Positions 1 through 52,269 of a stretch of DNA of 52,269 bases are shown in pieces. The notes below the pieces were generated by a model that made no database searches, was not told the origin of the DNA, and saw nothing but the letters and a program-made list of their open reading frames with translations. The first letter of the stretch is position 1; every line of letters begins with the position of its first letter. The DNA comes from Gemmatimonadales bacterium. Lineage in GTDB: Bacteria; Gemmatimonadota; Gemmatimonadetes; Gemmatimonadales; GWC2-71-9. Location: assembly GCA_035943355.1 (NCBI GenBank), contig DASZCG010000251.1, positions 1-52,269 of the forward strand, written 5' to 3'. The translations under genes were made by a program, and so were the position numbers.

Positions 1-2115
1 CCCTTGGACGATCCTGCCGAGCGCCTGGTCGTTGTCGGCAACGCACGCCTTGGGCGTACACCAGCCGGCACTGGTCCCGACGGTGTGATCGCTCGGCAGA
101 TTCATGATCACGAGGTTGGGCATCGAATTCTTGCCTTCCCACTCGCCCAGATGCTCGAGAAATACGTCGGCCTTCGCGACGTCCGGTACTTCCATTGTCC
201 AGCCCGGATACTCCCGCACGAGAACGCGGTCGAGCGACGCGATATCAGAGCGCGTGTTGTACCGTTTGGCAAATACGTTGCGGAAGTAGGCACGGTCGTC
301 CGGCTTGTCGAGGTAGCGCTTGAGCAGCCCCAATCGCACCGAGTCGCTGTCCATGGTGGGCCCCGGTGCATACTCACCAAACACTCGCACCGTTCTGCCC
401 TTGGCTACAGCCGTTTCCCAAATGAAGCCCCCCGCCGAGTAGGCCAGCGGATCCACGCCCTCCGACGGGTAGCTGCGTCCCGTGTACAGCGGCCACATCG
501 GGTACTCAGTCTCCATGCCCTGGGTCAACCAGTTGTGCCCGTCCGCCGAGTTCCCGCCGGATGCGAAGAAGTGGTCGAGCAGCACGAACTGCTCGGCGAG
601 CGCGTGCGCGTTCGGCGTGACCTCGCGCCCGTATTGCAGCGCCGCGCTATCGCTCGCGCCTTTGCCGATGTCGCCGAACACCTGATCGTAGGTGCGGTTC
701 TCGCGAATGATGTAGACGACGTGTTTGACCAGGGACGAATCGCCGGGGCGCTCGGGGACCGCACGGGCTGCAGGCTTGACGGGCGATGCTGGCGTGACTT
801 GCGGCTGCCCCAGCGTGAGCCGGTTGTTCTGCGCGACGGACGTCGTGTACGCGGCCAGCTGCGCCTCTGGCGGCACCTCGATGATGTTCACCGAGCCGCG
901 GTAGGAATGCACGTACCGCCCGGTCTTCCCCGACGCGTGCCCGTTGCCTGAACCAACTCCGAACAGCGATCCCACCGCAAGCATACGGCCATCGGCGCTG
1001 ACGTCGATGTTCGTCGGATACCAGCCAGTGGGGATCAAGCCGCGCAGCTGCCCGCCCGGGATCGAGTAGAGCGCGACGGCGTTCACACCGCCCAGCGCGA
1101 CGTAGAGTGTCGTCGCGTCAGGCGACAGCGCGACAGCCGTTGGCGCGAGACCAATCTTGCGCTCCCGGAACGGCACGATCGCGAGTGTCCTGATCACCGC
1201 CTCGCGGCGCGTATCGATGACGCTCACCGCGTCCGAATTACCGTTGGCGACAAACAGGCGCGAATTCTTTTCGTCCCACGCCATGCCGGTGGGGTGGCGC
1301 CCGACCATAAAGACCTTGGTCACTTTGCCGGCGACGAGATCGACGCGCATCACGCTGCCCGCCTCTGCCCGGCCGCGCTGGTCGACGCGCACCAATTCGG
1401 CAAATGGATCGCAGCACTGCTTTGCCGCACGATCCTTGGCGGTCGGCTTGGGGCCGCCGAGGTTCGAGACATACGCGACGGCTCCATCCGCGCTGATCAC
1501 GGCCGCGACCGGCAGCACGCCGAGCGGAACCTTCTTCAGAAGAGTGCCGGAGTCCGCATCGAGCACGGCGAGCGAGTCGTTCGCCGAGAGCGGCACCACC
1601 ACGACGCGGTGCCCCGACGCGTTGGCCCTCCGCGCCACGGCGGGCGCACCGACGATGTAGTCCCCCAGTGCCGGCGACGCCATGCGCACCGCGACGTTGT
1701 CGCCGTCGTAGGCCGTGAGATGAGCGACCGATTTCGTATGGGCGAGCTCCTGGGAGCCCGGTGTGCGGCTGAGGGCGACGTCGGCGGGCAGAAGACCCAC
1801 GGACGTCACCAGCGTCCGGCCGTTGACGGGATCGATCGCAACACCCTGCACTCCCGCGCGACCGTCGAATGCCGCGCTGCCGAGGACGGCATTGTCGCGC
1901 CAGCCCAGTCGATAGGCGGCGCCATGGATCGCAACCCAGATCTCGCCGGGCTTCGCGCCAAAGCGCACGCCAAAGACGCGGTCGGTGAAGACGCTCTGCA
2001 CCCCGGCGGGGGTGACGCGTTGATCGGTGGCGATGACGCCGGAGTCGGCGACCTCACGGCGGGGCGCAGCGGGCGGTTGTGCACCCTGCAGCAGGGCCAG
2101 GACGGCGATCAGCAT
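1..2115 (-). CDS. Beta-propeller (YncE/YVTN-like repeat) fused to phosphoesterase (phospholipase C / acid phosphatase family) domain; 3' end truncated by window edge
   Basis: Not in the ORF track because it runs off the left edge. Manual minus-strand translation from ATG (2115..2113) is open for all 705 codons down to base 1. N-terminus MLIAVLALLQGAQPPAAP is signal-like. The middle carries repeats such as VISADGAVAYVSNLGG, RLFVANGNSDAVSVID and LSPDATTLYVALGG. The C-terminal half has VKHVVYIIRENRTYDQVFGD and SADGHNW, typical of the phosphoesterase family. Confidence 0.75.
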   Translation of the reverse strand, partial: MLIAVLALLQGAQPPAAPRREVADSGVIATDQRVTPAGVQSVFTDRVFGVRFGAKPGEIWVAIHGAAYRLGWRDNAVLGSAAFDGRAGVQGVAIDPVNGRTLVTSVGLLPADVALSRTPGSQELAHTKSVAHLTAYDGDNVAVRMASPALGDYIVGAPAVARRANASGHRVVVVPLSANDSLAVLDADSGTLLKKVPLGVLPVAAVISADGAVAYVSNLGGPKPTAKDRAAKQCCDPFAELVRVDQRGRAEAGSVMRVDLVAGKVTKVFMVGRHPTGMAWDEKNSRLFVANGNSDAVSVIDTRREAVIRTLAIVPFRERKIGLAPTAVALSPDATTLYVALGGVNAVALYSIPGGQLRGLIPTGWYPTNIDVSADGRMLAVGSLFGVGSGNGHASGKTGRYVHSYRGSVNIIEVPPEAQLAAYTTSVAQNNRLTLGQPQVTPASPVKPAARAVPERPGDSSLVKHVVYIIRENRTYDQVFGDIGKGASDSAALQYGREVTPNAHALAEQFVLLDHFFASGGNSADGHNWLTQGMETEYPMWPLYTGRSYPSEGVDPLAYSAGGFIWETAVAKGRTVRVFGEYAPGPTMDSDSVRLGLLKRYLDKPDDRAYFRNVFAKRYNTRSDIASLDRVLVREYPGWTMEVPDVAKADVFLEHLGEWEGKNSMPNLVIMNLPSDHTVGTSAGWCTPKACVADNDQALGRIVQG

Positions 2116-2124
2116 GTCTTAAAG

Positions 2125-2298
2125 CTAGGGGGTTTTCCCGCGCGCGTTGAGGGTCCAGGCCCAGATCGACAATCCAGCAGCGGCCAGGATCACAATGGGA
2201 TCCTCAACTACAAAATGACCCCGATCGATGATCTCCCAACTGTGGAGCAGGCAGATAAGAGCGAACAGCAGGCCCGTGGTGATCAGATAGGCTTTCAT
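2125..2298 (-). CDS. Small (57 aa) two-helix membrane protein, hypothetical
   Basis: Below the ORF-track size cutoff. ATG at 2298 is preceded by GGGAGG with a 6-nt spacer. Translation is MKAYLITTGLLFALICLLHSWEIIDRGHFVVEDPIVILAAAGLSIWAWTLNARGKTP, stop TAG at 2127..2125. Third codon positions are GC-rich. It ends 9 nt upstream of the phosphoesterase-fusion start. Confidence 0.5.
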   Translation of the reverse strand: MKAYLITTGLLFALICLLHSWEIIDRGHFVVEDPIVILAAAGLSIWAWTLNARGKTP

Positions 2299-2426
2299 CG
2301 AGTGCCTCCCACCCAGGTGATTTCAGCGATGAGACGTGACATGGGACTATGCGTGCTCCCTAAATGACCGTTGGCGGTTGACACCCCACTCGACAAGAAA
2401 CACTCTTTTCGCTGAAAGGGGAGCCG

Positions 2427-3107
2427 ATGGGAGTGATTCCGCTCGGCGATGCCTCGCGTCGCCCAACGCGAACGCCGGTGGTAACGGCGTCGATCATCGC
2501 CGTCAACGTGGTCGTCTTCCTCCTCGAGCTGTCACGCGGGGAGACGTTCGTGAGCACGTGGTCGCTCGTGCCCGCCGATATCGTCGCCGGCCGTCATCTG
2601 ATCACGATCCTGACGTCGATGTTCATGCACGGCAGCGTCTCGCACATTCTCGGCAACATGGTCTTTCTCTGGGCTTTTGGACCTGAACTCGAAGACCTGA
2701 TGGGTCGGCAGAAGTACATCCTGTTTTACCTGCTCGGCGGACTCGCCGCGACGGCCGCCCAGGTTGCGGCCAGCCCGACTTCCACCGTTCCGAACCTGGG
2801 CGCGAGTGGCGCGATCGCCGCAGTGATGGGCGCATTTGTGGTCACGTACCCACACGATCGCATCCGGTCGCTCCTCATCATCTTCATAATCGTGCGCACG
2901 GCCTACATTCCGGCCATCCTGCTGGTCGGCGTGTGGTTCTTGATGCAGCTCGTGAATCTCGGCACGGTGGCACAGCAGCCGCAGCCGGCGGGGGGAGCGG
3001 GGGGCGTGGCGTACGCCGCGCACGTCGGGGGATTCATCTTCGGAGCCGTTACGGCGCGGCTCTTCGAAGGCGGGCGCCGGCCGGCTGCCGCAGGCGTGTT
3101 GACGTAA
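2427..3107 (+). CDS. Rhomboid family intramembrane serine protease
   Basis: GASGAIAAVMGAF (GxSG catalytic Ser) and HVGGFIFG (catalytic His helix), with multiple hydrophobic helices. GGGGAG lies upstream of the ATG. Confidence 0.85.
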   Translation: MGVIPLGDASRRPTRTPVVTASIIAVNVVVFLLELSRGETFVSTWSLVPADIVAGRHLITILTSMFMHGSVSHILGNMVFLWAFGPELEDLMGRQKYILFYLLGGLAATAAQVAASPTSTVPNLGASGAIAAVMGAFVVTYPHDRIRSLLIIFIIVRTAYIPAILLVGVWFLMQLVNLGTVAQQPQPAGGAGGVAYAAHVGGFIFGAVTARLFEGGRRPAAAGVLT

Positions 3108-3132
3108 CCGGGGCAACGAGCCTCACCCAGAG

Positions 3133-3645
3133 CTACGCGCTCGGGTGAGACTGCTTCGCTCCGGGCACCTGGCGCCGCGCGAGCTGCACGGCAGCGCCCG
3201 CAAGACCGGCGACCAGCGCGACGAACCCCCAAGCGGCTCCGGCATCCCCAAAGCCGAGCGTTGCATCGACCGACAACGGGCCAGGACCCGTGAACGCGAT
3301 GCTGACCGAGGCAATCGCCAGGATCAGCGTGTATTCATAACCCTGGTTGTGGTTGAAGAAGCCGTGCTTCAGATGCGCGCTTACCGCTGCCACAGTCATT
3401 ACCGCGACGATCATTGCCGCCGCCACGGGCGTCGCGAGACCGAGCGCCAGCAGGACACCGCCACCCAGCTCCGCGAGCCCCGCAAACAGCGCGTTGCGCC
3501 GTCCAGGCACGAAGCCGAGCTGCTCCAGGAAACCGCCGGTCCCCTGCAGCCCATATCCGCCGAACCAACCGAACAGCTTCTGCGCGCCGTGGGCGGCCAG
3601 TGTCAGGCCCACCACGAGCCGCAGGATCAAGAGTCCGATTGCCAT
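3133..3645 (-). CDS. DoxX family membrane protein
   Basis: N-terminus MAIGLLILRLVVGLTLAAHGAQKLFGWFGGYG is a typical DoxX signature. Four hydrophobic helices. Divergent from an HxlR regulator gene. Confidence 0.85.
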   Translation of the reverse strand: MAIGLLILRLVVGLTLAAHGAQKLFGWFGGYGLQGTGGFLEQLGFVPGRRNALFAGLAELGGGVLLALGLATPVAAAMIVAVMTVAAVSAHLKHGFFNHNQGYEYTLILAIASVSIAFTGPGPLSVDATLGFGDAGAAWGFVALVAGLAGAAVQLARRQVPGAKQSHPSA

Positions 3646-3749
3646 ATGCTCCCTATCACTTTCTGTTGGAGTGGAACTTTCTATCGGCTAGTAAGCTCGC
3701 CATGTCACTCTCCAATGTCAAGAGGCTTTCTTTTGGGAAGGAACTAGCT

Positions 3750-3755
3750 TAGAAT
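3750..3755 (+). promoter_or_regulatory. Candidate -10 box (TAGAAT) 6 nt upstream of the HxlR start codon; leaderless-type geometry
   Basis: The sequence reads gcttAGAATggcagcATG. There is no Shine-Dalgarno and the -35 is weak (TTTCTT/TTCTTT). Confidence 0.25.
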
Positions 3756-3761
3756 GGCAGC

Positions 3762-4097
3762 ATGAAACAGGTCGATTCACACTGCCAAGCGTTCCAGACC
3801 GCGATCGTGGTGCTGGGCCAGCAATGGAACGCCTTGATTCTCAACGTGCTGCAGGCTGGACCGCTGCGGTTCAGCGAATTGTCGGAGCGGGCCCAGGGCC
3901 CGGGCGACAAGGTCCTCTCGGCACGGCTGAAGGAGCTCGAGGCGCGGAGGTTGCTGGTGCGGCAGGTCGATGCCGGACCACCCGTGCGCGTGAGTTACGA
4001 GTTGACGCGCACCGGCCGCACGTTTGGCGAGCTGGCTCAGGCCATCGAACGCTGGGGCCGCGAGCTGCTGACAGCAGAGGCACCACGCCGGCGTTAA
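3762..4097 (+). CDS. HxlR family winged-helix transcriptional regulator
   Basis: [48 protein letters not shown] matches the HxlR wHTH pattern. Divergent partner of DoxX. Confidence 0.85.
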
Positions 4098-4122
4098 CGA
4101 ACCACTCTTTTCCGTTGGGAGC

Positions 4123-5163
4123 GTGAGGGATGTGCAGGTTGGTATTGATAGTTTCGCGGCGGCCTACCTCGAGGAAGCCCGCGCCGTAAGTCCGTCGGAG
4201 CGCATGCGTGAGCTCGTCGCAGAGATCGAGCACGCCGATCAGGTAGGACTGGACGTCTTTGGGATCGGAGAGCATCACCGCAAGGAGTATCTCGATTCCG
4301 CGCCCGCTATGATTCTTGCCGCGGCGGCGGCAAGAACACAACACATCCGCCTGACGAGTGCCGTCACGGTGCTGAGCGCGGCGGATCCTGTCCGAGTCTT
4401 TCAGCAGTTTGCGACGCTCGACCTGCTGTCGCAGGGCCGCGCCGAGATGGTCGTGGGCCGCGGCTCGTCGATCGAGGCGTTTCCGCTGTTCGGTTTCAGC
4501 CTCGACGATTACGACGCGCTCTTTGCCGAGAAGCTCGATCTACTCTTACAGATCCGGGACAACGAGCGCGTGCATTGGTCGGGCAAGTTTCGACCAGCGC
4601 TCACGGGCCAGGGCATCTATCCGCGGCCGTACCAGAATCCGTTGCCGATCTGGATCGGCGTAGGCGGGACACCGCAATCGTTCGCCCGAGCCGGTGTCCT
4701 GGGGCTTCCGCTCATGGTCGCGATTATCGGTGGCGAGCCGCGCCGCTTCAAGCCGCTCGTGGATCTGTACCGCGAAGCCGGCCGGCAGGCGGGCCATTCC
4801 CGAGACCGCCTGAAGGTCGGGGTGCACGCGCTGGGGTTTGTGGCAGAAACAACCGAGGACGCCGCGAACGCCTTTTATCCCGGTTATGCCAGCGCCATCG
4901 CCACCGTGGGCAGAGAACGCGGTTGGCCGCCGATGACACGGGCAAGCTTCGACGCCCAGCGCGGGCCCGAAGGCGCGCTCCTGATCGGGGATCCGGAATA
5001 TGTAGTTGGAAGAATCCGGCACTACGACGACGTGCTAGGCGGGATCGATCGCATCACATTCCAGATGAATGTGACTTCCCTGCCCCATGCCCGGTTGATG
5101 GAAGCGATTGAGTTACTGGGATCGCGGGTCGCCCCGGAGGTCCGCACGGTGCCGGTCACGTAG
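4123..5163 (+). CDS. LLM-class (luciferase-like) flavin-dependent oxidoreductase
   Basis: GTG start. Motifs [50 protein letters not shown] and [11 protein letters not shown] are typical of the luciferase-like monooxygenase fold. Confidence 0.85.
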
Positions 5164-5222
5164 CCCGTCGCACGGACCGCAGGTACCGGTAGATCGCGGG
5201 CGGGCGCTGTGGTCCAACGGAG

Positions 5223-5262
5223 GCAGCCGGCTCGGACACAAGCACCGAGCCGGCTGCGGTTT
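5223..5262. terminator. Candidate bidirectional intrinsic terminator between convergent genes
   Basis: Perfect 13-bp stem: GCAGCCGGCTCGG (5223..5235) pairs with CCGAGCCGGCTGC (5245..5257) across a 9-nt loop. It is followed by GGTTTA, so the U-tract is weak. Confidence 0.5.
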
Positions 5263-5272
5263 ACCGCCGCGT

Positions 5273-6670
5273 CTAGCGATCGGGCTCGAACGCATTCGCC
5301 ATATCATCGGCCGCGGCGTCGCGGTCGGTGAGCGGCGCCAGCCGCCAGCGGCTCTCGATCAACGCGAGGATGGACGTCGTATCGTAGCGGTTGTGATCGA
5401 CGAAATGGCGCTTGGCAAACGGCGAGATCACCAGCGTGGGAACGCGGATGCCCGGTCCCCAGCGATCGACGACGGGCGGCGCGACGTGATCCCAGAAGCC
5501 GCCGTGCTCGTCGTAGGTGATGATGATCGCGGTGGTGGGCCAATCGGGCCCGTTCCGCACGGCGTTGATCAGATCGAGCACGTGATTCTCCCCGGTGATC
5601 ACGTCGGCGTATCCGGGATGCTCGTTCTGGGGGCCGAGAGGCTTGATGAAGGAGACGGCGCGCAACCGGCCGGCTTGTGCCGCAGCGATGAACTCCGACT
5701 CGTCCAGCAAGTGCTCCGCCCTGGCCGCCGTGCCGTCAGCGTAGTTCGCGAAATAGGCGAACGGCTGATGGTGAAACTGGAACAGCGGGTCGGCGTTGCC
5801 GGCGAGCGCGTCATTCCACCCGCCCGAGTACCAGGCCCAGCTGATATGCCGCTCCGATAGCCGGTCGCCGATCGTGGCGAATGTCTGGTTCGGCAGGAGG
5901 TTGGCCGCCGGCGTGGTCGCGGGATGCGGCTGATTGACGGTGAAGATGGTGTTTACGGCATAGCCATCGGGTGTCACTGCGCCGTCCCTGACCAGCGAAC
6001 CGTCCGCGCCGAGCTGCGCCACGATGCCAGCCGGCGCATTCGGGAACGTGGGCGACCGAGCGGCGATGAGCCAGATGTGATTCAGGAATGATCCGCCGAA
6101 CGCGGCATGGAAGAAGTCGTCGCAGAGCGTGTAATTCGCGGCTTCAGCGGCCAGCGGCAGCGGCCCGGTGTGATACATCCCCATCACCTCGCCCTTCGCG
6201 TCGCTGACGAGCGCGAACTTGTCCATGCGGCCGCCATCGATCTGCATTTGCTCCTGGTAGAACCGGTGCACGAGATCGCGGATCAACCGGTCCGCGGGCA
6301 CATAGTCTTCGATTGCGAACGGCGCATTCGGCAGCGTGAGCGGGAATGGCGAGCCGCTGACCTGCGGCAGCGTGGTGAACGGCGTACCACTCGCATCCAC
6401 CTGTGTCTCGGTCGCGGCAGCGTTGCTCAGCCCATCTGCGCCGGGGAATTCGCCGTACAGGTTGTCAAAGCTGTGGTTCTCGAGGTAGATGACGACCAGG
6501 TGCTGCAGACGGTCGGGAATCTTGGTGTTGCGGATTTCGTTCCCATTCCGCTCTGCCGCGAGAGACGGCTGGGGAGGCGCAACCGGTTGGTCGCGCTGGC
6601 ACCCGATGATTGCAAGAGACGCAAGCAAGCAGGCGATCGGGACGAGACGCGGTGCAGAATATCGACGCAT
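5273..6670 (-). CDS. Phosphoesterase family lipoprotein (phospholipase C / AcpA-type acid phosphatase family)
   Basis: Lipobox LAIIGC. Motifs HLVVIYLENHSFDNLYG, ITYDEHGGFWDHV and PGIRVPTLVISPFAK. GGAG lies 7 nt upstream of the ATG. Confidence 0.8.
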   Translation of the reverse strand: MRRYSAPRLVPIACLLASLAIIGCQRDQPVAPPQPSLAAERNGNEIRNTKIPDRLQHLVVIYLENHSFDNLYGEFPGADGLSNAAATETQVDASGTPFTTLPQVSGSPFPLTLPNAPFAIEDYVPADRLIRDLVHRFYQEQMQIDGGRMDKFALVSDAKGEVMGMYHTGPLPLAAEAANYTLCDDFFHAAFGGSFLNHIWLIAARSPTFPNAPAGIVAQLGADGSLVRDGAVTPDGYAVNTIFTVNQPHPATTPAANLLPNQTFATIGDRLSERHISWAWYSGGWNDALAGNADPLFQFHHQPFAYFANYADGTAARAEHLLDESEFIAAAQAGRLRAVSFIKPLGPQNEHPGYADVITGENHVLDLINAVRNGPDWPTTAIIITYDEHGGFWDHVAPPVVDRWGPGIRVPTLVISPFAKRHFVDHNRYDTTSILALIESRWRLAPLTDRDAAADDMANAFEPDR

Positions 6671-6770
6671 GAGTCACTCCTCTGCCGTGGACACGGGCAA
6701 TCGGGACGACGCAAATAGACCGGCGTCCCACCACGGCGAGGCGACTTCCGCGTCAAGTCTCTGTCACGAA

Positions 6771-7607
6771 TTACTCCAGCGACGCGCGCAGAAACGCCAC
6801 GACGTTCGCAATCACCTCGGCGTCACTCACGATGCGGTGGTGGCCCAGGCCCGTCGTGCTAACCAGCTCGGCGCCGGGCCAGGCCTGCGCAATCGCGGCG
6901 CCGTCACCCCAGCGCACTTCGCGATCATCGCGATCGTGGATTACCAGCAATGGCACGCGCATGCCCGGAGCAAAGGCCGGGACGTCCATGCTGCTCCAGC
7001 TGAAGTCCAGGCGCCGAGCCAGCCGCGCGCGCATCGAGCTCATGACCGGCGGTGTCACGCCGAGCAGGGCGGCGAACTGCGCGCTGTAGCTGTTCACGTT
7101 CGCGGAGGGTGCGATGAAGACGGCGCGTCGCGCGGTCAGCCCGCGATGCATCGCGAGTGCGGAGGCGAACCCACCCAACGAATGGCCAACCACCGCGCTC
7201 ACGGGCCCGACCGCCGCGGCCACGGCAATCGCTGCGCGCGCGAATTCCAGCCCCGAGCTGAGCCTTCCCTGCGACACGCCGTGACCGGGCGCGTCGAAGG
7301 TGACGACGCGATGTCCGGCGGCGAGCAGGGCGCCGCCCAGATCCACAAAGCGCGCGCCGCGACTGCCCCAACCGTGCGCCAGCAGGACGCCGGGTCCGCG
7401 CGCGCCCCACGTCCAGGCCGCCACGCGCCGGCGGCCGACGATCACATCGAAGCGTTGCCCATCGCGCAGCCAGGCGGCCATCCGTTCACTGATCGGACGG
7501 CGCGGCGGCGAGCAGAACAGGCGCTCGGCCCAGCGCGCGGCCAGGTCGGGCGAGGCCCGTTGCACGGCGCCGAACGCCGCGCGGGTCAATCGGAGAGTTG
7601 TGCCCAT
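6771..7607 (-). CDS. Alpha/beta hydrolase
   Basis: HGWGS oxyanion region, GHSLGG nucleophile elbow, and C-terminal GLGHHRI histidine. Confidence 0.8.
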   Translation of the reverse strand: MGTTLRLTRAAFGAVQRASPDLAARWAERLFCSPPRRPISERMAAWLRDGQRFDVIVGRRRVAAWTWGARGPGVLLAHGWGSRGARFVDLGGALLAAGHRVVTFDAPGHGVSQGRLSSGLEFARAAIAVAAAVGPVSAVVGHSLGGFASALAMHRGLTARRAVFIAPSANVNSYSAQFAALLGVTPPVMSSMRARLARRLDFSWSSMDVPAFAPGMRVPLLVIHDRDDREVRWGDGAAIAQAWPGAELVSTTGLGHHRIVSDAEVIANVVAFLRASLE

Positions 7608-7704
7608 GGATGCTACCTAAACGCGCCAGCCTACCGCGGGTTTCAGCGGCGCCTCGATGTCCTTCGCCGGCATCTCGAGATAGCAGACCTTTCCGTGAGG
7701 CATG

Positions 7705-8262
7705 TTACTCCTCGTCCTCTTCCTCAAAGTCGTTGTCAGGCAGAAAGATCTCCGCGTACCCGAAGACCGCTGTGCCAGTGATCCGCACGATACTGCCGGA
7801 TTCTTCGTCCAGACCCTTTACGGCGACGTAGCCGAACAGCGCGCGCCCGTCATTCTCGACCCGCACGCCCTCCGGCAAGCGAATCTCCACGTAGCCCATG
7901 AACGAGTGGACGTCGATCGTCGTGATGCCGGGGGCGAACGTCGCGTTGGTCAAATCGAGCTCGACATACCCCATCCGCGCGTTCAGCGTGAGCTGGCGTG
8001 GCACGACGCCGGCAAGCTTGCGCTCCTGCCCCGAGAACGTTGCGCTGATGCTCGTGTCGGTCCGGTGTGCCACGGCCTCGGAAGGAAGACCCGCGACGAT
8101 CGCGTCGAGGTCACTCGCAGTCCGCGCCGCGTACACATCCTGCAGTCGAGCCTCGAGTTGCGCTTCGGTGATCTCGTCGTTGGCAAAATGGCGCGTCAAC
8201 AACTCGATGACACGCTCACGCGCCGCAGCAGGGAGCTGGTCCGGCAGGGGGTTTGGAGACAC
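7705..8262 (-). CDS. DUF1707 (SHOCT-like) domain protein with LiaF-like beta-rich C-terminus
   Basis: The N-terminal ERVIELLTRHFANDEITEAQLEARLQDVYAARTASDLDAIVAGLP matches the DUF1707 pattern. The tail is acidic (DFEEEDEE). Confidence 0.7.
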   Translation of the reverse strand: MSPNPLPDQLPAAARERVIELLTRHFANDEITEAQLEARLQDVYAARTASDLDAIVAGLPSEAVAHRTDTSISATFSGQERKLAGVVPRQLTLNARMGYVELDLTNATFAPGITTIDVHSFMGYVEIRLPEGVRVENDGRALFGYVAVKGLDEESGSIVRITGTAVFGYAEIFLPDNDFEEEDEE

Positions 8263-8277
8263 GTGCTCGAATCTATC

Positions 8278-8790
8278 TCAGCGGGCGACCTTCGCGATGG
8301 TGTCCCAGGTCCGCGTCGTTTGATCCTTGCCGAGCGTCTGCTCGAGCAGCGACATGAAAACGGGGCCCTTGGGCGTCGGTAGATACGCGGTGAAGATCTC
8401 ACTGCCTTTCATTGTGAGGATTCGGGCCCCATCGGCCTCGATGGGAAGCTTGATCTTGACCTTGGGTAGGCCTTTCAGGAATGTCACGATGCGTTTCGCT
8501 TTTGGACTGACGGGGAAGGCGCGATAGGGGTCGGTCGCCAGCAGCTCCCGTAGCTGCTCGATGGGCCGCACAATCGTGAGAAACGTCCGCGCCAAGCGCT
8601 CAAGCATCGCCGTCTCGGCTTTACGCTCCAGGGCCGCTTCGGCCGCGCTGCGGGCATCGAACACGACGTTGCCACTCGACAGAACGGTCGTTACATCGCT
8701 GAATCCTGCAGCCTCGAAGGCAGCCCGAAGATCGGCCATCTTGCAGTTCATGGGCATGACCCCTCGCAGGAACGCGGCATAGCGTGGCAT
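8278..8790 (-). CDS. DUF1697 domain protein
   Basis: MPRYAAFLRGVMPMNCKMADLRAAFEAAGFSDVTTVLSSGNVVF is the characteristic DUF1697 N-terminus. Confidence 0.75.
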   Translation of the reverse strand: MPRYAAFLRGVMPMNCKMADLRAAFEAAGFSDVTTVLSSGNVVFDARSAAEAALERKAETAMLERLARTFLTIVRPIEQLRELLATDPYRAFPVSPKAKRIVTFLKGLPKVKIKLPIEADGARILTMKGSEIFTAYLPTPKGPVFMSLLEQTLGKDQTTRTWDTIAKVAR

Positions 8791-8808
8791 GGGCGGAAGT
8801 TAGCGTCT

Positions 8809-8835
8809 TGTCGAATTCCCGTATCCCCAAACGAC
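8809..8835 (+). promoter_or_regulatory. Candidate ECF-type promoter upstream of the DGPF/sigma unit
   Basis: TGTCGA (8809..8814), a 17-nt spacer, then CGAC (8832..8835), about 50 nt upstream of the first DGPF gene. It resembles the GTCGA-type -35 / CGxC-type -10 architecture I recall for ECF41/42-like sigma factors. That recollection is unverified. Confidence 0.3.
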
Positions 8836-8886
8836 CATTCAGTGTCCGGGGGGTGGGCATATTTCAGAACCACGTGGAGGGAGCCT

Positions 8887-9243
8887 ATGAAATACCTGTG
8901 CCTGGTGTATCAGGAGGAAAAGGAGGAGGTCAACGTCGCCAAGGACGTGATCGAGCGGGCCAAGCGCGACTACTGGGCGTTCACCGAGGACATCAAGAGG
9001 AGCGGCAACTACGTCGGTTCGCACGGGCTGCAGCACACCGACCAGGCCACCACGGTGCGCATCCGCGACGGCAAGCTCTCGACCACCGACGGCCCGTTTG
9101 CGGAAACCAAGGAGCAGCTCGGCGGCTACTTCCTCATCGAAGCGAAGGATCGTACCGAGGCGATTCAGATCGCCAGTCGTATTCCGTCAGCCAAGTGGGG
9201 TTCGGTCGAAGTTCGTCCTGTCTGGTCGCAAAACGGGAAGTGA
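8887..9243 (+). CDS. YciI-like / DGPF domain protein (paralogue 1)
   Basis: The ORF-track ORF starts at 8842. The start is more likely the ATG at 8887, which is preceded by GGAGGGAG. Starts MKYLCLVYQEEKEE and contains TTDGPFAETKEQLGGYFLIEA (DGPF motif). Confidence 0.85.
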   Translation: MKYLCLVYQEEKEEVNVAKDVIERAKRDYWAFTEDIKRSGNYVGSHGLQHTDQATTVRIRDGKLSTTDGPFAETKEQLGGYFLIEAKDRTEAIQIASRIPSAKWGSVEVRPVWSQNGK

Positions 9244-9306
9244 TCACGTGCTGAGTAGCACAAGAACAAGCCCGGGCTCTTGGCCCGGGTTCACCAGGAG
9301 GAGATC

Positions 9307-9663
9307 ATGAGATACCTGTGCTTGATCTACGAAGACGAGAAGTCGTGGGAAAAGGCCACCGAGGCCGACATGAAGCAGGGGATGGCCGAGTACGGTGCGT
9401 TCACCGACAGCATCAAGAACGCGGGCAAGTACATCGGTGGTGAAGCGCTCCAGCCCACCAAGACCGCGACGTCGGTCCGGGTGCGGAATGGCAAGCTCTC
9501 GACAACGGACGGTCCGTACGTCGAGACGAAAGAGCAGCTCGGCGGCTACTACCTGATCAACGCGAAGGATCTCAACGACGCGGTCCAGGTCGCGTCCCGG
9601 ATTCCGGGCGCGAAGCATGGCACCGTCGAAGTGCGGCCGGTGATGGAGTTCAACCAGCCGTAG
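9307..9663 (+). CDS. YciI-like / DGPF domain protein (paralogue 2)
   Basis: The ORF-track ORF starts at 9280. The start is more likely the ATG at 9307, which is preceded by AGGAGG. Starts MRYLCLIYEDEK and contains TTDGPYVETKEQLGGYYLINA. Confidence 0.85.
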   Translation: MRYLCLIYEDEKSWEKATEADMKQGMAEYGAFTDSIKNAGKYIGGEALQPTKTATSVRVRNGKLSTTDGPYVETKEQLGGYYLINAKDLNDAVQVASRIPGAKHGTVEVRPVMEFNQP

Positions 9664-9755
9664 ACCCGATCGAGTCGGTCTATCGCGCCGAGTCCCGACG
9701 CGTCCTCGCGACCCTCATCCGCCTCCTCGGTGATTTCGATCTCGCCGAGGAGGCG

Positions 9756-10853
9756 TTGCAGGATGCGTTCGCCGCGGCGGTGGAGCGTTGGCCGGTCGAA
9801 GGGATGCCCACCAATCCACGCTCGTGGCTCATCTCGACGGGGCGATTCAAGGCGATCGACCGGCTGCGCAAGACACGCCGTGAGGTTGGTGGTGAAGTGG
9901 AAGTGATCGCAGAGCTTCCGGAAGAGCCGCACGACCTGGTCGACGACCGGCTGCGGCTCATCTTCACCTGTTGTCATCCCGCGCTGCATCCCGATGCGCA
10001 GGTCGCGATGACGTTGCGTGAAATCTGTGGTCTCACGACCGAAGAGGTCGCGGCTGCCTTCCTCACCACTGCGCCCACGCTGGCGCAGCGCATCGTCCGC
10101 GCCAAAGCCAAGATTCGCGACGCGAAAATCCCGTACGAAGTCCCCGAGCGGCGCGATCTTCCCGGGCGCCTCGCGAGCGTGCTGCACGTGGTCTATCTCG
10201 TGTTCAACCAGGGGTACTTCACCCGACCCGACCTCGCCACCGAGTCGATCCGGCTCGGCCGGCTGCTCGTCGAACTGCTGCCGGAGCCTGAGGCAATCGG
10301 CCTGCTCGCGCTGATGCTGCTGCACGATGCCCGCCGCGCGACGCGCACGAACGCCGGGGGCGAGCTGATACCGCTGGAGGAACAGGACAGGTCCCGGTGG
10401 AACAGCGCACAGATACAGGAAGGAGTGGCGCTGGTCGAGCGCGCCTTTGCCTCTCGGAGCGTGGGTCCGTACGTGCTCCAGGCGGCGATCGCGGCCGTCC
10501 ACGCTGAAGCGTCGAGCTCGGCAGCGACTGATTGGAGCGAAATCGTCGGACTCTACGACGTGCTGCTGCGCGCCGAGCCGTCACCCGTGATAGAGCTGAA
10601 CCGAGCGGCGGCGATCGCGATGCGCGACGGCCCGGAGCGCGGACTCGCGCTCATCGACGCGATTCTCGCGCGGGGCGACCTGCAGGCGTATCATCTGGCG
10701 CACGCTGCTCGAGCCGACCTGTTGCGGCGGCTCGGCCGCACGTCAGACGCGATCGCGGCGTACACGCAGGCGCTGGCGCTCGCCGTGGAAGAGCCGGAAC
10801 GGCGCCTGCTCGAGCGCCGCTTGAGAAAACTGGGCGCACAGGAGACGGTGTGA
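9756..10853 (+). CDS. ECF sigma factor with long C-terminal TPR-like extension (ECF42-type); 5' boundary uncertain
   Basis: Sigma region 2 (RSWLISTGRFKAIDRLRK) and region 4 (MTLREICGLTTEEVAAAFLTTAPTLAQRIVRAKAKI) are followed by about 200 aa of helical repeats. The conserved N-terminal helix (IESVYRAESRRVLATLIRLLGDFDLAEEA) lies in frame upstream of the first ATG/GTG/TTG at 9756. The true start is therefore probably near 9663..9669. Confidence 0.8.
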   Translation: MQDAFAAAVERWPVEGMPTNPRSWLISTGRFKAIDRLRKTRREVGGEVEVIAELPEEPHDLVDDRLRLIFTCCHPALHPDAQVAMTLREICGLTTEEVAAAFLTTAPTLAQRIVRAKAKIRDAKIPYEVPERRDLPGRLASVLHVVYLVFNQGYFTRPDLATESIRLGRLLVELLPEPEAIGLLALMLLHDARRATRTNAGGELIPLEEQDRSRWNSAQIQEGVALVERAFASRSVGPYVLQAAIAAVHAEASSSAATDWSEIVGLYDVLLRAEPSPVIELNRAAAIAMRDGPERGLALIDAILARGDLQAYHLAHAARADLLRRLGRTSDAIAAYTQALALAVEEPERRLLERRLRKLGAQETV

Positions 10854-10863
10854 CTCACTGAGG

Positions 10864-11847
10864 CTATGGGTACCAGTTCTTGTCCCACGCGTGCGGCTTG
10901 AGCTGTGAGAGCAGACCGGCCGGCAGCGCGCCCTTCGCGGACACCGTCGCGTTCTGCCGCACATGGGCAGGTCGCCGCATGCCGGGGATGACCGTCGAGA
11001 CCTCGGGCGCCGACAGGCAGAATCGCAGCGCGAGCTCGGGCAAGCTTTGGACCTGGTCGTTGAGCAGACCGGCGAGCGCCTTGCCCCTCCGCTCGGCCTC
11101 GGCCTTGCGGTCACCGGCGAAATAATCGGCGCGCCAGTCGCCCGCGGGGAAGACGGTGTTGGCTTTGATCTGACCCGTGAGCGCGCCTTCGTCGAACGGC
11201 ACCCGCACGATGATGCCGAGGGGCTTCTTCTTGGCAAGGGCGAAGAGGGCCTGTTCAGGCGAGCGATCGTAGATGTTGTAAATCACCTGCGCCGTGTCGA
11301 AGATCGGATCGGTCAATACCTTCAGCGCGGTCTCCGGCGCATGATCGTTGATCGAAACGCCCCAGTGGAGCACCTTCCCTTCCTTCTTCAGGCGCGCGAT
11401 CTGCTCGAGCGACTGCTGCCATTCGGGATCCGATAGCCAGACGTCGTTCCACACGTGGAGCTGCTGCAAGTGCAGCGCTTCCACGCTGAGATTCTTCAAT
11501 GACTGTTCGGTGGACGACGCGATGTGCCCGGCGGGAAAGACGCTCTTGAGTTTGTAGCTGGCTTTCGCCGGCCACTCCTGATTCAGCGGGGGGACTTTGG
11601 TAGCGACGACGACGCGGCCCGCGCGGATGTCATCCTTCAGGACTTCGCCGATTACCCGCTCGCTGTGGCCGTCGCCGTAGGCGAGTGCCGTGTCGAAGAA
11701 GGTGATGCCCTGGTCGACCGCTTCGCGCAGCGCCTTCCGCCCTTCCGTGTCGTCGACGCCGCGCCACATGGCGCCGCCGATGCCCCAGGCGCCGAAGCCG
11801 ATCTCGCTGACGTGATAGCCGGTCTTGCCGAGTGGTCTCTGTTTCAT
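10864..11847 (-). CDS. Aldo/keto reductase
   Basis: MKQRPLGKTGYHVSEIGFGAWGIGG and FFDTALAYGDGHSERVIGE are classic AKR N-terminal motifs. Confidence 0.85.
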   Translation of the reverse strand: MKQRPLGKTGYHVSEIGFGAWGIGGAMWRGVDDTEGRKALREAVDQGITFFDTALAYGDGHSERVIGEVLKDDIRAGRVVVATKVPPLNQEWPAKASYKLKSVFPAGHIASSTEQSLKNLSVEALHLQQLHVWNDVWLSDPEWQQSLEQIARLKKEGKVLHWGVSINDHAPETALKVLTDPIFDTAQVIYNIYDRSPEQALFALAKKKPLGIIVRVPFDEGALTGQIKANTVFPAGDWRADYFAGDRKAEAERRGKALAGLLNDQVQSLPELALRFCLSAPEVSTVIPGMRRPAHVRQNATVSAKGALPAGLLSQLKPHAWDKNWYP

Positions 11848-11857
11848 CGTTGGGTCC

Positions 11858-14302
11858 CTATTTGAGGGCGATGCGGACGGTGGCGGGGACCAGCCCCTTC
11901 CCTTCCGCGGTCAGCGTGGCCGTTCCCGGCTTCCTGCCCGCGCGCACAATGACGAGCGCCTTGCCGTTGAACAGCCGCACTTGTTTCGCCTGGAATGACG
12001 TGTGGCTGATCTGATCACCATTATCCACCCCGACGATCTGCGCACCACCGCTGACGCGGAGCCAGATGAGCGGCTCCGCGGTCGGCACCGCGCGGCCGCG
12101 TCGATCCCGGACCGTGACCGTCACGAAGGAGAGATCCTCCCCATCCGCGCGAATGTGGGCGCGATCAGGGGCGAGCGCGACCCGCGCGGGGGCACCGGCA
12201 GTCCTGACCACGGCGCTTGTCGTCACGAGCCCGTTCTTACGCGCCACGGCTTTCAATGTCCCAGGCTTGTAGGCGACGCGCCACATCATGTGACCGACGT
12301 CGCCCTCTTTGCGCCTCACGCCCTGGAACGAACCGTTCAAATACAGCTCCACCTGGTCTGCGTTCGTGTAGGCCCACACATCGATCGTATCCCCCGCGGT
12401 CCAGTTCCAGTGCGGAAGTAGGTGCAGCATCGGCTGCTCGGTCCACACGCTCTGATATAAGTAGAAGGGATCCTTGGGGAATCCTGCCAGGTCCACGACG
12501 CCAAAATACGAGCTGCGCGCCGGCCACTCGTACGGCGTCGGCTCACCGAGATAGTCGATGCCCTGCCAGATGAAGATGCCGGAGAGAAATGGATAGCGCT
12601 CGAACAGGCGCAGCGATTCCTCGTGCAGCGAGCCCCAGAACGCGTGGCTGTTGTCATACGACGACAAGCGCCCGTCCGCGGGCGGCCGCGGTCCTTTGTC
12701 CTTCTCGTAGGGCCAATGGTAGTCGGACACGCTGTCGGAGGGCTGCGGGTACACCCCGCGGGAGTTCAGGTCGGACATCGCTTCGGTGATGATGAACTTG
12801 GCGCCCGGGTACTGCGTCGGAAAGTCGGCCCAGACCTCGTGGTGATAGTTGTGGCCGAGGAGGTCGAGCGCGCCGGCGTGAAACACGGGGTTCTTGGTGC
12901 TACCGTTATTCGCGGCCTGGGTGACCGGCCGTGTTGGATCGAGCCTGTGCACGATACCGGCGAGCTCGCGCGCGATGGGCGCGGCGGTGCTGTCGCCATC
13001 GGTCCACTGCTCCATCACCTCGTTGCCGATACTCCAGATGAACACGCTGGGATGGTTGCGGTCGCGCCGCACCATGTCCGACAGGTCGCGCTCGTGCCAA
13101 GCGTCCCAGTCGAGATGGTAGTCATACTTCGTCTTCTCTTTCTTCCACATGTCGAAGGCTTCGTCCATCACGATGAAACCCATGCGGTCGGTCAGATCGA
13201 GTAGCTCGGGCGCGGGCGGGTTGTGGGAGGTCCGCAGCGCGTTGGCGCCCATCGCTTTCATGATTTGGAGCTGGCGCTCGATGGCACGGGTGTTCACGGC
13301 GGCGCCGAGCGCACCGAGGTCGTGATGCAGGCAGATGCCGCGGATTTTGACGTGCTGGCCGTTCAGGAAGAAGCCCGAATCCGCCCGAAACTCGGCCGTG
13401 CGCACGCCGAACGACGTGGTGTATTGGTCGTCGCAGGTCTTGTCAGAACACACGACACGTGACACGACGCGATACAGGTACGGCCGCTCAAGCGACCACC
13501 GCGTCGGATGTGGGATCGTGACCTCCTGTTCTGCTTCGACGCTTGAGTCCGCAGGAAGCATCATGCCCTTCGTGACGACGAGTCCCACAACCTGGCCTCC
13601 CGAATCGGAAACCGCGGTAACCAGGGCCAGCGGCTGTGCGACATGGCGCTCGTTGCGGATGATGGTGCGGACCTTGACTAGGCTAGAATCCGCGTTTACG
13701 ACGGGCGTCGTGACGTACGTGCCCCACTGATCCACGTGCACCGGATCGGTCGTGACAAGACGCACGTGCCGGTAAATCCCGGAGCCCGAGTACCACCGGG
13801 AGTTCGGCTGCTGGGAATTGTCCACGCGCACCGCGATCACGTTGCGCGCGCCGAAGCGCAGGTGTGGCGTCAGCTCGTAGCGGAACGAGCTGTAGCCATA
13901 TGGCCGTTTGCCGAGGGAGTGGCCATTGATCCAGACTTCGCTGTTGCGATAGACGCCGTCGAAATCGATGAAAACGAGCTTGCCCTTGTCAGCCGCGGGC
14001 GCCGTAAATGTCTTGCGATACCAGCCGATTCCACCCGGCAGCGCGCCCCCCGCAACTCCAGCAGGATTCTGCTCGCTGAACGCGCCTTCGATGCTCCAAT
14101 CGTGGGGAAGGTCCAGCCTACGCCACGCGGAGTCCTTGAACGCAACGGCCTCTGCGCCAGTGACGTCGCCCAGGTGGAAACGCCAGCCATGATCGAAGTT
14201 GGCGGTCTGACGCTGCCCGCTCGCCGCGCACGGCACGCCTAGCAGGCACAGGGTGACGACGATCGTCCGGTTCACCGCTCCACCGTCGCGTCGCGCGCGC
14301 AT
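11858..14302 (-). CDS. Glycoside hydrolase family 2 (beta-galactosidase-like), secreted
   Basis: Signal peptide present. FDHGWRFHLGD and LDLPHDWSIEG form the sugar-binding domain start. NHPSVFIWSIGNEVME carries the acid/base Glu. A C-terminal Ig-like domain follows. Confidence 0.85.
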   Translation of the reverse strand: MRARRDGGAVNRTIVVTLCLLGVPCAASGQRQTANFDHGWRFHLGDVTGAEAVAFKDSAWRRLDLPHDWSIEGAFSEQNPAGVAGGALPGGIGWYRKTFTAPAADKGKLVFIDFDGVYRNSEVWINGHSLGKRPYGYSSFRYELTPHLRFGARNVIAVRVDNSQQPNSRWYSGSGIYRHVRLVTTDPVHVDQWGTYVTTPVVNADSSLVKVRTIIRNERHVAQPLALVTAVSDSGGQVVGLVVTKGMMLPADSSVEAEQEVTIPHPTRWSLERPYLYRVVSRVVCSDKTCDDQYTTSFGVRTAEFRADSGFFLNGQHVKIRGICLHHDLGALGAAVNTRAIERQLQIMKAMGANALRTSHNPPAPELLDLTDRMGFIVMDEAFDMWKKEKTKYDYHLDWDAWHERDLSDMVRRDRNHPSVFIWSIGNEVMEQWTDGDSTAAPIARELAGIVHRLDPTRPVTQAANNGSTKNPVFHAGALDLLGHNYHHEVWADFPTQYPGAKFIITEAMSDLNSRGVYPQPSDSVSDYHWPYEKDKGPRPPADGRLSSYDNSHAFWGSLHEESLRLFERYPFLSGIFIWQGIDYLGEPTPYEWPARSSYFGVVDLAGFPKDPFYLYQSVWTEQPMLHLLPHWNWTAGDTIDVWAYTNADQVELYLNGSFQGVRRKEGDVGHMMWRVAYKPGTLKAVARKNGLVTTSAVVRTAGAPARVALAPDRAHIRADGEDLSFVTVTVRDRRGRAVPTAEPLIWLRVSGGAQIVGVDNGDQISHTSFQAKQVRLFNGKALVIVRAGRKPGTATLTAEGKGLVPATVRIALK

Positions 14303-14344
14303 GCTGGGAACGTACGCGCTCGGGGAACGAGAGCAAGCAACGCG

Positions 14345-15844
14345 CTACGCGCCGAGCCGGCTGCGGGTCGAGTTGACCCTGCCGATCATCGCTGCGCCCT
14401 GCTCCGCCGTCAGTGCGCCGGTCTTGACGAGCGCGGTCGCCTGATTGACGAACGCATCGAGCTGCTTCAGCGCCGGCTTGGTCTTGCCCGCGGCGATGCT
14501 GGCCAGCGCGGCCTCCAGCTTATCGCTCAACCCAGCGCCCTGCTTGGCCGTGAGCGTCCCGCCCAGGACGAGTTGTTTGATGTCACGCCGGAGTGACCAA
14601 GGCATCCACCCCTGATAGTCGAGATCCGGATACGGAGCGATCTGGATGTTCGTGCCGGCACTCCGGCCCAGCAGGAACTTGTCGACGAACGCTTCGACGA
14701 CCGGACGCTCGCTGTCCGGCACGTTGCAATGCCGGTGTCCACCATCGATATAGAAACCGAACCGGTCTCCGATGCCGAGCTGCTCGTAGGTCTCCCGCGC
14801 GGCCCGCGCCGAGATGTACGCGGATCGATTCGAGAGCCATGTGTAGTCCGTGTTCCCCGTCGCCAGCAAGGCTCTGGGCGCCACGATCGCCATCAGCTCA
14901 TGATGATCGTGCGGCAACGTGAAGACACTGTCGGCGGAGAACGCCCTCATGTCCTTCATGAACCAGGTGTAATTGGTGTTGTCGATCTTCTCTACGCTCC
15001 CGTTCGGCTCGACGGCATGAGAGACACGCCAAGCCGGCATCCCGCCACCTCCGGATTCCTGCGCAATGGCGAGCGCGACCCGCTCGTCGAGCGCAGCCGC
15101 AAAGAGCGCCATCTTTCCGGCGTAGGAACACCCCGTCACCGCCAGATGGCTCAGATCGATGGGCAGCGAGCCCTGACGCGCGGCGATCTGAATCCCATCG
15201 ATCAGACGGCTCACGCCCCAGGCCCATGCGCTATACTGTCCGATATTCCCGTTCGCGACCTGATACTCGGGATAGAGAGAAAAGTACGCGTCGTTGGCAT
15301 GCGAAGACGCGAAATACGTCGTCACCTGGTCGTGGAAGTACGGTATCCGGGCAACGCTACGGCTGGTGAAGATGTCGCTGGGGAGACTCCCCGTCCCGGT
15401 ACAGGGGAAGGCCGGGGAGCACCTCCAAGTCATGCCAATGACTGCCGGGAACGGCCCGCTTCCCGAGGGAAGGAAGATGGGCGACCTGAGCGTCAGCGAT
15501 CGCCCATTCGACTTCCTGGTGACGACCACGCTGAGTGTGTCGTTGGCGTAGGTTGCGGTTACGTCGACATCCGCAGGGTCGGGCTTGGGACCGATCTCAT
15601 AGCTCTCGAGCGACGCCATGACCTCGGCACGGCGGCGTTCCCAGCCCGCAAACCCGGTGTCCAGACTTCCATTGAACAACCGAAACGGATCGGGTAGGGT
15701 CAGATTGCTGCGGAACTGATCGACCCGGAGCAAGGCGGGTTTCGGGAGTCCCGCACTCGTGTTCTCGACGTCAAAGACCAAAGGAACGTCCTGCGCAGCG
15801 ACCGAGCCGCACACTGCAAGAAGGAGCAGTGCGGCGGACCTCAT
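14345..15844 (-). CDS. CE15-like glucuronoyl esterase with C-terminal helical-hairpin tail
   Basis: Signal peptide MRSAALLLLAVCGSVAAQ. VTGCSYAGKMALFAAALDERVALAIAQESGGGGMPAWRV aligns by eye with the CE15 GCSRxGK...PQESGAGG block. GGHRHCNVP matches the catalytic His block. The ATG overlaps the stop of the upstream SSS gene (ATGA, 15841..15844). Confidence 0.75.
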   Translation of the reverse strand: MRSAALLLLAVCGSVAAQDVPLVFDVENTSAGLPKPALLRVDQFRSNLTLPDPFRLFNGSLDTGFAGWERRRAEVMASLESYEIGPKPDPADVDVTATYANDTLSVVVTRKSNGRSLTLRSPIFLPSGSGPFPAVIGMTWRCSPAFPCTGTGSLPSDIFTSRSVARIPYFHDQVTTYFASSHANDAYFSLYPEYQVANGNIGQYSAWAWGVSRLIDGIQIAARQGSLPIDLSHLAVTGCSYAGKMALFAAALDERVALAIAQESGGGGMPAWRVSHAVEPNGSVEKIDNTNYTWFMKDMRAFSADSVFTLPHDHHELMAIVAPRALLATGNTDYTWLSNRSAYISARAARETYEQLGIGDRFGFYIDGGHRHCNVPDSERPVVEAFVDKFLLGRSAGTNIQIAPYPDLDYQGWMPWSLRRDIKQLVLGGTLTAKQGAGLSDKLEAALASIAAGKTKPALKQLDAFVNQATALVKTGALTAEQGAAMIGRVNSTRSRLGA

Positions 15845-17604
15845 CCGCGGAAGTAGAGGTACACCGCGAGGATCAATACCAGCACCACGGCAGACGCGAT
15901 CACTTCACGCCGTCCCCAGCTCGCGCGCGACACCATGCGGTCTTCCGGCGGAATCGTTCCATAGGTCAGTCCGGTGAGTTGCTCAGGGAGCGGCGGCTCG
16001 GTCAGGTGGCTCACGACAAACATGACTACGACTGAGACGAGGAAAATGAAGACGCTGTAGTACTGGAAGTAGATGTTGTTCACGAACCACAGGAACGAGC
16101 CCTGCGGGTAGCCACCGGCCAAGCCCGCGAGATGGAGGCTCACCGGGGTGTCTACGAGGAGCCGGAAGACGCCTAACACAAATCCGACGAGCAGGGCGGC
16201 GAGGCAGCCCTTCGAGTTCAAGCGCCGATTGAAGATGCCGAACACAAACACGGTGAAGATCGGCGGTGCGAGATACCCTTGGACGCCCTGCAAGTAGTCA
16301 TACAACCCGCGCGCGCCCTGGATCACCGGAATCCACAGCAGACTGATCACGACCATCGCGATGGTGGCGAGCCGCCCTACCCACACGAGCCGATGCTGCG
16401 AAGCGTTTGGTCTGAACTTGGTGTAGAGATCCATCGTAAATAGCGTCGAGGACGCATTGAAGGCTCCCGCCATCGAGCTCATGAGCGCCGCGAGCAGTCC
16501 GGCAACGACGATCCCGCGGAGTCCCGAAGGCAGGAGGTCTTTCACCATCAGCGGAAACGCCGCCTGCGCTGCCTGCGGAATCACGTGGCCCTGCGCGTCT
16601 ACCAGTGCGCCGAGTCCGGGGACTTTGCCGGTCTTCGCGAGCGCAAGCGCGATCAGGCCAGGGATGATGAACAGGAACACGGGCGAGAGCTTCAAGTACG
16701 AGGCGAAAATGCTGCCGCGGCGCGCCGTCCGCTCGTCCTTTGCCGCGAGCGCCCGCTGCACGATGTACTGATCGGTGCACCAATACCAGAGACCAATGAT
16801 CGGCGCGCAGAACAACATGCCGAGCCACGGATAGTTGTCGTTGAAGTACCACGCGATGCGACCGGTTTCCTTGACCGGCTCCCAGGTGCCCTGCATGCCG
16901 TGTGGCGCAAGCGGCTTCCACAAGTTGAAGAGGTCGGGATCGAGCACGCTGCGCAGCTCGTGCCAGCCACCGAGCTTGGCCAGCCCAAACAGTGTGAGGA
17001 GTCCCGAGCCGACGATCAGGATGAATGTCTGCAGGGCATCGGTATACGCCACGGCGCGCATGCCACCCAGCACCGTGTAGAGTCCCGTGAGCAGCAGTAC
17101 GACGACCGAGCCGATCCAGAAGCTGTTGAACGTGACCCCGCCCATCCGCAGCGACACTTCCGGCAGGAGCGTCGCGAACACCACGCCGCCGGCGAAGATG
17201 GAGACCGCGAATTTCGTAAACACGTGCGCCACGAGCGTGATGACCGACAAGACCCACCGTGCTGTTGGCGAAAACCGGCGGCCCAGAAACTCCGGCATGG
17301 TGTAGACGAGCGCACGAGAGTAGAACGGGACGAAGACCCATCCGAGAACAAGGAGGCACCACGCGTGCAGCTCGTAGTGCGCGAGTGCCACGCCGCTCGT
17401 CGCGCCGGCACCCGCGAGCCCGACGACGTGCTCGGAGCCGATGTTGGAAGCAAAAATCGAGGCGCCGACCAGGAACCAGCCGAGGTTGCGGCCGGCGAGG
17501 AAATAGTCGTCGGTGGTGTCGCGGTTCCGTCGCGCGACCCACCACGCCACTCCAAGAAGAAGGATGAAGTACAACACGATGATGAGCCAATCGAGCCCTG
17601 TCAT
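15841..17604 (-). CDS. Sodium:solute symporter (SSS/SGLT family), probable sugar importer
   Basis: DDYFLAGRNLGWFLVGASIFASNIGSEHVVGLAG is the SSS signature region. About 13-14 hydrophobic helices. Confidence 0.9.
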   Translation of the reverse strand: MTGLDWLIIVLYFILLLGVAWWVARRNRDTTDDYFLAGRNLGWFLVGASIFASNIGSEHVVGLAGAGATSGVALAHYELHAWCLLVLGWVFVPFYSRALVYTMPEFLGRRFSPTARWVLSVITLVAHVFTKFAVSIFAGGVVFATLLPEVSLRMGGVTFNSFWIGSVVVLLLTGLYTVLGGMRAVAYTDALQTFILIVGSGLLTLFGLAKLGGWHELRSVLDPDLFNLWKPLAPHGMQGTWEPVKETGRIAWYFNDNYPWLGMLFCAPIIGLWYWCTDQYIVQRALAAKDERTARRGSIFASYLKLSPVFLFIIPGLIALALAKTGKVPGLGALVDAQGHVIPQAAQAAFPLMVKDLLPSGLRGIVVAGLLAALMSSMAGAFNASSTLFTMDLYTKFRPNASQHRLVWVGRLATIAMVVISLLWIPVIQGARGLYDYLQGVQGYLAPPIFTVFVFGIFNRRLNSKGCLAALLVGFVLGVFRLLVDTPVSLHLAGLAGGYPQGSFLWFVNNIYFQYYSVFIFLVSVVVMFVVSHLTEPPLPEQLTGLTYGTIPPEDRMVSRASWGRREVIASAVVLVLILAVYLYFRG

Positions 17605-17607
17605 ACC

Positions 17608-17636
17608 TTGCGCCGGGTTGGGACGGGAAACAAAAT
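17608..17636 (+). promoter_or_regulatory. Candidate promoter with leaderless geometry for the GH115-to-GH67 unit
   Basis: TTGCGC (17608..17613), a 17-nt spacer, CAAAAT (17631..17636), then 6 nt to the ATG at 17643. No Shine-Dalgarno. It lies in a 38-bp divergent intergenic region. Confidence 0.3.
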
Positions 17637-17642
17637 GACCTT

Positions 17643-19775
17643 ATGAGCGGCGTTTGGCGACCCCTCGCGATCGTGTTGCTGCCGGCGCTTGTCGTTCCCG
17701 GACGCATGAGCGCTCAGGGCGATCCGTGGGCCGCGCCAGTGCGCGGGTCCTGGATCCGCGCGGGACCGGCCGCACCGGGCGACGTGGTCCTCGCGGCCGG
17801 CGATAGCGGCTGCGAAATCGTCGTCGGCTCCGCAGAAAAGCTGAATGTGCGACAGGCTGCGACGTTCCTGGCCGCGGACATCGAATCGATCAGCGGCTAC
17901 CGGCCGCCGCTCGTCGCAGCGCCTACCGCGGGCAGGACCAGTCTCCGTCTTGTCACGCTCGGCAATGAAGCACTGCCGGGTGCGATCAACGCGGCCGCCG
18001 TCTCCCTCAAGGACCAGTGGGAGGCCTATCGCGTGGTGACGGCGCCGCATGCCGTCTGGCTCGTGGGATCCAACCCGCGCGGGACCGCGTTCGCCGCCTA
18101 CACCCTGTCCGAGCGGCTCGGCATCGATCCGCTGTACTTGTGGACGGGATACCGGCCCGAGCACCACGACCCGCTGATTCTCAAGGCCACTCGGTTCGCA
18201 CAGGGACCTCCGACGTTCCGCTTTCGCGGCTTCTTCCACGACGACGAAGACATCCTGCCCCGGCCGTTCGACACGCGGGGCTATCCGCTCGTGACCGGCG
18301 ACGTTCCGCTCATCTGGTACCGCCGCTTCTTCGAGACCGCGCTTCGGCTGCGCATGAACATGGTCGCGCCGTATGTGCGGGTGCACCGCCGCTTCGAGGT
18401 TCAGCAGCTCGCGAGCGACTGGGGACTCTTCTATACCTCGCACCACTACGACATCCTGGTCTCCAACCCGTTCGGGATGACGACGTTCAACCTCGCTACC
18501 GAGCGCGGCGTGCGACCCGACTACGACTGGTTCACCAATCGGGAAGGCCTGCTGACGTATTGGCGCGGCGGCGTAGAGGAGAATCACGACCTGGATGTCA
18601 TCTGGCCCGTGGGCCTGCGCAACACGTCCGACCGCGCCTACACCTGGCCCGAGGGAACTACCGACGCCGACAAGGCGCGCGTGTTTCGCGAAGTGATCGG
18701 GCTCCAGACGGCCATGGTGCGCGATGCGCTGCCGCCGGGACGCACGCCGATCTTCCACTTCACGATGTACTCCGAGATGCTCGACCTGTACGCCCGAGAT
18801 CCCGCGGCCTTTGGACTGCCCGACGACGTGATCATCGTGTGGCCCGACGACAACAACGGCCACATGCGCGGGTTGCCCACCGATCGCGGACGGTGGAAGC
18901 ACGGCGTTTACTATCACCTGGCATATCTCGGTGTGAATCTCAGTAAACAGACCACGCACATCGTGGCTCCCGGCACGATCGCGAGCGAGTTCGAGAAGGT
19001 CGTGCAGGCGCGCGCGACCGAGTACATGCTCGTCAACGTCTCCGAGCTGCGGGACTACGTCATGGGCGCGCGCATGATCTCCGACATCACGTGGAACGCG
19101 CCCGCCGTCTACGCCGCTCGCGACCCCGCGGGACGATTCATCGAGTGGTGGACCCACGAGTATTTCGCTCCCGGCGCGGCTAACGCGCGGGCGGTCTACG
19201 ACCGCTATCACGCCCTGCTCGACACTCCCGACAAGCTGTGGTACGCCTCGGATGCAGCGTTGCATCTCGTCGATCGCCTGTGGCGCCGGGTCACGGGCCA
19301 GTCGTTCGCGGCGACCGACTCGGACACATTGAGCGTCCTCCGCGCGCGCCTCGTCCAGCTCGACAGCGCGCTGAGCGTAGAGGCACAAGCGGAATCGACG
19401 CTGACGGCGCCACAGCGGCAGTTCTTCTCGGTGGACGCCGCGCTCGGCCTGCGGATCGATGAACGCCAGACGCGCGCCACGCTACTGCTGGCGGACGCGC
19501 TTGCGGCGCCGGACTCGACGGCAATGTGGGCGCAAATCCGCCAGGCGTTGACGCCGCTGGAGCAGCTCGAAACGGAATTCGCCCGCGCCGAATACCCGCC
19601 CTTCGATCGCTGGTATCACGAGACCTGGATCCGGGCCGGCGTGCAGCGCAACAACCCGCACCGCGCGTACATGGTGTTGCGTGCGTTCATCGCGTCCGGC
19701 GGACGTTCCGAGCCACCGCCGGCCTTCAATCCCCCGCCACCCGCACCCGGACCGAACCGCCCTGTGCGGCCTTGA
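17643..19775 (+). CDS. GH115-like xylan alpha-glucuronidase, secreted
   Basis: Signal peptide present. GSNPRGTAFAAYTLSERLGIDPLYLWTGY and FRFRGFFHDDEDIL resemble the GH115 N-terminal/catalytic junction (GSDxRGTxYGxY..SExxGVSPWYWW; YRGxFxNDE). The tail is proline-rich. Confidence 0.65.
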   Translation: MSGVWRPLAIVLLPALVVPGRMSAQGDPWAAPVRGSWIRAGPAAPGDVVLAAGDSGCEIVVGSAEKLNVRQAATFLAADIESISGYRPPLVAAPTAGRTSLRLVTLGNEALPGAINAAAVSLKDQWEAYRVVTAPHAVWLVGSNPRGTAFAAYTLSERLGIDPLYLWTGYRPEHHDPLILKATRFAQGPPTFRFRGFFHDDEDILPRPFDTRGYPLVTGDVPLIWYRRFFETALRLRMNMVAPYVRVHRRFEVQQLASDWGLFYTSHHYDILVSNPFGMTTFNLATERGVRPDYDWFTNREGLLTYWRGGVEENHDLDVIWPVGLRNTSDRAYTWPEGTTDADKARVFREVIGLQTAMVRDALPPGRTPIFHFTMYSEMLDLYARDPAAFGLPDDVIIVWPDDNNGHMRGLPTDRGRWKHGVYYHLAYLGVNLSKQTTHIVAPGTIASEFEKVVQARATEYMLVNVSELRDYVMGARMISDITWNAPAVYAARDPAGRFIEWWTHEYFAPGAANARAVYDRYHALLDTPDKLWYASDAALHLVDRLWRRVTGQSFAATDSDTLSVLRARLVQLDSALSVEAQAESTLTAPQRQFFSVDAALGLRIDERQTRATLLLADALAAPDSTAMWAQIRQALTPLEQLETEFARAEYPPFDRWYHETWIRAGVQRNNPHRAYMVLRAFIASGGRSEPPPAFNPPPPAPGPNRPVRP

Positions 19776-19794
19776 AAACACGTTACACGTCGGC

Positions 19795-21045
19795 ATGATG
19801 CCACGTCGGCACGTCGGCACGTCGGCACGATGCTTGACGACATTGCTGGCGGTGGCGTGTGCTGTCGCGGCCTGTGCGCACCGCGGAGCGCCGCCGGTGG
19901 ACCCAGCTCGCGCACAGCACTGGCTCGGCACCTGGACCGCGTCCCCGCAGCTCGTGGAGTCCCGCAACATGCCGCCCGCGCCAGGGCTCACCGCGAGCAC
20001 ACTGCGGCAGGTGTTTCATGTCTCCATCGGCGGGCCCGTGATTCGGCTGCATTTCTCGAACGCGTTCGGTGATGCGCCACTCACCATCGCGGCGGCGCAC
20101 ATCGCCCGCTCGCGCGGAGCGTCGGCGATCGACACCGCCGCTGACCGCACGCTCACGTTCGCCGGCGTGGACTCGCTGCTCATCCCGGCAGGGGCTGCTG
20201 CGACCTCCGACCCCCTCGCGTATGAGGTGGCGCCCTTGAGCGACCTCACCGTCACCGTCCAGATCCGGACCGCCCCCGCTGCGTTGACGGGACATCCTGG
20301 CTCCCGAACTACGTCCTATCTGCAGGCCGGCAACTGGGTGACCGCGTCCGAGTTGCCCGACGCCGCGACCACTGATCACTGGTATCTGCTCACGGGACTG
20401 GACGTGGAGGCGAATGGCGCGGCCGTGGTCACGCTGGGCAACTCGATCACCGACGGCCGCGGCTCGGGAACCAATCGTAACGACCGCTGGCCTGACAACC
20501 TCGCCCGGCGCTTGCAGGCGGACTCGCGGACCCGCAACATCGCGGTGCTGAACGCGGGGATTGGCGGCAATGCCGTCGTCACCGGCGGACTCGGCCCTAC
20601 CGCGCTGGCGCGCCTGGATCGCGACGTCCTCGAACAACCCGGTGCGCGCTGGGTGATTCTCCTCGAGGGGGTAAACGACATCGGCGCGGCACGCGTGCCC
20701 GGCCAAGCCGCCACCGTGGCCCAGAGCCTGGTCGCGGCATACGGACAGATTGTCGAGCGGGTCCACTCTCGGGGCTTACGCATCTATGGCGCGACAATTC
20801 TGCCGTTCGGCGGTTCGCAGTACGATGGCGCAGAGCGCGAAGCGGCGCGCCAGGTCGTCAATCACTGGATCCGCACCAGCGGCGCGTTCGATGCGGTCAT
20901 CGACTTCGACGCGGTGTTGCGCGATCCCGCGCAGCCCACGCGCTTGTTGCCATCGACCGACACAGGCGATCACTTGCATCCCAACGAGGCCGGGTACCGG
21001 ATGATGGCGGATGCGATCGACCTCACGCTGTTCCTGTCGCGATGA
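19795..21045 (+). CDS. SGNH/GDSL hydrolase family lipoprotein (candidate carbohydrate esterase)
   Basis: The ORF-track ORF (19681) overlaps GH115. The start is likely ATGATG at 19795, giving a lipobox signal LLAVACAVAAC. SGNH blocks are LGNSITDG, GIGGN, LEGVNDIG and DHLHPN. Confidence 0.8.
   Translation: MMPRRHVGTSARCLTTLLAVACAVAACAHRGAPPVDPARAQHWLGTWTASPQLVESRNMPPAPGLTASTLRQVFHVSIGGPVIRLHFSNAFGDAPLTIAAAHIARSRGASAIDTAADRTLTFAGVDSLLIPAGAAATSDPLAYEVAPLSDLTVTVQIRTAPAALTGHPGSRTTSYLQAGNWVTASELPDAATTDHWYLLTGLDVEANGAAVVTLGNSITDGRGSGTNRNDRWPDNLARRLQADSRTRNIAVLNAGIGGNAVVTGGLGPTALARLDRDVLEQPGARWVILLEGVNDIGAARVPGQAATVAQSLVAAYGQIVERVHSRGLRIYGATILPFGGSQYDGAEREAARQVVNHWIRTSGAFDAVIDFDAVLRDPAQPTRLLPSTDTGDHLHPNEAGYRMMADAIDLTLFLSR
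19803..19829. repeat. Tandem octamer (ACGTCGGC) x3 plus partial unit, with a fourth copy 8 nt upstream (19787..19794)
   Basis: Read directly: ACGTCGGC-ATGATGCC-ACGTCGGC-ACGTCGGC-ACGTCGGC-ACG-ATG. Confidence 0.9.
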
Positions 21046-22400
21046 CGCGCTGGCTGGGGGGGGGGCCGGCCGGCGTCTTGATCGCGGCGCTCGGACTGCG
21101 GGTTGTCGACGCGCAGCAGCTCACGTTCACGCCGTATCACGCCGATGCCACGTACGCCGTCCACGAGCGCATTGGCTGGCGGGTGGAGGTGACCGCCGGG
21201 CAAACGGCCACCGGCCCGTACACGTACACGCTCAAGCGAGACGGGCGGGCGGTCATCGGCACAGGCACGCTGGACCTCTCGACCGGTCACGGCACTATCG
21301 AGACTTCGCTCGACCGCCCCGGCATGTTGCTCGTAGAGGTGCGACCTCCGGCGGGAGCGCTCGGTTTTCATGGCGCGAGTAAATCGGAGGTGGGCAGAGT
21401 GCTGCTCGGCGCGGCAGTCGCACCGCGGGAGATTCGACCCTCGGCGTCGCGGCCGCGCGACTTCGACGCCTTTTGGGCGGCTCAGGTGAGCCGTCTCGAT
21501 TCCATCCCCCCCGACCCGGTGCTCACTCCCGGCGAGAGTGGCCGGCCGGACGTCACATACTTCACGATTCGCATGAACAACGTGAAGGGTGCGCACATCT
21601 ACGGGCAGCTGGCCACGCCGGCGCGCCAGAATGAAGGACAGGCGGGCTTTCCGGCTCTCCTCATTCTTCAATGGGCGAGCGCGCCTTACCCCTTACAACG
21701 AGAGTGGGTAACCAACTATGCGGCCCAAGGCTGGCTGGTTCTCAACGTGGAGCCGCACGACGTGCCCGCCGACATGCCGCGCGCGTTCTACGACGCGCTG
21801 CCGCAGTTGATCAAGGATTACCGCCTGATCGGGCGAGACAGCCGGGAGGAGAGCTACTTTCTCCCGATGTATTTGGGCGACTACCGCGCCGCGGAGTATC
21901 TCGCGGGACGATCGGATTGGGACGGCCGAACTCTCGTCGTCATGGGCACGAGCATGGGTGGACAGCAAGGCTTCGCGGTTGCCGGACTCGACCCGCGCGT
22001 TACGGCGCTCCTCGCGCATGTGCCGGCCGGTTGTGACTTTCTCGGTCCGCTACACGGCCGCGCGGCGCCGTATCCCAACTGGGACGTGGAACGCGCGGAC
22101 GTTCGCGCCGCGGCCGGCTACTTCGACGCCGTCAACTTCGCGCCGCGCATCCACGCGCGCGCGCTGATCTCGATGGGATTCATCGACGAGACCTCACCGC
22201 CTGCGGGGATCTGGGCGGCGTTCAACCATCTGGCGGGCTCCAAAGAGGCCGCGCCGATGGTGGAGTCGCCGCACAACCATCTCGCCACGCCCGAGCAGAT
22301 GGCGCCCTACACCGAACGCGCTTCCGCCTGGCTCGCGGCACTGCTGCGGGGCGACAATCCCACCGCCCCCCCCCCGATCGCCACTCCGGCCAGGCGCTAG
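21042..22400 (+). CDS. Acetylxylan esterase (AXE1/CE7-like fold), secreted
   Basis: ATGA overlap with the upstream gene. DFDAFWAAQVSRLDSIPPDPVL is the AXE1 N-terminal pattern. GTSMGG is the nucleophile elbow. ESPHNH is the C-terminal His region. Confidence 0.75.
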   Translation: MTRWLGGGPAGVLIAALGLRVVDAQQLTFTPYHADATYAVHERIGWRVEVTAGQTATGPYTYTLKRDGRAVIGTGTLDLSTGHGTIETSLDRPGMLLVEVRPPAGALGFHGASKSEVGRVLLGAAVAPREIRPSASRPRDFDAFWAAQVSRLDSIPPDPVLTPGESGRPDVTYFTIRMNNVKGAHIYGQLATPARQNEGQAGFPALLILQWASAPYPLQREWVTNYAAQGWLVLNVEPHDVPADMPRAFYDALPQLIKDYRLIGRDSREESYFLPMYLGDYRAAEYLAGRSDWDGRTLVVMGTSMGGQQGFAVAGLDPRVTALLAHVPAGCDFLGPLHGRAAPYPNWDVERADVRAAAGYFDAVNFAPRIHARALISMGFIDETSPPAGIWAAFNHLAGSKEAAPMVESPHNHLATPEQMAPYTERASAWLAALLRGDNPTAPPPIATPARR

Positions 22401-22401
22401 A

Positions 22402-23220
22402 ATGTCCGCGGGCGAGGCGTTCTCGATCACGGGCCGTGTCGCGGTCGTCACCGGCGGCTATGGTGTGTTGGGCGGCGCCATCGCCTCAGGGCTAGCGCGC
22501 GCAGGCGCGGCTGTCGCGATCCTGGGCCGGCGCGCCGAGGCCGCAGAGCAGAAGGCCGCCGCGATTCGCCGCGAGGGCGGTGACGCGTCCGTCCTCATCG
22601 CCGACGTGCTCGAAGAAACCCCGCTGCGGCGCGCCCGGGATCAGATCATTCAGGCGCGCGGCCGCGTGGACATTCTGGTCAACGCCGCCGGTGGCAACGT
22701 TGCGCGGGCCCGAAGCGACACCACGCCGGTATTCGACGTGCCGCTCGACGCGCTGGACGAGGTGCTGCGGCTCAATTTGCACGGGACCCTCCTCCCCTCG
22801 CTGGTTTTTGGCGACGCGATGGGGCGTCAGCGCTCCGGCTGCATCGTGAACATTTCCTCGATGGCGGCGCAGCGCGCGCTCAGCGGTGTCCTTGGGTATT
22901 CGATCGCCAAGGCGGGCATCGACGCGTTGACCCGTTGGCTCGCCGCCGATTTGGCACGCCGGTATGGCGACAAGGTGCGCGTCAACGCGATCGCTCCCGG
23001 GTTTTTTGTGACGGAGCAAAACCGCAACGTCTTACTCAATTCCGATGGCTCCTACACGGAGCGCTCCCGCGCGATCATCGCGCAGACGCCCATGGGAAGA
23101 CTTGGCAAACCGGAGGAGATCGTCGGAGCGGTGCTGTGGTTGTGCAGCGATGCGGCCTCCTTCGTGACGGGGGTCGTGCTCCCCATCGACGGCGGATTCA
23201 GCGTTTCCAGTGGGGTCTAA
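22402..23220 (+). CDS. Classical SDR oxidoreductase (YjmF/UxuB-like or KduD/IdnO-like sugar-acid dehydrogenase candidate)
   Basis: VAVVTGGYGVLGGAIASGLARAGAAVAILGR (TGxxGxxG), NAAG, and the YSIAKAG (YxxxK) catalytic motif. Starts 1 nt after the preceding stop. Confidence 0.85.
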   Translation: MSAGEAFSITGRVAVVTGGYGVLGGAIASGLARAGAAVAILGRRAEAAEQKAAAIRREGGDASVLIADVLEETPLRRARDQIIQARGRVDILVNAAGGNVARARSDTTPVFDVPLDALDEVLRLNLHGTLLPSLVFGDAMGRQRSGCIVNISSMAAQRALSGVLGYSIAKAGIDALTRWLAADLARRYGDKVRVNAIAPGFFVTEQNRNVLLNSDGSYTERSRAIIAQTPMGRLGKPEEIVGAVLWLCSDAASFVTGVVLPIDGGFSVSSGV

Positions 23221-24454
23221 TCACGTCCGCTGGACGGTCGTCGCGCTGCTCTTCGCGGCGACCACCGTCAACTACATCGACCGTCAAGTCCTCGGCATCC
23301 TTGCGCCGACATTGACGCGCGAGCTCGGATGGCGCGAGACCGACTACGCCGCGATCGTGTCGTGGTTCAGCGTCGCCTACGGCATTGGCTTGCTCGGCGT
23401 TGGGCGCTTTCTCGACCGCATCGGCGTGCGGCGCGGCCTCGCTAGCGCCGTGGCGGTGTGGAGTCTGGCGGCGATGGGCCACGCGCTGGCCCGCACCGTC
23501 ACCGGGTTCAGCGTGGCGCGCGCCTTCCTGGGCGTCGGCGAGTCGGGGAATTTTCCCGCGAGCATCAAGGCAGTGGCCGAGTGGTTTCCGAAGCGCGAGC
23601 GGGCGCTCGCGACGGGGATCTTTAACGCGGGCACCAACGTCGGCGTGGTGCTCGCGGCGCTGTTGGTTCCCTGGATCACGCTGGCGCTGGGATGGCGTTG
23701 GGCCTTTGTGGCCACGGGGACGCTCGATCTCGTCTGGCTCGCCGTGTGGCTCACGATGTATCGGCCGCCGAGTGAGCACCCGCGGCTATCACGGGCCGAG
23801 CTGGCATGGATTCGCAGCGACCCAGCGGAACCCACCGGCCACGTCGCCTGGCGCAGTCTCCTCGCGCACCGTCAAACCTGGGCGTTCATCGTCGGCAAGG
23901 CGCTGACTGACCCGGTGTGGCTCTTCTACCTCTTCTGGCTCCCCAAATTCCTCGACGCGACCTTCGGCGTTCGGCTGGCGGGGCTGGCGGCGCCGCTCGT
24001 CGTGATCTATGTGGCTGCCGACATCGGCTCGGTCACCGGCGGCTGGATGTCCGGGGCGCTCATCACGCGCGGCCGGAGCGTGAATCGCGGCCGCAAGACC
24101 GCGCTGCTGATCGCCGCCCTCTGCATCGTGCCGACGACACTCGCGCCGGCGGCTCACAGCATGTGGCTCGCCGTCGGCATCGTCGCGGTCGCCGCCGGCG
24201 CGCACCAGTGGTGGTCCGCCAACCTGTTCACCACGGCGAGCGACATGTTTCCGCGCCGCGCGGTCGCGTCCGTGGTCGGGCTCGGCGGGTTCGCGGGAAT
24301 GGCGAGCGCCTTTGCGTTCCAACGCTTCACCGGTGCCCTGCTCGAGGCGACGGGCGGTAGTTATGCGCCGATCTTTGCGGTGCTGGGACTCGCGTACGTC
24401 CTGGCGCTGGCGCTGCTCCACTTGCTCGCGCCGCGACTCGAGCCCGTCGCCTAG
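23210..24454 (+). CDS. MFS transporter, ACS/ExuT-like hexuronate transporter
   Basis: TTVNYIDRQVLGILAP, GESGNFPASIKAVAEWFPKRERALATGIFNAGTNVG and 12 helices resemble ExuT-type transporters. 11-nt overlap with the SDR gene. Confidence 0.8.
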   Translation: MGSNHVRWTVVALLFAATTVNYIDRQVLGILAPTLTRELGWRETDYAAIVSWFSVAYGIGLLGVGRFLDRIGVRRGLASAVAVWSLAAMGHALARTVTGFSVARAFLGVGESGNFPASIKAVAEWFPKRERALATGIFNAGTNVGVVLAALLVPWITLALGWRWAFVATGTLDLVWLAVWLTMYRPPSEHPRLSRAELAWIRSDPAEPTGHVAWRSLLAHRQTWAFIVGKALTDPVWLFYLFWLPKFLDATFGVRLAGLAAPLVVIYVAADIGSVTGGWMSGALITRGRSVNRGRKTALLIAALCIVPTTLAPAAHSMWLAVGIVAVAAGAHQWWSANLFTTASDMFPRRAVASVVGLGGFAGMASAFAFQRFTGALLEATGGSYAPIFAVLGLAYVLALALLHLLAPRLEPVA

Positions 24455-24478
24455 CTCCTTCGGGCGGGGCGGCCGCGC

Positions 24479-25759
24479 TTGCAGCGGGCCAGTCATCAGA
24501 TCAGTTTATCACCTGTGAAAATCGCGGACATTCGCGCGACCCCCGTCTCGGTGCCGCTGGAGGCCCCGTTGCGCCACGCCAACGGCTGCCACTGGGGCCG
24601 CTTCGTGCGCACCATTGTCGAGGTCGAGACCGACACCGGACTCATCGGTCTCGGCGAGCTCGGCGGCGGGGGCGAGAGCGCGAGCGCCGCCGTGCAGGGG
24701 CTGAAGTCGTATCTCGTTGGGCGCGATCCCACGCGCCTCGAAGAAATGCGGTTTCTTGTCGCCAACCCGACCGCGTCCCTGTACAACCTACGGACGCAGA
24801 TGCTCGCCGCCGTCGAGTTCGCGTGCCTCGACCTGATGGGGCAGCACTGGGGGGTGCCGGTCTGCGAAATCCTTGGCGGCCGGCTGCGCGATCGGGTGCC
24901 GTTCGCGTCGTACCTGTTCTTCCGCTACGCGAACGCGAACAACGGAGCCGCCGAAGTGCGCACGGTCGACCAACTCGTGACGGAGGCTCGCGCGCTCAAG
25001 GTGCAGTGTGGGTTCACGACCCACAAATTGAAGGGGGGCGTGTTCCCGCCGCGCTACGAGCTGGAATGCTATCGCGCTCTCGCCGATGCGTTGCCGGGCG
25101 ATAGCCTGCGCTTCGATCCCAACGGCGTCTGGTCCACGGAGCAGGCAATCTGGTTCGGACATCAAATCGAGGATCTGAACAACGACTACCTGGAGGACCC
25201 GGTCTATGGGCTGCACGGCATGCGCCGCACCCGCGACCGGATCCGAATGCCGCTCGCCACCAACACCGTCGTCGTCGGCTTCGAACAACTGGCGGCCAAC
25301 GTGCTTCAGACCGCGGTGGACGTCATTCTCCTCGACACCACGTTCTGGGGCGGGATCCGCCCCTGCATCAAGGCCGCCGGCATTTGCGAGGCCTTCCAGT
25401 TCGGCGTCGCCGTGCATTCCTCCGGCGAACTCGGCATTCAGTTGGCGACGATGCTCCACCTCGGCGCGGTCCTTCCGAACCTCACGTTCGCTGCCGACGC
25501 GCACTACCATCATCTCGTCGACGACGTGATCACGGGGGGCAAGCGGCCGTACTGCAATGGCGCGATGGAGGTGCCGACCGCCCCGGGACTCGGCGTGACG
25601 CTGGACCGCGAGCGCGTGGCCCGCTATCACGAGGCGTTCCTTCGGCTCGGCACGTACCCCTACGACCAGGACCCGCTGCGCCCGGGCTGGGCACCACTGA
25701 TCCCAAACACGCGCTGGGCCGATCCGGCCGACGCGCGCGTCCCGCACGTGCCGGCCTGA
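24479..25759 (+). CDS. Enolase-superfamily dehydratase, glucarate dehydratase (GudD)-like
   Basis: [10 protein letters not shown] (KxK), RFDPNGVWS (metal Asp), YLEDPV (metal Glu), LATNTVV and AVHSSGELG line up by eye with E. coli GudD blocks. An alternative GTG start at 24515 would give [10 protein letters not shown]. Confidence 0.8.
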
Positions 25760-25769
25760 AGTCGCGCGC

Positions 25770-27950
25770 GTGCGCCCGCACCTGTCAGCACCGCTCACGA
25801 TTGTGGTCTTGTGTGTTACCGTGTGCGGCGCTGCGCTTCCGCGCCGTGCACCGCGCGCGCCCGCGGAGGATGGCTACGACCTGTGGCTGCGCTATCGGCT
25901 GATCGCCGACACGACACGCCTCAGCGAGTACCGCCGCGCAATCACGCAGCTCGTTGTGCAGTCCGAATCGCCGACGATCAGCGCGGCGCGCGCAGAGCTG
26001 GTCACCGGTCTCCACGGCCTCCTGGGCCGCGACATCCCCACCGCGCGTGACGTGACCCGCGACGGCGCGCTCGTCCTCGGCACGCCCGCGAGCTCGCGCC
26101 TGATCGCCGCCCTGCCGCTCGCCGCGGCGCTGCGCGAGGCCGGCGCGGAAGGCTTCGTCATCCGCTCGATGACCACTGCGGGTCGACACGGTATCGTCAT
26201 CGCCGCGAACGGCGATGTCGGCGTGCTGTACGGCGCATTTCATCTGCTGCGCATGCTCCAGACAAACGCGCCGCTGGCCGGACTCGATGTCGTAAGCGCC
26301 CCACGTTATGGCCTCCGGCTGCTCGACCACTGGGATAACCTCGACGGCACCGTGGAGCGCGGCTACGCCGGCGCGTCGCTGTGGGAGTGGGCGCGCCTCC
26401 CGGACTCGATCAGCCCGCGCTATGCGGACTACGCGCGTGCCAACGCGTCAATTGGGATCAACGGTGTCGTGCTGACGAACGTCAATGCCAACGCCCAGAT
26501 CCTGACCCCCGCACACCTCGCGAAGGTCGCCGCGCTGGCGCGCGTGTTTCGGCCCTACGGCATCAGGGTCTACCTCACTGCCCGGTTCAGCGCGCCGATC
26601 GAGATCGGCGCGCTGGCGACCGCCGATCCACTCGACTCCACTGTCCGAGCCTGGTGGGGAGCGAAAGCCAACGAGATCTACCGCGCGATTCCGGACTTTG
26701 GCGGTTTCCTGGTGAAGGCCAACTCGGAAGGGCAGCCCGGACCACAGGAGTACCAGCGTACGCACGCAGACGGCGCGAACATGCTGGCGGATGCAGTCGC
26801 GCCGCACGGCGGTATCGTGATGTGGCGCGCGTTCGTGTACTCGAACACCGCGACCACCGACCGCGTGATGCAGGCGTACGACGAGTTCGTTCCACTCGAC
26901 GGCGCGTTCCGCCCCAACGTTCTGATTCAAGTGAAGAACGGCCCGCTCGATTTCCAGCCGCGCGAGCCGTTCCACCCGTTGTTCGGGGCGATGCACCGCA
27001 CGCCGCTCATGATGGAGTTCCAGATCACCAAGGAGTACCTCGGGCAGGACACGCACCTGGTCTTTCTCGGCCCACTGTGGGAGGAAGTCCTGCGGACCGA
27101 TACCTACGCGCAGGGACCCGGCTCCACGGTCGACAAGGAGATCCAGGGCATCGCCGGAGTCGCGAACGTCGGCACCGATCGCGACTGGTGCGGATCCGAT
27201 TTCAATCAGGCCAACTGGTTCGCGTTCGGCCGGCTCGCCTGGAATCCCACGCTGCCGTCGTCCGGGATCGCGGAAGAATGGGTTCGGATGACCTTCTCGA
27301 ACGACGCGCGGGTAGTCGGGGCGACGACGCGGATGATGCTGGCGTCTCGCGAGGCTACGGTGAACTACATGACGCCGCTTGGGCTCGCGCACCAAATGGC
27401 CCGCGGCCATCACTACGGTCCCGGTCCCTGGGTCACGGGTGGTCGCGCCGACCAGACGTCCGTCTACTTCAACCGCGCCGACTCGACCGGGTTAGGCTTC
27501 GACCGGACGCCCACTGGAAGCGACGCGGTGCGCCAATACTTCCCGCCTCTGCCGCAGCGATTCGCGAGCCGCGACTCCGTGCCCGAGGCGCTGTTGTTGT
27601 GGTTCCACCACGTGGGGTGGCGCGAGCGCCTGCGCTCGGGCCGCACGCTCTGGGACGAGCTTCTCGCGCACTACCAGGCGGGCGTGGACACCGTGCTCTC
27701 GATGCAGCGCACCTGGGACGGGCTCAAGACCCTGGTAGACGCAGATCGGTTCCGGCGCGTGCAGGATTTCCTCGGCATCCAGGAGGCCGAGGCGCGCTGG
27801 TGGCGCGACGCGTCGGTGCTGTACTGGCAGTCGTTCTCGCATCTGCCGTTGCCCCCGAGCTACGAGCAGCCCGCGCACGAACTCGGATGGTACCGGCAAC
27901 TGCGCTGTCCTGCCGATCCGCGCAAGCCGCGCTGCGCCGCGGTGTTCTAA
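25770..27950 (+). CDS. aguA: GH67 alpha-glucuronidase
   Basis: EDGYDLWLRY is the hallmark N-terminus. Also RLLDHWDNLDGTVERGYAG, GINGVVLTNVNA, GGFLVKANSEGQPGP, and MMEFQITKEYLG. Confidence 0.9.
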   Translation: MRPHLSAPLTIVVLCVTVCGAALPRRAPRAPAEDGYDLWLRYRLIADTTRLSEYRRAITQLVVQSESPTISAARAELVTGLHGLLGRDIPTARDVTRDGALVLGTPASSRLIAALPLAAALREAGAEGFVIRSMTTAGRHGIVIAANGDVGVLYGAFHLLRMLQTNAPLAGLDVVSAPRYGLRLLDHWDNLDGTVERGYAGASLWEWARLPDSISPRYADYARANASIGINGVVLTNVNANAQILTPAHLAKVAALARVFRPYGIRVYLTARFSAPIEIGALATADPLDSTVRAWWGAKANEIYRAIPDFGGFLVKANSEGQPGPQEYQRTHADGANMLADAVAPHGGIVMWRAFVYSNTATTDRVMQAYDEFVPLDGAFRPNVLIQVKNGPLDFQPREPFHPLFGAMHRTPLMMEFQITKEYLGQDTHLVFLGPLWEEVLRTDTYAQGPGSTVDKEIQGIAGVANVGTDRDWCGSDFNQANWFAFGRLAWNPTLPSSGIAEEWVRMTFSNDARVVGATTRMMLASREATVNYMTPLGLAHQMARGHHYGPGPWVTGGRADQTSVYFNRADSTGLGFDRTPTGSDAVRQYFPPLPQRFASRDSVPEALLLWFHHVGWRERLRSGRTLWDELLAHYQAGVDTVLSMQRTWDGLKTLVDADRFRRVQDFLGIQEAEARWWRDASVLYWQSFSHLPLPPSYEQPAHELGWYRQLRCPADPRKPRCAAVF

Positions 27951-27976
27951 CGAGTCTGCGCCGGCCGCTCGCCTGC

Positions 27977-28004
27977 TTGACACCGTTCCGACCAAGGGTA
28001 GAAT
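27977..28004 (+). promoter_or_regulatory. Sigma-70-type promoter upstream of susC-like gene
   Basis: TTGACA (27977..27982), a 16-nt spacer, then TAGAAT (27999..28004). It lies about 88 nt upstream of the SusC ATG. Confidence 0.5.
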
Positions 28005-28012
28005 CGGCCGTA

Positions 28013-28025
28013 GTGATCTTATCAC
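28013..28025. promoter_or_regulatory. Palindromic candidate operator (GTGAT-N3-ATCAC) just downstream of the -10 box
   Basis: Read directly: taGTGATcttATCACc. The GT..AC-type dyad is compatible with GntR/FadR-family operators in general. No second copy was seen in the window. Confidence 0.25.
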
Positions 28026-28091
28026 CTTATGGGTGAGCCGCTGTCCGACTCCCTTCGCCGCCAACGCTCGTTCTCAGGGAGGAACTGCTCG

Positions 28092-31000
28092 ATGAAATCA
28101 TGCAAACTGTTCTGGCTTGTGGCCCTGGCGGCGGCAGGTCCGCTGGAGGGACAGGCCACCGGGCAAATCACCGGCATCGTCAAGAACAGCGACGGTCAGC
28201 CGACCGCGTCTGCGACCGTGATGGTGCGCGGGACGCGGCTCTCCACCGTGACCGGTGAGGACGGCCGCTACACGCTGGCGGAGGTGCCAGCCGGGTCGTA
28301 CACGGTCGTCGCGGCGCTGATCGGCTACGGCTTCGCGACGGCGACGGCCAACGTGGCAGCCGGTCAGGTGGTCCAGCTGGATTTCGCGCTGGAAGCGCGG
28401 GCCGTCCAGCTGGAGGGCGTCACCGTTGTCGGCTACGGTACACAAGAGAAGCGCACGGTGACCGGCGCGATCTCAACGATAACCGCCAACCAGCTGGTGG
28501 AGACGGCGACCTTCAACCCGATCAAGGCGATGCAGGACCGGCTTGCGGGCGTGGACATCACGAACGCCGGCAACAAGCCCGGTGACCAGGCCAGCATTCG
28601 GATTCGTGGCGTGCGGTCCATCACCGCGGGCAACGACCCGCTCATCGTGGTGGACGGCGTGCCGATCGCGGGCCGGCTCGACGACCTCGACCCGAATAAC
28701 ATCGTCTCCATCGACGTGCTGAAGGATGCGGCGTCGACCGCGATCTACGGCAGCCGCGGCGCCAACGGCGTCCTCCTGGTGACGACCAAGGGGGCCGGCA
28801 CGGGCGGCGTGCAGACGGAATTCCGGGCGGGCATGAGTTACGCCGGTCAAAGCCCGTACGGCCTGCCGAAGTTGATGAACAACGACCAATACCTCGCGAT
28901 GCTGCAGGCCGCGGCAACCTATGCGAATCTCCCCAGCGATCCGCAGTCGGTGTTGACGGAGCCCGGACGGTATGCGGCCTATCAGGCGGGGCAGCACACT
29001 GACTGGCAGAAGCTGATCGAACAGACGGGCATCCAGAAAAACGTCATCATGGGGATGAGCGGGCTCTCCGGCGCCACCCGCTTCAACCTTTCCGGCAACT
29101 TCTTCGATCAGAGCGGCACGGCCGTGGGCATCGGGTTCAACCGCGCCACCGGCACCGCCGCTGTGGATCACACGCAGGGCCGCCTGCACCTGGGCATCAC
29201 CGGGAACTTCACGCACTCCAAGCAGACCGTAAACGGCGGGGACGGCCTGTGGGGAGCCGCGCGCCAGCAGACCGGGTTCGGATTACCGCACGACTCCACC
29301 GGCGCGCTGATCACCAACCCCGACGGCGACGCGCTCGCCTACAACCCGCTCAAGTTGGTCGAGGGGAGGGTGAGCGACCTCCGGCGCGACCGCGTGTTCG
29401 CCTCGGCGTTCGCATCGTTCAAGCTGTTCGAGGGCGTGAACCTGCGCGTGAACTTCGGGCCGGACTACACCCAGGCCAGCACGGGCGACTTCACGGGCGC
29501 GGACGTCCAGTTCGGCGGCGCCTCGTACCGCTCCGCTTCCTACAACCAGAGCACCAACTACCAGTACGCCCTGGACAACCTGCTGGAGATCAATCGCGAC
29601 ATCGGCACCGAGCACCATGTCGATGGCACGCTGCTCTACGGGTTCCAGAAGAGCCACTTCACGTTCGCCAACGAAAGCGCACAGCACATTCCCTACGACG
29701 AGGCGCTGTACTACGGCATCGGCCAGGGGGACAACTTCCTGGCGTCCTCGGGCCTGAGTGAGACGGCGCTTGAGTACTACATGGCACGTGGCGTGTACAC
29801 GTTCCGCGATAAGTACACGATCATGGGTGCGGTCCGGCGGGACGGTTCCAGCGTGCTGGCCCCCGGCCATAAGTGGACGACGTTCCCAACGGTCGGGGTG
29901 GCCTGGCAGCTTGGCGACGAGAGCTTCATGGACCGCTTCGGCTGGCTCAACAGCCTGAAGCTGCGCGCCAGCTACGGCAAGACCGGCAACTCGGCCATCA
30001 GCGCGTACCAGACGCAGGGCGCGCTCCTCAACGGGAAGATCAACTTCGGCACGACGACCGCTGCGGCCTACTACTCCAACCCGAACAATCCAGCCAATCC
30101 GGACCTGGGCTGGGAGAAGACCGCCAAGGCCGATGTGGCCCTCGACTACGGCCTCTTGGCGAACCACGTCATCGGCAGCATCGACTTTTACCGGGAGAAT
30201 ACCAGTGACCTGTTGCTGACGCGCAGCCTGCCGGGCACTTCGGGCTACGCGTCGGCGCTGCAGAACATCGGCTCGACGCGCAACTCTGGCATCGAGATGC
30301 AGATCTCGACCATCAACCTGAACAACCCGCAGGGGCTGCAATGGCGCTCGGACGTGGCCTTTGCGCACAACAAGAACGAGATCACCGGACTCGCCTTCTA
30401 CTCGGACACCACACTGTGCCCGAAGCAGGCGCCGCGGTGCGACGCCAACAACGGCTGGTTCGTCGGTCAGCCCATCAACACCGGCGCCCAGACCGATCCG
30501 CTGAACCCAAACGGCGCGTTCGTCGGTGATCCCCAGCGCCGCGTGTGGTACGATTACAAGCAGCTCGGTGTCTGGCAGATTGCGGATTCGGCGGAAGCGC
30601 GGGTGTACGGCTCCAGGCCCGGCCAGATCCGGATCCAGGACACCAACGGCGACGGCATCATTAACGCCCAGGACAAGGTCCTCCAAGGCAGCACGTACCC
30701 GAAGTGGACGGCCAGCATCTACAACCGCTTCAACTACGGCGGCTTCGATTTCTCGTTCCTGATCGCCATCCGGTCGGGCTACAAGATCTGGAATACATAC
30801 ACCCCCTCGCTCTACGGACGGTTCGGCCAGCTGCAGACGTCTTACTGGACGCCCACCAACCCGGACAACGTGAACCCGTCGCCGAACCTGAACGGCACCC
30901 CGCTCGCGTACGGCAACTCCCGCGGGTACATCGATGGGTCCAACTGGCGCATCCGCACCGTGCAGCTCGGCTACACGATGTCGCCGCGGACGGCCACCCG

Positions 31001-31148
31001 GTTGCGCGTGACATCGGCACGGATCTATGCCACCGCGCAGGAGCCGTTCGTGAGCTACAAGTACGACTACTTCGACCCGGAGTCCGGCTACGCCGGCGGC
31101 TCGCCCGTCTACAAGACCCTGCTGATCGGCGCCGACGTGGTTTTCTAG
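28092..31148 (+). CDS. SusC/RagA-family TonB-dependent outer-membrane transporter
   Basis: The start is likely the ATG at 28092 (GGGAGG upstream; the track ORF begins at 28029). Signal peptide, then a carboxypeptidase-regulatory-like domain (GQITGIVKNSDGQPTASATVMVRG...GRYTLAEVPAGSYTV). Plug region (IRIRGVRSITAGNDPLIVVDGVPI, VLKDAASTAIYGSRGANGVLLVTTK). Terminal aromatic residue (VVF). Confidence 0.9.
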   Translation: MKSCKLFWLVALAAAGPLEGQATGQITGIVKNSDGQPTASATVMVRGTRLSTVTGEDGRYTLAEVPAGSYTVVAALIGYGFATATANVAAGQVVQLDFALEARAVQLEGVTVVGYGTQEKRTVTGAISTITANQLVETATFNPIKAMQDRLAGVDITNAGNKPGDQASIRIRGVRSITAGNDPLIVVDGVPIAGRLDDLDPNNIVSIDVLKDAASTAIYGSRGANGVLLVTTKGAGTGGVQTEFRAGMSYAGQSPYGLPKLMNNDQYLAMLQAAATYANLPSDPQSVLTEPGRYAAYQAGQHTDWQKLIEQTGIQKNVIMGMSGLSGATRFNLSGNFFDQSGTAVGIGFNRATGTAAVDHTQGRLHLGITGNFTHSKQTVNGGDGLWGAARQQTGFGLPHDSTGALITNPDGDALAYNPLKLVEGRVSDLRRDRVFASAFASFKLFEGVNLRVNFGPDYTQASTGDFTGADVQFGGASYRSASYNQSTNYQYALDNLLEINRDIGTEHHVDGTLLYGFQKSHFTFANESAQHIPYDEALYYGIGQGDNFLASSGLSETALEYYMARGVYTFRDKYTIMGAVRRDGSSVLAPGHKWTTFPTVGVAWQLGDESFMDRFGWLNSLKLRASYGKTGNSAISAYQTQGALLNGKINFGTTTAAAYYSNPNNPANPDLGWEKTAKADVALDYGLLANHVIGSIDFYRENTSDLLLTRSLPGTSGYASALQNIGSTRNSGIEMQISTINLNNPQGLQWRSDVAFAHNKNEITGLAFYSDTTLCPKQAPRCDANNGWFVGQPINTGAQTDPLNPNGAFVGDPQRRVWYDYKQLGVWQIADSAEARVYGSRPGQIRIQDTNGDGIINAQDKVLQGSTYPKWTASIYNRFNYGGFDFSFLIAIRSGYKIWNTYTPSLYGRFGQLQTSYWTPTNPDNVNPSPNLNGTPLAYGNSRGYIDGSNWRIRTVQLGYTMSPRTATRLRVTSARIYATAQEPFVSYKYDYFDPESGYAGGSPVYKTLLIGADVVF

Positions 31149-31179
31149 GGCCAACCTCACTAAAGGAAAGGGGGATCAC

Positions 31180-33123
31180 ATGAAACGCTTTTTGAATGCC
31201 GGGTTGGCCCTGGTTCTCGTCGGTGGCGCGATTGGATGCGTCGACCTGGACGAGAAGCTGGTGTCGAGTCTCGGCTCCGATTACGCCAAGTCTCAGCAGG
31301 GCCTCACGGACCTGACCAACGGCATCTACGCCGGGGTCCGGGGCTTCAACTTTGGCGACACGTATTACGGCATGGAGATTCTGGGCACGGACACCTGGAC
31401 CGCCGCGGACCAAGTCGCGGCTGGCGGCGCCCAACCGTGGATCTACCTGGATACCTACGACCCGCAATACAACAGCCTGGACGGGTTCCTCAACGCGCAG
31501 TGGCGGGGGGGGTACACGATTATCGCCCGGGCCAATGTGGTGCTGGACAACGGGCCATCGACCCCGATCGGCGGTGTTTTGACGCAGGCGATCAAGGATT
31601 CGCGGTTGGGTGAGGCGCACTTCCTCCGCGCCTGGGCGTACTTCCAGCTGGTCCAGCAGTATGGAGACCTGACGATCAACCTGCACACCGGCCAGCTCTC
31701 GACGGAGGCGGTGCGGGAGCCCGAGGACAGCGTCTACAAGGTCATCATCGACGACCTGAATCAGGCCATCACCCTCCTGCCGGCGACGCAGTCGGATTAC
31801 GGACGGGTAACGCTGGGAGCGGCGCAGCACCTGCTCGCGAAGGTGTATCTGACGCGGGCGTACCGCGACTGGAACACGGCGAACAAGCAGGCGGACTTCC
31901 AGCAAGCGCTCACCCTGGCCAACACGGTCATCAACTCCGGCACATACTCGCTCGTGCCCATCTACGCAGACCTGTGGTGCGGCACGCATCGCGCGGCTGC
32001 CCCCCCCGATCCCGGCCGGCAGGGGTTCTGCGACGTGACCAACGGCTTTTCCGAGAAAAACTCGGAGGTCATCTGGTCCATCCAGTTCTCCTATGACCCG
32101 GTGCAGTACAACGCCCAGAATGGCGGCAACACGGGCACGAACTACAATCCCGTCGTCTTCCTCAGTCAGTATGACGGCGGCGCCGGCGGTTGGGCGGCGG
32201 GGATCACACGCGTGCTGGACGACGGCCGCCCCTTCCGCCGCGTCCGCCCGACGCCATTCGCGATCTCCCTCTTCCAGCAGACGCGCTGCGGCGCTGTGCC
32301 CTGCGATCAGGGCGTGGAGGTGGTCGACACCCGGTTCGACGGCAGCTACCAGACGGTCTGGTTCGCGAATGGGAACGCCACTAACCCGGCGGGCACTTGC
32401 CCGAAGTGCACCAGCGGCGCGCCGATGACCGGCAGCATGTTGCCCGGCAGCCAGGTAGGGGCGGCGGCGGGGTCCGACACCGCCCTGGTGTACCTGCTGT
32501 GGCAGGTGCCGGATAGCTTCCGGCAGGTCAAGGCGTACCGCATCGGCACGCCATGCACCACGGCCCCGAACCTGGACTGCGGCAAGAACAACGACGCGTT
32601 GGGCATGTTCGGCTTCGCCCACTATCCGTCGCTGAAGAAGTTCCAGGACAACGGACGCACCGGCGGCTTCAACGACACCAACGGCGGCAAGGACCGCATC
32701 GTCTTCCGCCTCGGTGAGACGTACCTGATCGCAGCCGAGGCCGCGGTAGGCCTGGGCGACGGGGCGACGGCCGCGGCCAACATCAACGTGCTGCGGGTGC
32801 GCGCCGCGTGTGACCCGGCGCCGGCGAACGCCCCCAAGCTGTGCGCGGTAAGCCATAAGAGCGATCCGGCGATCATGGTCAACGCCGGCCAGATGACGCT
32901 GGACTTCATCATGGACGAGCGGGAGCGCGAGATGTCGGGCGAGCTGACCCGGTGGGATGACCTGCATCGGCCCGGCAAGGACTTCTTCCTCGCCCGGATC
33001 AGGGCGTGGAACCCGTACGCCGCGCCGAACATCGTGGACAAGCATTACCTCCGGCCCATCCCGCAGCAGCAGCTTCAGGGCGTGACGGGGCCGGCGCCGT
33101 ACCCGCAGAACCCGGGCTGGTGA
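31180..33123 (+). CDS. SusD/RagB-family outer-membrane lipoprotein
   Basis: Lipobox GGAIGC. LGEAHFLRAWAYFQLVQQYGDL and FRLGETYLIAAEA are typical SusD helical (TPR-like) motifs. C-terminal YLRPIPQQQL. Located immediately downstream of SusC. Confidence 0.85.
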   Translation: MKRFLNAGLALVLVGGAIGCVDLDEKLVSSLGSDYAKSQQGLTDLTNGIYAGVRGFNFGDTYYGMEILGTDTWTAADQVAAGGAQPWIYLDTYDPQYNSLDGFLNAQWRGGYTIIARANVVLDNGPSTPIGGVLTQAIKDSRLGEAHFLRAWAYFQLVQQYGDLTINLHTGQLSTEAVREPEDSVYKVIIDDLNQAITLLPATQSDYGRVTLGAAQHLLAKVYLTRAYRDWNTANKQADFQQALTLANTVINSGTYSLVPIYADLWCGTHRAAAPPDPGRQGFCDVTNGFSEKNSEVIWSIQFSYDPVQYNAQNGGNTGTNYNPVVFLSQYDGGAGGWAAGITRVLDDGRPFRRVRPTPFAISLFQQTRCGAVPCDQGVEVVDTRFDGSYQTVWFANGNATNPAGTCPKCTSGAPMTGSMLPGSQVGAAAGSDTALVYLLWQVPDSFRQVKAYRIGTPCTTAPNLDCGKNNDALGMFGFAHYPSLKKFQDNGRTGGFNDTNGGKDRIVFRLGETYLIAAEAAVGLGDGATAAANINVLRVRAACDPAPANAPKLCAVSHKSDPAIMVNAGQMTLDFIMDEREREMSGELTRWDDLHRPGKDFFLARIRAWNPYAAPNIVDKHYLRPIPQQQLQGVTGPAPYPQNPGW

Positions 33124-33140
33124 GCTGTCGGCCCGGCACC

Positions 33141-34670
33141 ATGGCTCGAGCAGCAGCAGTGCGGACCTTCGCCCTGCTGCTGCTCTTGGCCGGGCCCGCG
33201 CCGGCGCAGGTCAAGCTGGTCATCAACGCGGACCTCGGCGAGACGGTCATCAGCCGTCACATCTACGGCCACTTCGGTGAAGACCTGGGGCGCAACATCT
33301 ACGATGGCTTCTGGACCAAGGCGGGCCCGCGGGGTGGGGGGGGGCAATGGCACCTGCGCGACGACGTCATCGAGGCGCTGAAGCGGATCCAGATACCCAA
33401 CCTGCGATGGCCGGGCGGGTGCTTCGCGGACTACTACCACTGGCGCGACGGCATCGGGCAACAGCGGCCCACGATGGTGAACACGATCTGGGGCGGCGTG
33501 ACCGAGGACAACAGCTTCGGCACGCACGAATACATGGAACTGATCCAGCGCCTCGGTGCCGAGCCGTTCATCGTCGGCAACGTGGGCAGCGGCACCGTGC
33601 AGGAGATGTCCCAGTGGTGGGAATACCTGCGCGCGCCGCAGGGAAGTCCGCTCGGTGACGAGCGTGCGCGGAACGGACACCCGGAGCCGTACAACGTCCG
33701 CTTCTGGGGCGTGGGCAACGAGAGCTGGGGGTGCGGCGGCGCCATGACGGCCGCGGAGTATGCCAACGTCTACAAGCGCTACGCCGAGTTTTTGCGGGGC
33801 GGCCGACCGTTCCGCATCGCCACCGGGCCCGCGGGCGACGACTACGCGTGGACCGAGACGATGATGCGGGAAGCCGGCCGCATGATCGACGGCATCGACT
33901 TGCACAACTACACGGTGGCCCGCACGTGGGCGTCCAAGGGACGCGCGACCGAGTTCACGGAGCAGGACTGGTTCTCGGCGGTGCAGAAGGCGCTCCGCAT
34001 GGACACCCTGATTACGCGCCATTCCACCATCATGGACCGCTACGACCCTGCCCGCCGGGTCTGGCTCATCGTCGGCGAATGGGGGATGTGGCATGACCCG
34101 GAGCCGGGGGCGCAGCCGGGGTTCCTCTATCAGCAGAACGCACTCCGTGACGCCGTGGTGGCCGGGCTGCACCTGAACATCTTCAACCAGCACGCCGAGC
34201 GCGTGCGGATGGCGAACATCGCGCAGACGGTGAACGTGCTGCAGTCCATGATTCTGACCCAGGGGGATCAGATGATCCTCACCCCGACGTATTGGGTCTT
34301 CGACATGTACAAAGTGCACCAGGACGCCACGCTGCTGCCCCTGTACATCCGGTCCGACAGCTACAGCTTCGGGGGGGATTCCGTCCAGGCCGTGAGCGCC
34401 TCCGCCTCGAAGGACAAGGCCGGGGCGATCCATATCACCCTCGTCAACGTCGACCCGAACAAGCCGCGTACCGTCCAGGCCGACATCCGCGGCGTCAAGG
34501 TCTCCGCTGTCTCGGGACGTGTGCTGACGGCGCCGACGATGCAGGCGCACAACACGTTCGAGCAGCCTGCGGCCGTGCAACCCAAGACGTTCACTGGCGC
34601 CCGGCTTTCCGGCGCCATGCTGAGCCTGGAATTACCGCCGAAGTCCGTGGTGGTGCTGGAGCTTCGCTGA
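33141..34670 (+). CDS. GH51 alpha-L-arabinofuranosidase, secreted
   Basis: The start is likely at 33141 (the track ORF at 33006 overlaps SusD). Motifs HIYGHFGEDLGRNIYDG, LRWPGGCFADYYHW, FWGVGNESWGCGG (acid/base Glu) and LIVGEWGMW (nucleophile region). Confidence 0.9.
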   Translation: MARAAAVRTFALLLLLAGPAPAQVKLVINADLGETVISRHIYGHFGEDLGRNIYDGFWTKAGPRGGGGQWHLRDDVIEALKRIQIPNLRWPGGCFADYYHWRDGIGQQRPTMVNTIWGGVTEDNSFGTHEYMELIQRLGAEPFIVGNVGSGTVQEMSQWWEYLRAPQGSPLGDERARNGHPEPYNVRFWGVGNESWGCGGAMTAAEYANVYKRYAEFLRGGRPFRIATGPAGDDYAWTETMMREAGRMIDGIDLHNYTVARTWASKGRATEFTEQDWFSAVQKALRMDTLITRHSTIMDRYDPARRVWLIVGEWGMWHDPEPGAQPGFLYQQNALRDAVVAGLHLNIFNQHAERVRMANIAQTVNVLQSMILTQGDQMILTPTYWVFDMYKVHQDATLLPLYIRSDSYSFGGDSVQAVSASASKDKAGAIHITLVNVDPNKPRTVQADIRGVKVSAVSGRVLTAPTMQAHNTFEQPAAVQPKTFTGARLSGAMLSLELPPKSVVVLELR

Positions 34671-34673
34671 CGG

Positions 34674-35048
34674 CTATCGGTGGGACAGGATCTGGATCGC
34701 TCCGGCGTTGTGGCCAACCCCCCAGCGCATCGTCGCGTCCACTCCGTTGTAATGCCGGATCGAGACCACCGAATTCACGCTTATGGAACGCATCTCGTCC
34801 ACGCCGCCGAGACGGTTCGCGTCGTAGTAGACCCAGACCTGCGAGGGCTGCTGGAAGCTGTCCGTACCCCTGACGGTGAGCCAGGCGGAGCGCAGCGAAG
34901 CGACCGCGTCGTAGACGTTCGTGAAGTGCTCCCTGAGCATCTCCTCCTGGCTGAGCCGCTCGGGATCAAGGGGAGCGATCTGCTGCACATGACAGCCGAG
35001 TGAGGCGATCAGGAAGGCAGCGGGAAGAAGACGGAGAGGCAAACGCAT
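34674..35048 (-). CDS. Small secreted/lipoprotein-like protein resembling an isolated TonB-receptor plug segment
   Basis: Start at the ATG at 35048 (MRLPLRLLPAAFLIASLGC) or 35066; the track ORF starts at 35117. The C-terminus NVYDAVASLRSAWLTVRG...VWVYYDANRLGGVDEMRSISVNSVVSIRHYNGVDATMRWGVGHNAGAIQILS follows the plug-domain rhythm (xLRxxPGVxVRG...VxVDGxxxxxxxxLxxIxxxxIxxIEVxxGxxAxxYGxxxxxGVIxIxT). Third codon positions are GC-rich. Confidence 0.5.
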   Translation of the reverse strand: MRLPLRLLPAAFLIASLGCHVQQIAPLDPERLSQEEMLREHFTNVYDAVASLRSAWLTVRGTDSFQQPSQVWVYYDANRLGGVDEMRSISVNSVVSIRHYNGVDATMRWGVGHNAGAIQILSHR

Positions 35049-37431
35049 GACGAGTAAATATGACATGACCCTCCTCGGCCTGGCACTGTTCGCAGGAACG
35101 GCGTCCGCCCAAGTCACGCAGGCCCGGCTTCCCTACTTGGATCCGACCCTCCCCGTCGAGCGCCGCATCGACGACCTGCTCGGCCGGATGACGCTCGAAG
35201 AAAAGATCGGGCAGATGCTGTGTCTGTGGCAGGCGAAGCGCGCCATCACCGACTCCGCCGGCCGGTTCGATCCCTCACACCCACCGGACTGGTTTCGCAT
35301 CGGCGTGGGACGCATCGAACGACCCGGCGAGCGCCACAGCGCGAGAGCGGAAGCGGAGTACAACAACGCCATCCAGCGCTGGGTGAAGGAGCACACGCGT
35401 CTCGGTATTCCCGTGATGTTCCACGAGGAAGCCCTGCACGGGCTCGAAGGAGAGCAGGCGACCAGCTTCCCGCAGGCGATCGCATTGGCGAGCACCTGGA
35501 ACCCGGAGCTGGTAGAGCGAGTGTTCACCGCGGCCGCGGCGGAGGCGCGCGCGCGGGGCGTGCATCAGGTGCTCGCTCCCGTGGTCGACGTCGCGCGCGA
35601 TCCCCGTTGGGGACGGATCGAGGAGACCTACGGGGAGGACCCGTACCTCGCGGCCCGCATGGGTGTCGCGGCGGTGCGTGGGTTCCAGGGGGGGGGTCGC
35701 GACACGAAGATCGGACCCACGCACGTATTCGCGACCCTCAAGCATATGGCCGGGCATGGCCAACCCGAGTCGGGAACGAATGTCGGCCCGGCACCCTACG
35801 GAGAACGCACGCTGCGGGACGTGTTCCTCTACCCCTTTGAAGTCACTATTAAGGAAGGAGGGGCGCGAAGCGTGATGCCGTCCTACAACGAGGTGGACGG
35901 CATCCCATCGCACGCAAATCGGTGGCTATTGCACGACGTACTGCGCGGCGAGTGGGGGTTCGACGGCGTGATCGTGTCCGACTGGTTCGCCATCGCCCAG
36001 CTCGCCGATGTGCATCACGTCGTGGCCGATCGCGCAGAAGCGGCGCGCCGGGCACTCGCCGCCGGCGTGGATGTCGAGCTCCCCGATGTCCAGGCGTACG
36101 GCACGCTGGTCGACCAGGTGCGAGCGGGTCGCGTCGCGGAGGCCTCCATCGATAGCGTCGTGCGACGGCTGCTGCGCCCCAAGTTCGAGCTCGGCTTGTT
36201 CGAGAGCCCGTTCGTCGATCCGGACAGCGCCGACCGGATCTCGGGCGCGGAGGCGACCCGGGCTCTGGCGCTCGACGCCGCCCGCCAGGCGATCATCCTG
36301 CTCAAGAACGATCGGGGAACGCTCCCACTTTCCGCCGAGCGGTTGTCGCGCGTCGCGGTAATCGGACCGCACGCGGCCGAAACGCTGTTGGGCGAGTACT
36401 CGGGAACGCCGCGCCATGTGGTCAGTATCGTCGATGGCATCCGCGCGCGGCTGGGCAGCCGGGCGACCGTCGAGTACGCGGAAGGGACGCGCATCACCGA
36501 AGACTCCACTTTCACCCGAGACCCTCAGCCGCACCTCGGTGGGACCCGTTCCCATGAACGGGAGGGCTCCGATCGCGTCGTCGTGCCAGACACCGGGTCG
36601 AATGCGCGGCGTCGTGCCGCTGCCGTGGCGCTCGCCCGTCGCAGCGAAGTGGCGATCGTCGTTGTGGGCGACAACGAGATGACCAGTCGCGAGGCATATG
36701 CGACCAACCATCTCGGCGACCGCGCGACCCTCGGGCTTCCAGGCGACCAAGAGGAGCTGGTGCGCGCGGTACTCGCCACGGGCACGCGCACGATCCTCGT
36801 GCTCATCCATGGGCGTCCACTCTCGATCCCCAACCTCGTCGATCGCGTCCCCGCGATCCTGGATGGATGGTATCTCGGGCAGGAGACGGGCACGGCCGTC
36901 GCCGGGGCGTTGTTCGGCGACGTGAATCCCGGCGGCAAGCTACCCCTCACCGTGGCGCGTCACGTGGGGCAGCTGCCGGTGTTCTACAATGCCAAGCCCT
37001 CCGCGCGGCGGGGATACGTGTTCGACACCACGCGGCCGCTGTTTCCATTCGGGTTTGGCCTGTCGTATACGACATTCGCGTACGCGAACTTGCGCGTCGC
37101 AGCGGCTCGCATCCGTCCGAATGAGCGTACGACCGTCTCTGTGGACGTGACAAACACAGGGACCCGGGCAGGAGACGAAGTCGTGCAGCTCTACATCCGC
37201 GACGTGGTGAGCTTCGCGACGCAACCGGTCAAGCAGCTGCGCGGGTTTCGGCGCGTAACGCTGCAGCCGGGAGAGACGCGCACGATCACGTTCGATATCG
37301 GCCCGGACGAGCTCGCTTACCATGGCGCCGACATGAAGCGAGTTGTGGAGCCAGGGCAGTTCGACATCATGGTGGGCGGCAATTCCGTGGACCTTCGCAG
37401 CGTGCCTCTGGATGTCGTCGAGGCTCCTTAG
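35047..37431 (+). CDS. GH3 beta-glucosidase/beta-xylosidase (BglX-like), secreted
   Basis: Motifs MTLEEKIGQM, KHMAGHGQPESG, VIVSDWFAI (nucleophile Asp) and GGKLPLTVAR. A C-terminal FnIII-like domain follows (VSVDVTNTGTRAGDEVVQLYIRD). Alternative start at 35065. Confidence 0.9.
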   Translation: MTSKYDMTLLGLALFAGTASAQVTQARLPYLDPTLPVERRIDDLLGRMTLEEKIGQMLCLWQAKRAITDSAGRFDPSHPPDWFRIGVGRIERPGERHSARAEAEYNNAIQRWVKEHTRLGIPVMFHEEALHGLEGEQATSFPQAIALASTWNPELVERVFTAAAAEARARGVHQVLAPVVDVARDPRWGRIEETYGEDPYLAARMGVAAVRGFQGGGRDTKIGPTHVFATLKHMAGHGQPESGTNVGPAPYGERTLRDVFLYPFEVTIKEGGARSVMPSYNEVDGIPSHANRWLLHDVLRGEWGFDGVIVSDWFAIAQLADVHHVVADRAEAARRALAAGVDVELPDVQAYGTLVDQVRAGRVAEASIDSVVRRLLRPKFELGLFESPFVDPDSADRISGAEATRALALDAARQAIILLKNDRGTLPLSAERLSRVAVIGPHAAETLLGEYSGTPRHVVSIVDGIRARLGSRATVEYAEGTRITEDSTFTRDPQPHLGGTRSHEREGSDRVVVPDTGSNARRRAAAVALARRSEVAIVVVGDNEMTSREAYATNHLGDRATLGLPGDQEELVRAVLATGTRTILVLIHGRPLSIPNLVDRVPAILDGWYLGQETGTAVAGALFGDVNPGGKLPLTVARHVGQLPVFYNAKPSARRGYVFDTTRPLFPFGFGLSYTTFAYANLRVAAARIRPNERTTVSVDVTNTGTRAGDEVVQLYIRDVVSFATQPVKQLRGFRRVTLQPGETRTITFDIGPDELAYHGADMKRVVEPGQFDIMVGGNSVDLRSVPLDVVEAP

Positions 37432-38479
37432 CCTGCTCGCGCTCGCCGCCTGCGCACAGCCACACACGCTGCGCGGTGCCTTCGACGGCGCCTTTCTGGT
37501 CGGGGCGGCGCTCAACGCGGCGCAGTTCTCCGGTCGCGATTCACTGGGTGCCAGGCTGGTCCGAGCCCAGTTCAACGCGACGACTTCCGAAAACGTGCTC
37601 AAGTGGGCGTTGGTGCATCCGCTTCCGGGCACCTATGACTTCACCGCCCCCGACGAGTACGTCGCGTTCGGCGAACGGAACGGGATGTTCATCATCGGGC
37701 ACACGCTCGTCTGGCACAAACAAACTCCGAGCTGGGTGTTTCAGGATTCGAGCGGCCGGCCGGTATCGCGCGACACGTTGCTCGCGCGCTTGCGCGACCA
37801 CATTACGACCGTCGTGGGACGATATCGAGGCCGGATTCGAGGCTGGGACGTCGTCAACGAAGCACTCAACGAGGACGGCACCCTCCGACAGACGCCGTGG
37901 CTGACGATCATCGGCGACGATTACCTGGCGCAGGCGTACCGGTTCGCTCACGATGCCGATCCCGACGCGGAGCTCTACTACAACGACTACTCACTCGAGA
38001 ATGCCGCCAAGCGGCGCGGCGCACTAGACCTGATACGACGGCTACGAACCGAGGGCGTGCCGGTGACGGGCGTCGGACTGCAAGGTCATAACCGGCTCGA
38101 TTGGCCCACGCCGGCTCAGGAGGACTCGACGATCACGGCCTTCGCGGCGCTCGGCGTGAAGGTAATGATCACAGAGCTCGACATCGACGTGCTGCCGCCT
38201 CCCGATCAACCCGTGACCCCGGACCCGGACCCCTACCGCAACGGACTGCCGGACTCGGTGCAACAGGCACTGGCACGCCGCTACGCCGACCTGTTCACCG
38301 TGTATCTGCAGCATGCCAAGGACATCGACAGGGTGACCTTTTGGGGGGTGTCAGACGGGGACTCGTGGCTCAATAATTGGCCTGTGCGGGGACGGATGAA
38401 CTATCCATTGCTGTTCGATCGACAGCACCGTCCCAAGCCGGCGTTCGATGCGGTGATCCGGGTTGCCCCGCTTCATTAG
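37412..38479 (+). CDS. GH10 endo-1,4-beta-xylanase lipoprotein
   Basis: The start is likely at 37412, giving MSSRLLSLLALAAC (lipobox) and a 20-nt overlap with the GH3 3' end; the track ORF starts at 37343. WDVVNEAL carries the acid/base Glu and VMITELDI the nucleophile Glu. Confidence 0.9.
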   Translation: MSSRLLSLLALAACAQPHTLRGAFDGAFLVGAALNAAQFSGRDSLGARLVRAQFNATTSENVLKWALVHPLPGTYDFTAPDEYVAFGERNGMFIIGHTLVWHKQTPSWVFQDSSGRPVSRDTLLARLRDHITTVVGRYRGRIRGWDVVNEALNEDGTLRQTPWLTIIGDDYLAQAYRFAHDADPDAELYYNDYSLENAAKRRGALDLIRRLRTEGVPVTGVGLQGHNRLDWPTPAQEDSTITAFAALGVKVMITELDIDVLPPPDQPVTPDPDPYRNGLPDSVQQALARRYADLFTVYLQHAKDIDRVTFWGVSDGDSWLNNWPVRGRMNYPLLFDRQHRPKPAFDAVIRVAPLH

Positions 38480-38510
38480 GGTGCAACACGTGAGCGCCAG
38501 GAGGGTGAAG

Positions 38511-39260
38511 ATGGCTCGGCGATCAAATGGTAGCACAGCGGCACACGCGGCGTTCGCGCCTGAACAGAAACAGAGCCTGTCGGATCGTCTGGCGCGCCGG
38601 ATCAGAGGCATGATCCAGCGGGGGCACTATCACGTCGGCGACCGGCTGCCCGCCATCATGGAGATGGCGAAGCGATTTGGCGTGGGGCATCCGACGGTGC
38701 GCGAGGCGCTGAAAAAGCTCGAGACCATCGGGGTCGTGGGAATTCGCCACGGCTCCGGCGTGTACGTGAACCGCAGCGATGACGTCCTCGTGCTCGCGAG
38801 CCCGGACTACCCCGGCACGGTGACCAAGAAACTGCTGCTGGACCTCATTCGCGCTCGAATGGCGCTCGAGGCGCAGTCAGTGGCGGATGCGGTCCGGAAC
38901 GCGACGGCCACTCACAGGAAAGAGATGCGGCGGCTGCTCCTCACGGCCGCACAGAACCTCGAGAACGGCGAGGTCCTGAACCGCGTGAACATGTCGTTCC
39001 ACCGACAAATCGCACAGGCGTCCGGGAACGCCGTGCTCGTGCAGCTGCTCGACGTGCTGCGCGATTTGTTCACCGAAGAGCAGCGGCTGATCCTGGACAT
39101 CTTCGGCTCGCGCGAGCGCGATCATGAGGGTCATCTGGCCATCCTCGATGCTCTCGAGCGACGCGATGCAGCCCTGGCGGTCAAGCGCATGCGCGCACAC
39201 CTGAAAGGCGTCGAAGACGCAATCCTGCGGTGGAATCCCGAGCATCACCCGGTGAGCTGA
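38511..39260 (+). CDS. GntR-family (FadR subfamily, FCD domain) transcriptional regulator
   Basis: The start is likely at 38511 (AGGAGG upstream). LPAIMEMAKRFGVGHPTVREALKKLETIGVVGIRHGSGVYV is the wHTH. The helical C-terminal domain contains HEGHLAILDAL. Confidence 0.85.
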   Translation: MARRSNGSTAAHAAFAPEQKQSLSDRLARRIRGMIQRGHYHVGDRLPAIMEMAKRFGVGHPTVREALKKLETIGVVGIRHGSGVYVNRSDDVLVLASPDYPGTVTKKLLLDLIRARMALEAQSVADAVRNATATHRKEMRRLLLTAAQNLENGEVLNRVNMSFHRQIAQASGNAVLVQLLDVLRDLFTEEQRLILDIFGSRERDHEGHLAILDALERRDAALAVKRMRAHLKGVEDAILRWNPEHHPVS

Positions 39261-39261
39261 G

Positions 39262-41892
39262 TCAGCGCCTCGTCGAGACGGTGAGTGTGCGCTCGAGCCT
39301 GATGTCCGCCGAGGAGGTGCCGATCTCGACTACGACGGGACCGTTCTCCACGGTCCAGTGATGCACCTCCGGATCCCAATACCGCAGCGCTGACGCCGAC
39401 AGCGGGAAGGCGATCGTGCGCGTTTCGCCGGGACTGAGCGTCACCCGGCCGAAGCCGCGCAGGTCCCGCCGCGGTCGGGGAACGCGTGAGTCCGGATACG
39501 CCACGTACAGCTGCACGACTTCGTCGCCGCTGCGCATGCCGGTATTCGTCACGTCCACGGACACCGTCAGCGTGTCGGCGCCGCGCAGGGTATCGGAGCT
39601 GACCCGCAGACGATCGTAGCGGAACCGCGTGTAGCTCAGGCCGTACCCGAACGGATAGAGGGGTTTCCCTTCGAAGAAGCGGTACGTGCGCCCCGCCATG
39701 CCGTAGTCCTCGAACGGCGGCAGATCGGCGACGTCGCGGTAGAACGTGACCGGCAGGCGGCCGGCCGGATTGTAGTCGCCGAACAGGACATCGGCGATCG
39801 CGCTGCCGCCCGCCTGCCCCGGATACCATGCCTCGAGGATCGCAGGCACGTGCTCCTGCGCCCACGGCACCGCCAACGCGCTTCCGCTCATCAGCACCAG
39901 CACGGTGGGTTTGCCGAGGGCCGCGATGTGCTCGAGCAGGTGTTCTTGCGGAGCGGGGAGGTCGATTCGCGTGCGGTCGCCGCCCGCAAAGCCGTCGATC
40001 GCGACGCGCATTTCTTCGCCCTCGAGTCGCGCCGTGAGACCGAGGCAGAGCACGACAACATCGGCGCGCCGCGCGATCTCGACCGCCTCGGACTCGAGCG
40101 CTTCCGCTGGCGTGGCCCAGAGCAGCTGCAGCTCGGCCTCGCCATACGATTCCTCCCCGTCCACGCGCAGGTGGTAGCGCCGACCCGCCTCCAATCGCAG
40201 TGGCTCGCTCTGAGCGAAGCGCGGGTCCGGGAACTCGCCGTCATGCGTCGGATACACCGATTGCACCAGCAGGCTGTCGTCCACGTACAGCTGGAACTTG
40301 ACCGTGCCGACCAGCGCGAGCCTATACGTGCCGGTGTGTTGCGGCTGCAGGGTGGCCGTCCAGCGCACGCCGAAGTCATCCACGTTCATGTCGCCGCGCG
40401 GCGCCTTCTCGCCCCAGTTCGCGTCGAGGGTGGAATCCGTACCAGTGAACAGCGGCGCGCCCGTCATCGCGCGGCTGGAGAAATAGGCTACGTCGAGACC
40501 GCGGCCCCCCCTTCCGTGCGCGGGTGACAAGACCTGGGCGGGAACGGGCGCCAGCACCGGAAAACCGACGGCGAGATCCGAGCCGAGCGCGTAGAGCACC
40601 CGCGTGCGGGGCGAGACGGCCTCGCGGACGCCCCGGAGCGGCGTGACCGGATCGGCGGGAATCCCGTTGTAGTTGCCGAGCAGCATACGCCATTGGTCGG
40701 CGTTCGGGCCGATGAGCGCGATCGTACCGACGTCGCGCTTGAGGGGCAGCAGGTTCGCCGAGTTCTTGAGCAGCACGATCGACTCGCGTGCGACCTGGCG
40801 CGCGAGCGCGCGGTGGGCCGGCTGGTCGAGCACGCTGAAGGGGATCTGCGCCCAGCGGACTCGGTCCGGTGGATCGAACATGCCGAGCCGGAAGCGGGCG
40901 AGGAACAGCCGCGTGACGGCAGTGTCGATCGCCTGTTCGGTGATGAGTCCCTGCTTCACCGCGTCGAGCAGACTCGCGTACACCCGGCCGCACTCGAGAT
41001 CTGTTCCCGTCTTCACGGCGAGCGCTGCAGCGGCGGCGGCGGTGGGGGCGACCTTGTGGCGCTCGTAGATGTCGTTGATCGCGCCGCAGTCGGACACCAC
41101 ATAGCCCGAGAAGCCCCACTCGCCACGCAGGATGCTCGTGAGCAGGAGATCGCTGCCGCATGCGGGACTGCCGAGTACACGGTTATAGGCGCACATCAGT
41201 GAATAGGCGCCGCCCTCGCGGATCCCGGCCTCGAAGTGCGGCAGGTAGCTCTCCCGCAGATCGCGCTCGCTCACCACGGCATCGAAGGTGTGTCGAGCGG
41301 GCTCGGGTCCCGAATGCACGGCGAAATGTTTCACCGTTGCCACGGTTTTCAGGTACTTGGGATCGTCACCTTGCATGCCGCGGATGAACTGCACGGCGAG
41401 CCGCCCGGTGAGAAAGGGGTCTTCGCCGTACGTTTCCTGGCCACGACCCCAGCGCGGATCCCGGAACAGATTGATGTTGGGCGACCAGAAGGTGAGCCCT
41501 TGATAACGCTGGCGGGCGCCTTGCCGTGCGTATTCGTGATGCTTGGCGCGGGCCTCATCCGAGATGACTGACGCCATCCGGAAGATCAGAGAGTCGTCCC
41601 AGGTCGCGGCAAGGCCGATCGCCTGCGGAAAGGACGTCGCGAGCCCCGCGCGCGCAACGCCGTGCAGCGCTTCGTTCCACCAGTTGTAGGCGGGGATCCC
41701 GAGCCGGTCGATCGCCGGCGCGACGTCCTGCATCTGCGATACCTTCTCTTGGAGCGTCATGCGCGACACGAGATCGGCCGCGCGCCGCTCGAACGGCAAG
41801 TCGGTATTCTGATAATCGGGAGTCTGCGCGGCGAGCGCGGCAGCCAGCGTCGTCAAGACGACAGCGGGAACGATCCTTTCCAAACCTCCCAT
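39262..41892 (-). CDS. GH3 beta-xylosidase-like enzyme with PA14 insertion, secreted
   Basis: MTLQEKVSQM, IPAYNWWNEALHGVA (typical of the GH3 xylosidase/arabinofuranosidase clade) and YVVSDCGAI (nucleophile Asp). PA14-like block VDDFGVRWTATLQPQHTGTYRLALVGTVKFQLYVDD. FnIII-like tail. Confidence 0.85.
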   Translation of the reverse strand: MGGLERIVPAVVLTTLAAALAAQTPDYQNTDLPFERRAADLVSRMTLQEKVSQMQDVAPAIDRLGIPAYNWWNEALHGVARAGLATSFPQAIGLAATWDDSLIFRMASVISDEARAKHHEYARQGARQRYQGLTFWSPNINLFRDPRWGRGQETYGEDPFLTGRLAVQFIRGMQGDDPKYLKTVATVKHFAVHSGPEPARHTFDAVVSERDLRESYLPHFEAGIREGGAYSLMCAYNRVLGSPACGSDLLLTSILRGEWGFSGYVVSDCGAINDIYERHKVAPTAAAAAALAVKTGTDLECGRVYASLLDAVKQGLITEQAIDTAVTRLFLARFRLGMFDPPDRVRWAQIPFSVLDQPAHRALARQVARESIVLLKNSANLLPLKRDVGTIALIGPNADQWRMLLGNYNGIPADPVTPLRGVREAVSPRTRVLYALGSDLAVGFPVLAPVPAQVLSPAHGRGGRGLDVAYFSSRAMTGAPLFTGTDSTLDANWGEKAPRGDMNVDDFGVRWTATLQPQHTGTYRLALVGTVKFQLYVDDSLLVQSVYPTHDGEFPDPRFAQSEPLRLEAGRRYHLRVDGEESYGEAELQLLWATPAEALESEAVEIARRADVVVLCLGLTARLEGEEMRVAIDGFAGGDRTRIDLPAPQEHLLEHIAALGKPTVLVLMSGSALAVPWAQEHVPAILEAWYPGQAGGSAIADVLFGDYNPAGRLPVTFYRDVADLPPFEDYGMAGRTYRFFEGKPLYPFGYGLSYTRFRYDRLRVSSDTLRGADTLTVSVDVTNTGMRSGDEVVQLYVAYPDSRVPRPRRDLRGFGRVTLSPGETRTIAFPLSASALRYWDPEVHHWTVENGPVVVEIGTSSADIRLERTLTVSTRR

Positions 41893-41939
41893 CGCGCAGC
41901 GAGACTACACGTCAGCCACCCCTTGTCAAGAAAGGCCAT

Positions 41940-43709
41940 ATGATCGATCCGATCTCACGCCGTGAATGGCTGAAGGCGATGGGTGCGGTCGGAGCGGGAT
42001 CCTTGCTCCCCCCAGCTCCCGACTCCTGGCTCCCGGCTCCCGCAATTCTCCCACTCACGTCCACGAGCGAAGTCTTCATTCCGCCCCGCGGCCGGGCGTT
42101 CATGAAGTTCAGCTTCGACTTCCCAGAGCCATCGATCGAATTCGCAGGGCTGCGGTTCGGCGTTCTCGTGTTCACGCGTGAAAACACGTACGCGCTCGAT
42201 GCGAGCGCCATGACTGCCCAGGGAACCGGCGACACGCTAGCCCTCACGTCGGCACGTCTCACGTCGGCAGGTGGCCAGGTGCCCGCGGCGGGGCGTGTGG
42301 ACGCGCGGCTGCGCAAGGATGGCGATGCGGTGCTGTGCGACGTCAGCGCCGAAATGGATCAGCCGATCAAGGCGGTGACGGTCGTTGTGCGCGGCATTCC
42401 GCGCGGCAAACTCTCATCGGGTGGCGGCGAGCCGTTCGATCCGAAAGACGACGAAGTCCTCTGGGGCTATCCGTTCGGTGGTGGCGATCTGTTCGGAGAC
42501 AACACAGCATGGGGGATGGGCACGCCGCTCACCGTCGTCCAGCGGACTGAAAACGAGTTCCTCGCTCTCTCGTCACTCGATGATCGCGTGCGCACCAAGC
42601 GGTTCTACTTCCAGCCAGGCGAGCAGGGCTATCGCGTCGAGCTGGTGCACGAGGTGGAAGGCTGGATGGATCGGCGCACGGTTCAGGTGCCGACGTGGCG
42701 CATCGGCCGCGCGTCATCGCTCGACGCCGCGGTCGCCCCCCATTACGCGCACCTCGAGCGCGCGTATCACTTTCCCCGCTGGGAAACGCGCAGCGACGTA
42801 CCGGACTGGCTGCGCCGCACCGAGCTTGTCGTGACGCTGCACGGCATGCACTTCACCGGTTACATCTTCAACGACTACGCGCGGATGCTCGAGATCCTGC
42901 GCTGGATTGCGACGCAGATCCCGGCCGAGCGTGTGCTCGCATTCATCTCCGCGTGGGACGGGCGCTATTACTGGGATTACCCAACGTATCAAGCGGCGCC
43001 CCGTATGGGCGGCGAGGCCGGCTTTCAGCGTCTCGTGAAGGAAGGGCAACGGCTGGGATTCCGCATCATGCCGATGTTCGGGGCGAACGCGTCCAACCGC
43101 AAGCTCGCGAATTTCGCAACTTTCGGCGACGCCGCGACGGCGCGCATCGATGGCGACCCGTTCAGCTTGAACTGGGTGGACTGGGATAACGATCGCCATC
43201 AGGAAGGCTTCGGCGTCTACATGAACCTGGGCGTCGCATCATGGCGCCGCTGGCTCACCACTCGCATCGCCGACGTCATTGACCGCTTCGGCGTGGACGC
43301 GTATTTCCTGGACATCATCGGCGGCTGGGTCAACAACACGAAAGCCGACATGCACGAGGGCGCGCGAGGGCTCATCACGGAATTACGAACCCGCTATCCG
43401 CGCGTGCTCTGCTGCGGCGAATTTCTTTACGACGCGCTGCTCGAGTTCATTCCGCTGTATCACGCCTCGTACTCACAGTACTACGTCCCGTACGCCCGCT
43501 TCTTCTCGCATCTCTCGCATCCCGCGCCCGGGCGCGGCTCGTCGGGCGTGCATGAGTCGGGGTTCAGCCGCTGGGACGCGACGACCCTGTCGCTGACCAA
43601 ACGCGAGGGACTCATTCCAACGCTGAACATCGTTGACGACACGTTCACCAAGTACCGCGATCAAATGGCTGCGCTGATTGCGCAGGCGAAAGCGTGGGGG
43701 ACCCCATGA
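41940..43709 (+). CDS. Tat-exported protein of unknown family (beta-rich N-half plus TIM-barrel-like C-half)
   Basis: Twin-arginine signal MIDPISRREWLKAMGAVGAGSLL. Third codon positions are GC-rich throughout. The stop overlaps the GH127 ATG (ATGA at 43706..43709). I recognise no family motif. Confidence 0.7.
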   Translation: MIDPISRREWLKAMGAVGAGSLLPPAPDSWLPAPAILPLTSTSEVFIPPRGRAFMKFSFDFPEPSIEFAGLRFGVLVFTRENTYALDASAMTAQGTGDTLALTSARLTSAGGQVPAAGRVDARLRKDGDAVLCDVSAEMDQPIKAVTVVVRGIPRGKLSSGGGEPFDPKDDEVLWGYPFGGGDLFGDNTAWGMGTPLTVVQRTENEFLALSSLDDRVRTKRFYFQPGEQGYRVELVHEVEGWMDRRTVQVPTWRIGRASSLDAAVAPHYAHLERAYHFPRWETRSDVPDWLRRTELVVTLHGMHFTGYIFNDYARMLEILRWIATQIPAERVLAFISAWDGRYYWDYPTYQAAPRMGGEAGFQRLVKEGQRLGFRIMPMFGANASNRKLANFATFGDAATARIDGDPFSLNWVDWDNDRHQEGFGVYMNLGVASWRRWLTTRIADVIDRFGVDAYFLDIIGGWVNNTKADMHEGARGLITELRTRYPRVLCCGEFLYDALLEFIPLYHASYSQYYVPYARFFSHLSHPAPGRGSSGVHESGFSRWDATTLSLTKREGLIPTLNIVDDTFTKYRDQMAALIAQAKAWGTP

Positions 43710-45583
43710 AGCGCCGTGAGTTTCTCTCCTCTGTGGTGGCAGCGGCAGGGCTGGCAGGGGTGCGGGTGCCGGTCCCGGATACAACGCCGGCGGTGCTCGC
43801 CCGCCCGTTCGATCTCAATCGCGTGCGACTCCGTCCCGGACCGTTCCTCGATGCGCTCGAAGTGAATCGCCGCTTTCTCCTGGCGCAGGACGAAAACCGC
43901 CTGCTGCACATGTTCCGCCTCACGGCCGGTCTGCCGTCAACCGCCGAGCCACTCGGCGGCTGGGAGGCGCCGGTGAACGAGCTGCGCGGGCACTACCTGG
44001 GCCACTACCTCTCGGCGCTCGCCAAGATGTCGCAAAGCCTGGGCGACCCCGACCTTAAAGCACGCGGCGACAGGCTGGTCGCCGAACTGGCCACGTGCCA
44101 GCAACGGATCGGCAATGGCTACGTCAGCGCGTTTCCGGAGGAGTTCTTCGACCGGCTGCGCGACGGCAAGCCGGTGTGGGCCCCGTTTTACACGCTCCAC
44201 AAGATCATGGCCGGCCTGCTCGACATGCATACACTCACCGGCAATGCGCAGGCGCTCGATGTGCTGCAAGGCATGGCCCGCTGGACGGGACGCTGGGCGC
44301 AGCCGCTGGGCGACGAGCACATGGCGCGCGTGCTCGAGCGCGAGTACGGCGGCATGAACGAGATGCTGTACAACCTCGCGGCCGTGACCGGTCGTGACAA
44401 CTACCGCGAGCTGGCACACCGGTTTGACCATGAGCGCTTCTTCGCGCCGCTCGCGCAGGGTCGCGACGAGCTGAAAGGGCTACACGCGAATACGAACATC
44501 CCCAAAGTCGTCGGCGCCGCGCGCCGCTACGAGCTGACGGGGGACCACCGCTACCGCAGGATCGCCGAGTATTTCTGGCGCGAAGTCACGACGCAGCGCG
44601 CGTATTGCACGGGCGGCACGTCGAACGGGGAGGGCTGGGAGACCGAGCCCGGGATCCTCTCGACCGAGCTGTCAGGCTACACGCAGGAAGACTGCACCAC
44701 CTACAACATGTTGAAGCTGACCCGCCACATCTTTGGCTGGACGGCGGACCCTGCCTGCGCCGACTACTACGAGCGAGCGCTGTTCAACGGCATCCTCGGC
44801 AGCCAGCATCCGCGTGACGGCGAGAAACTGTACTACGTGAACCTCGCCGCCGGCCTGTGGAAGCTGTTCGGGACGCCGGGCCAGGATTATTGGTGCTGTA
44901 CCGGTACCATGAGCGAATCGTTCTCGCAGCTCGGCGACTCTATCTACTTCCACGACGACGCGGGGGTGTACGTGAATCTCTTCATCGCGTCAGAACTGAA
45001 CTGGAGTGAGCGCGGCATTCGCCTTGTGCAGGACACCAGGTTTCCGGAGGAAGAAGGAACCACACTCCGCATCCAGGTGGCGAAGCCGGTCCGTTGCGCA
45101 CTGCGCATCCGCGTGCCGTATTGGGCAACGGCCGGCGGCAGCGCCGCACTCAATGGCCGAACCCTGGACGGCTTCGCTGCGCCGGGCGGCTACTTCGTGC
45201 TCGATCGCACCTGGCGCAACGGCGACACGGTCGTGGTGAAGCTCCCGATGAGCCTGCACCTGCACGCGATGCCGGACGATCCGACGCTCGCGGCAGTCAT
45301 GTTTGGCCCGCTGGTGTTGGTCGGACGGTTAGGGACTGATGGACTGACGCCCGAGGTGTTGCGCGCCGAGCCGACCAAGCCGCGCACGGTGCCTGAGTAC
45401 AAACAGAAGCCGATTGCGGCACCCGAGCTGCGGACGCAGGGGTCGGAGCCCAGCGCGTGGGTCGAGCGGGTGTCGCAGCGAGCACTCGAATTTCGCACTA
45501 GGGGCCAGACGCACGACGTCACGCTCGTGCCGTTCCATACGATTTTTGATGAGCGATATGCAGTCTATTGGAAATTAGTGTGA
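43706..45583 (+). CDS. GH127 (DUF1680) beta-L-arabinofuranosidase family, Tat-exported
   Basis: The start is likely at 43706, giving MKRREFLSSVVAAAGLAG (Tat motif). Motifs GHYLGHYLSAL, YTLHKIMAGLLD, QEDCTTYNMLKL (Glu/Cys) and YWCCTGT (Cys-Cys) match the Zn/Cys-nucleophile signature of GH127. Confidence 0.85.
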   Translation: MKRREFLSSVVAAAGLAGVRVPVPDTTPAVLARPFDLNRVRLRPGPFLDALEVNRRFLLAQDENRLLHMFRLTAGLPSTAEPLGGWEAPVNELRGHYLGHYLSALAKMSQSLGDPDLKARGDRLVAELATCQQRIGNGYVSAFPEEFFDRLRDGKPVWAPFYTLHKIMAGLLDMHTLTGNAQALDVLQGMARWTGRWAQPLGDEHMARVLEREYGGMNEMLYNLAAVTGRDNYRELAHRFDHERFFAPLAQGRDELKGLHANTNIPKVVGAARRYELTGDHRYRRIAEYFWREVTTQRAYCTGGTSNGEGWETEPGILSTELSGYTQEDCTTYNMLKLTRHIFGWTADPACADYYERALFNGILGSQHPRDGEKLYYVNLAAGLWKLFGTPGQDYWCCTGTMSESFSQLGDSIYFHDDAGVYVNLFIASELNWSERGIRLVQDTRFPEEEGTTLRIQVAKPVRCALRIRVPYWATAGGSAALNGRTLDGFAAPGGYFVLDRTWRNGDTVVVKLPMSLHLHAMPDDPTLAAVMFGPLVLVGRLGTDGLTPEVLRAEPTKPRTVPEYKQKPIAAPELRTQGSEPSAWVERVSQRALEFRTRGQTHDVTLVPFHTIFDERYAVYWKLV

Positions 45584-45597
45584 GTCCAAATCCGAGA

Positions 45598-45679
45598 GTT
45601 CCCACTCTAAAGAGTGAGCCCAGTAAACCACTGCGCTTAAGCGCAGTGCCCTGATGGGCCCACTCTTCAGAGTGGGAAC
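45598..45679. repeat. 82-bp composite palindrome (REP/IS200-end-like hairpin cluster)
   Basis: GTTCCCACTCT (45598..45608) pairs perfectly with AGAGTGGGAAC (45669..45679). AGAGTGAGCCC (45611..45621) pairs 10/11 with GGGCCCACTCT (45656..45666). The centre is a perfect 20-bp palindrome, CACTGCGC-TTAA-GCGCAGTG (45629..45648). Confidence 0.9.
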
Positions 45680-45720
45680 ATCAAATACATCGCTCCACGT
45701 TGAGTTCTCGTTGATTCCCC

Positions 45721-46233
45721 GTGGCCACTATACTGTCTGTGGCCGCACATCGAATCTATTTTCACATGACGTGGTCAACGTATCGACGCATGCCGATGAT
45801 CGATCAGCTCACACGCACTTTCCTCGATGGCTTCTTCCGGCGGACCGCGATACAAGAGCGCGTGACGATAATTGCCCTGGCATTCCTTCGAACGCATGTC
45901 CATCTCCTGCTGCAATCCGGTCCCCGTATCGATGTGTCCAGGTTGGTTCAGCTGCTGAAAGGAGGAAGCAGTTACGCCGCCAGCCGTCAGCCCGATAACA
46001 AACTGGGACTCCGATGGAATAGAGAGTATTCAGTGACTAGCGTGAGCCCCAAGCTGCTGCAGGCTGCCATCGATTACATCGAGAGACAGAATAGCAGACA
46101 TCCTGGTGAGAAGATCCCCGCCGCCATCCGGAAGATCAACGAATCCAAAATTATGGCGCCCCACTCCCAACGACGTCCCGTAGCGGCGTCCGCCGTAACT
46201 CGGCGGCGAACTCCGGAACAGCCTTGGTCATGA
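45721..46233 (+). CDS. IS200/IS605-family Y1 (HUH) transposase-like protein, possibly RAYT-like
   Basis: RIYFHMTWSTYRRMPMI (N-terminal strand), LRTHVHLLL (HUH) and AIDYIERQNSRH (catalytic Tyr helix, YxxxQ). The last 83 nt overlap the 3' end of the convergent BNR gene, so the C-terminal tail is probably non-homologous read-through. Confidence 0.75.
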   Translation: MATILSVAAHRIYFHMTWSTYRRMPMIDQLTRTFLDGFFRRTAIQERVTIIALAFLRTHVHLLLQSGPRIDVSRLVQLLKGGSSYAASRQPDNKLGLRWNREYSVTSVSPKLLQAAIDYIERQNSRHPGEKIPAAIRKINESKIMAPHSQRRPVAASAVTRRRTPEQPWS

Positions 46234-49200
46234 GGTCCGCAAAGCGGGTCGTGACGTCGGCCAAGCGCTGGGTGAGCGCATCGTGCACAGCGATTTGCTG
46301 CGTGGTGGGCGCGAAGTCCGCGCCGTTCTCCGCCACGTCCGATAGCAGGGCGGCGAGGCGCCCGTAGAGCTGCATGGGGTTGCGGAATGCATCCTCGCGC
46401 GCGCCGGTCAGATTGACGTCGAACAGCGCGCCTTCGACACGCACGATGCGCCGGTCGAGCGAGTCTGCGAGACCGGCGATGCGCTTGGCTCCCGAGTCGC
46501 GCACCAGCGCGGAGTCGCGGAGTTGCGCCGCCAGATCGCGCACCTGCTTGCGCACCCATTCGAGCCGGTTGATCATGCGGGCCACGCTGTCCTGCTCCGC
46601 GCGAATCGTGCGCGCGAGCTTTCCCTGCGCCTGCACGTCGGCGTCCGTGCCCGCCGTATTGGGATCCTTGAGCACGATGACCGACTGCGTCGCCGTCACG
46701 GGAGCCGCGGTCGTGTCCTGCAAGTCCCCCACCAGCACGCGGACCGTGTAGGTCCCGGGCAAGACAAGCGGGCCGCGCAGCGAGAGGTCGAGGTCCCAGG
46801 TCACGAGCGGGCGCGTCCCATCACCGCCGGTGCGCACGAACGTCTTGCCCGGAGGCGGTGTCCGCAGCTTGGGCGTGGTCGGCGCGGAGAAGCGGAGGTC
46901 CCAGCAGACGCGGTTCAACCCCACTTTGCGCTCACCCTGCAGGACCCGCACGGTGTCGCCCTGCGCGTCGAGAATCACGAGTCGCGCCGGCTTAGGCCGG
47001 CGCGTGCTGTCGCCGGGCACGCCCAAGCCTCCGCTCGCTGGCGGGGCCGGTGTCGCCGGCGCGAAGCAGACACCCGAGGAGTTGGGTGAACCCGGGGCAC
47101 TCGACGCGACGACCGGAGCTGGCGTCGTATCCGCCAGCGCGGGGGAGATGTAATAGGTGAGCGGCACACCCGGCGCCGCGTTCTCCGCCTGGATCGCGCT
47201 GTTGGGGGCGCTCGTAACTCCCTGCTTGTCGCGCAGCCGGTAGGCAGGCGGTGGCACGAACACGTTCACCTTGCCCGACAGCGTCGCCGCGTCGAGCTGC
47301 TCGAGCGGCGATATATCATCGAGGATGTAGAAGCCGCGGCCATACGTCGCCACGACGAGATCGTGGAAATGCGGCTGCACCGTGAGCCACGCAACGGGCG
47401 CATGGGGCAGGTTGATCTGGAGCGGCAGCCAGTTGGCCCCATCGTTCAGCGTGACATAGAGGCCATTGTCCGTCCCCGCGAAGAGCAGGCCGCGCCGCAC
47501 CGGATCCTCGCGCACGACATGCACGAACGAGAGCGGCGAGCGTGGGAACGTCGCCGAGATCAGCTTCCAACTTTTCCCGTAGTCGGTGGTCTTGTAAATG
47601 TAGGGATCGAGGTCATCGAGCTCGTGGAGGTCAGCCGCGAGGTACGCGGTACCCGCGTCGAAATGCGATGGCTCGATATTCACGATCTTCGCCCAGGGAG
47701 ACAGCTTGGGGATGGAGCCGGCGACGTTCGTCCAGTGAGCGCCGCCATCGATCGACACGTGCACGAGCCCGTCGTTGGATCCCGCCCAGAGCACGCCCGC
47801 CTTTACGGGTGACTCGGCGAGCGCGAACAGCGTCGCGCCGTCGAACGTCATCAAATTATCGGTCGAAACGCCGCCCGAGCTTTGCTGGTGCGTGGTATCG
47901 TTGCGGGTGAGATCAGGGCTGATCACCTGCCAGGTGGCGCCACCGTCGTGCGACATGTGCACGACCTGACTGCCGACGTAGACCTTCGTGTGGTCGTGCG
48001 GCGAGATGGCGATGGGGAAGGTCCAATTCCAGCGGTACTTGAGATCGGCGGGCCGCCAGCCGTATGCCGCTTCTGGCCAGACGCGCACGTTGCGGGCGTG
48101 ATCGGTCCGCACGTCGTAGACCTCGAGCCCGCCGTCGTAGCATCCTGACCACACGGTCGCGTTGTCCACGGTGTCGGGGATGGCAAAGCCGCTCTCACAC
48201 CCGCCGACGTGACCCCACTGGCCCTCGCTGATCCCGCCGCCGACGCTGCGGCTCGGCATGCGGTAGGATGAGCCGTCCTGACGATTGCCGTAGAGGTTGT
48301 ACGGAACGCGCGTGTCGGTGTGGACATGGTACATCTGGGCGATCGGGAGTACGATGCGGGTCCAGCTCTTGCCGCCCGTGACGGTGAGGCTCGCACCGCC
48401 ATCGTGCGCGATCATCATCCGGTCCGGGTTCACCGGATCGATCCAGATGTCATGGTTATCGCCGCCCGCAGAGAACGGCACACGGTTGAGCGACTGACCG
48501 CCGTCACGCGACATGGTGAATCGCACCGACACGAAATAGAGCCGTTCCTCATCGTCCGGCGCGACGGCAAAGCGCACGTAGTACGGCGCGCGCTCGGCCA
48601 TGTCGTGATTGCGGGAGACGACACGCCAATTGTTACCGCGATCGTCGCTGCGATAGAGCGTCGGGTCGCGGTCTTCGATGAGCGCGTAAATGGTATTGGG
48701 GTTGGACTGAGCGACCGCCACGGCGACCTTGCCAATGACGTGCTTCGCGTCGGGGAGCCCGCGCCCCACCAGGCGCGTCCACGTGACGCCGCCGTCGTGT
48801 GAGGCCCACAGCCCGCTCCCCGGCCCACCGCTTTGCAGGTGCCAGGTCTTTACCTCGAACTGCCACATTCCGGCGAACAGGGTGTTGGGATCGCCGGGAT
48901 CGATGGCGAGATCCGAGCAGCCGGTGTTCGGGTCCACGAACAGCACGCGACTCCAGGTCTTCCCGCCGTCCGCGGTGCGGTACACCCCGCGTTGCTGTGC
49001 CGGGCCGTAGGCGCGTCCGAGCGCGCAGACGAGCACCACGTCGGGATTCGCGGGACTAATCACGATGCGGGCGATGCGTCCGGTGGAATCGAGTCCCATG
49101 TGCTGCCAGCTGCGCCCCGCGTCGGTGGAGCGGTAGACGCCGTTGCCCAGCGCCGTCATCGACCGGATGAAGAACGTCTCGCCCGTCCCTGCCCAAAGCA

Positions 49201-49522
49201 GGTTGTGCGCCGTGGGGGCGATGGCGAGCGCGCCAATCGCCTGCGCCGGCTCGCTGTCGAACACCGCGCGCCAATGCACGCCGCCATCTTCGGTTTTCCA
49301 GATCCCGCCCGACGCGGCGCCGATGTAGGCGACGAGCGGATTGCCGGGCTCGCCGACCGCGGCGATCGCGCGGTTGCCTTCGGGACCGACGAAGCGGAAG
49401 TGCAGCTTGCTCCACAGCGTCGTGTCAACCTGCTGTGCGGCCACGATCGGGGAGGTGGCCAGAAGGAGCGCGACACCGAGCTCAGACGCGCGCGGCAACC
49501 AGACGTGCTCGAAAGCGGTCAT
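46151..49522 (-). CDS. Sortilin/VPS10-like BNR (Asp-box) double beta-propeller protein with long C-terminal extension, secreted
   Basis: At least 9 Asp-box motifs: STDAGRSW, TADGGKTW, SHDGGVTW, SDDRGNNW, SRDGGQSL, AHDGGASL, SHDGGATW, SIDGGAHW, and TTDYGKSW. Signal peptide LGVALLLATSPIVAAQ. 41-nt overlap with the xylB 3' end. Confidence 0.8.
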   Translation of the reverse strand: MTAFEHVWLPRASELGVALLLATSPIVAAQQVDTTLWSKLHFRFVGPEGNRAIAAVGEPGNPLVAYIGAASGGIWKTEDGGVHWRAVFDSEPAQAIGALAIAPTAHNLLWAGTGETFFIRSMTALGNGVYRSTDAGRSWQHMGLDSTGRIARIVISPANPDVVLVCALGRAYGPAQQRGVYRTADGGKTWSRVLFVDPNTGCSDLAIDPGDPNTLFAGMWQFEVKTWHLQSGGPGSGLWASHDGGVTWTRLVGRGLPDAKHVIGKVAVAVAQSNPNTIYALIEDRDPTLYRSDDRGNNWRVVSRNHDMAERAPYYVRFAVAPDDEERLYFVSVRFTMSRDGGQSLNRVPFSAGGDNHDIWIDPVNPDRMMIAHDGGASLTVTGGKSWTRIVLPIAQMYHVHTDTRVPYNLYGNRQDGSSYRMPSRSVGGGISEGQWGHVGGCESGFAIPDTVDNATVWSGCYDGGLEVYDVRTDHARNVRVWPEAAYGWRPADLKYRWNWTFPIAISPHDHTKVYVGSQVVHMSHDGGATWQVISPDLTRNDTTHQQSSGGVSTDNLMTFDGATLFALAESPVKAGVLWAGSNDGLVHVSIDGGAHWTNVAGSIPKLSPWAKIVNIEPSHFDAGTAYLAADLHELDDLDPYIYKTTDYGKSWKLISATFPRSPLSFVHVVREDPVRRGLLFAGTDNGLYVTLNDGANWLPLQINLPHAPVAWLTVQPHFHDLVVATYGRGFYILDDISPLEQLDAATLSGKVNVFVPPPAYRLRDKQGVTSAPNSAIQAENAAPGVPLTYYISPALADTTPAPVVASSAPGSPNSSGVCFAPATPAPPASGGLGVPGDSTRRPKPARLVILDAQGDTVRVLQGERKVGLNRVCWDLRFSAPTTPKLRTPPPGKTFVRTGGDGTRPLVTWDLDLSLRGPLVLPGTYTVRVLVGDLQDTTAAPVTATQSVIVLKDPNTAGTDADVQAQGKLARTIRAEQDSVARMINRLEWVRKQVRDLAAQLRDSALVRDSGAKRIAGLADSLDRRIVRVEGALFDVNLTGAREDAFRNPMQLYGRLAALLSDVAENGADFAPTTQQIAVHDALTQRLADVTTRFADLMTKAVPEFAAELRRTPLRDVVGSGAP

Positions 49523-50954
49523 AGGTTTGGTCGTAGGTTCGTTGGTTCTTGGGGTTTGGGGGCGCGAGTGGCTGGCGCGTCAATGTGCGCTGCACGGCAG
49601 TCTGCAAGTCCGCAAATGCTCCGGCTCCGACCGCCGCAAGCAGCGCCGCCCCGTACGCGCCGCCCTCTTCCCGATTCACGGTTGTGACCGGCACACCGAA
49701 GATGTCGGCCTGGAGCTGGCGAATGAACGCGCTTTTCGCTCCGCCGCCGGTCAATAGCAGCGTGCTCGGCATCAGGCCGAGATCTTCCAGAATCATCACC
49801 GAGTCGCGCAACGCGAAGCACACGCCCTCGAGCACGGCACGCGTCATGTGAGCCCGCGAGTGCGCCAGGCTGAGTCCGACGAACGCAGCCCGCAGCGATG
49901 CATCGCGATGCGGCGTGCGCTCGCCCTGGAGATACGGCAGAAAGGTGACGCCGTCCGCACCGGGCGCCACCGTTGCCGCTTCCCTGACCAACAAGTCGTC
50001 GCGCTGATCGTCCGGGAGATCGCGCGCGCACTGATCGCGGTACCATGCGAATGCACCGCCGGCAGACAGCACGACACCGATCACATACCAGACGCCGGGC
50101 GCGACGTGGCAGAATGTGTGCGCGCGCAGCTGCGGATCGACACGCGGCTGTGCCGTCGGGGCGAGGACGGTACCCGATGTGCCCCAGCTCGCAGCCGCTT
50201 CGCCGGGCGAGATCGCGCCGACGCCCGCCGCGCCGCAGGCATTGTCGGCTCCACCACCGACGACCGGCGTGCCGGCCGCGAGCCCCGTGAGCCCCGCTGC
50301 TTGTGCCGTGACACGGCCGAGGACCTCGGACGAGCCTCCCACATCGGGAAGCAGTGACGGCGGCAGGTCGACGGCCTGCAGCATGTCGCGACTCCAACGC
50401 AGGTGTGCGGGATCGAACAGCAGCGTGCCGGATGCGTCCGACGGCTCGGTCGCGACGGCACCGGTCAGGCGCAGCCGCACGAAGTCCTTGGCGAGCAGCA
50501 CCGTGGCCAGGCGCGCGAACGCCGCCGGCTCATGGTTTCGCAGCCACAGCACCTTGGGCAACGTGAACCCTTCGAGAGCGGGGTTGCACACCCACTCGCG
50601 CAGCTGCGACTCGCCTCCGGCGCGCTTCACGATCTCGGCGCACTCGGCGGTCGTCCTGCCGTCGCACCAGAGCAGGGCTGGCCGGATGACCTCGCCGCGC
50701 CTGTCGAGAAAAACGGAAGAATGCATCTGACCGGATATGCCGATGGCGGCAACCCGCGCGCCAGGGCGTTGCGCCAGCACATCACGAATCGCCGCGCGAC
50801 TCGCCTCCCACCAGTCCTCCGGGTCCTGTTCCGCCCATCCCGGTTGCGGCGTGTGGAGCGACAGCGGAGCCGTGGCGGAGGCCGCGACGTCACCGTCCGG
50901 CTGAACGAGAATGGCTTTGACACCGCTCGTACCGACGTCCAGGCCCACGAACAA
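49482..50954 (-). CDS. xylB: Xylulokinase
   Basis: TTG start directly after the xylA stop. MFVGLDVGTSGVKAILV is the FGGY N-terminal motif. Also SGQMHSSVFLD, GGGADNACGAAGVG and LLLTGGGAKS. Confidence 0.9.
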   Translation of the reverse strand: MFVGLDVGTSGVKAILVQPDGDVAASATAPLSLHTPQPGWAEQDPEDWWEASRAAIRDVLAQRPGARVAAIGISGQMHSSVFLDRRGEVIRPALLWCDGRTTAECAEIVKRAGGESQLREWVCNPALEGFTLPKVLWLRNHEPAAFARLATVLLAKDFVRLRLTGAVATEPSDASGTLLFDPAHLRWSRDMLQAVDLPPSLLPDVGGSSEVLGRVTAQAAGLTGLAAGTPVVGGGADNACGAAGVGAISPGEAAASWGTSGTVLAPTAQPRVDPQLRAHTFCHVAPGVWYVIGVVLSAGGAFAWYRDQCARDLPDDQRDDLLVREAATVAPGADGVTFLPYLQGERTPHRDASLRAAFVGLSLAHSRAHMTRAVLEGVCFALRDSVMILEDLGLMPSTLLLTGGGAKSAFIRQLQADIFGVPVTTVNREEGGAYGAALLAAVGAGAFADLQTAVQRTLTRQPLAPPNPKNQRTYDQTYDRFRARLVAARV

Positions 50955-52109
50955 TCAGCGGACTCCCAGCAGCAGCTCCATCGTGAGCTGATCGAGCCGC
51001 TCGTAGGCGTAGCCTCGCGCCCGCAGCGCCGCCAGGTCGAAGGCTTGCGCGCGCAGTTGGTCGAATCCGACAGGGGCGTTCTGACCGTCGTCGACTTCCG
51101 CGCGCAGTTGCTGGATTTCGGGGTCCGCATTGAACCGCGCGACCTTCTCTTTCAGGATCAGATACGTGCGCATGCTGCCCGCCGCGAAGTCCCAGACTCC
51201 GGCCTCGTCCTCGGTGCGGTAGGCATGGCTATCGAAGTGCCGCATGCCGGGCCAGCGTGCATCCTCGAGCAGCTTGACGAGGAAGAACGCGCCCTTGGGG
51301 TCGTCGCTCCCGAATCGCAGGTCCTGGTCGAATCGTCCGATCTGCTGGCCGTTCAGATCGATGTGGAACAGCTTGCCGGCCTCGAGCGCCTGGGCGACCG
51401 CGTGGGAAAAGTCGAGCCCCGCCATCCGCTCGTGCGCGAATTCGGGGTTGACGCCAACCATGTCGGGATGATCGAGCGTATAGATGAAGGCCAGCATGTG
51501 GCCGGTGGTCGGCAGGAAGATGTCGCCCCGGGGCTCGTTGGGTTTCGCCTCGAGCGCCAAGCGCAAATCATACCGTTGTGACCGCACGTACTCGCACAGG
51601 TAGTTGATCGCGTCGCGATACCACGCGAGCGCGGTGCGCGGGTCCTTGGCCGCGTTGGTTTCGACGCCCTCCCTCCCTCCCCAGCAGACGTACGTCGTCG
51701 CGCCGAGCTCTACGCCGAGGTCGATCGCCGCCAGCGTCTTTTGCAGCGCATACCTGCGCACCCGCGAGTCGCGACTCGTGAACGCGCCGTCACGGAAGGC
51801 TGGGTCCGAGAAGAGATTCGTCGTGGCCATCGGCACTTTCATGCCCGTGTCGGCGAGCACCTGCTTGAACTCGCGCACGATTCGGTCGCGCTCGGCGGGA
51901 CTGGCTCCGGCGGGCACGAGATCGTTGTCGTGCAGATTGACGCCGTAGGCGCCGAGCTCGGCGAGCTTGCGGACAATCGCGACCGCGGACAGCGCCGCTC
52001 GCACCGGCTCGCCGAACGGATCGCGTCCGGGATTGCCGACGGTCCACAGCCCGAACGTGAAGTGGTGCTCCGGCCGGGGCTGATATGCGTCCTTGCCGCT
52101 TCGCATCAT
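50955..52109 (-). CDS. xylA: Xylose isomerase, class I (short, actinobacterial/Thermus type)
   Basis: [77 protein letters not shown] and FHIDLNGQ align closely with Streptomyces-type XylA. Homology begins about 10 aa after the ATGATG at 52109/52106. The 52238 start of the track ORF is therefore an over-extension. Confidence 0.9.
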
Positions 52110-52116
52110 CCCGGCG

Positions 52117-52145
52117 ATACTCGGCTCGCTTTGACGCGTTGTCAA
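52117..52145 (-). promoter_or_regulatory. Candidate xylA promoter with leaderless geometry
   Basis: On the minus strand: TTGACA (52145..52140), a 17-nt spacer, GAGTAT (52122..52117), then 7 nt to the ATG at 52109. It overlaps the dyad TTTGAC-N5-GTCAAA (52130..52146). Confidence 0.35.
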
Positions 52146-52157
52146 ACGGAGGCTGGC

Positions 52158-52269
52158 ATGGTCTGGGAGCAGCGCTGGCATCCGCTGCGGCGGGAGTGGG
52201 TCATCATTTCGTCCCACCGCAACGAACGGCCCTGGCACGGCGAGCGTGTACCGGAAGCCGCGGGGGGGG
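52158..52269 (+). CDS. galT: Galactose-1-phosphate uridylyltransferase, 5' fragment (continues past window)
   Basis: GGAGG lies 6 nt upstream of the [34 protein letters not shown] matches the GalT N-terminus ([23 protein letters not shown] in E. coli). Not in the ORF track because it has no stop within the window. Confidence 0.7.

What the first reader, a model, noticed from the sequence alone, without database searches (positions are those of the whole stretch)
41940..43709. Unassigned Tat-exported two-domain protein translationally coupled to GH127: candidate new carbohydrate-active family
Seen:
- A 589-aa ORF with a textbook twin-arginine signal (SRREWLK followed by AMGAVGAGSLL) and no motif I can place in a named family.
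- The first ~250 aa look beta-rich.
- The last ~330 aa alternate hydrophobic strands and helices like a (beta/alpha)8 barrel. Acidic/aromatic strand ends include WDGRYYWDYP, NWVDWDND, VDAYFLDIIGGW and CCGEFLYD.
- Its TGA (43707..43709) overlaps the ATG (43706..43708) of the Tat-exported GH127 gene.
- The pair is divergent from a GH3 xylosidase-like gene across only 47 bp.

Inference: it is co-expressed and co-exported with a beta-L-arabinofuranosidase inside a hemicellulose locus. A beta-sandwich plus barrel layout recalls GH-D-clan or GHL-type enzymes, but that is only an impression.
Basis: partly seen in the sequence, partly recalled or inferred. Interest (0 to 1): 0.7.

Follow-up and report, generated by a model that had tools for sequence, protein, structure and literature searches.

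The report
Uncharacterised Tat-exported glycosidase paired with β-L-arabinofuranosidase
This gene encodes a periplasmic two-domain enzyme from a large, unnamed family of probable sugar-cleaving enzymes that soil bacteria keep next to a β-L-arabinofuranosidase and L-arabinose catabolism genes, so it is a good candidate for a new glycoside hydrolase family acting on unusual arabinose caps of plant cell-wall glycans.

Summary
ORF 41940..43709 (+) is a real 589-aa gene with an invariant twin-arginine signal. Its TGA overlaps the ATG of the next gene (ATGA), and it lies 47 bp from a divergent GH3.

No curated family claims it: Pfam gives only GH66 at 13.9 bits (below threshold), NCBIfam and single-sequence PDB searches give nothing, and homologues are named "hypothetical".

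A 44-sequence alignment gave an AlphaFold model with pLDDT 89.8. It shows an N-terminal β-sandwich plus a (β/α)8 barrel and no C-terminal β-domain. Foldseek places it nearest the GH129-like DagB, GH36 α-galactosidases, GH129 NagBb and GH31. The family profile matches GH13 at E=1e-10, aligning D458 with the nucleophile and E494 with the acid/base. Distant relatives pass the Pfam DUF6259 threshold.

The neighbour is closest to BtGH146, not GH127 proper. Across 67 related genomes with enough flank, 45 place the gene beside GH146, araB, araD, an isomerase, a sugar ABC transporter or galM.

Best reading: a periplasmic retaining glycosidase of "α-D/β-L" anomeric type that releases L-arabinose, either β-L-arabinopyranosidase-like or β-L-arabinofuranosidase-like. 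Substrate specificity is inferred, not shown. It is a candidate new GH family of a known mechanistic kind.

The parts
41893..41939 (.). 47-bp divergent intergenic region between the GH3 gene and the target
   Evidence: ORF coordinates and sequence. No sigma-70-type promoter match was found in 41500..46300.
41940..43709 (+). Target gene: a 589-aa two-domain protein from an uncharacterised DUF6259-related family
   Evidence: More than 1728 homologues at E<=1e-3. 644 clusters at 50% identity.
41955..41975 (+). Twin-arginine motif SRREWLK (aa 6-12) within the Tat signal peptide (aa 1 to about 30)
   Evidence: RR is invariant in 71 orthologues. pLDDT is below 50 for residues 1-30.
42045..42713 (+). 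N-terminal all-β sandwich domain (aa 36-258), including invariant P178 in the GYPFGGGD loop
   Evidence: DSSP on AF2 model m220ad3bba914. Foldseek alignments of about 600 columns to GH36, GH129 and GH31 include their N-domains.
42720..43706 (+). (β/α)8-barrel catalytic domain (aa 261-589), with no C-terminal β-domain
   Evidence: GH13 profile match over β2-β5. DUF6259, GHL10 and GH66 hits in relatives.
43311..43313 (+). D458 codon, the predicted catalytic nucleophile at the end of β4 (VDAYFLD)
   Evidence: Aligns to the GH13 region II nucleophile Asp. Invariant in the 44-sequence family alignment and in 71 orthologues.
43419..43421 (+). E494 codon, the predicted general acid/base at the end of β5 (CCGEFLYD)
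   Evidence: Aligns to the GH13 region III Glu. At least 90% conserved in the family and invariant in the orthogroup.
43551..43556 (+). H538-E539 in the conserved GS(S/T)GVHE loop after β7, a candidate transition-state stabiliser
   Evidence: Conserved in most family members and invariant in the orthogroup. The role is inferred by analogy with GH13 region IV.
43179..43193 (+). DWDND loop (D414-D418) after β3, conserved acidic and aromatic residues probably lining the -1 subsite
   Evidence: D414 is at least 90% conserved in the family. D414, W415, D416 and D418 are invariant in the orthogroup. The role is inferred.
43706..43709 (+). ATGA stop/start overlap (translational coupling)
43706..45583 (+). 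Tat-exported GH146-type β-L-arabinofuranosidase partner gene (Pfam GH127 catalytic and middle domains)
   Evidence: Pfam E=9.5e-116. Best PDB hit is BtGH146 5OPJ at E=2.3e-98, with the ExC and CC zinc/cysteine motifs kept.
39262..41892 (-). Divergent GH3 + PA14 + Fn3-like gene, Xyl3A-like β-xylosidase. It is a neighbour in this window but not a conserved partner.
   Evidence: Pfam. NCBIfam xylosidase_Xyl3A scores 954 bits, below its 1250 cut-off. It is not adjacent to the target in most related loci.

Best explanation
The gene encodes a Tat-exported, periplasmic glycoside hydrolase from an uncharacterised two-domain family. The architecture is an N-terminal β-sandwich followed by a (β/α)8 barrel, and the family is a divergent branch of Pfam DUF6259.

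**Proposed mechanism (inferred).** The enzyme works as a retaining glycosidase of the α-amylase/α-galactosidase superfamily. D458 at the end of barrel strand β4 attacks the anomeric carbon. E494 at the end of β5 acts as general acid/base. H538/E539 (β7 loop), D414/D416 and R342 hold the sugar in the -1 subsite.

**Proposed stereochemistry (inferred).** Enzymes of this fold class cleave axial 'α-D' glycosidic bonds. β-L-Arabinosides have the same absolute anomeric configuration.

**Proposed role (inferred).** The gene is translationally coupled to a GH146-type β-L-arabinofuranosidase. In other genomes it sits inside L-arabinose uptake and catabolism operons. The most likely job is therefore to release L-arabinose from unusual β-L-arabinosyl caps on plant glycan side chains (arabinogalactan-protein, arabinan, extensin-type or complex xylan side chains).

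The activity could be β-L-arabinopyranosidase-like, with or without α-D-galactosidase side activity. Alternatively it could be a β-L-arabinofuranosidase with a linkage preference complementary to its GH146 partner. The free L-arabinose would then be imported and metabolised.

**What is shown:** the gene, the Tat motif, the fold class, the conserved acid pair and the genomic linkage. **What is inferred:** hydrolytic activity, retention of configuration, and above all the substrate.
For: **Real, conserved gene.**
- More than 1728 homologues and 644 clusters at 50% identity.
- At least 475 species-level genomes, mainly Gemmatimonadota and Acidobacteriota.

**Fold.**
- AF2 model: pLDDT 89.8, pTM 0.88, β-sandwich 36-258 plus barrel 261-587.
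- Foldseek top hits: DagB GH129-like 5opq (E=1e-20, TMq 0.60); GH36 α-galactosidases (E~2e-20); NagBb GH129 (TMq 0.61); GH31 sulfoquinovosidases; GH101.

**Catalytic pair.**
- The family profile hits GH13 neopullulanase and maltogenic amylase at E=1e-10.
- 'vDavFLD' aligns on region II 'IDGWRLD' and 'aGEgwyDa' on region III 'LGEIWHDA'.
- D458 is invariant and E494 at least 90% conserved over 21-87% identity. Both are invariant in 71 orthologues.

**Superfamily.**
- 25 of 44 members hit DUF6259 (six above the gathering score), 21 hit GHL10 and 17 hit GH66.

**Export.**
- SRR is present in 74 of 74 orthologue N-termini. The partner gene also has a Tat motif.

**Linkage.**
- ATGA overlap with the partner gene.
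- A GH146-like orthologue is adjacent on the same strand in 27 of 50 loci. Five more loci carry a 35-38% identical GH127-like gene just downstream on the opposite strand (convergent).
- 45 of 67 loci have GH146, AraB, AraD or the isomerase within 7 kb. Typical orders are 'AraB AraD Iso T GH146' and 'perm SBP ATPase T GalM'.
- AraB, AraD and GalM pass NCBIfam cut-offs.
- Independent recurrence in a ~33%-identical cytoplasmic clade: AraC-GH127-SBP-perm-perm-T. In Neobacillus cucumis: SBP-perm-perm-GH127-GH127-DUF6259-T...GH127...GH51-GH27.

**Precedents from the literature.**
- The closest fold, DagB, sits in a PUL with three GH127 genes and has the same activity as they do (PMC5698469).
- GH36 and GH27 contain β-L-arabinopyranosidases (PMC8056906 and PMC4598101, abstracts).
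- AGP side chains carry Gal-α1,3-, Arap-β1,3- and Araf-β1,3- caps, and GH146 removes the last (PMC10850190).
Against: - No enzymatic evidence exists for any member of the family.
- Structural neighbours share only 9-14% identity (TM about 0.5-0.6). Specificity therefore cannot be transferred from them.
- The GH13 match covers only β2-β5. The invariant GH13 region II Arg is Phe456 here.
- In clan GH-D the acid/base sits on β6, not β5, so the choice of E494 depends on the GH13 alignment.
- GH146/GH127 linkage is not a trait of the whole family. In 41 well-flanked metagenome loci of the P0140-like clade none had an adjacent GH127/146 gene (the single hit, L148, is a shorter locus); those loci carry CUT1 ABC transporters, LacI/GntR regulators, GH2 and SDR genes instead. 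DUF6259-proper members sit with sugar-acid or oxidoreductase genes.
- Seven orthogroup loci already encode a GH27 (a possible β-L-arabinopyranosidase or α-galactosidase) next to the gene. That gene could already fill the proposed role.
- In this window the immediate setting is glucuronoarabinoxylan (GH10, GH67, GH115, CE15, GH51, GH3, XylA/B). To my knowledge β-L-arabinosyl caps are not an established feature of that polymer.
Confidence: 0.5

Rival explanations
1. It is an α-D-glycosidase acting on a D-sugar cap of hemicellulose side chains. Candidate activities are α-galactosidase, α-xylosidase or α-glucosidase. Candidate substrates are α-Gal on (Me)GlcA, Gal-α1,3-Araf of AGP, or α-Xyl on Araf of cereal xylan or on xyloglucan. 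In this reading the GH146 partner only works on the same polymer.
For: - The nearest folds are GH36 α-galactosidases, GH31 and GH129.
- The family profile matches GH13 and GH66 α-glucan enzymes.
- GalM (galactose-1-epimerase subfamily) lies directly downstream in 9 loci.
- GH31 is adjacent in several loci and BNR/sortilin (GH74-like?) proteins recur.
- A 37%-identical relative sits near GalK, GalT and an epimerase.
- The window itself is a xylan locus.
Against: - The recurrent catabolic neighbours in the orthogroup are araB, araD and an isomerase, not galK/galT or additional xylose genes.
- GalM enzymes also act on L-arabinose (general knowledge).
- GH27 and GH31 genes are already present in some of these loci for the D-sugar activities.
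Confidence: 0.22
2. It acts on hydroxyproline-rich glycoprotein (extensin) glycopeptides, for example removing the single α-D-Gal from Ser. The GH146/GH127 partner would then strip Hyp-linked β-L-arabinofuranosides.
For: - GH129 NagBb and GH101, both among the fold neighbours, cleave α-GalNAc-Ser/Thr linkages.
- GH127 HypBA1 works on extensin β-arabinooligosaccharides (PMC7263609 abstract).
- In some GH146-less loci the neighbours are peptidases: an M24 prolidase-like gene, an M1 peptidase and DUF885.
Against: - Peptidase neighbours occur in only a few loci and were not recurrent in the cluster analysis.
- The partner is closest to GH146 enzymes, which act on arabinan and AGP rather than extensin.
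- The cytoplasmic relatives sit with CUT1 oligosaccharide transporters rather than peptide transporters.
Confidence: 0.06
3. It is not a hydrolase. It could be a transglycosylase, a glycan-binding or scaffolding partner, or a chaperone-like subunit needed by the GH146 enzyme.
For: - Tight translational coupling.
- Some family members lack the Glu equivalent: P0132 has K, P0148 has S and P0161 has T at that position.
- GH13-like folds include transglycosylases (general knowledge).
Against: - D458, E494, H538 and E539 are invariant across 71 orthologues.
- Many orthologues occur without any GH146 neighbour.
- Each protein has its own Tat signal.
Confidence: 0.07

Closest known systems
DagB / ZGAL_3152, the 'GH129-like' exo-α-1,3-(3,6-anhydro)-D-galactosidase of Zobellia galactanivorans (PDB 5OPQ, 8RZK)
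   Same: - It is the best Foldseek hit (E=1.1e-20, TMq 0.60).
- It has an N-terminal distorted β-sandwich followed by a central TIM barrel, with an Asp (D486) equivalent to the NagBb nucleophile.
- It is encoded in a cluster with GH127-family genes and a GH2 acts after it (PMC5698469). The target likewise sits with a GH146/GH127-family gene, and a GH2 recurs nearby.
   Different: - Sequence identity is about 10%, and no Pfam GH129 hit was found.
- DagB has a C-terminal Ig-like domain that the target lacks.
- DagB belongs to a marine carrageenan context, whereas the target belongs to a soil plant-glycan and L-arabinose context.
- DagB is predicted to be outer-membrane anchored, whereas the target is Tat-exported.
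GH36 / GH27 α-galactosidases and β-L-arabinopyranosidases (clan GH-D), e.g. BAD_1528 (GH36) and CpArap27 (GH27)
   Same: - The β-sandwich plus barrel architecture is shared (Foldseek E~2e-20).
- They are retaining enzymes with an Asp nucleophile on β4.
- These families include enzymes that cleave β-L-Arap, the stereochemical analogue of α-D-Gal (abstracts).
- GH27 genes sit beside the target in 7 orthogroup loci and in N. cucumis.
   Different: - No Melibiase or GH36 Pfam hit was found at E<=1.
- Identity is 9-13%.
- The GH-D acid/base is an Asp on β6. Here the conserved candidate is a Glu on β5, as in GH13.
- There is no C-terminal β-domain.
GH13 α-amylase family (clan GH-H), e.g. Thermus maltogenic amylase 1SMA and neopullulanase 1J0H
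   Same: - This is the only significant sequence-level link to solved structures. The family profile scores E=1e-10 over β2-β5.
- The nucleophile Asp (region II) and acid/base Glu (region III) align.
- A possible His-acid pair lies after β7.
   Different: - The Pfam Alpha-amylase model is not matched by the target.
- The invariant region II Arg is Phe here, and the region I His is not conserved.
- Domain B and the C-terminal domain are absent.
- The genomic context has nothing to do with α-glucans.
Pfam DUF6259 (PF19773), with its neighbours GHL10 (PF02638, e.g. Cwp19), GH66 and GH114
   Same: - Distant full-length homologues of the target pass the DUF6259 gathering score (up to 52 bits).
- Those same homologues match the target-clade profile at E~1e-38 to 1e-50 over both domains.
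- NCBI names some of them 'DUF6259 domain-containing protein'.
   Different: - The target and its orthogroup give no DUF6259 hit even at E<=1.
- DUF6259 models only about 300 aa of the barrel, not the β-sandwich.
- DUF6259 has no known function, and no paper in the searchable library mentions it.

Membership tests
Pfam DUF6259 (PF19773) | Score at or above the gathering threshold (28.7 bits) against the family HMM | tested here: not met
   The target gives no hit at E<=1. Distant homologues P0208 (52.2 bits), P0265 (51), P0232 (46.4), P0264 (42.8), P0144 (32.7) and P0258 (30.3) do pass. The target is therefore a homologue by transitive search but not a member by Pfam's own rule.
GH13 / clan GH-H | Catalytic Asp nucleophile at the end of β4 (region II) and Glu acid/base at the end of β5 (region III) | tested here: met
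   The profile alignment to 1SMA and 1J0H (E=1e-10) puts D458 on the nucleophile and E494 on the acid/base. Both are conserved.
GH13 / clan GH-H | Invariant Arg two residues before the nucleophile (region II), His of regions I and IV, and a match to the Pfam Alpha-amylase model | tested here: not met
   The Arg position is F456. The region I His aligns to Ala/Ser. There is no PF00128 hit for the target, and only 1 of 44 relatives hits it, at E=0.054.
GH36 / GH27 / GH31 (clan GH-D) | Sequence match to the family HMMs (Melibiase, Glyco_hydro_36, Glyco_hydro_31) | tested here: not met
   No such hits for the target or for any of the 44 family members at E<=0.1.
GH36 / GH27 / GH31 (clan GH-D) | N-terminal β-sandwich plus (β/α)8 barrel fold | tested here: met
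   AF2 model. Foldseek probability 1.00, E=2e-20 to 1e-16, TMq 0.47-0.53. The C-terminal β-domain of these families is absent.
GH129 | Family HMM match, and the three-domain architecture with a C-terminal β-domain | tested here: not met
   No Pfam hit. The model ends after α8. Only fold similarity is seen, at TMq about 0.6.
GH66 | Pfam PF13199 gathering score of 23.7 bits | tested here: not met
   13.9 bits, E=0.021, and only 46 residues around the β4 motif.
Tat (twin-arginine) substrates | N-terminal S/T-R-R-x-F-L-K-like motif followed by a hydrophobic h-region | tested here: met
   SRREWLK followed by AMGAVGAGSLL. RR is invariant in 71 orthologues. Actual export and the cleavage site are not testable here.
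CAZy numbered GH families (dbCAN) | Match to a CAZy family HMM or to a characterised founding member | not testable with these tools
   No dbCAN/CAZy library was available. Indirect evidence: no Pfam GH family, no NCBIfam, no PDB relative, and only 'hypothetical' or 'DUF6259' names. Literature searches found no characterised member.
Glycoside hydrolase (activity) | Demonstrated hydrolysis of a glycosidic bond | not testable with these tools
   This requires enzyme assays.

The most novel reading that the evidence does not exclude
The protein founds a new CAZy glycoside hydrolase family: β-sandwich plus GH-H-like barrel, DUF6259-related, with at least 644 clusters at 50% identity. Its Gemmatimonadota/Acidobacteriota clade would be a carboxylate-based retaining β-L-arabinosidase, acting on the furanoside or the pyranoside. 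It would work in tandem with the cysteine-nucleophile GH146/GH127 enzymes. That would reveal a second, non-homologous catalytic solution for β-L-arabinoside cleavage, and a widespread soil pathway for harvesting β-L-arabinose caps from plant glycans.
Probability: 0.35. Interest if true: 0.7.

Novelty: new variant of a known kind. Interest (0 to 1): 0.55.

Why it matters
β-L-Arabinosyl caps on arabinogalactan-proteins, arabinans, extensins and RG-II block ordinary α-L-arabinofuranosidases. Only a handful of families are known to remove them: GH127, GH146, GH121, GH137 and GH142 for the furanosides, and GH27, GH36 and GH97 for the pyranosides.

This is a large family that currently has no function, no structure and no literature. 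It is repeatedly wired to GH146/GH127 genes and to the araBAD, transporter and mutarotase genes, both in abundant soil phyla (Gemmatimonadota, Acidobacteriota) and in cultured Firmicutes. That makes it a concrete, testable candidate for a missing step in plant-glycan turnover in soil.

It would also give DUF6259 a first functional anchor. The protein is small, soluble-looking and confidently modelled, and a cultured host with the same gene pairing exists (Neobacillus cucumis). The question is therefore directly testable.

Tried and rejected
**Searches that did not resolve the family**
- Single-sequence and shallow-profile searches gave nothing useful. This covers Pfam, NCBIfam, PDB phmmer and the A1 profile. 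Only the diverse A2 profile reached GH13. The A3 clade profile again found nothing in the PDB.
- The first AlphaFold run used a 15-sequence, 72-87%-identical alignment. It was poor (pLDDT 57.9) and was discarded in favour of the 44-sequence run.
- Literature searches for DUF6259, DUF5696, PF19773 and IPR046226 returned no relevant paper. A search for 'new glycoside hydrolase family' with arabinofuranosidase returned nothing matching.

**Context hypotheses tested**
- *GH127/146 linkage is universal in the family:* rejected. Among the 80 metagenome loci of the P0140-like clade, none of the 41 with at least 7 kb of sequence has an adjacent GH127/146 gene; the single hit is in a shorter locus, L148. 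DUF6259-proper loci have other contexts.
- *The pair is a xylan-specific accessory module:* weakened. The GH3 neighbour and the xylan genes are not conserved around the pair. In close relatives the upstream gene is an SSF symporter followed by GH2, and in more distant ones it is araBAD or an ABC transporter.
- *Extensin glycopeptide role:* kept only as a low-probability rival, because peptidase neighbours were sporadic.

**Technical limits**
- The promoter and terminator scan of 41500..46300 found nothing.
- I could not superpose the model on 5OPQ, 5WZN or 1SMA to check the catalytic geometry, because model coordinates are not exposed.
Full report
**1. The observation**

The ORF at 41940..43709 (+) exists and encodes 589 aa. 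It starts at an ATG preceded by AAAGG. Its codon-position GC pattern is that of a coding frame: GC3 0.79 against GC2 0.49.

- **Tat signal.** Residues 6-12 are SRREWLK, followed by the hydrophobic stretch AMGAVGAGSLL. This is a canonical twin-arginine signal.
- **Overlap.** The stop codon TGA (43707..43709) overlaps the ATG (43706..43708) of the next gene. That gene's product begins MKRREFLSSVVAAAGLAG, a second Tat signal.
- **Spacing.** The upstream GH3 gene (39262..41892, minus strand) is divergent across 47 bp.

**2. The locus**

The window is a large glucuronoarabinoxylan-type utilisation locus. Its genes, in order, are:

- GH2, CE15 glucuronoyl esterase and an SSF symporter
- GH115, a GDSL esterase and an AXE1 esterase
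- SDR, MFS and a mannonate-dehydratase-like enolase
- GH67
- a SusC-like TonB-dependent receptor and SusD
- GH51, GH3, GH10 and a GntR/FCD regulator
- GH3-PA14 (Xyl3A-like)
- the target and its partner
- a 1123-aa BNR/sortilin-repeat protein
- xylulokinase and xylose isomerase

The nearest relatives of the target are in Gemmatimonadales metagenome-assembled genomes.

**3. No curated family claims the protein**

- Pfam gives only a sub-threshold GH66 hit: 13.9 bits against a cut-off of 23.7, over 46 residues around VDAYFLD.
- NCBIfam gives nothing.
- PDB sequence searches with the protein, or with a shallow profile, give nothing.
- The protein nevertheless has more than 1728 homologues in the 90%-identity database. 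All are called 'hypothetical' and none carries a precomputed Pfam domain.
- An exhaustive HMM search finds 644 clusters at 50% identity with E<=1e-3.
- Many of those are about 540 aa and begin at residue ~56 of the target. They are cytoplasmic versions that lack the signal peptide.

**4. Fold**

A first AlphaFold run on a shallow alignment was poor (pLDDT 57.9). A 44-sequence alignment spanning 21-87% identity (A2) gave pLDDT 89.8 and pTM 0.88.

- The model has a disordered signal peptide (1-30).
- An all-β domain covers 36-258.
- An eight-stranded β/α barrel covers 261-587, ending in helix α8. There is no C-terminal β-domain.

Foldseek against the PDB returns, at probability 1.00:

| Hit | Family | E-value / TMq |
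|---|---|---|
| DagB, 3,6-anhydro-D-galactosidase (5OPQ/8RZK) | GH129-like | E=1e-20, TMq 0.60 |
| α-galactosidases | GH36 | E~2e-20 |
| NagBb, α-N-acetylgalactosaminidase | GH129 | TMq 0.61 |
| sulfoquinovosidases | GH31 | listed |
| GH101 enzymes and MYORG | GH101 and other | listed |

All are retaining enzymes for axial (α-D) glycosides, built as β-sandwich plus barrel. Sequence identities are 9-14%.

**5. Catalytic machinery**

The diverse family profile, unlike the single sequence, matches GH13 maltogenic amylase and neopullulanase at E=1e-10. More than 30 further GH13 chains score below 1e-3, and GH66, GH114 and Cwp19 (GHL10) match more weakly.

- The alignment puts the family motif vDavFLD on GH13 region II (IDGWRLD, catalytic nucleophile).
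- It puts aGEgwyDa on region III (LGEIWHDA, acid/base).
- In the target these residues are D458 (end of β4) and E494 (end of β5).
- D458 is one of only six invariant columns across the 44-sequence family alignment. E494 is at least 90% conserved.
- In 71 orthologues of 60-87% identity, the following are all invariant: R342, D414, W415, D416, D458, N465, E494, H538 and E539.
- The GS(S/T)GVHE loop after β7 may play the part of GH13 region IV. This is an inference.
- The GH13 region II arginine is Phe456 here, and the Pfam Alpha-amylase model is not matched. The protein works like a GH-H enzyme but is not a GH13 member.

**6. Relation to DUF6259**

Scanning the 44 members against Pfam gives DUF6259 in 25, GHL10 in 21 and GH66 in 17. 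Six distant members exceed the DUF6259 gathering score. Those same proteins match the target-clade profile over both domains at E~1e-38 to 1e-50.

The target clade is thus a divergent, Pfam-invisible branch of the DUF6259 superfamily. DUF6259 itself has no known function, and no paper in the searchable library mentions it. In cultured organisms (Paenibacillus piri, Neobacillus cucumis, Aquibacillus albus, Aggregatilinea lenta) homologues are named 'hypothetical' or 'DUF6259 domain-containing'. Some are mis-named as GHL10 or GH114.

**7. The partner gene**

The downstream gene matches the Pfam GH127 catalytic and middle domains. Its closest characterised relative is BtGH146 (5OPJ, E=2.3e-98), followed by the β1,3-specific GH146 enzyme Bll3HypBA1 (8K7X/Y, E~1e-59). 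GH127 HypBA1 scores only ~1e-12. The identity of 5OPJ as BtGH146 was confirmed in PMC10728902.

The ExC and CC motifs of the zinc/cysteine-nucleophile site are retained in the alignment. It is therefore a GH146-type β-L-arabinofuranosidase. Characterised GH146 enzymes remove β-L-Araf caps from arabinan and arabinogalactan-proteins (PMC10850190).

**8. Conserved genomic linkage**

A scan of species-representative genomes found at least 475 genomes with a relative. The best 80 loci were fetched; they are 59-87% identical, mostly Gemmatimonadota with some Acidobacteriota.

*GH146 adjacency*
- A GH146-like orthologue is immediately adjacent on the same strand in 27 of 50 loci that have at least 2.2 kb on both sides. 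It is downstream in 23 (gaps of 0-271 bp) and upstream in 4.
- Five more loci have a 35-38%-identical GH127-like gene just downstream on the opposite strand (convergent).

*Other recurrent neighbours*
- Neighbouring ORFs were clustered and annotated.
- Ribulokinase AraB scores 637 bits against a cut-off of 428.
- L-ribulose-5-phosphate 4-epimerase AraD scores 292 against 257.
- Also recurrent are a fucose/arabinose-isomerase-like protein and a CUT2 monosaccharide ABC transporter (binding protein, permease, double ATPase).
- Galactose-1-epimerase GalM scores 340 against 240, and GH27 is present in 7 loci.

*Typical gene orders*
- 'AraB AraD Iso T GH146'
- 'GH146 AraD T'
- 'AraD AraB< Iso< perm SBP ATPase T GalM GH27<'

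*Summary*
- Of 67 loci with at least 5 kb of flank, 45 have GH146, AraB, AraD or the isomerase within 7 kb.
- In the closest relatives the upstream gene is an SSF symporter followed by GH2, not the GH3 of this window.
- The T-GH146 pair has therefore been kept through rearrangements while the xylan genes have not.

**9. Recurrence in a distant clade, and its limits**

- A cytoplasmic homologue about 33% identical (P0140) lies in AraC - GH127 - SBP - permease - permease - T.
- In Neobacillus cucumis the arrangement is SBP - perm - perm - GH127 - GH127 - DUF6259 - T ... GH127 ... GH51 - GH27.
- This is not general. Among 80 metagenome loci of that clade, none of the 41 with at least 7 kb of sequence had an adjacent GH127/146 gene; the single hit was in a shorter locus, L148. 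The usual neighbours are CUT1 oligosaccharide transporters, LacI/GntR regulators, GH2 and SDRs.
- Other relatives sit with GH43 and an ADP-ribosylglycohydrolase-CBM6/35 protein.
- Others sit with GH63-like genes plus GalK/GalT, with GH3 plus ROK, or with sugar-acid and oxidoreductase genes.

The superfamily is consistently carbohydrate-related but has diversified. The L-arabinose signal belongs to the target's orthogroup and to one Firmicute branch.

**10. Mechanistic reading**

*Shown:*
- a real, widely conserved gene
- an invariant Tat motif
- a β-sandwich plus barrel fold of the α-retaining glycosidase class
- a conserved Asp/Glu pair in GH13-equivalent positions
- translational coupling and conserved synteny with a GH146 gene and with L-arabinose uptake and catabolism genes

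*Inferred:*
- It is a retaining glycosidase, with D458 as nucleophile and E494 as acid/base, acting in the periplasm.
- Enzymes of this fold class cleave α-D-configured bonds, and β-L-arabinosides share that absolute anomeric configuration. GH27 and GH36 contain genuine β-L-arabinopyranosidases.
- Arabinogalactan-protein side chains carry Gal-α1,3-, Arap-β1,3- and Araf-β1,3- caps on the same α-L-Araf residue. GH146 removes the last of these.
- The closest structural relative, DagB, shares both its gene cluster and its activity with GH127 enzymes.

The best-supported hypothesis is therefore a β-L-arabinosidase, acting on the pyranoside or the furanoside and possibly with α-galactosidase activity. 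It would complement the GH146 partner, and the released L-arabinose would feed the adjacent transporters, mutarotase and AraA/B/D pathway.

My confidence in each level of the claim is:

| Claim | Confidence |
|---|---|
| It is a glycoside hydrolase | ~0.85 |
| It has an L-arabinose-related role | ~0.55-0.6 |
| Any single substrate is correct | ≤0.3 |

**11. Rivals**

- **An α-D-glycosidase (Gal, Xyl or Glc) acting on hemicellulose caps.** This is supported by the fold neighbours, GalM, and the GH31 and BNR neighbours. It is weakened by the araBAD context.
- **A Ser-α-Gal hydrolase for extensin glycopeptides.** Peptidase neighbours exist but are sporadic.
- **A non-hydrolytic role.** This is disfavoured by the invariant catalytic residues and by frequent occurrence without GH146.

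**12. Novelty**

I found no characterised member, no structure and no literature. Without dbCAN I cannot exclude a very recent CAZy family, so the claim is 'candidate new GH family within a known fold and mechanism class'. That makes it a new variant of a known kind.

It is a solid, testable lead rather than a surprise in kind, and I score interest at 0.55.

Noticed in passing
The Pfam PF07944 model covers both families, so Pfam-based 'GH127' labels in soil metagenomes may often be GH146.
   Followed up: yes
window 46151..49522 (-); also L003, L009, L052, L056, L059: A 1123-aa BNR/Asp-box and sortilin-Vps10 repeat protein lies convergent with the pair and recurs near the target in several genomes. 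Its only NCBIfam signal is a weak 'F510_1955 family glycosylhydrolase' hit (122 bits against a cut-off of 175). It could be a GH74-like or otherwise novel propeller glycosidase.
   Followed up: partly
L032:8486-9991 and 8 other loci (isomerase next to araB/araD): The L-arabinose clusters of these Gemmatimonadota use a 502-aa protein that matches only Fucose_iso_C. Its other hit is a weak sulfoquinovose isomerase match (111 bits against 700). It is not canonical AraA, so it is probably a non-canonical L-arabinose isomerase.
   Followed up: partly
L086:12091-13791, L087, L090:8454-11042: Large ADP-ribosylglycohydrolase-fold (PF03747) proteins sit next to distant family members in two unrelated contexts. 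One is fused to CBM6 and CBM35. The CBM fusion suggests a glycan-directed, possibly glycosidase, role for this fold.
   Followed up: no
L081:8308-15731: Two tandem DUF6259 genes are followed by two tandem DUF3604 genes, an SDR, an SGL-type lactonase-like gene and DUF6786. This is a compact cluster of unknown-function genes with a sugar-acid flavour.
   Followed up: no
L074:11794-14652 and L074:7877-9964; L059:7942-9960: In some Acidobacteriota-like loci the target is flanked by DUF885 and DUF5695 proteins and a GH31. In L080 and L051 it is flanked by M24 prolidase-like and M1 peptidase genes. These contexts are sporadic and unexplained.
   Followed up: partly
window 14348..15844 (-): The CE15 glucuronoyl esterase carries a C-terminal FIMAH domain (weak hit, E=1.3e-4, 22.9 bits against a 24.8 cut-off). 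This is an unusual appendage for a CE15.
   Followed up: no
window 45584..46150: There is a 567-bp gap between the convergent GH146 and BNR genes. It holds only a 114-aa ORF (45654..45998) with no Pfam hit and no terminator-like hairpin in the scan.
   Followed up: no
window 33006..33123 and 37343..37431: The mechanically called starts of the GH51 and GH10 ORFs overlap the ends of the SusD and GH3 genes by about 90-120 bp. The true starts are probably further downstream.
   Followed up: no
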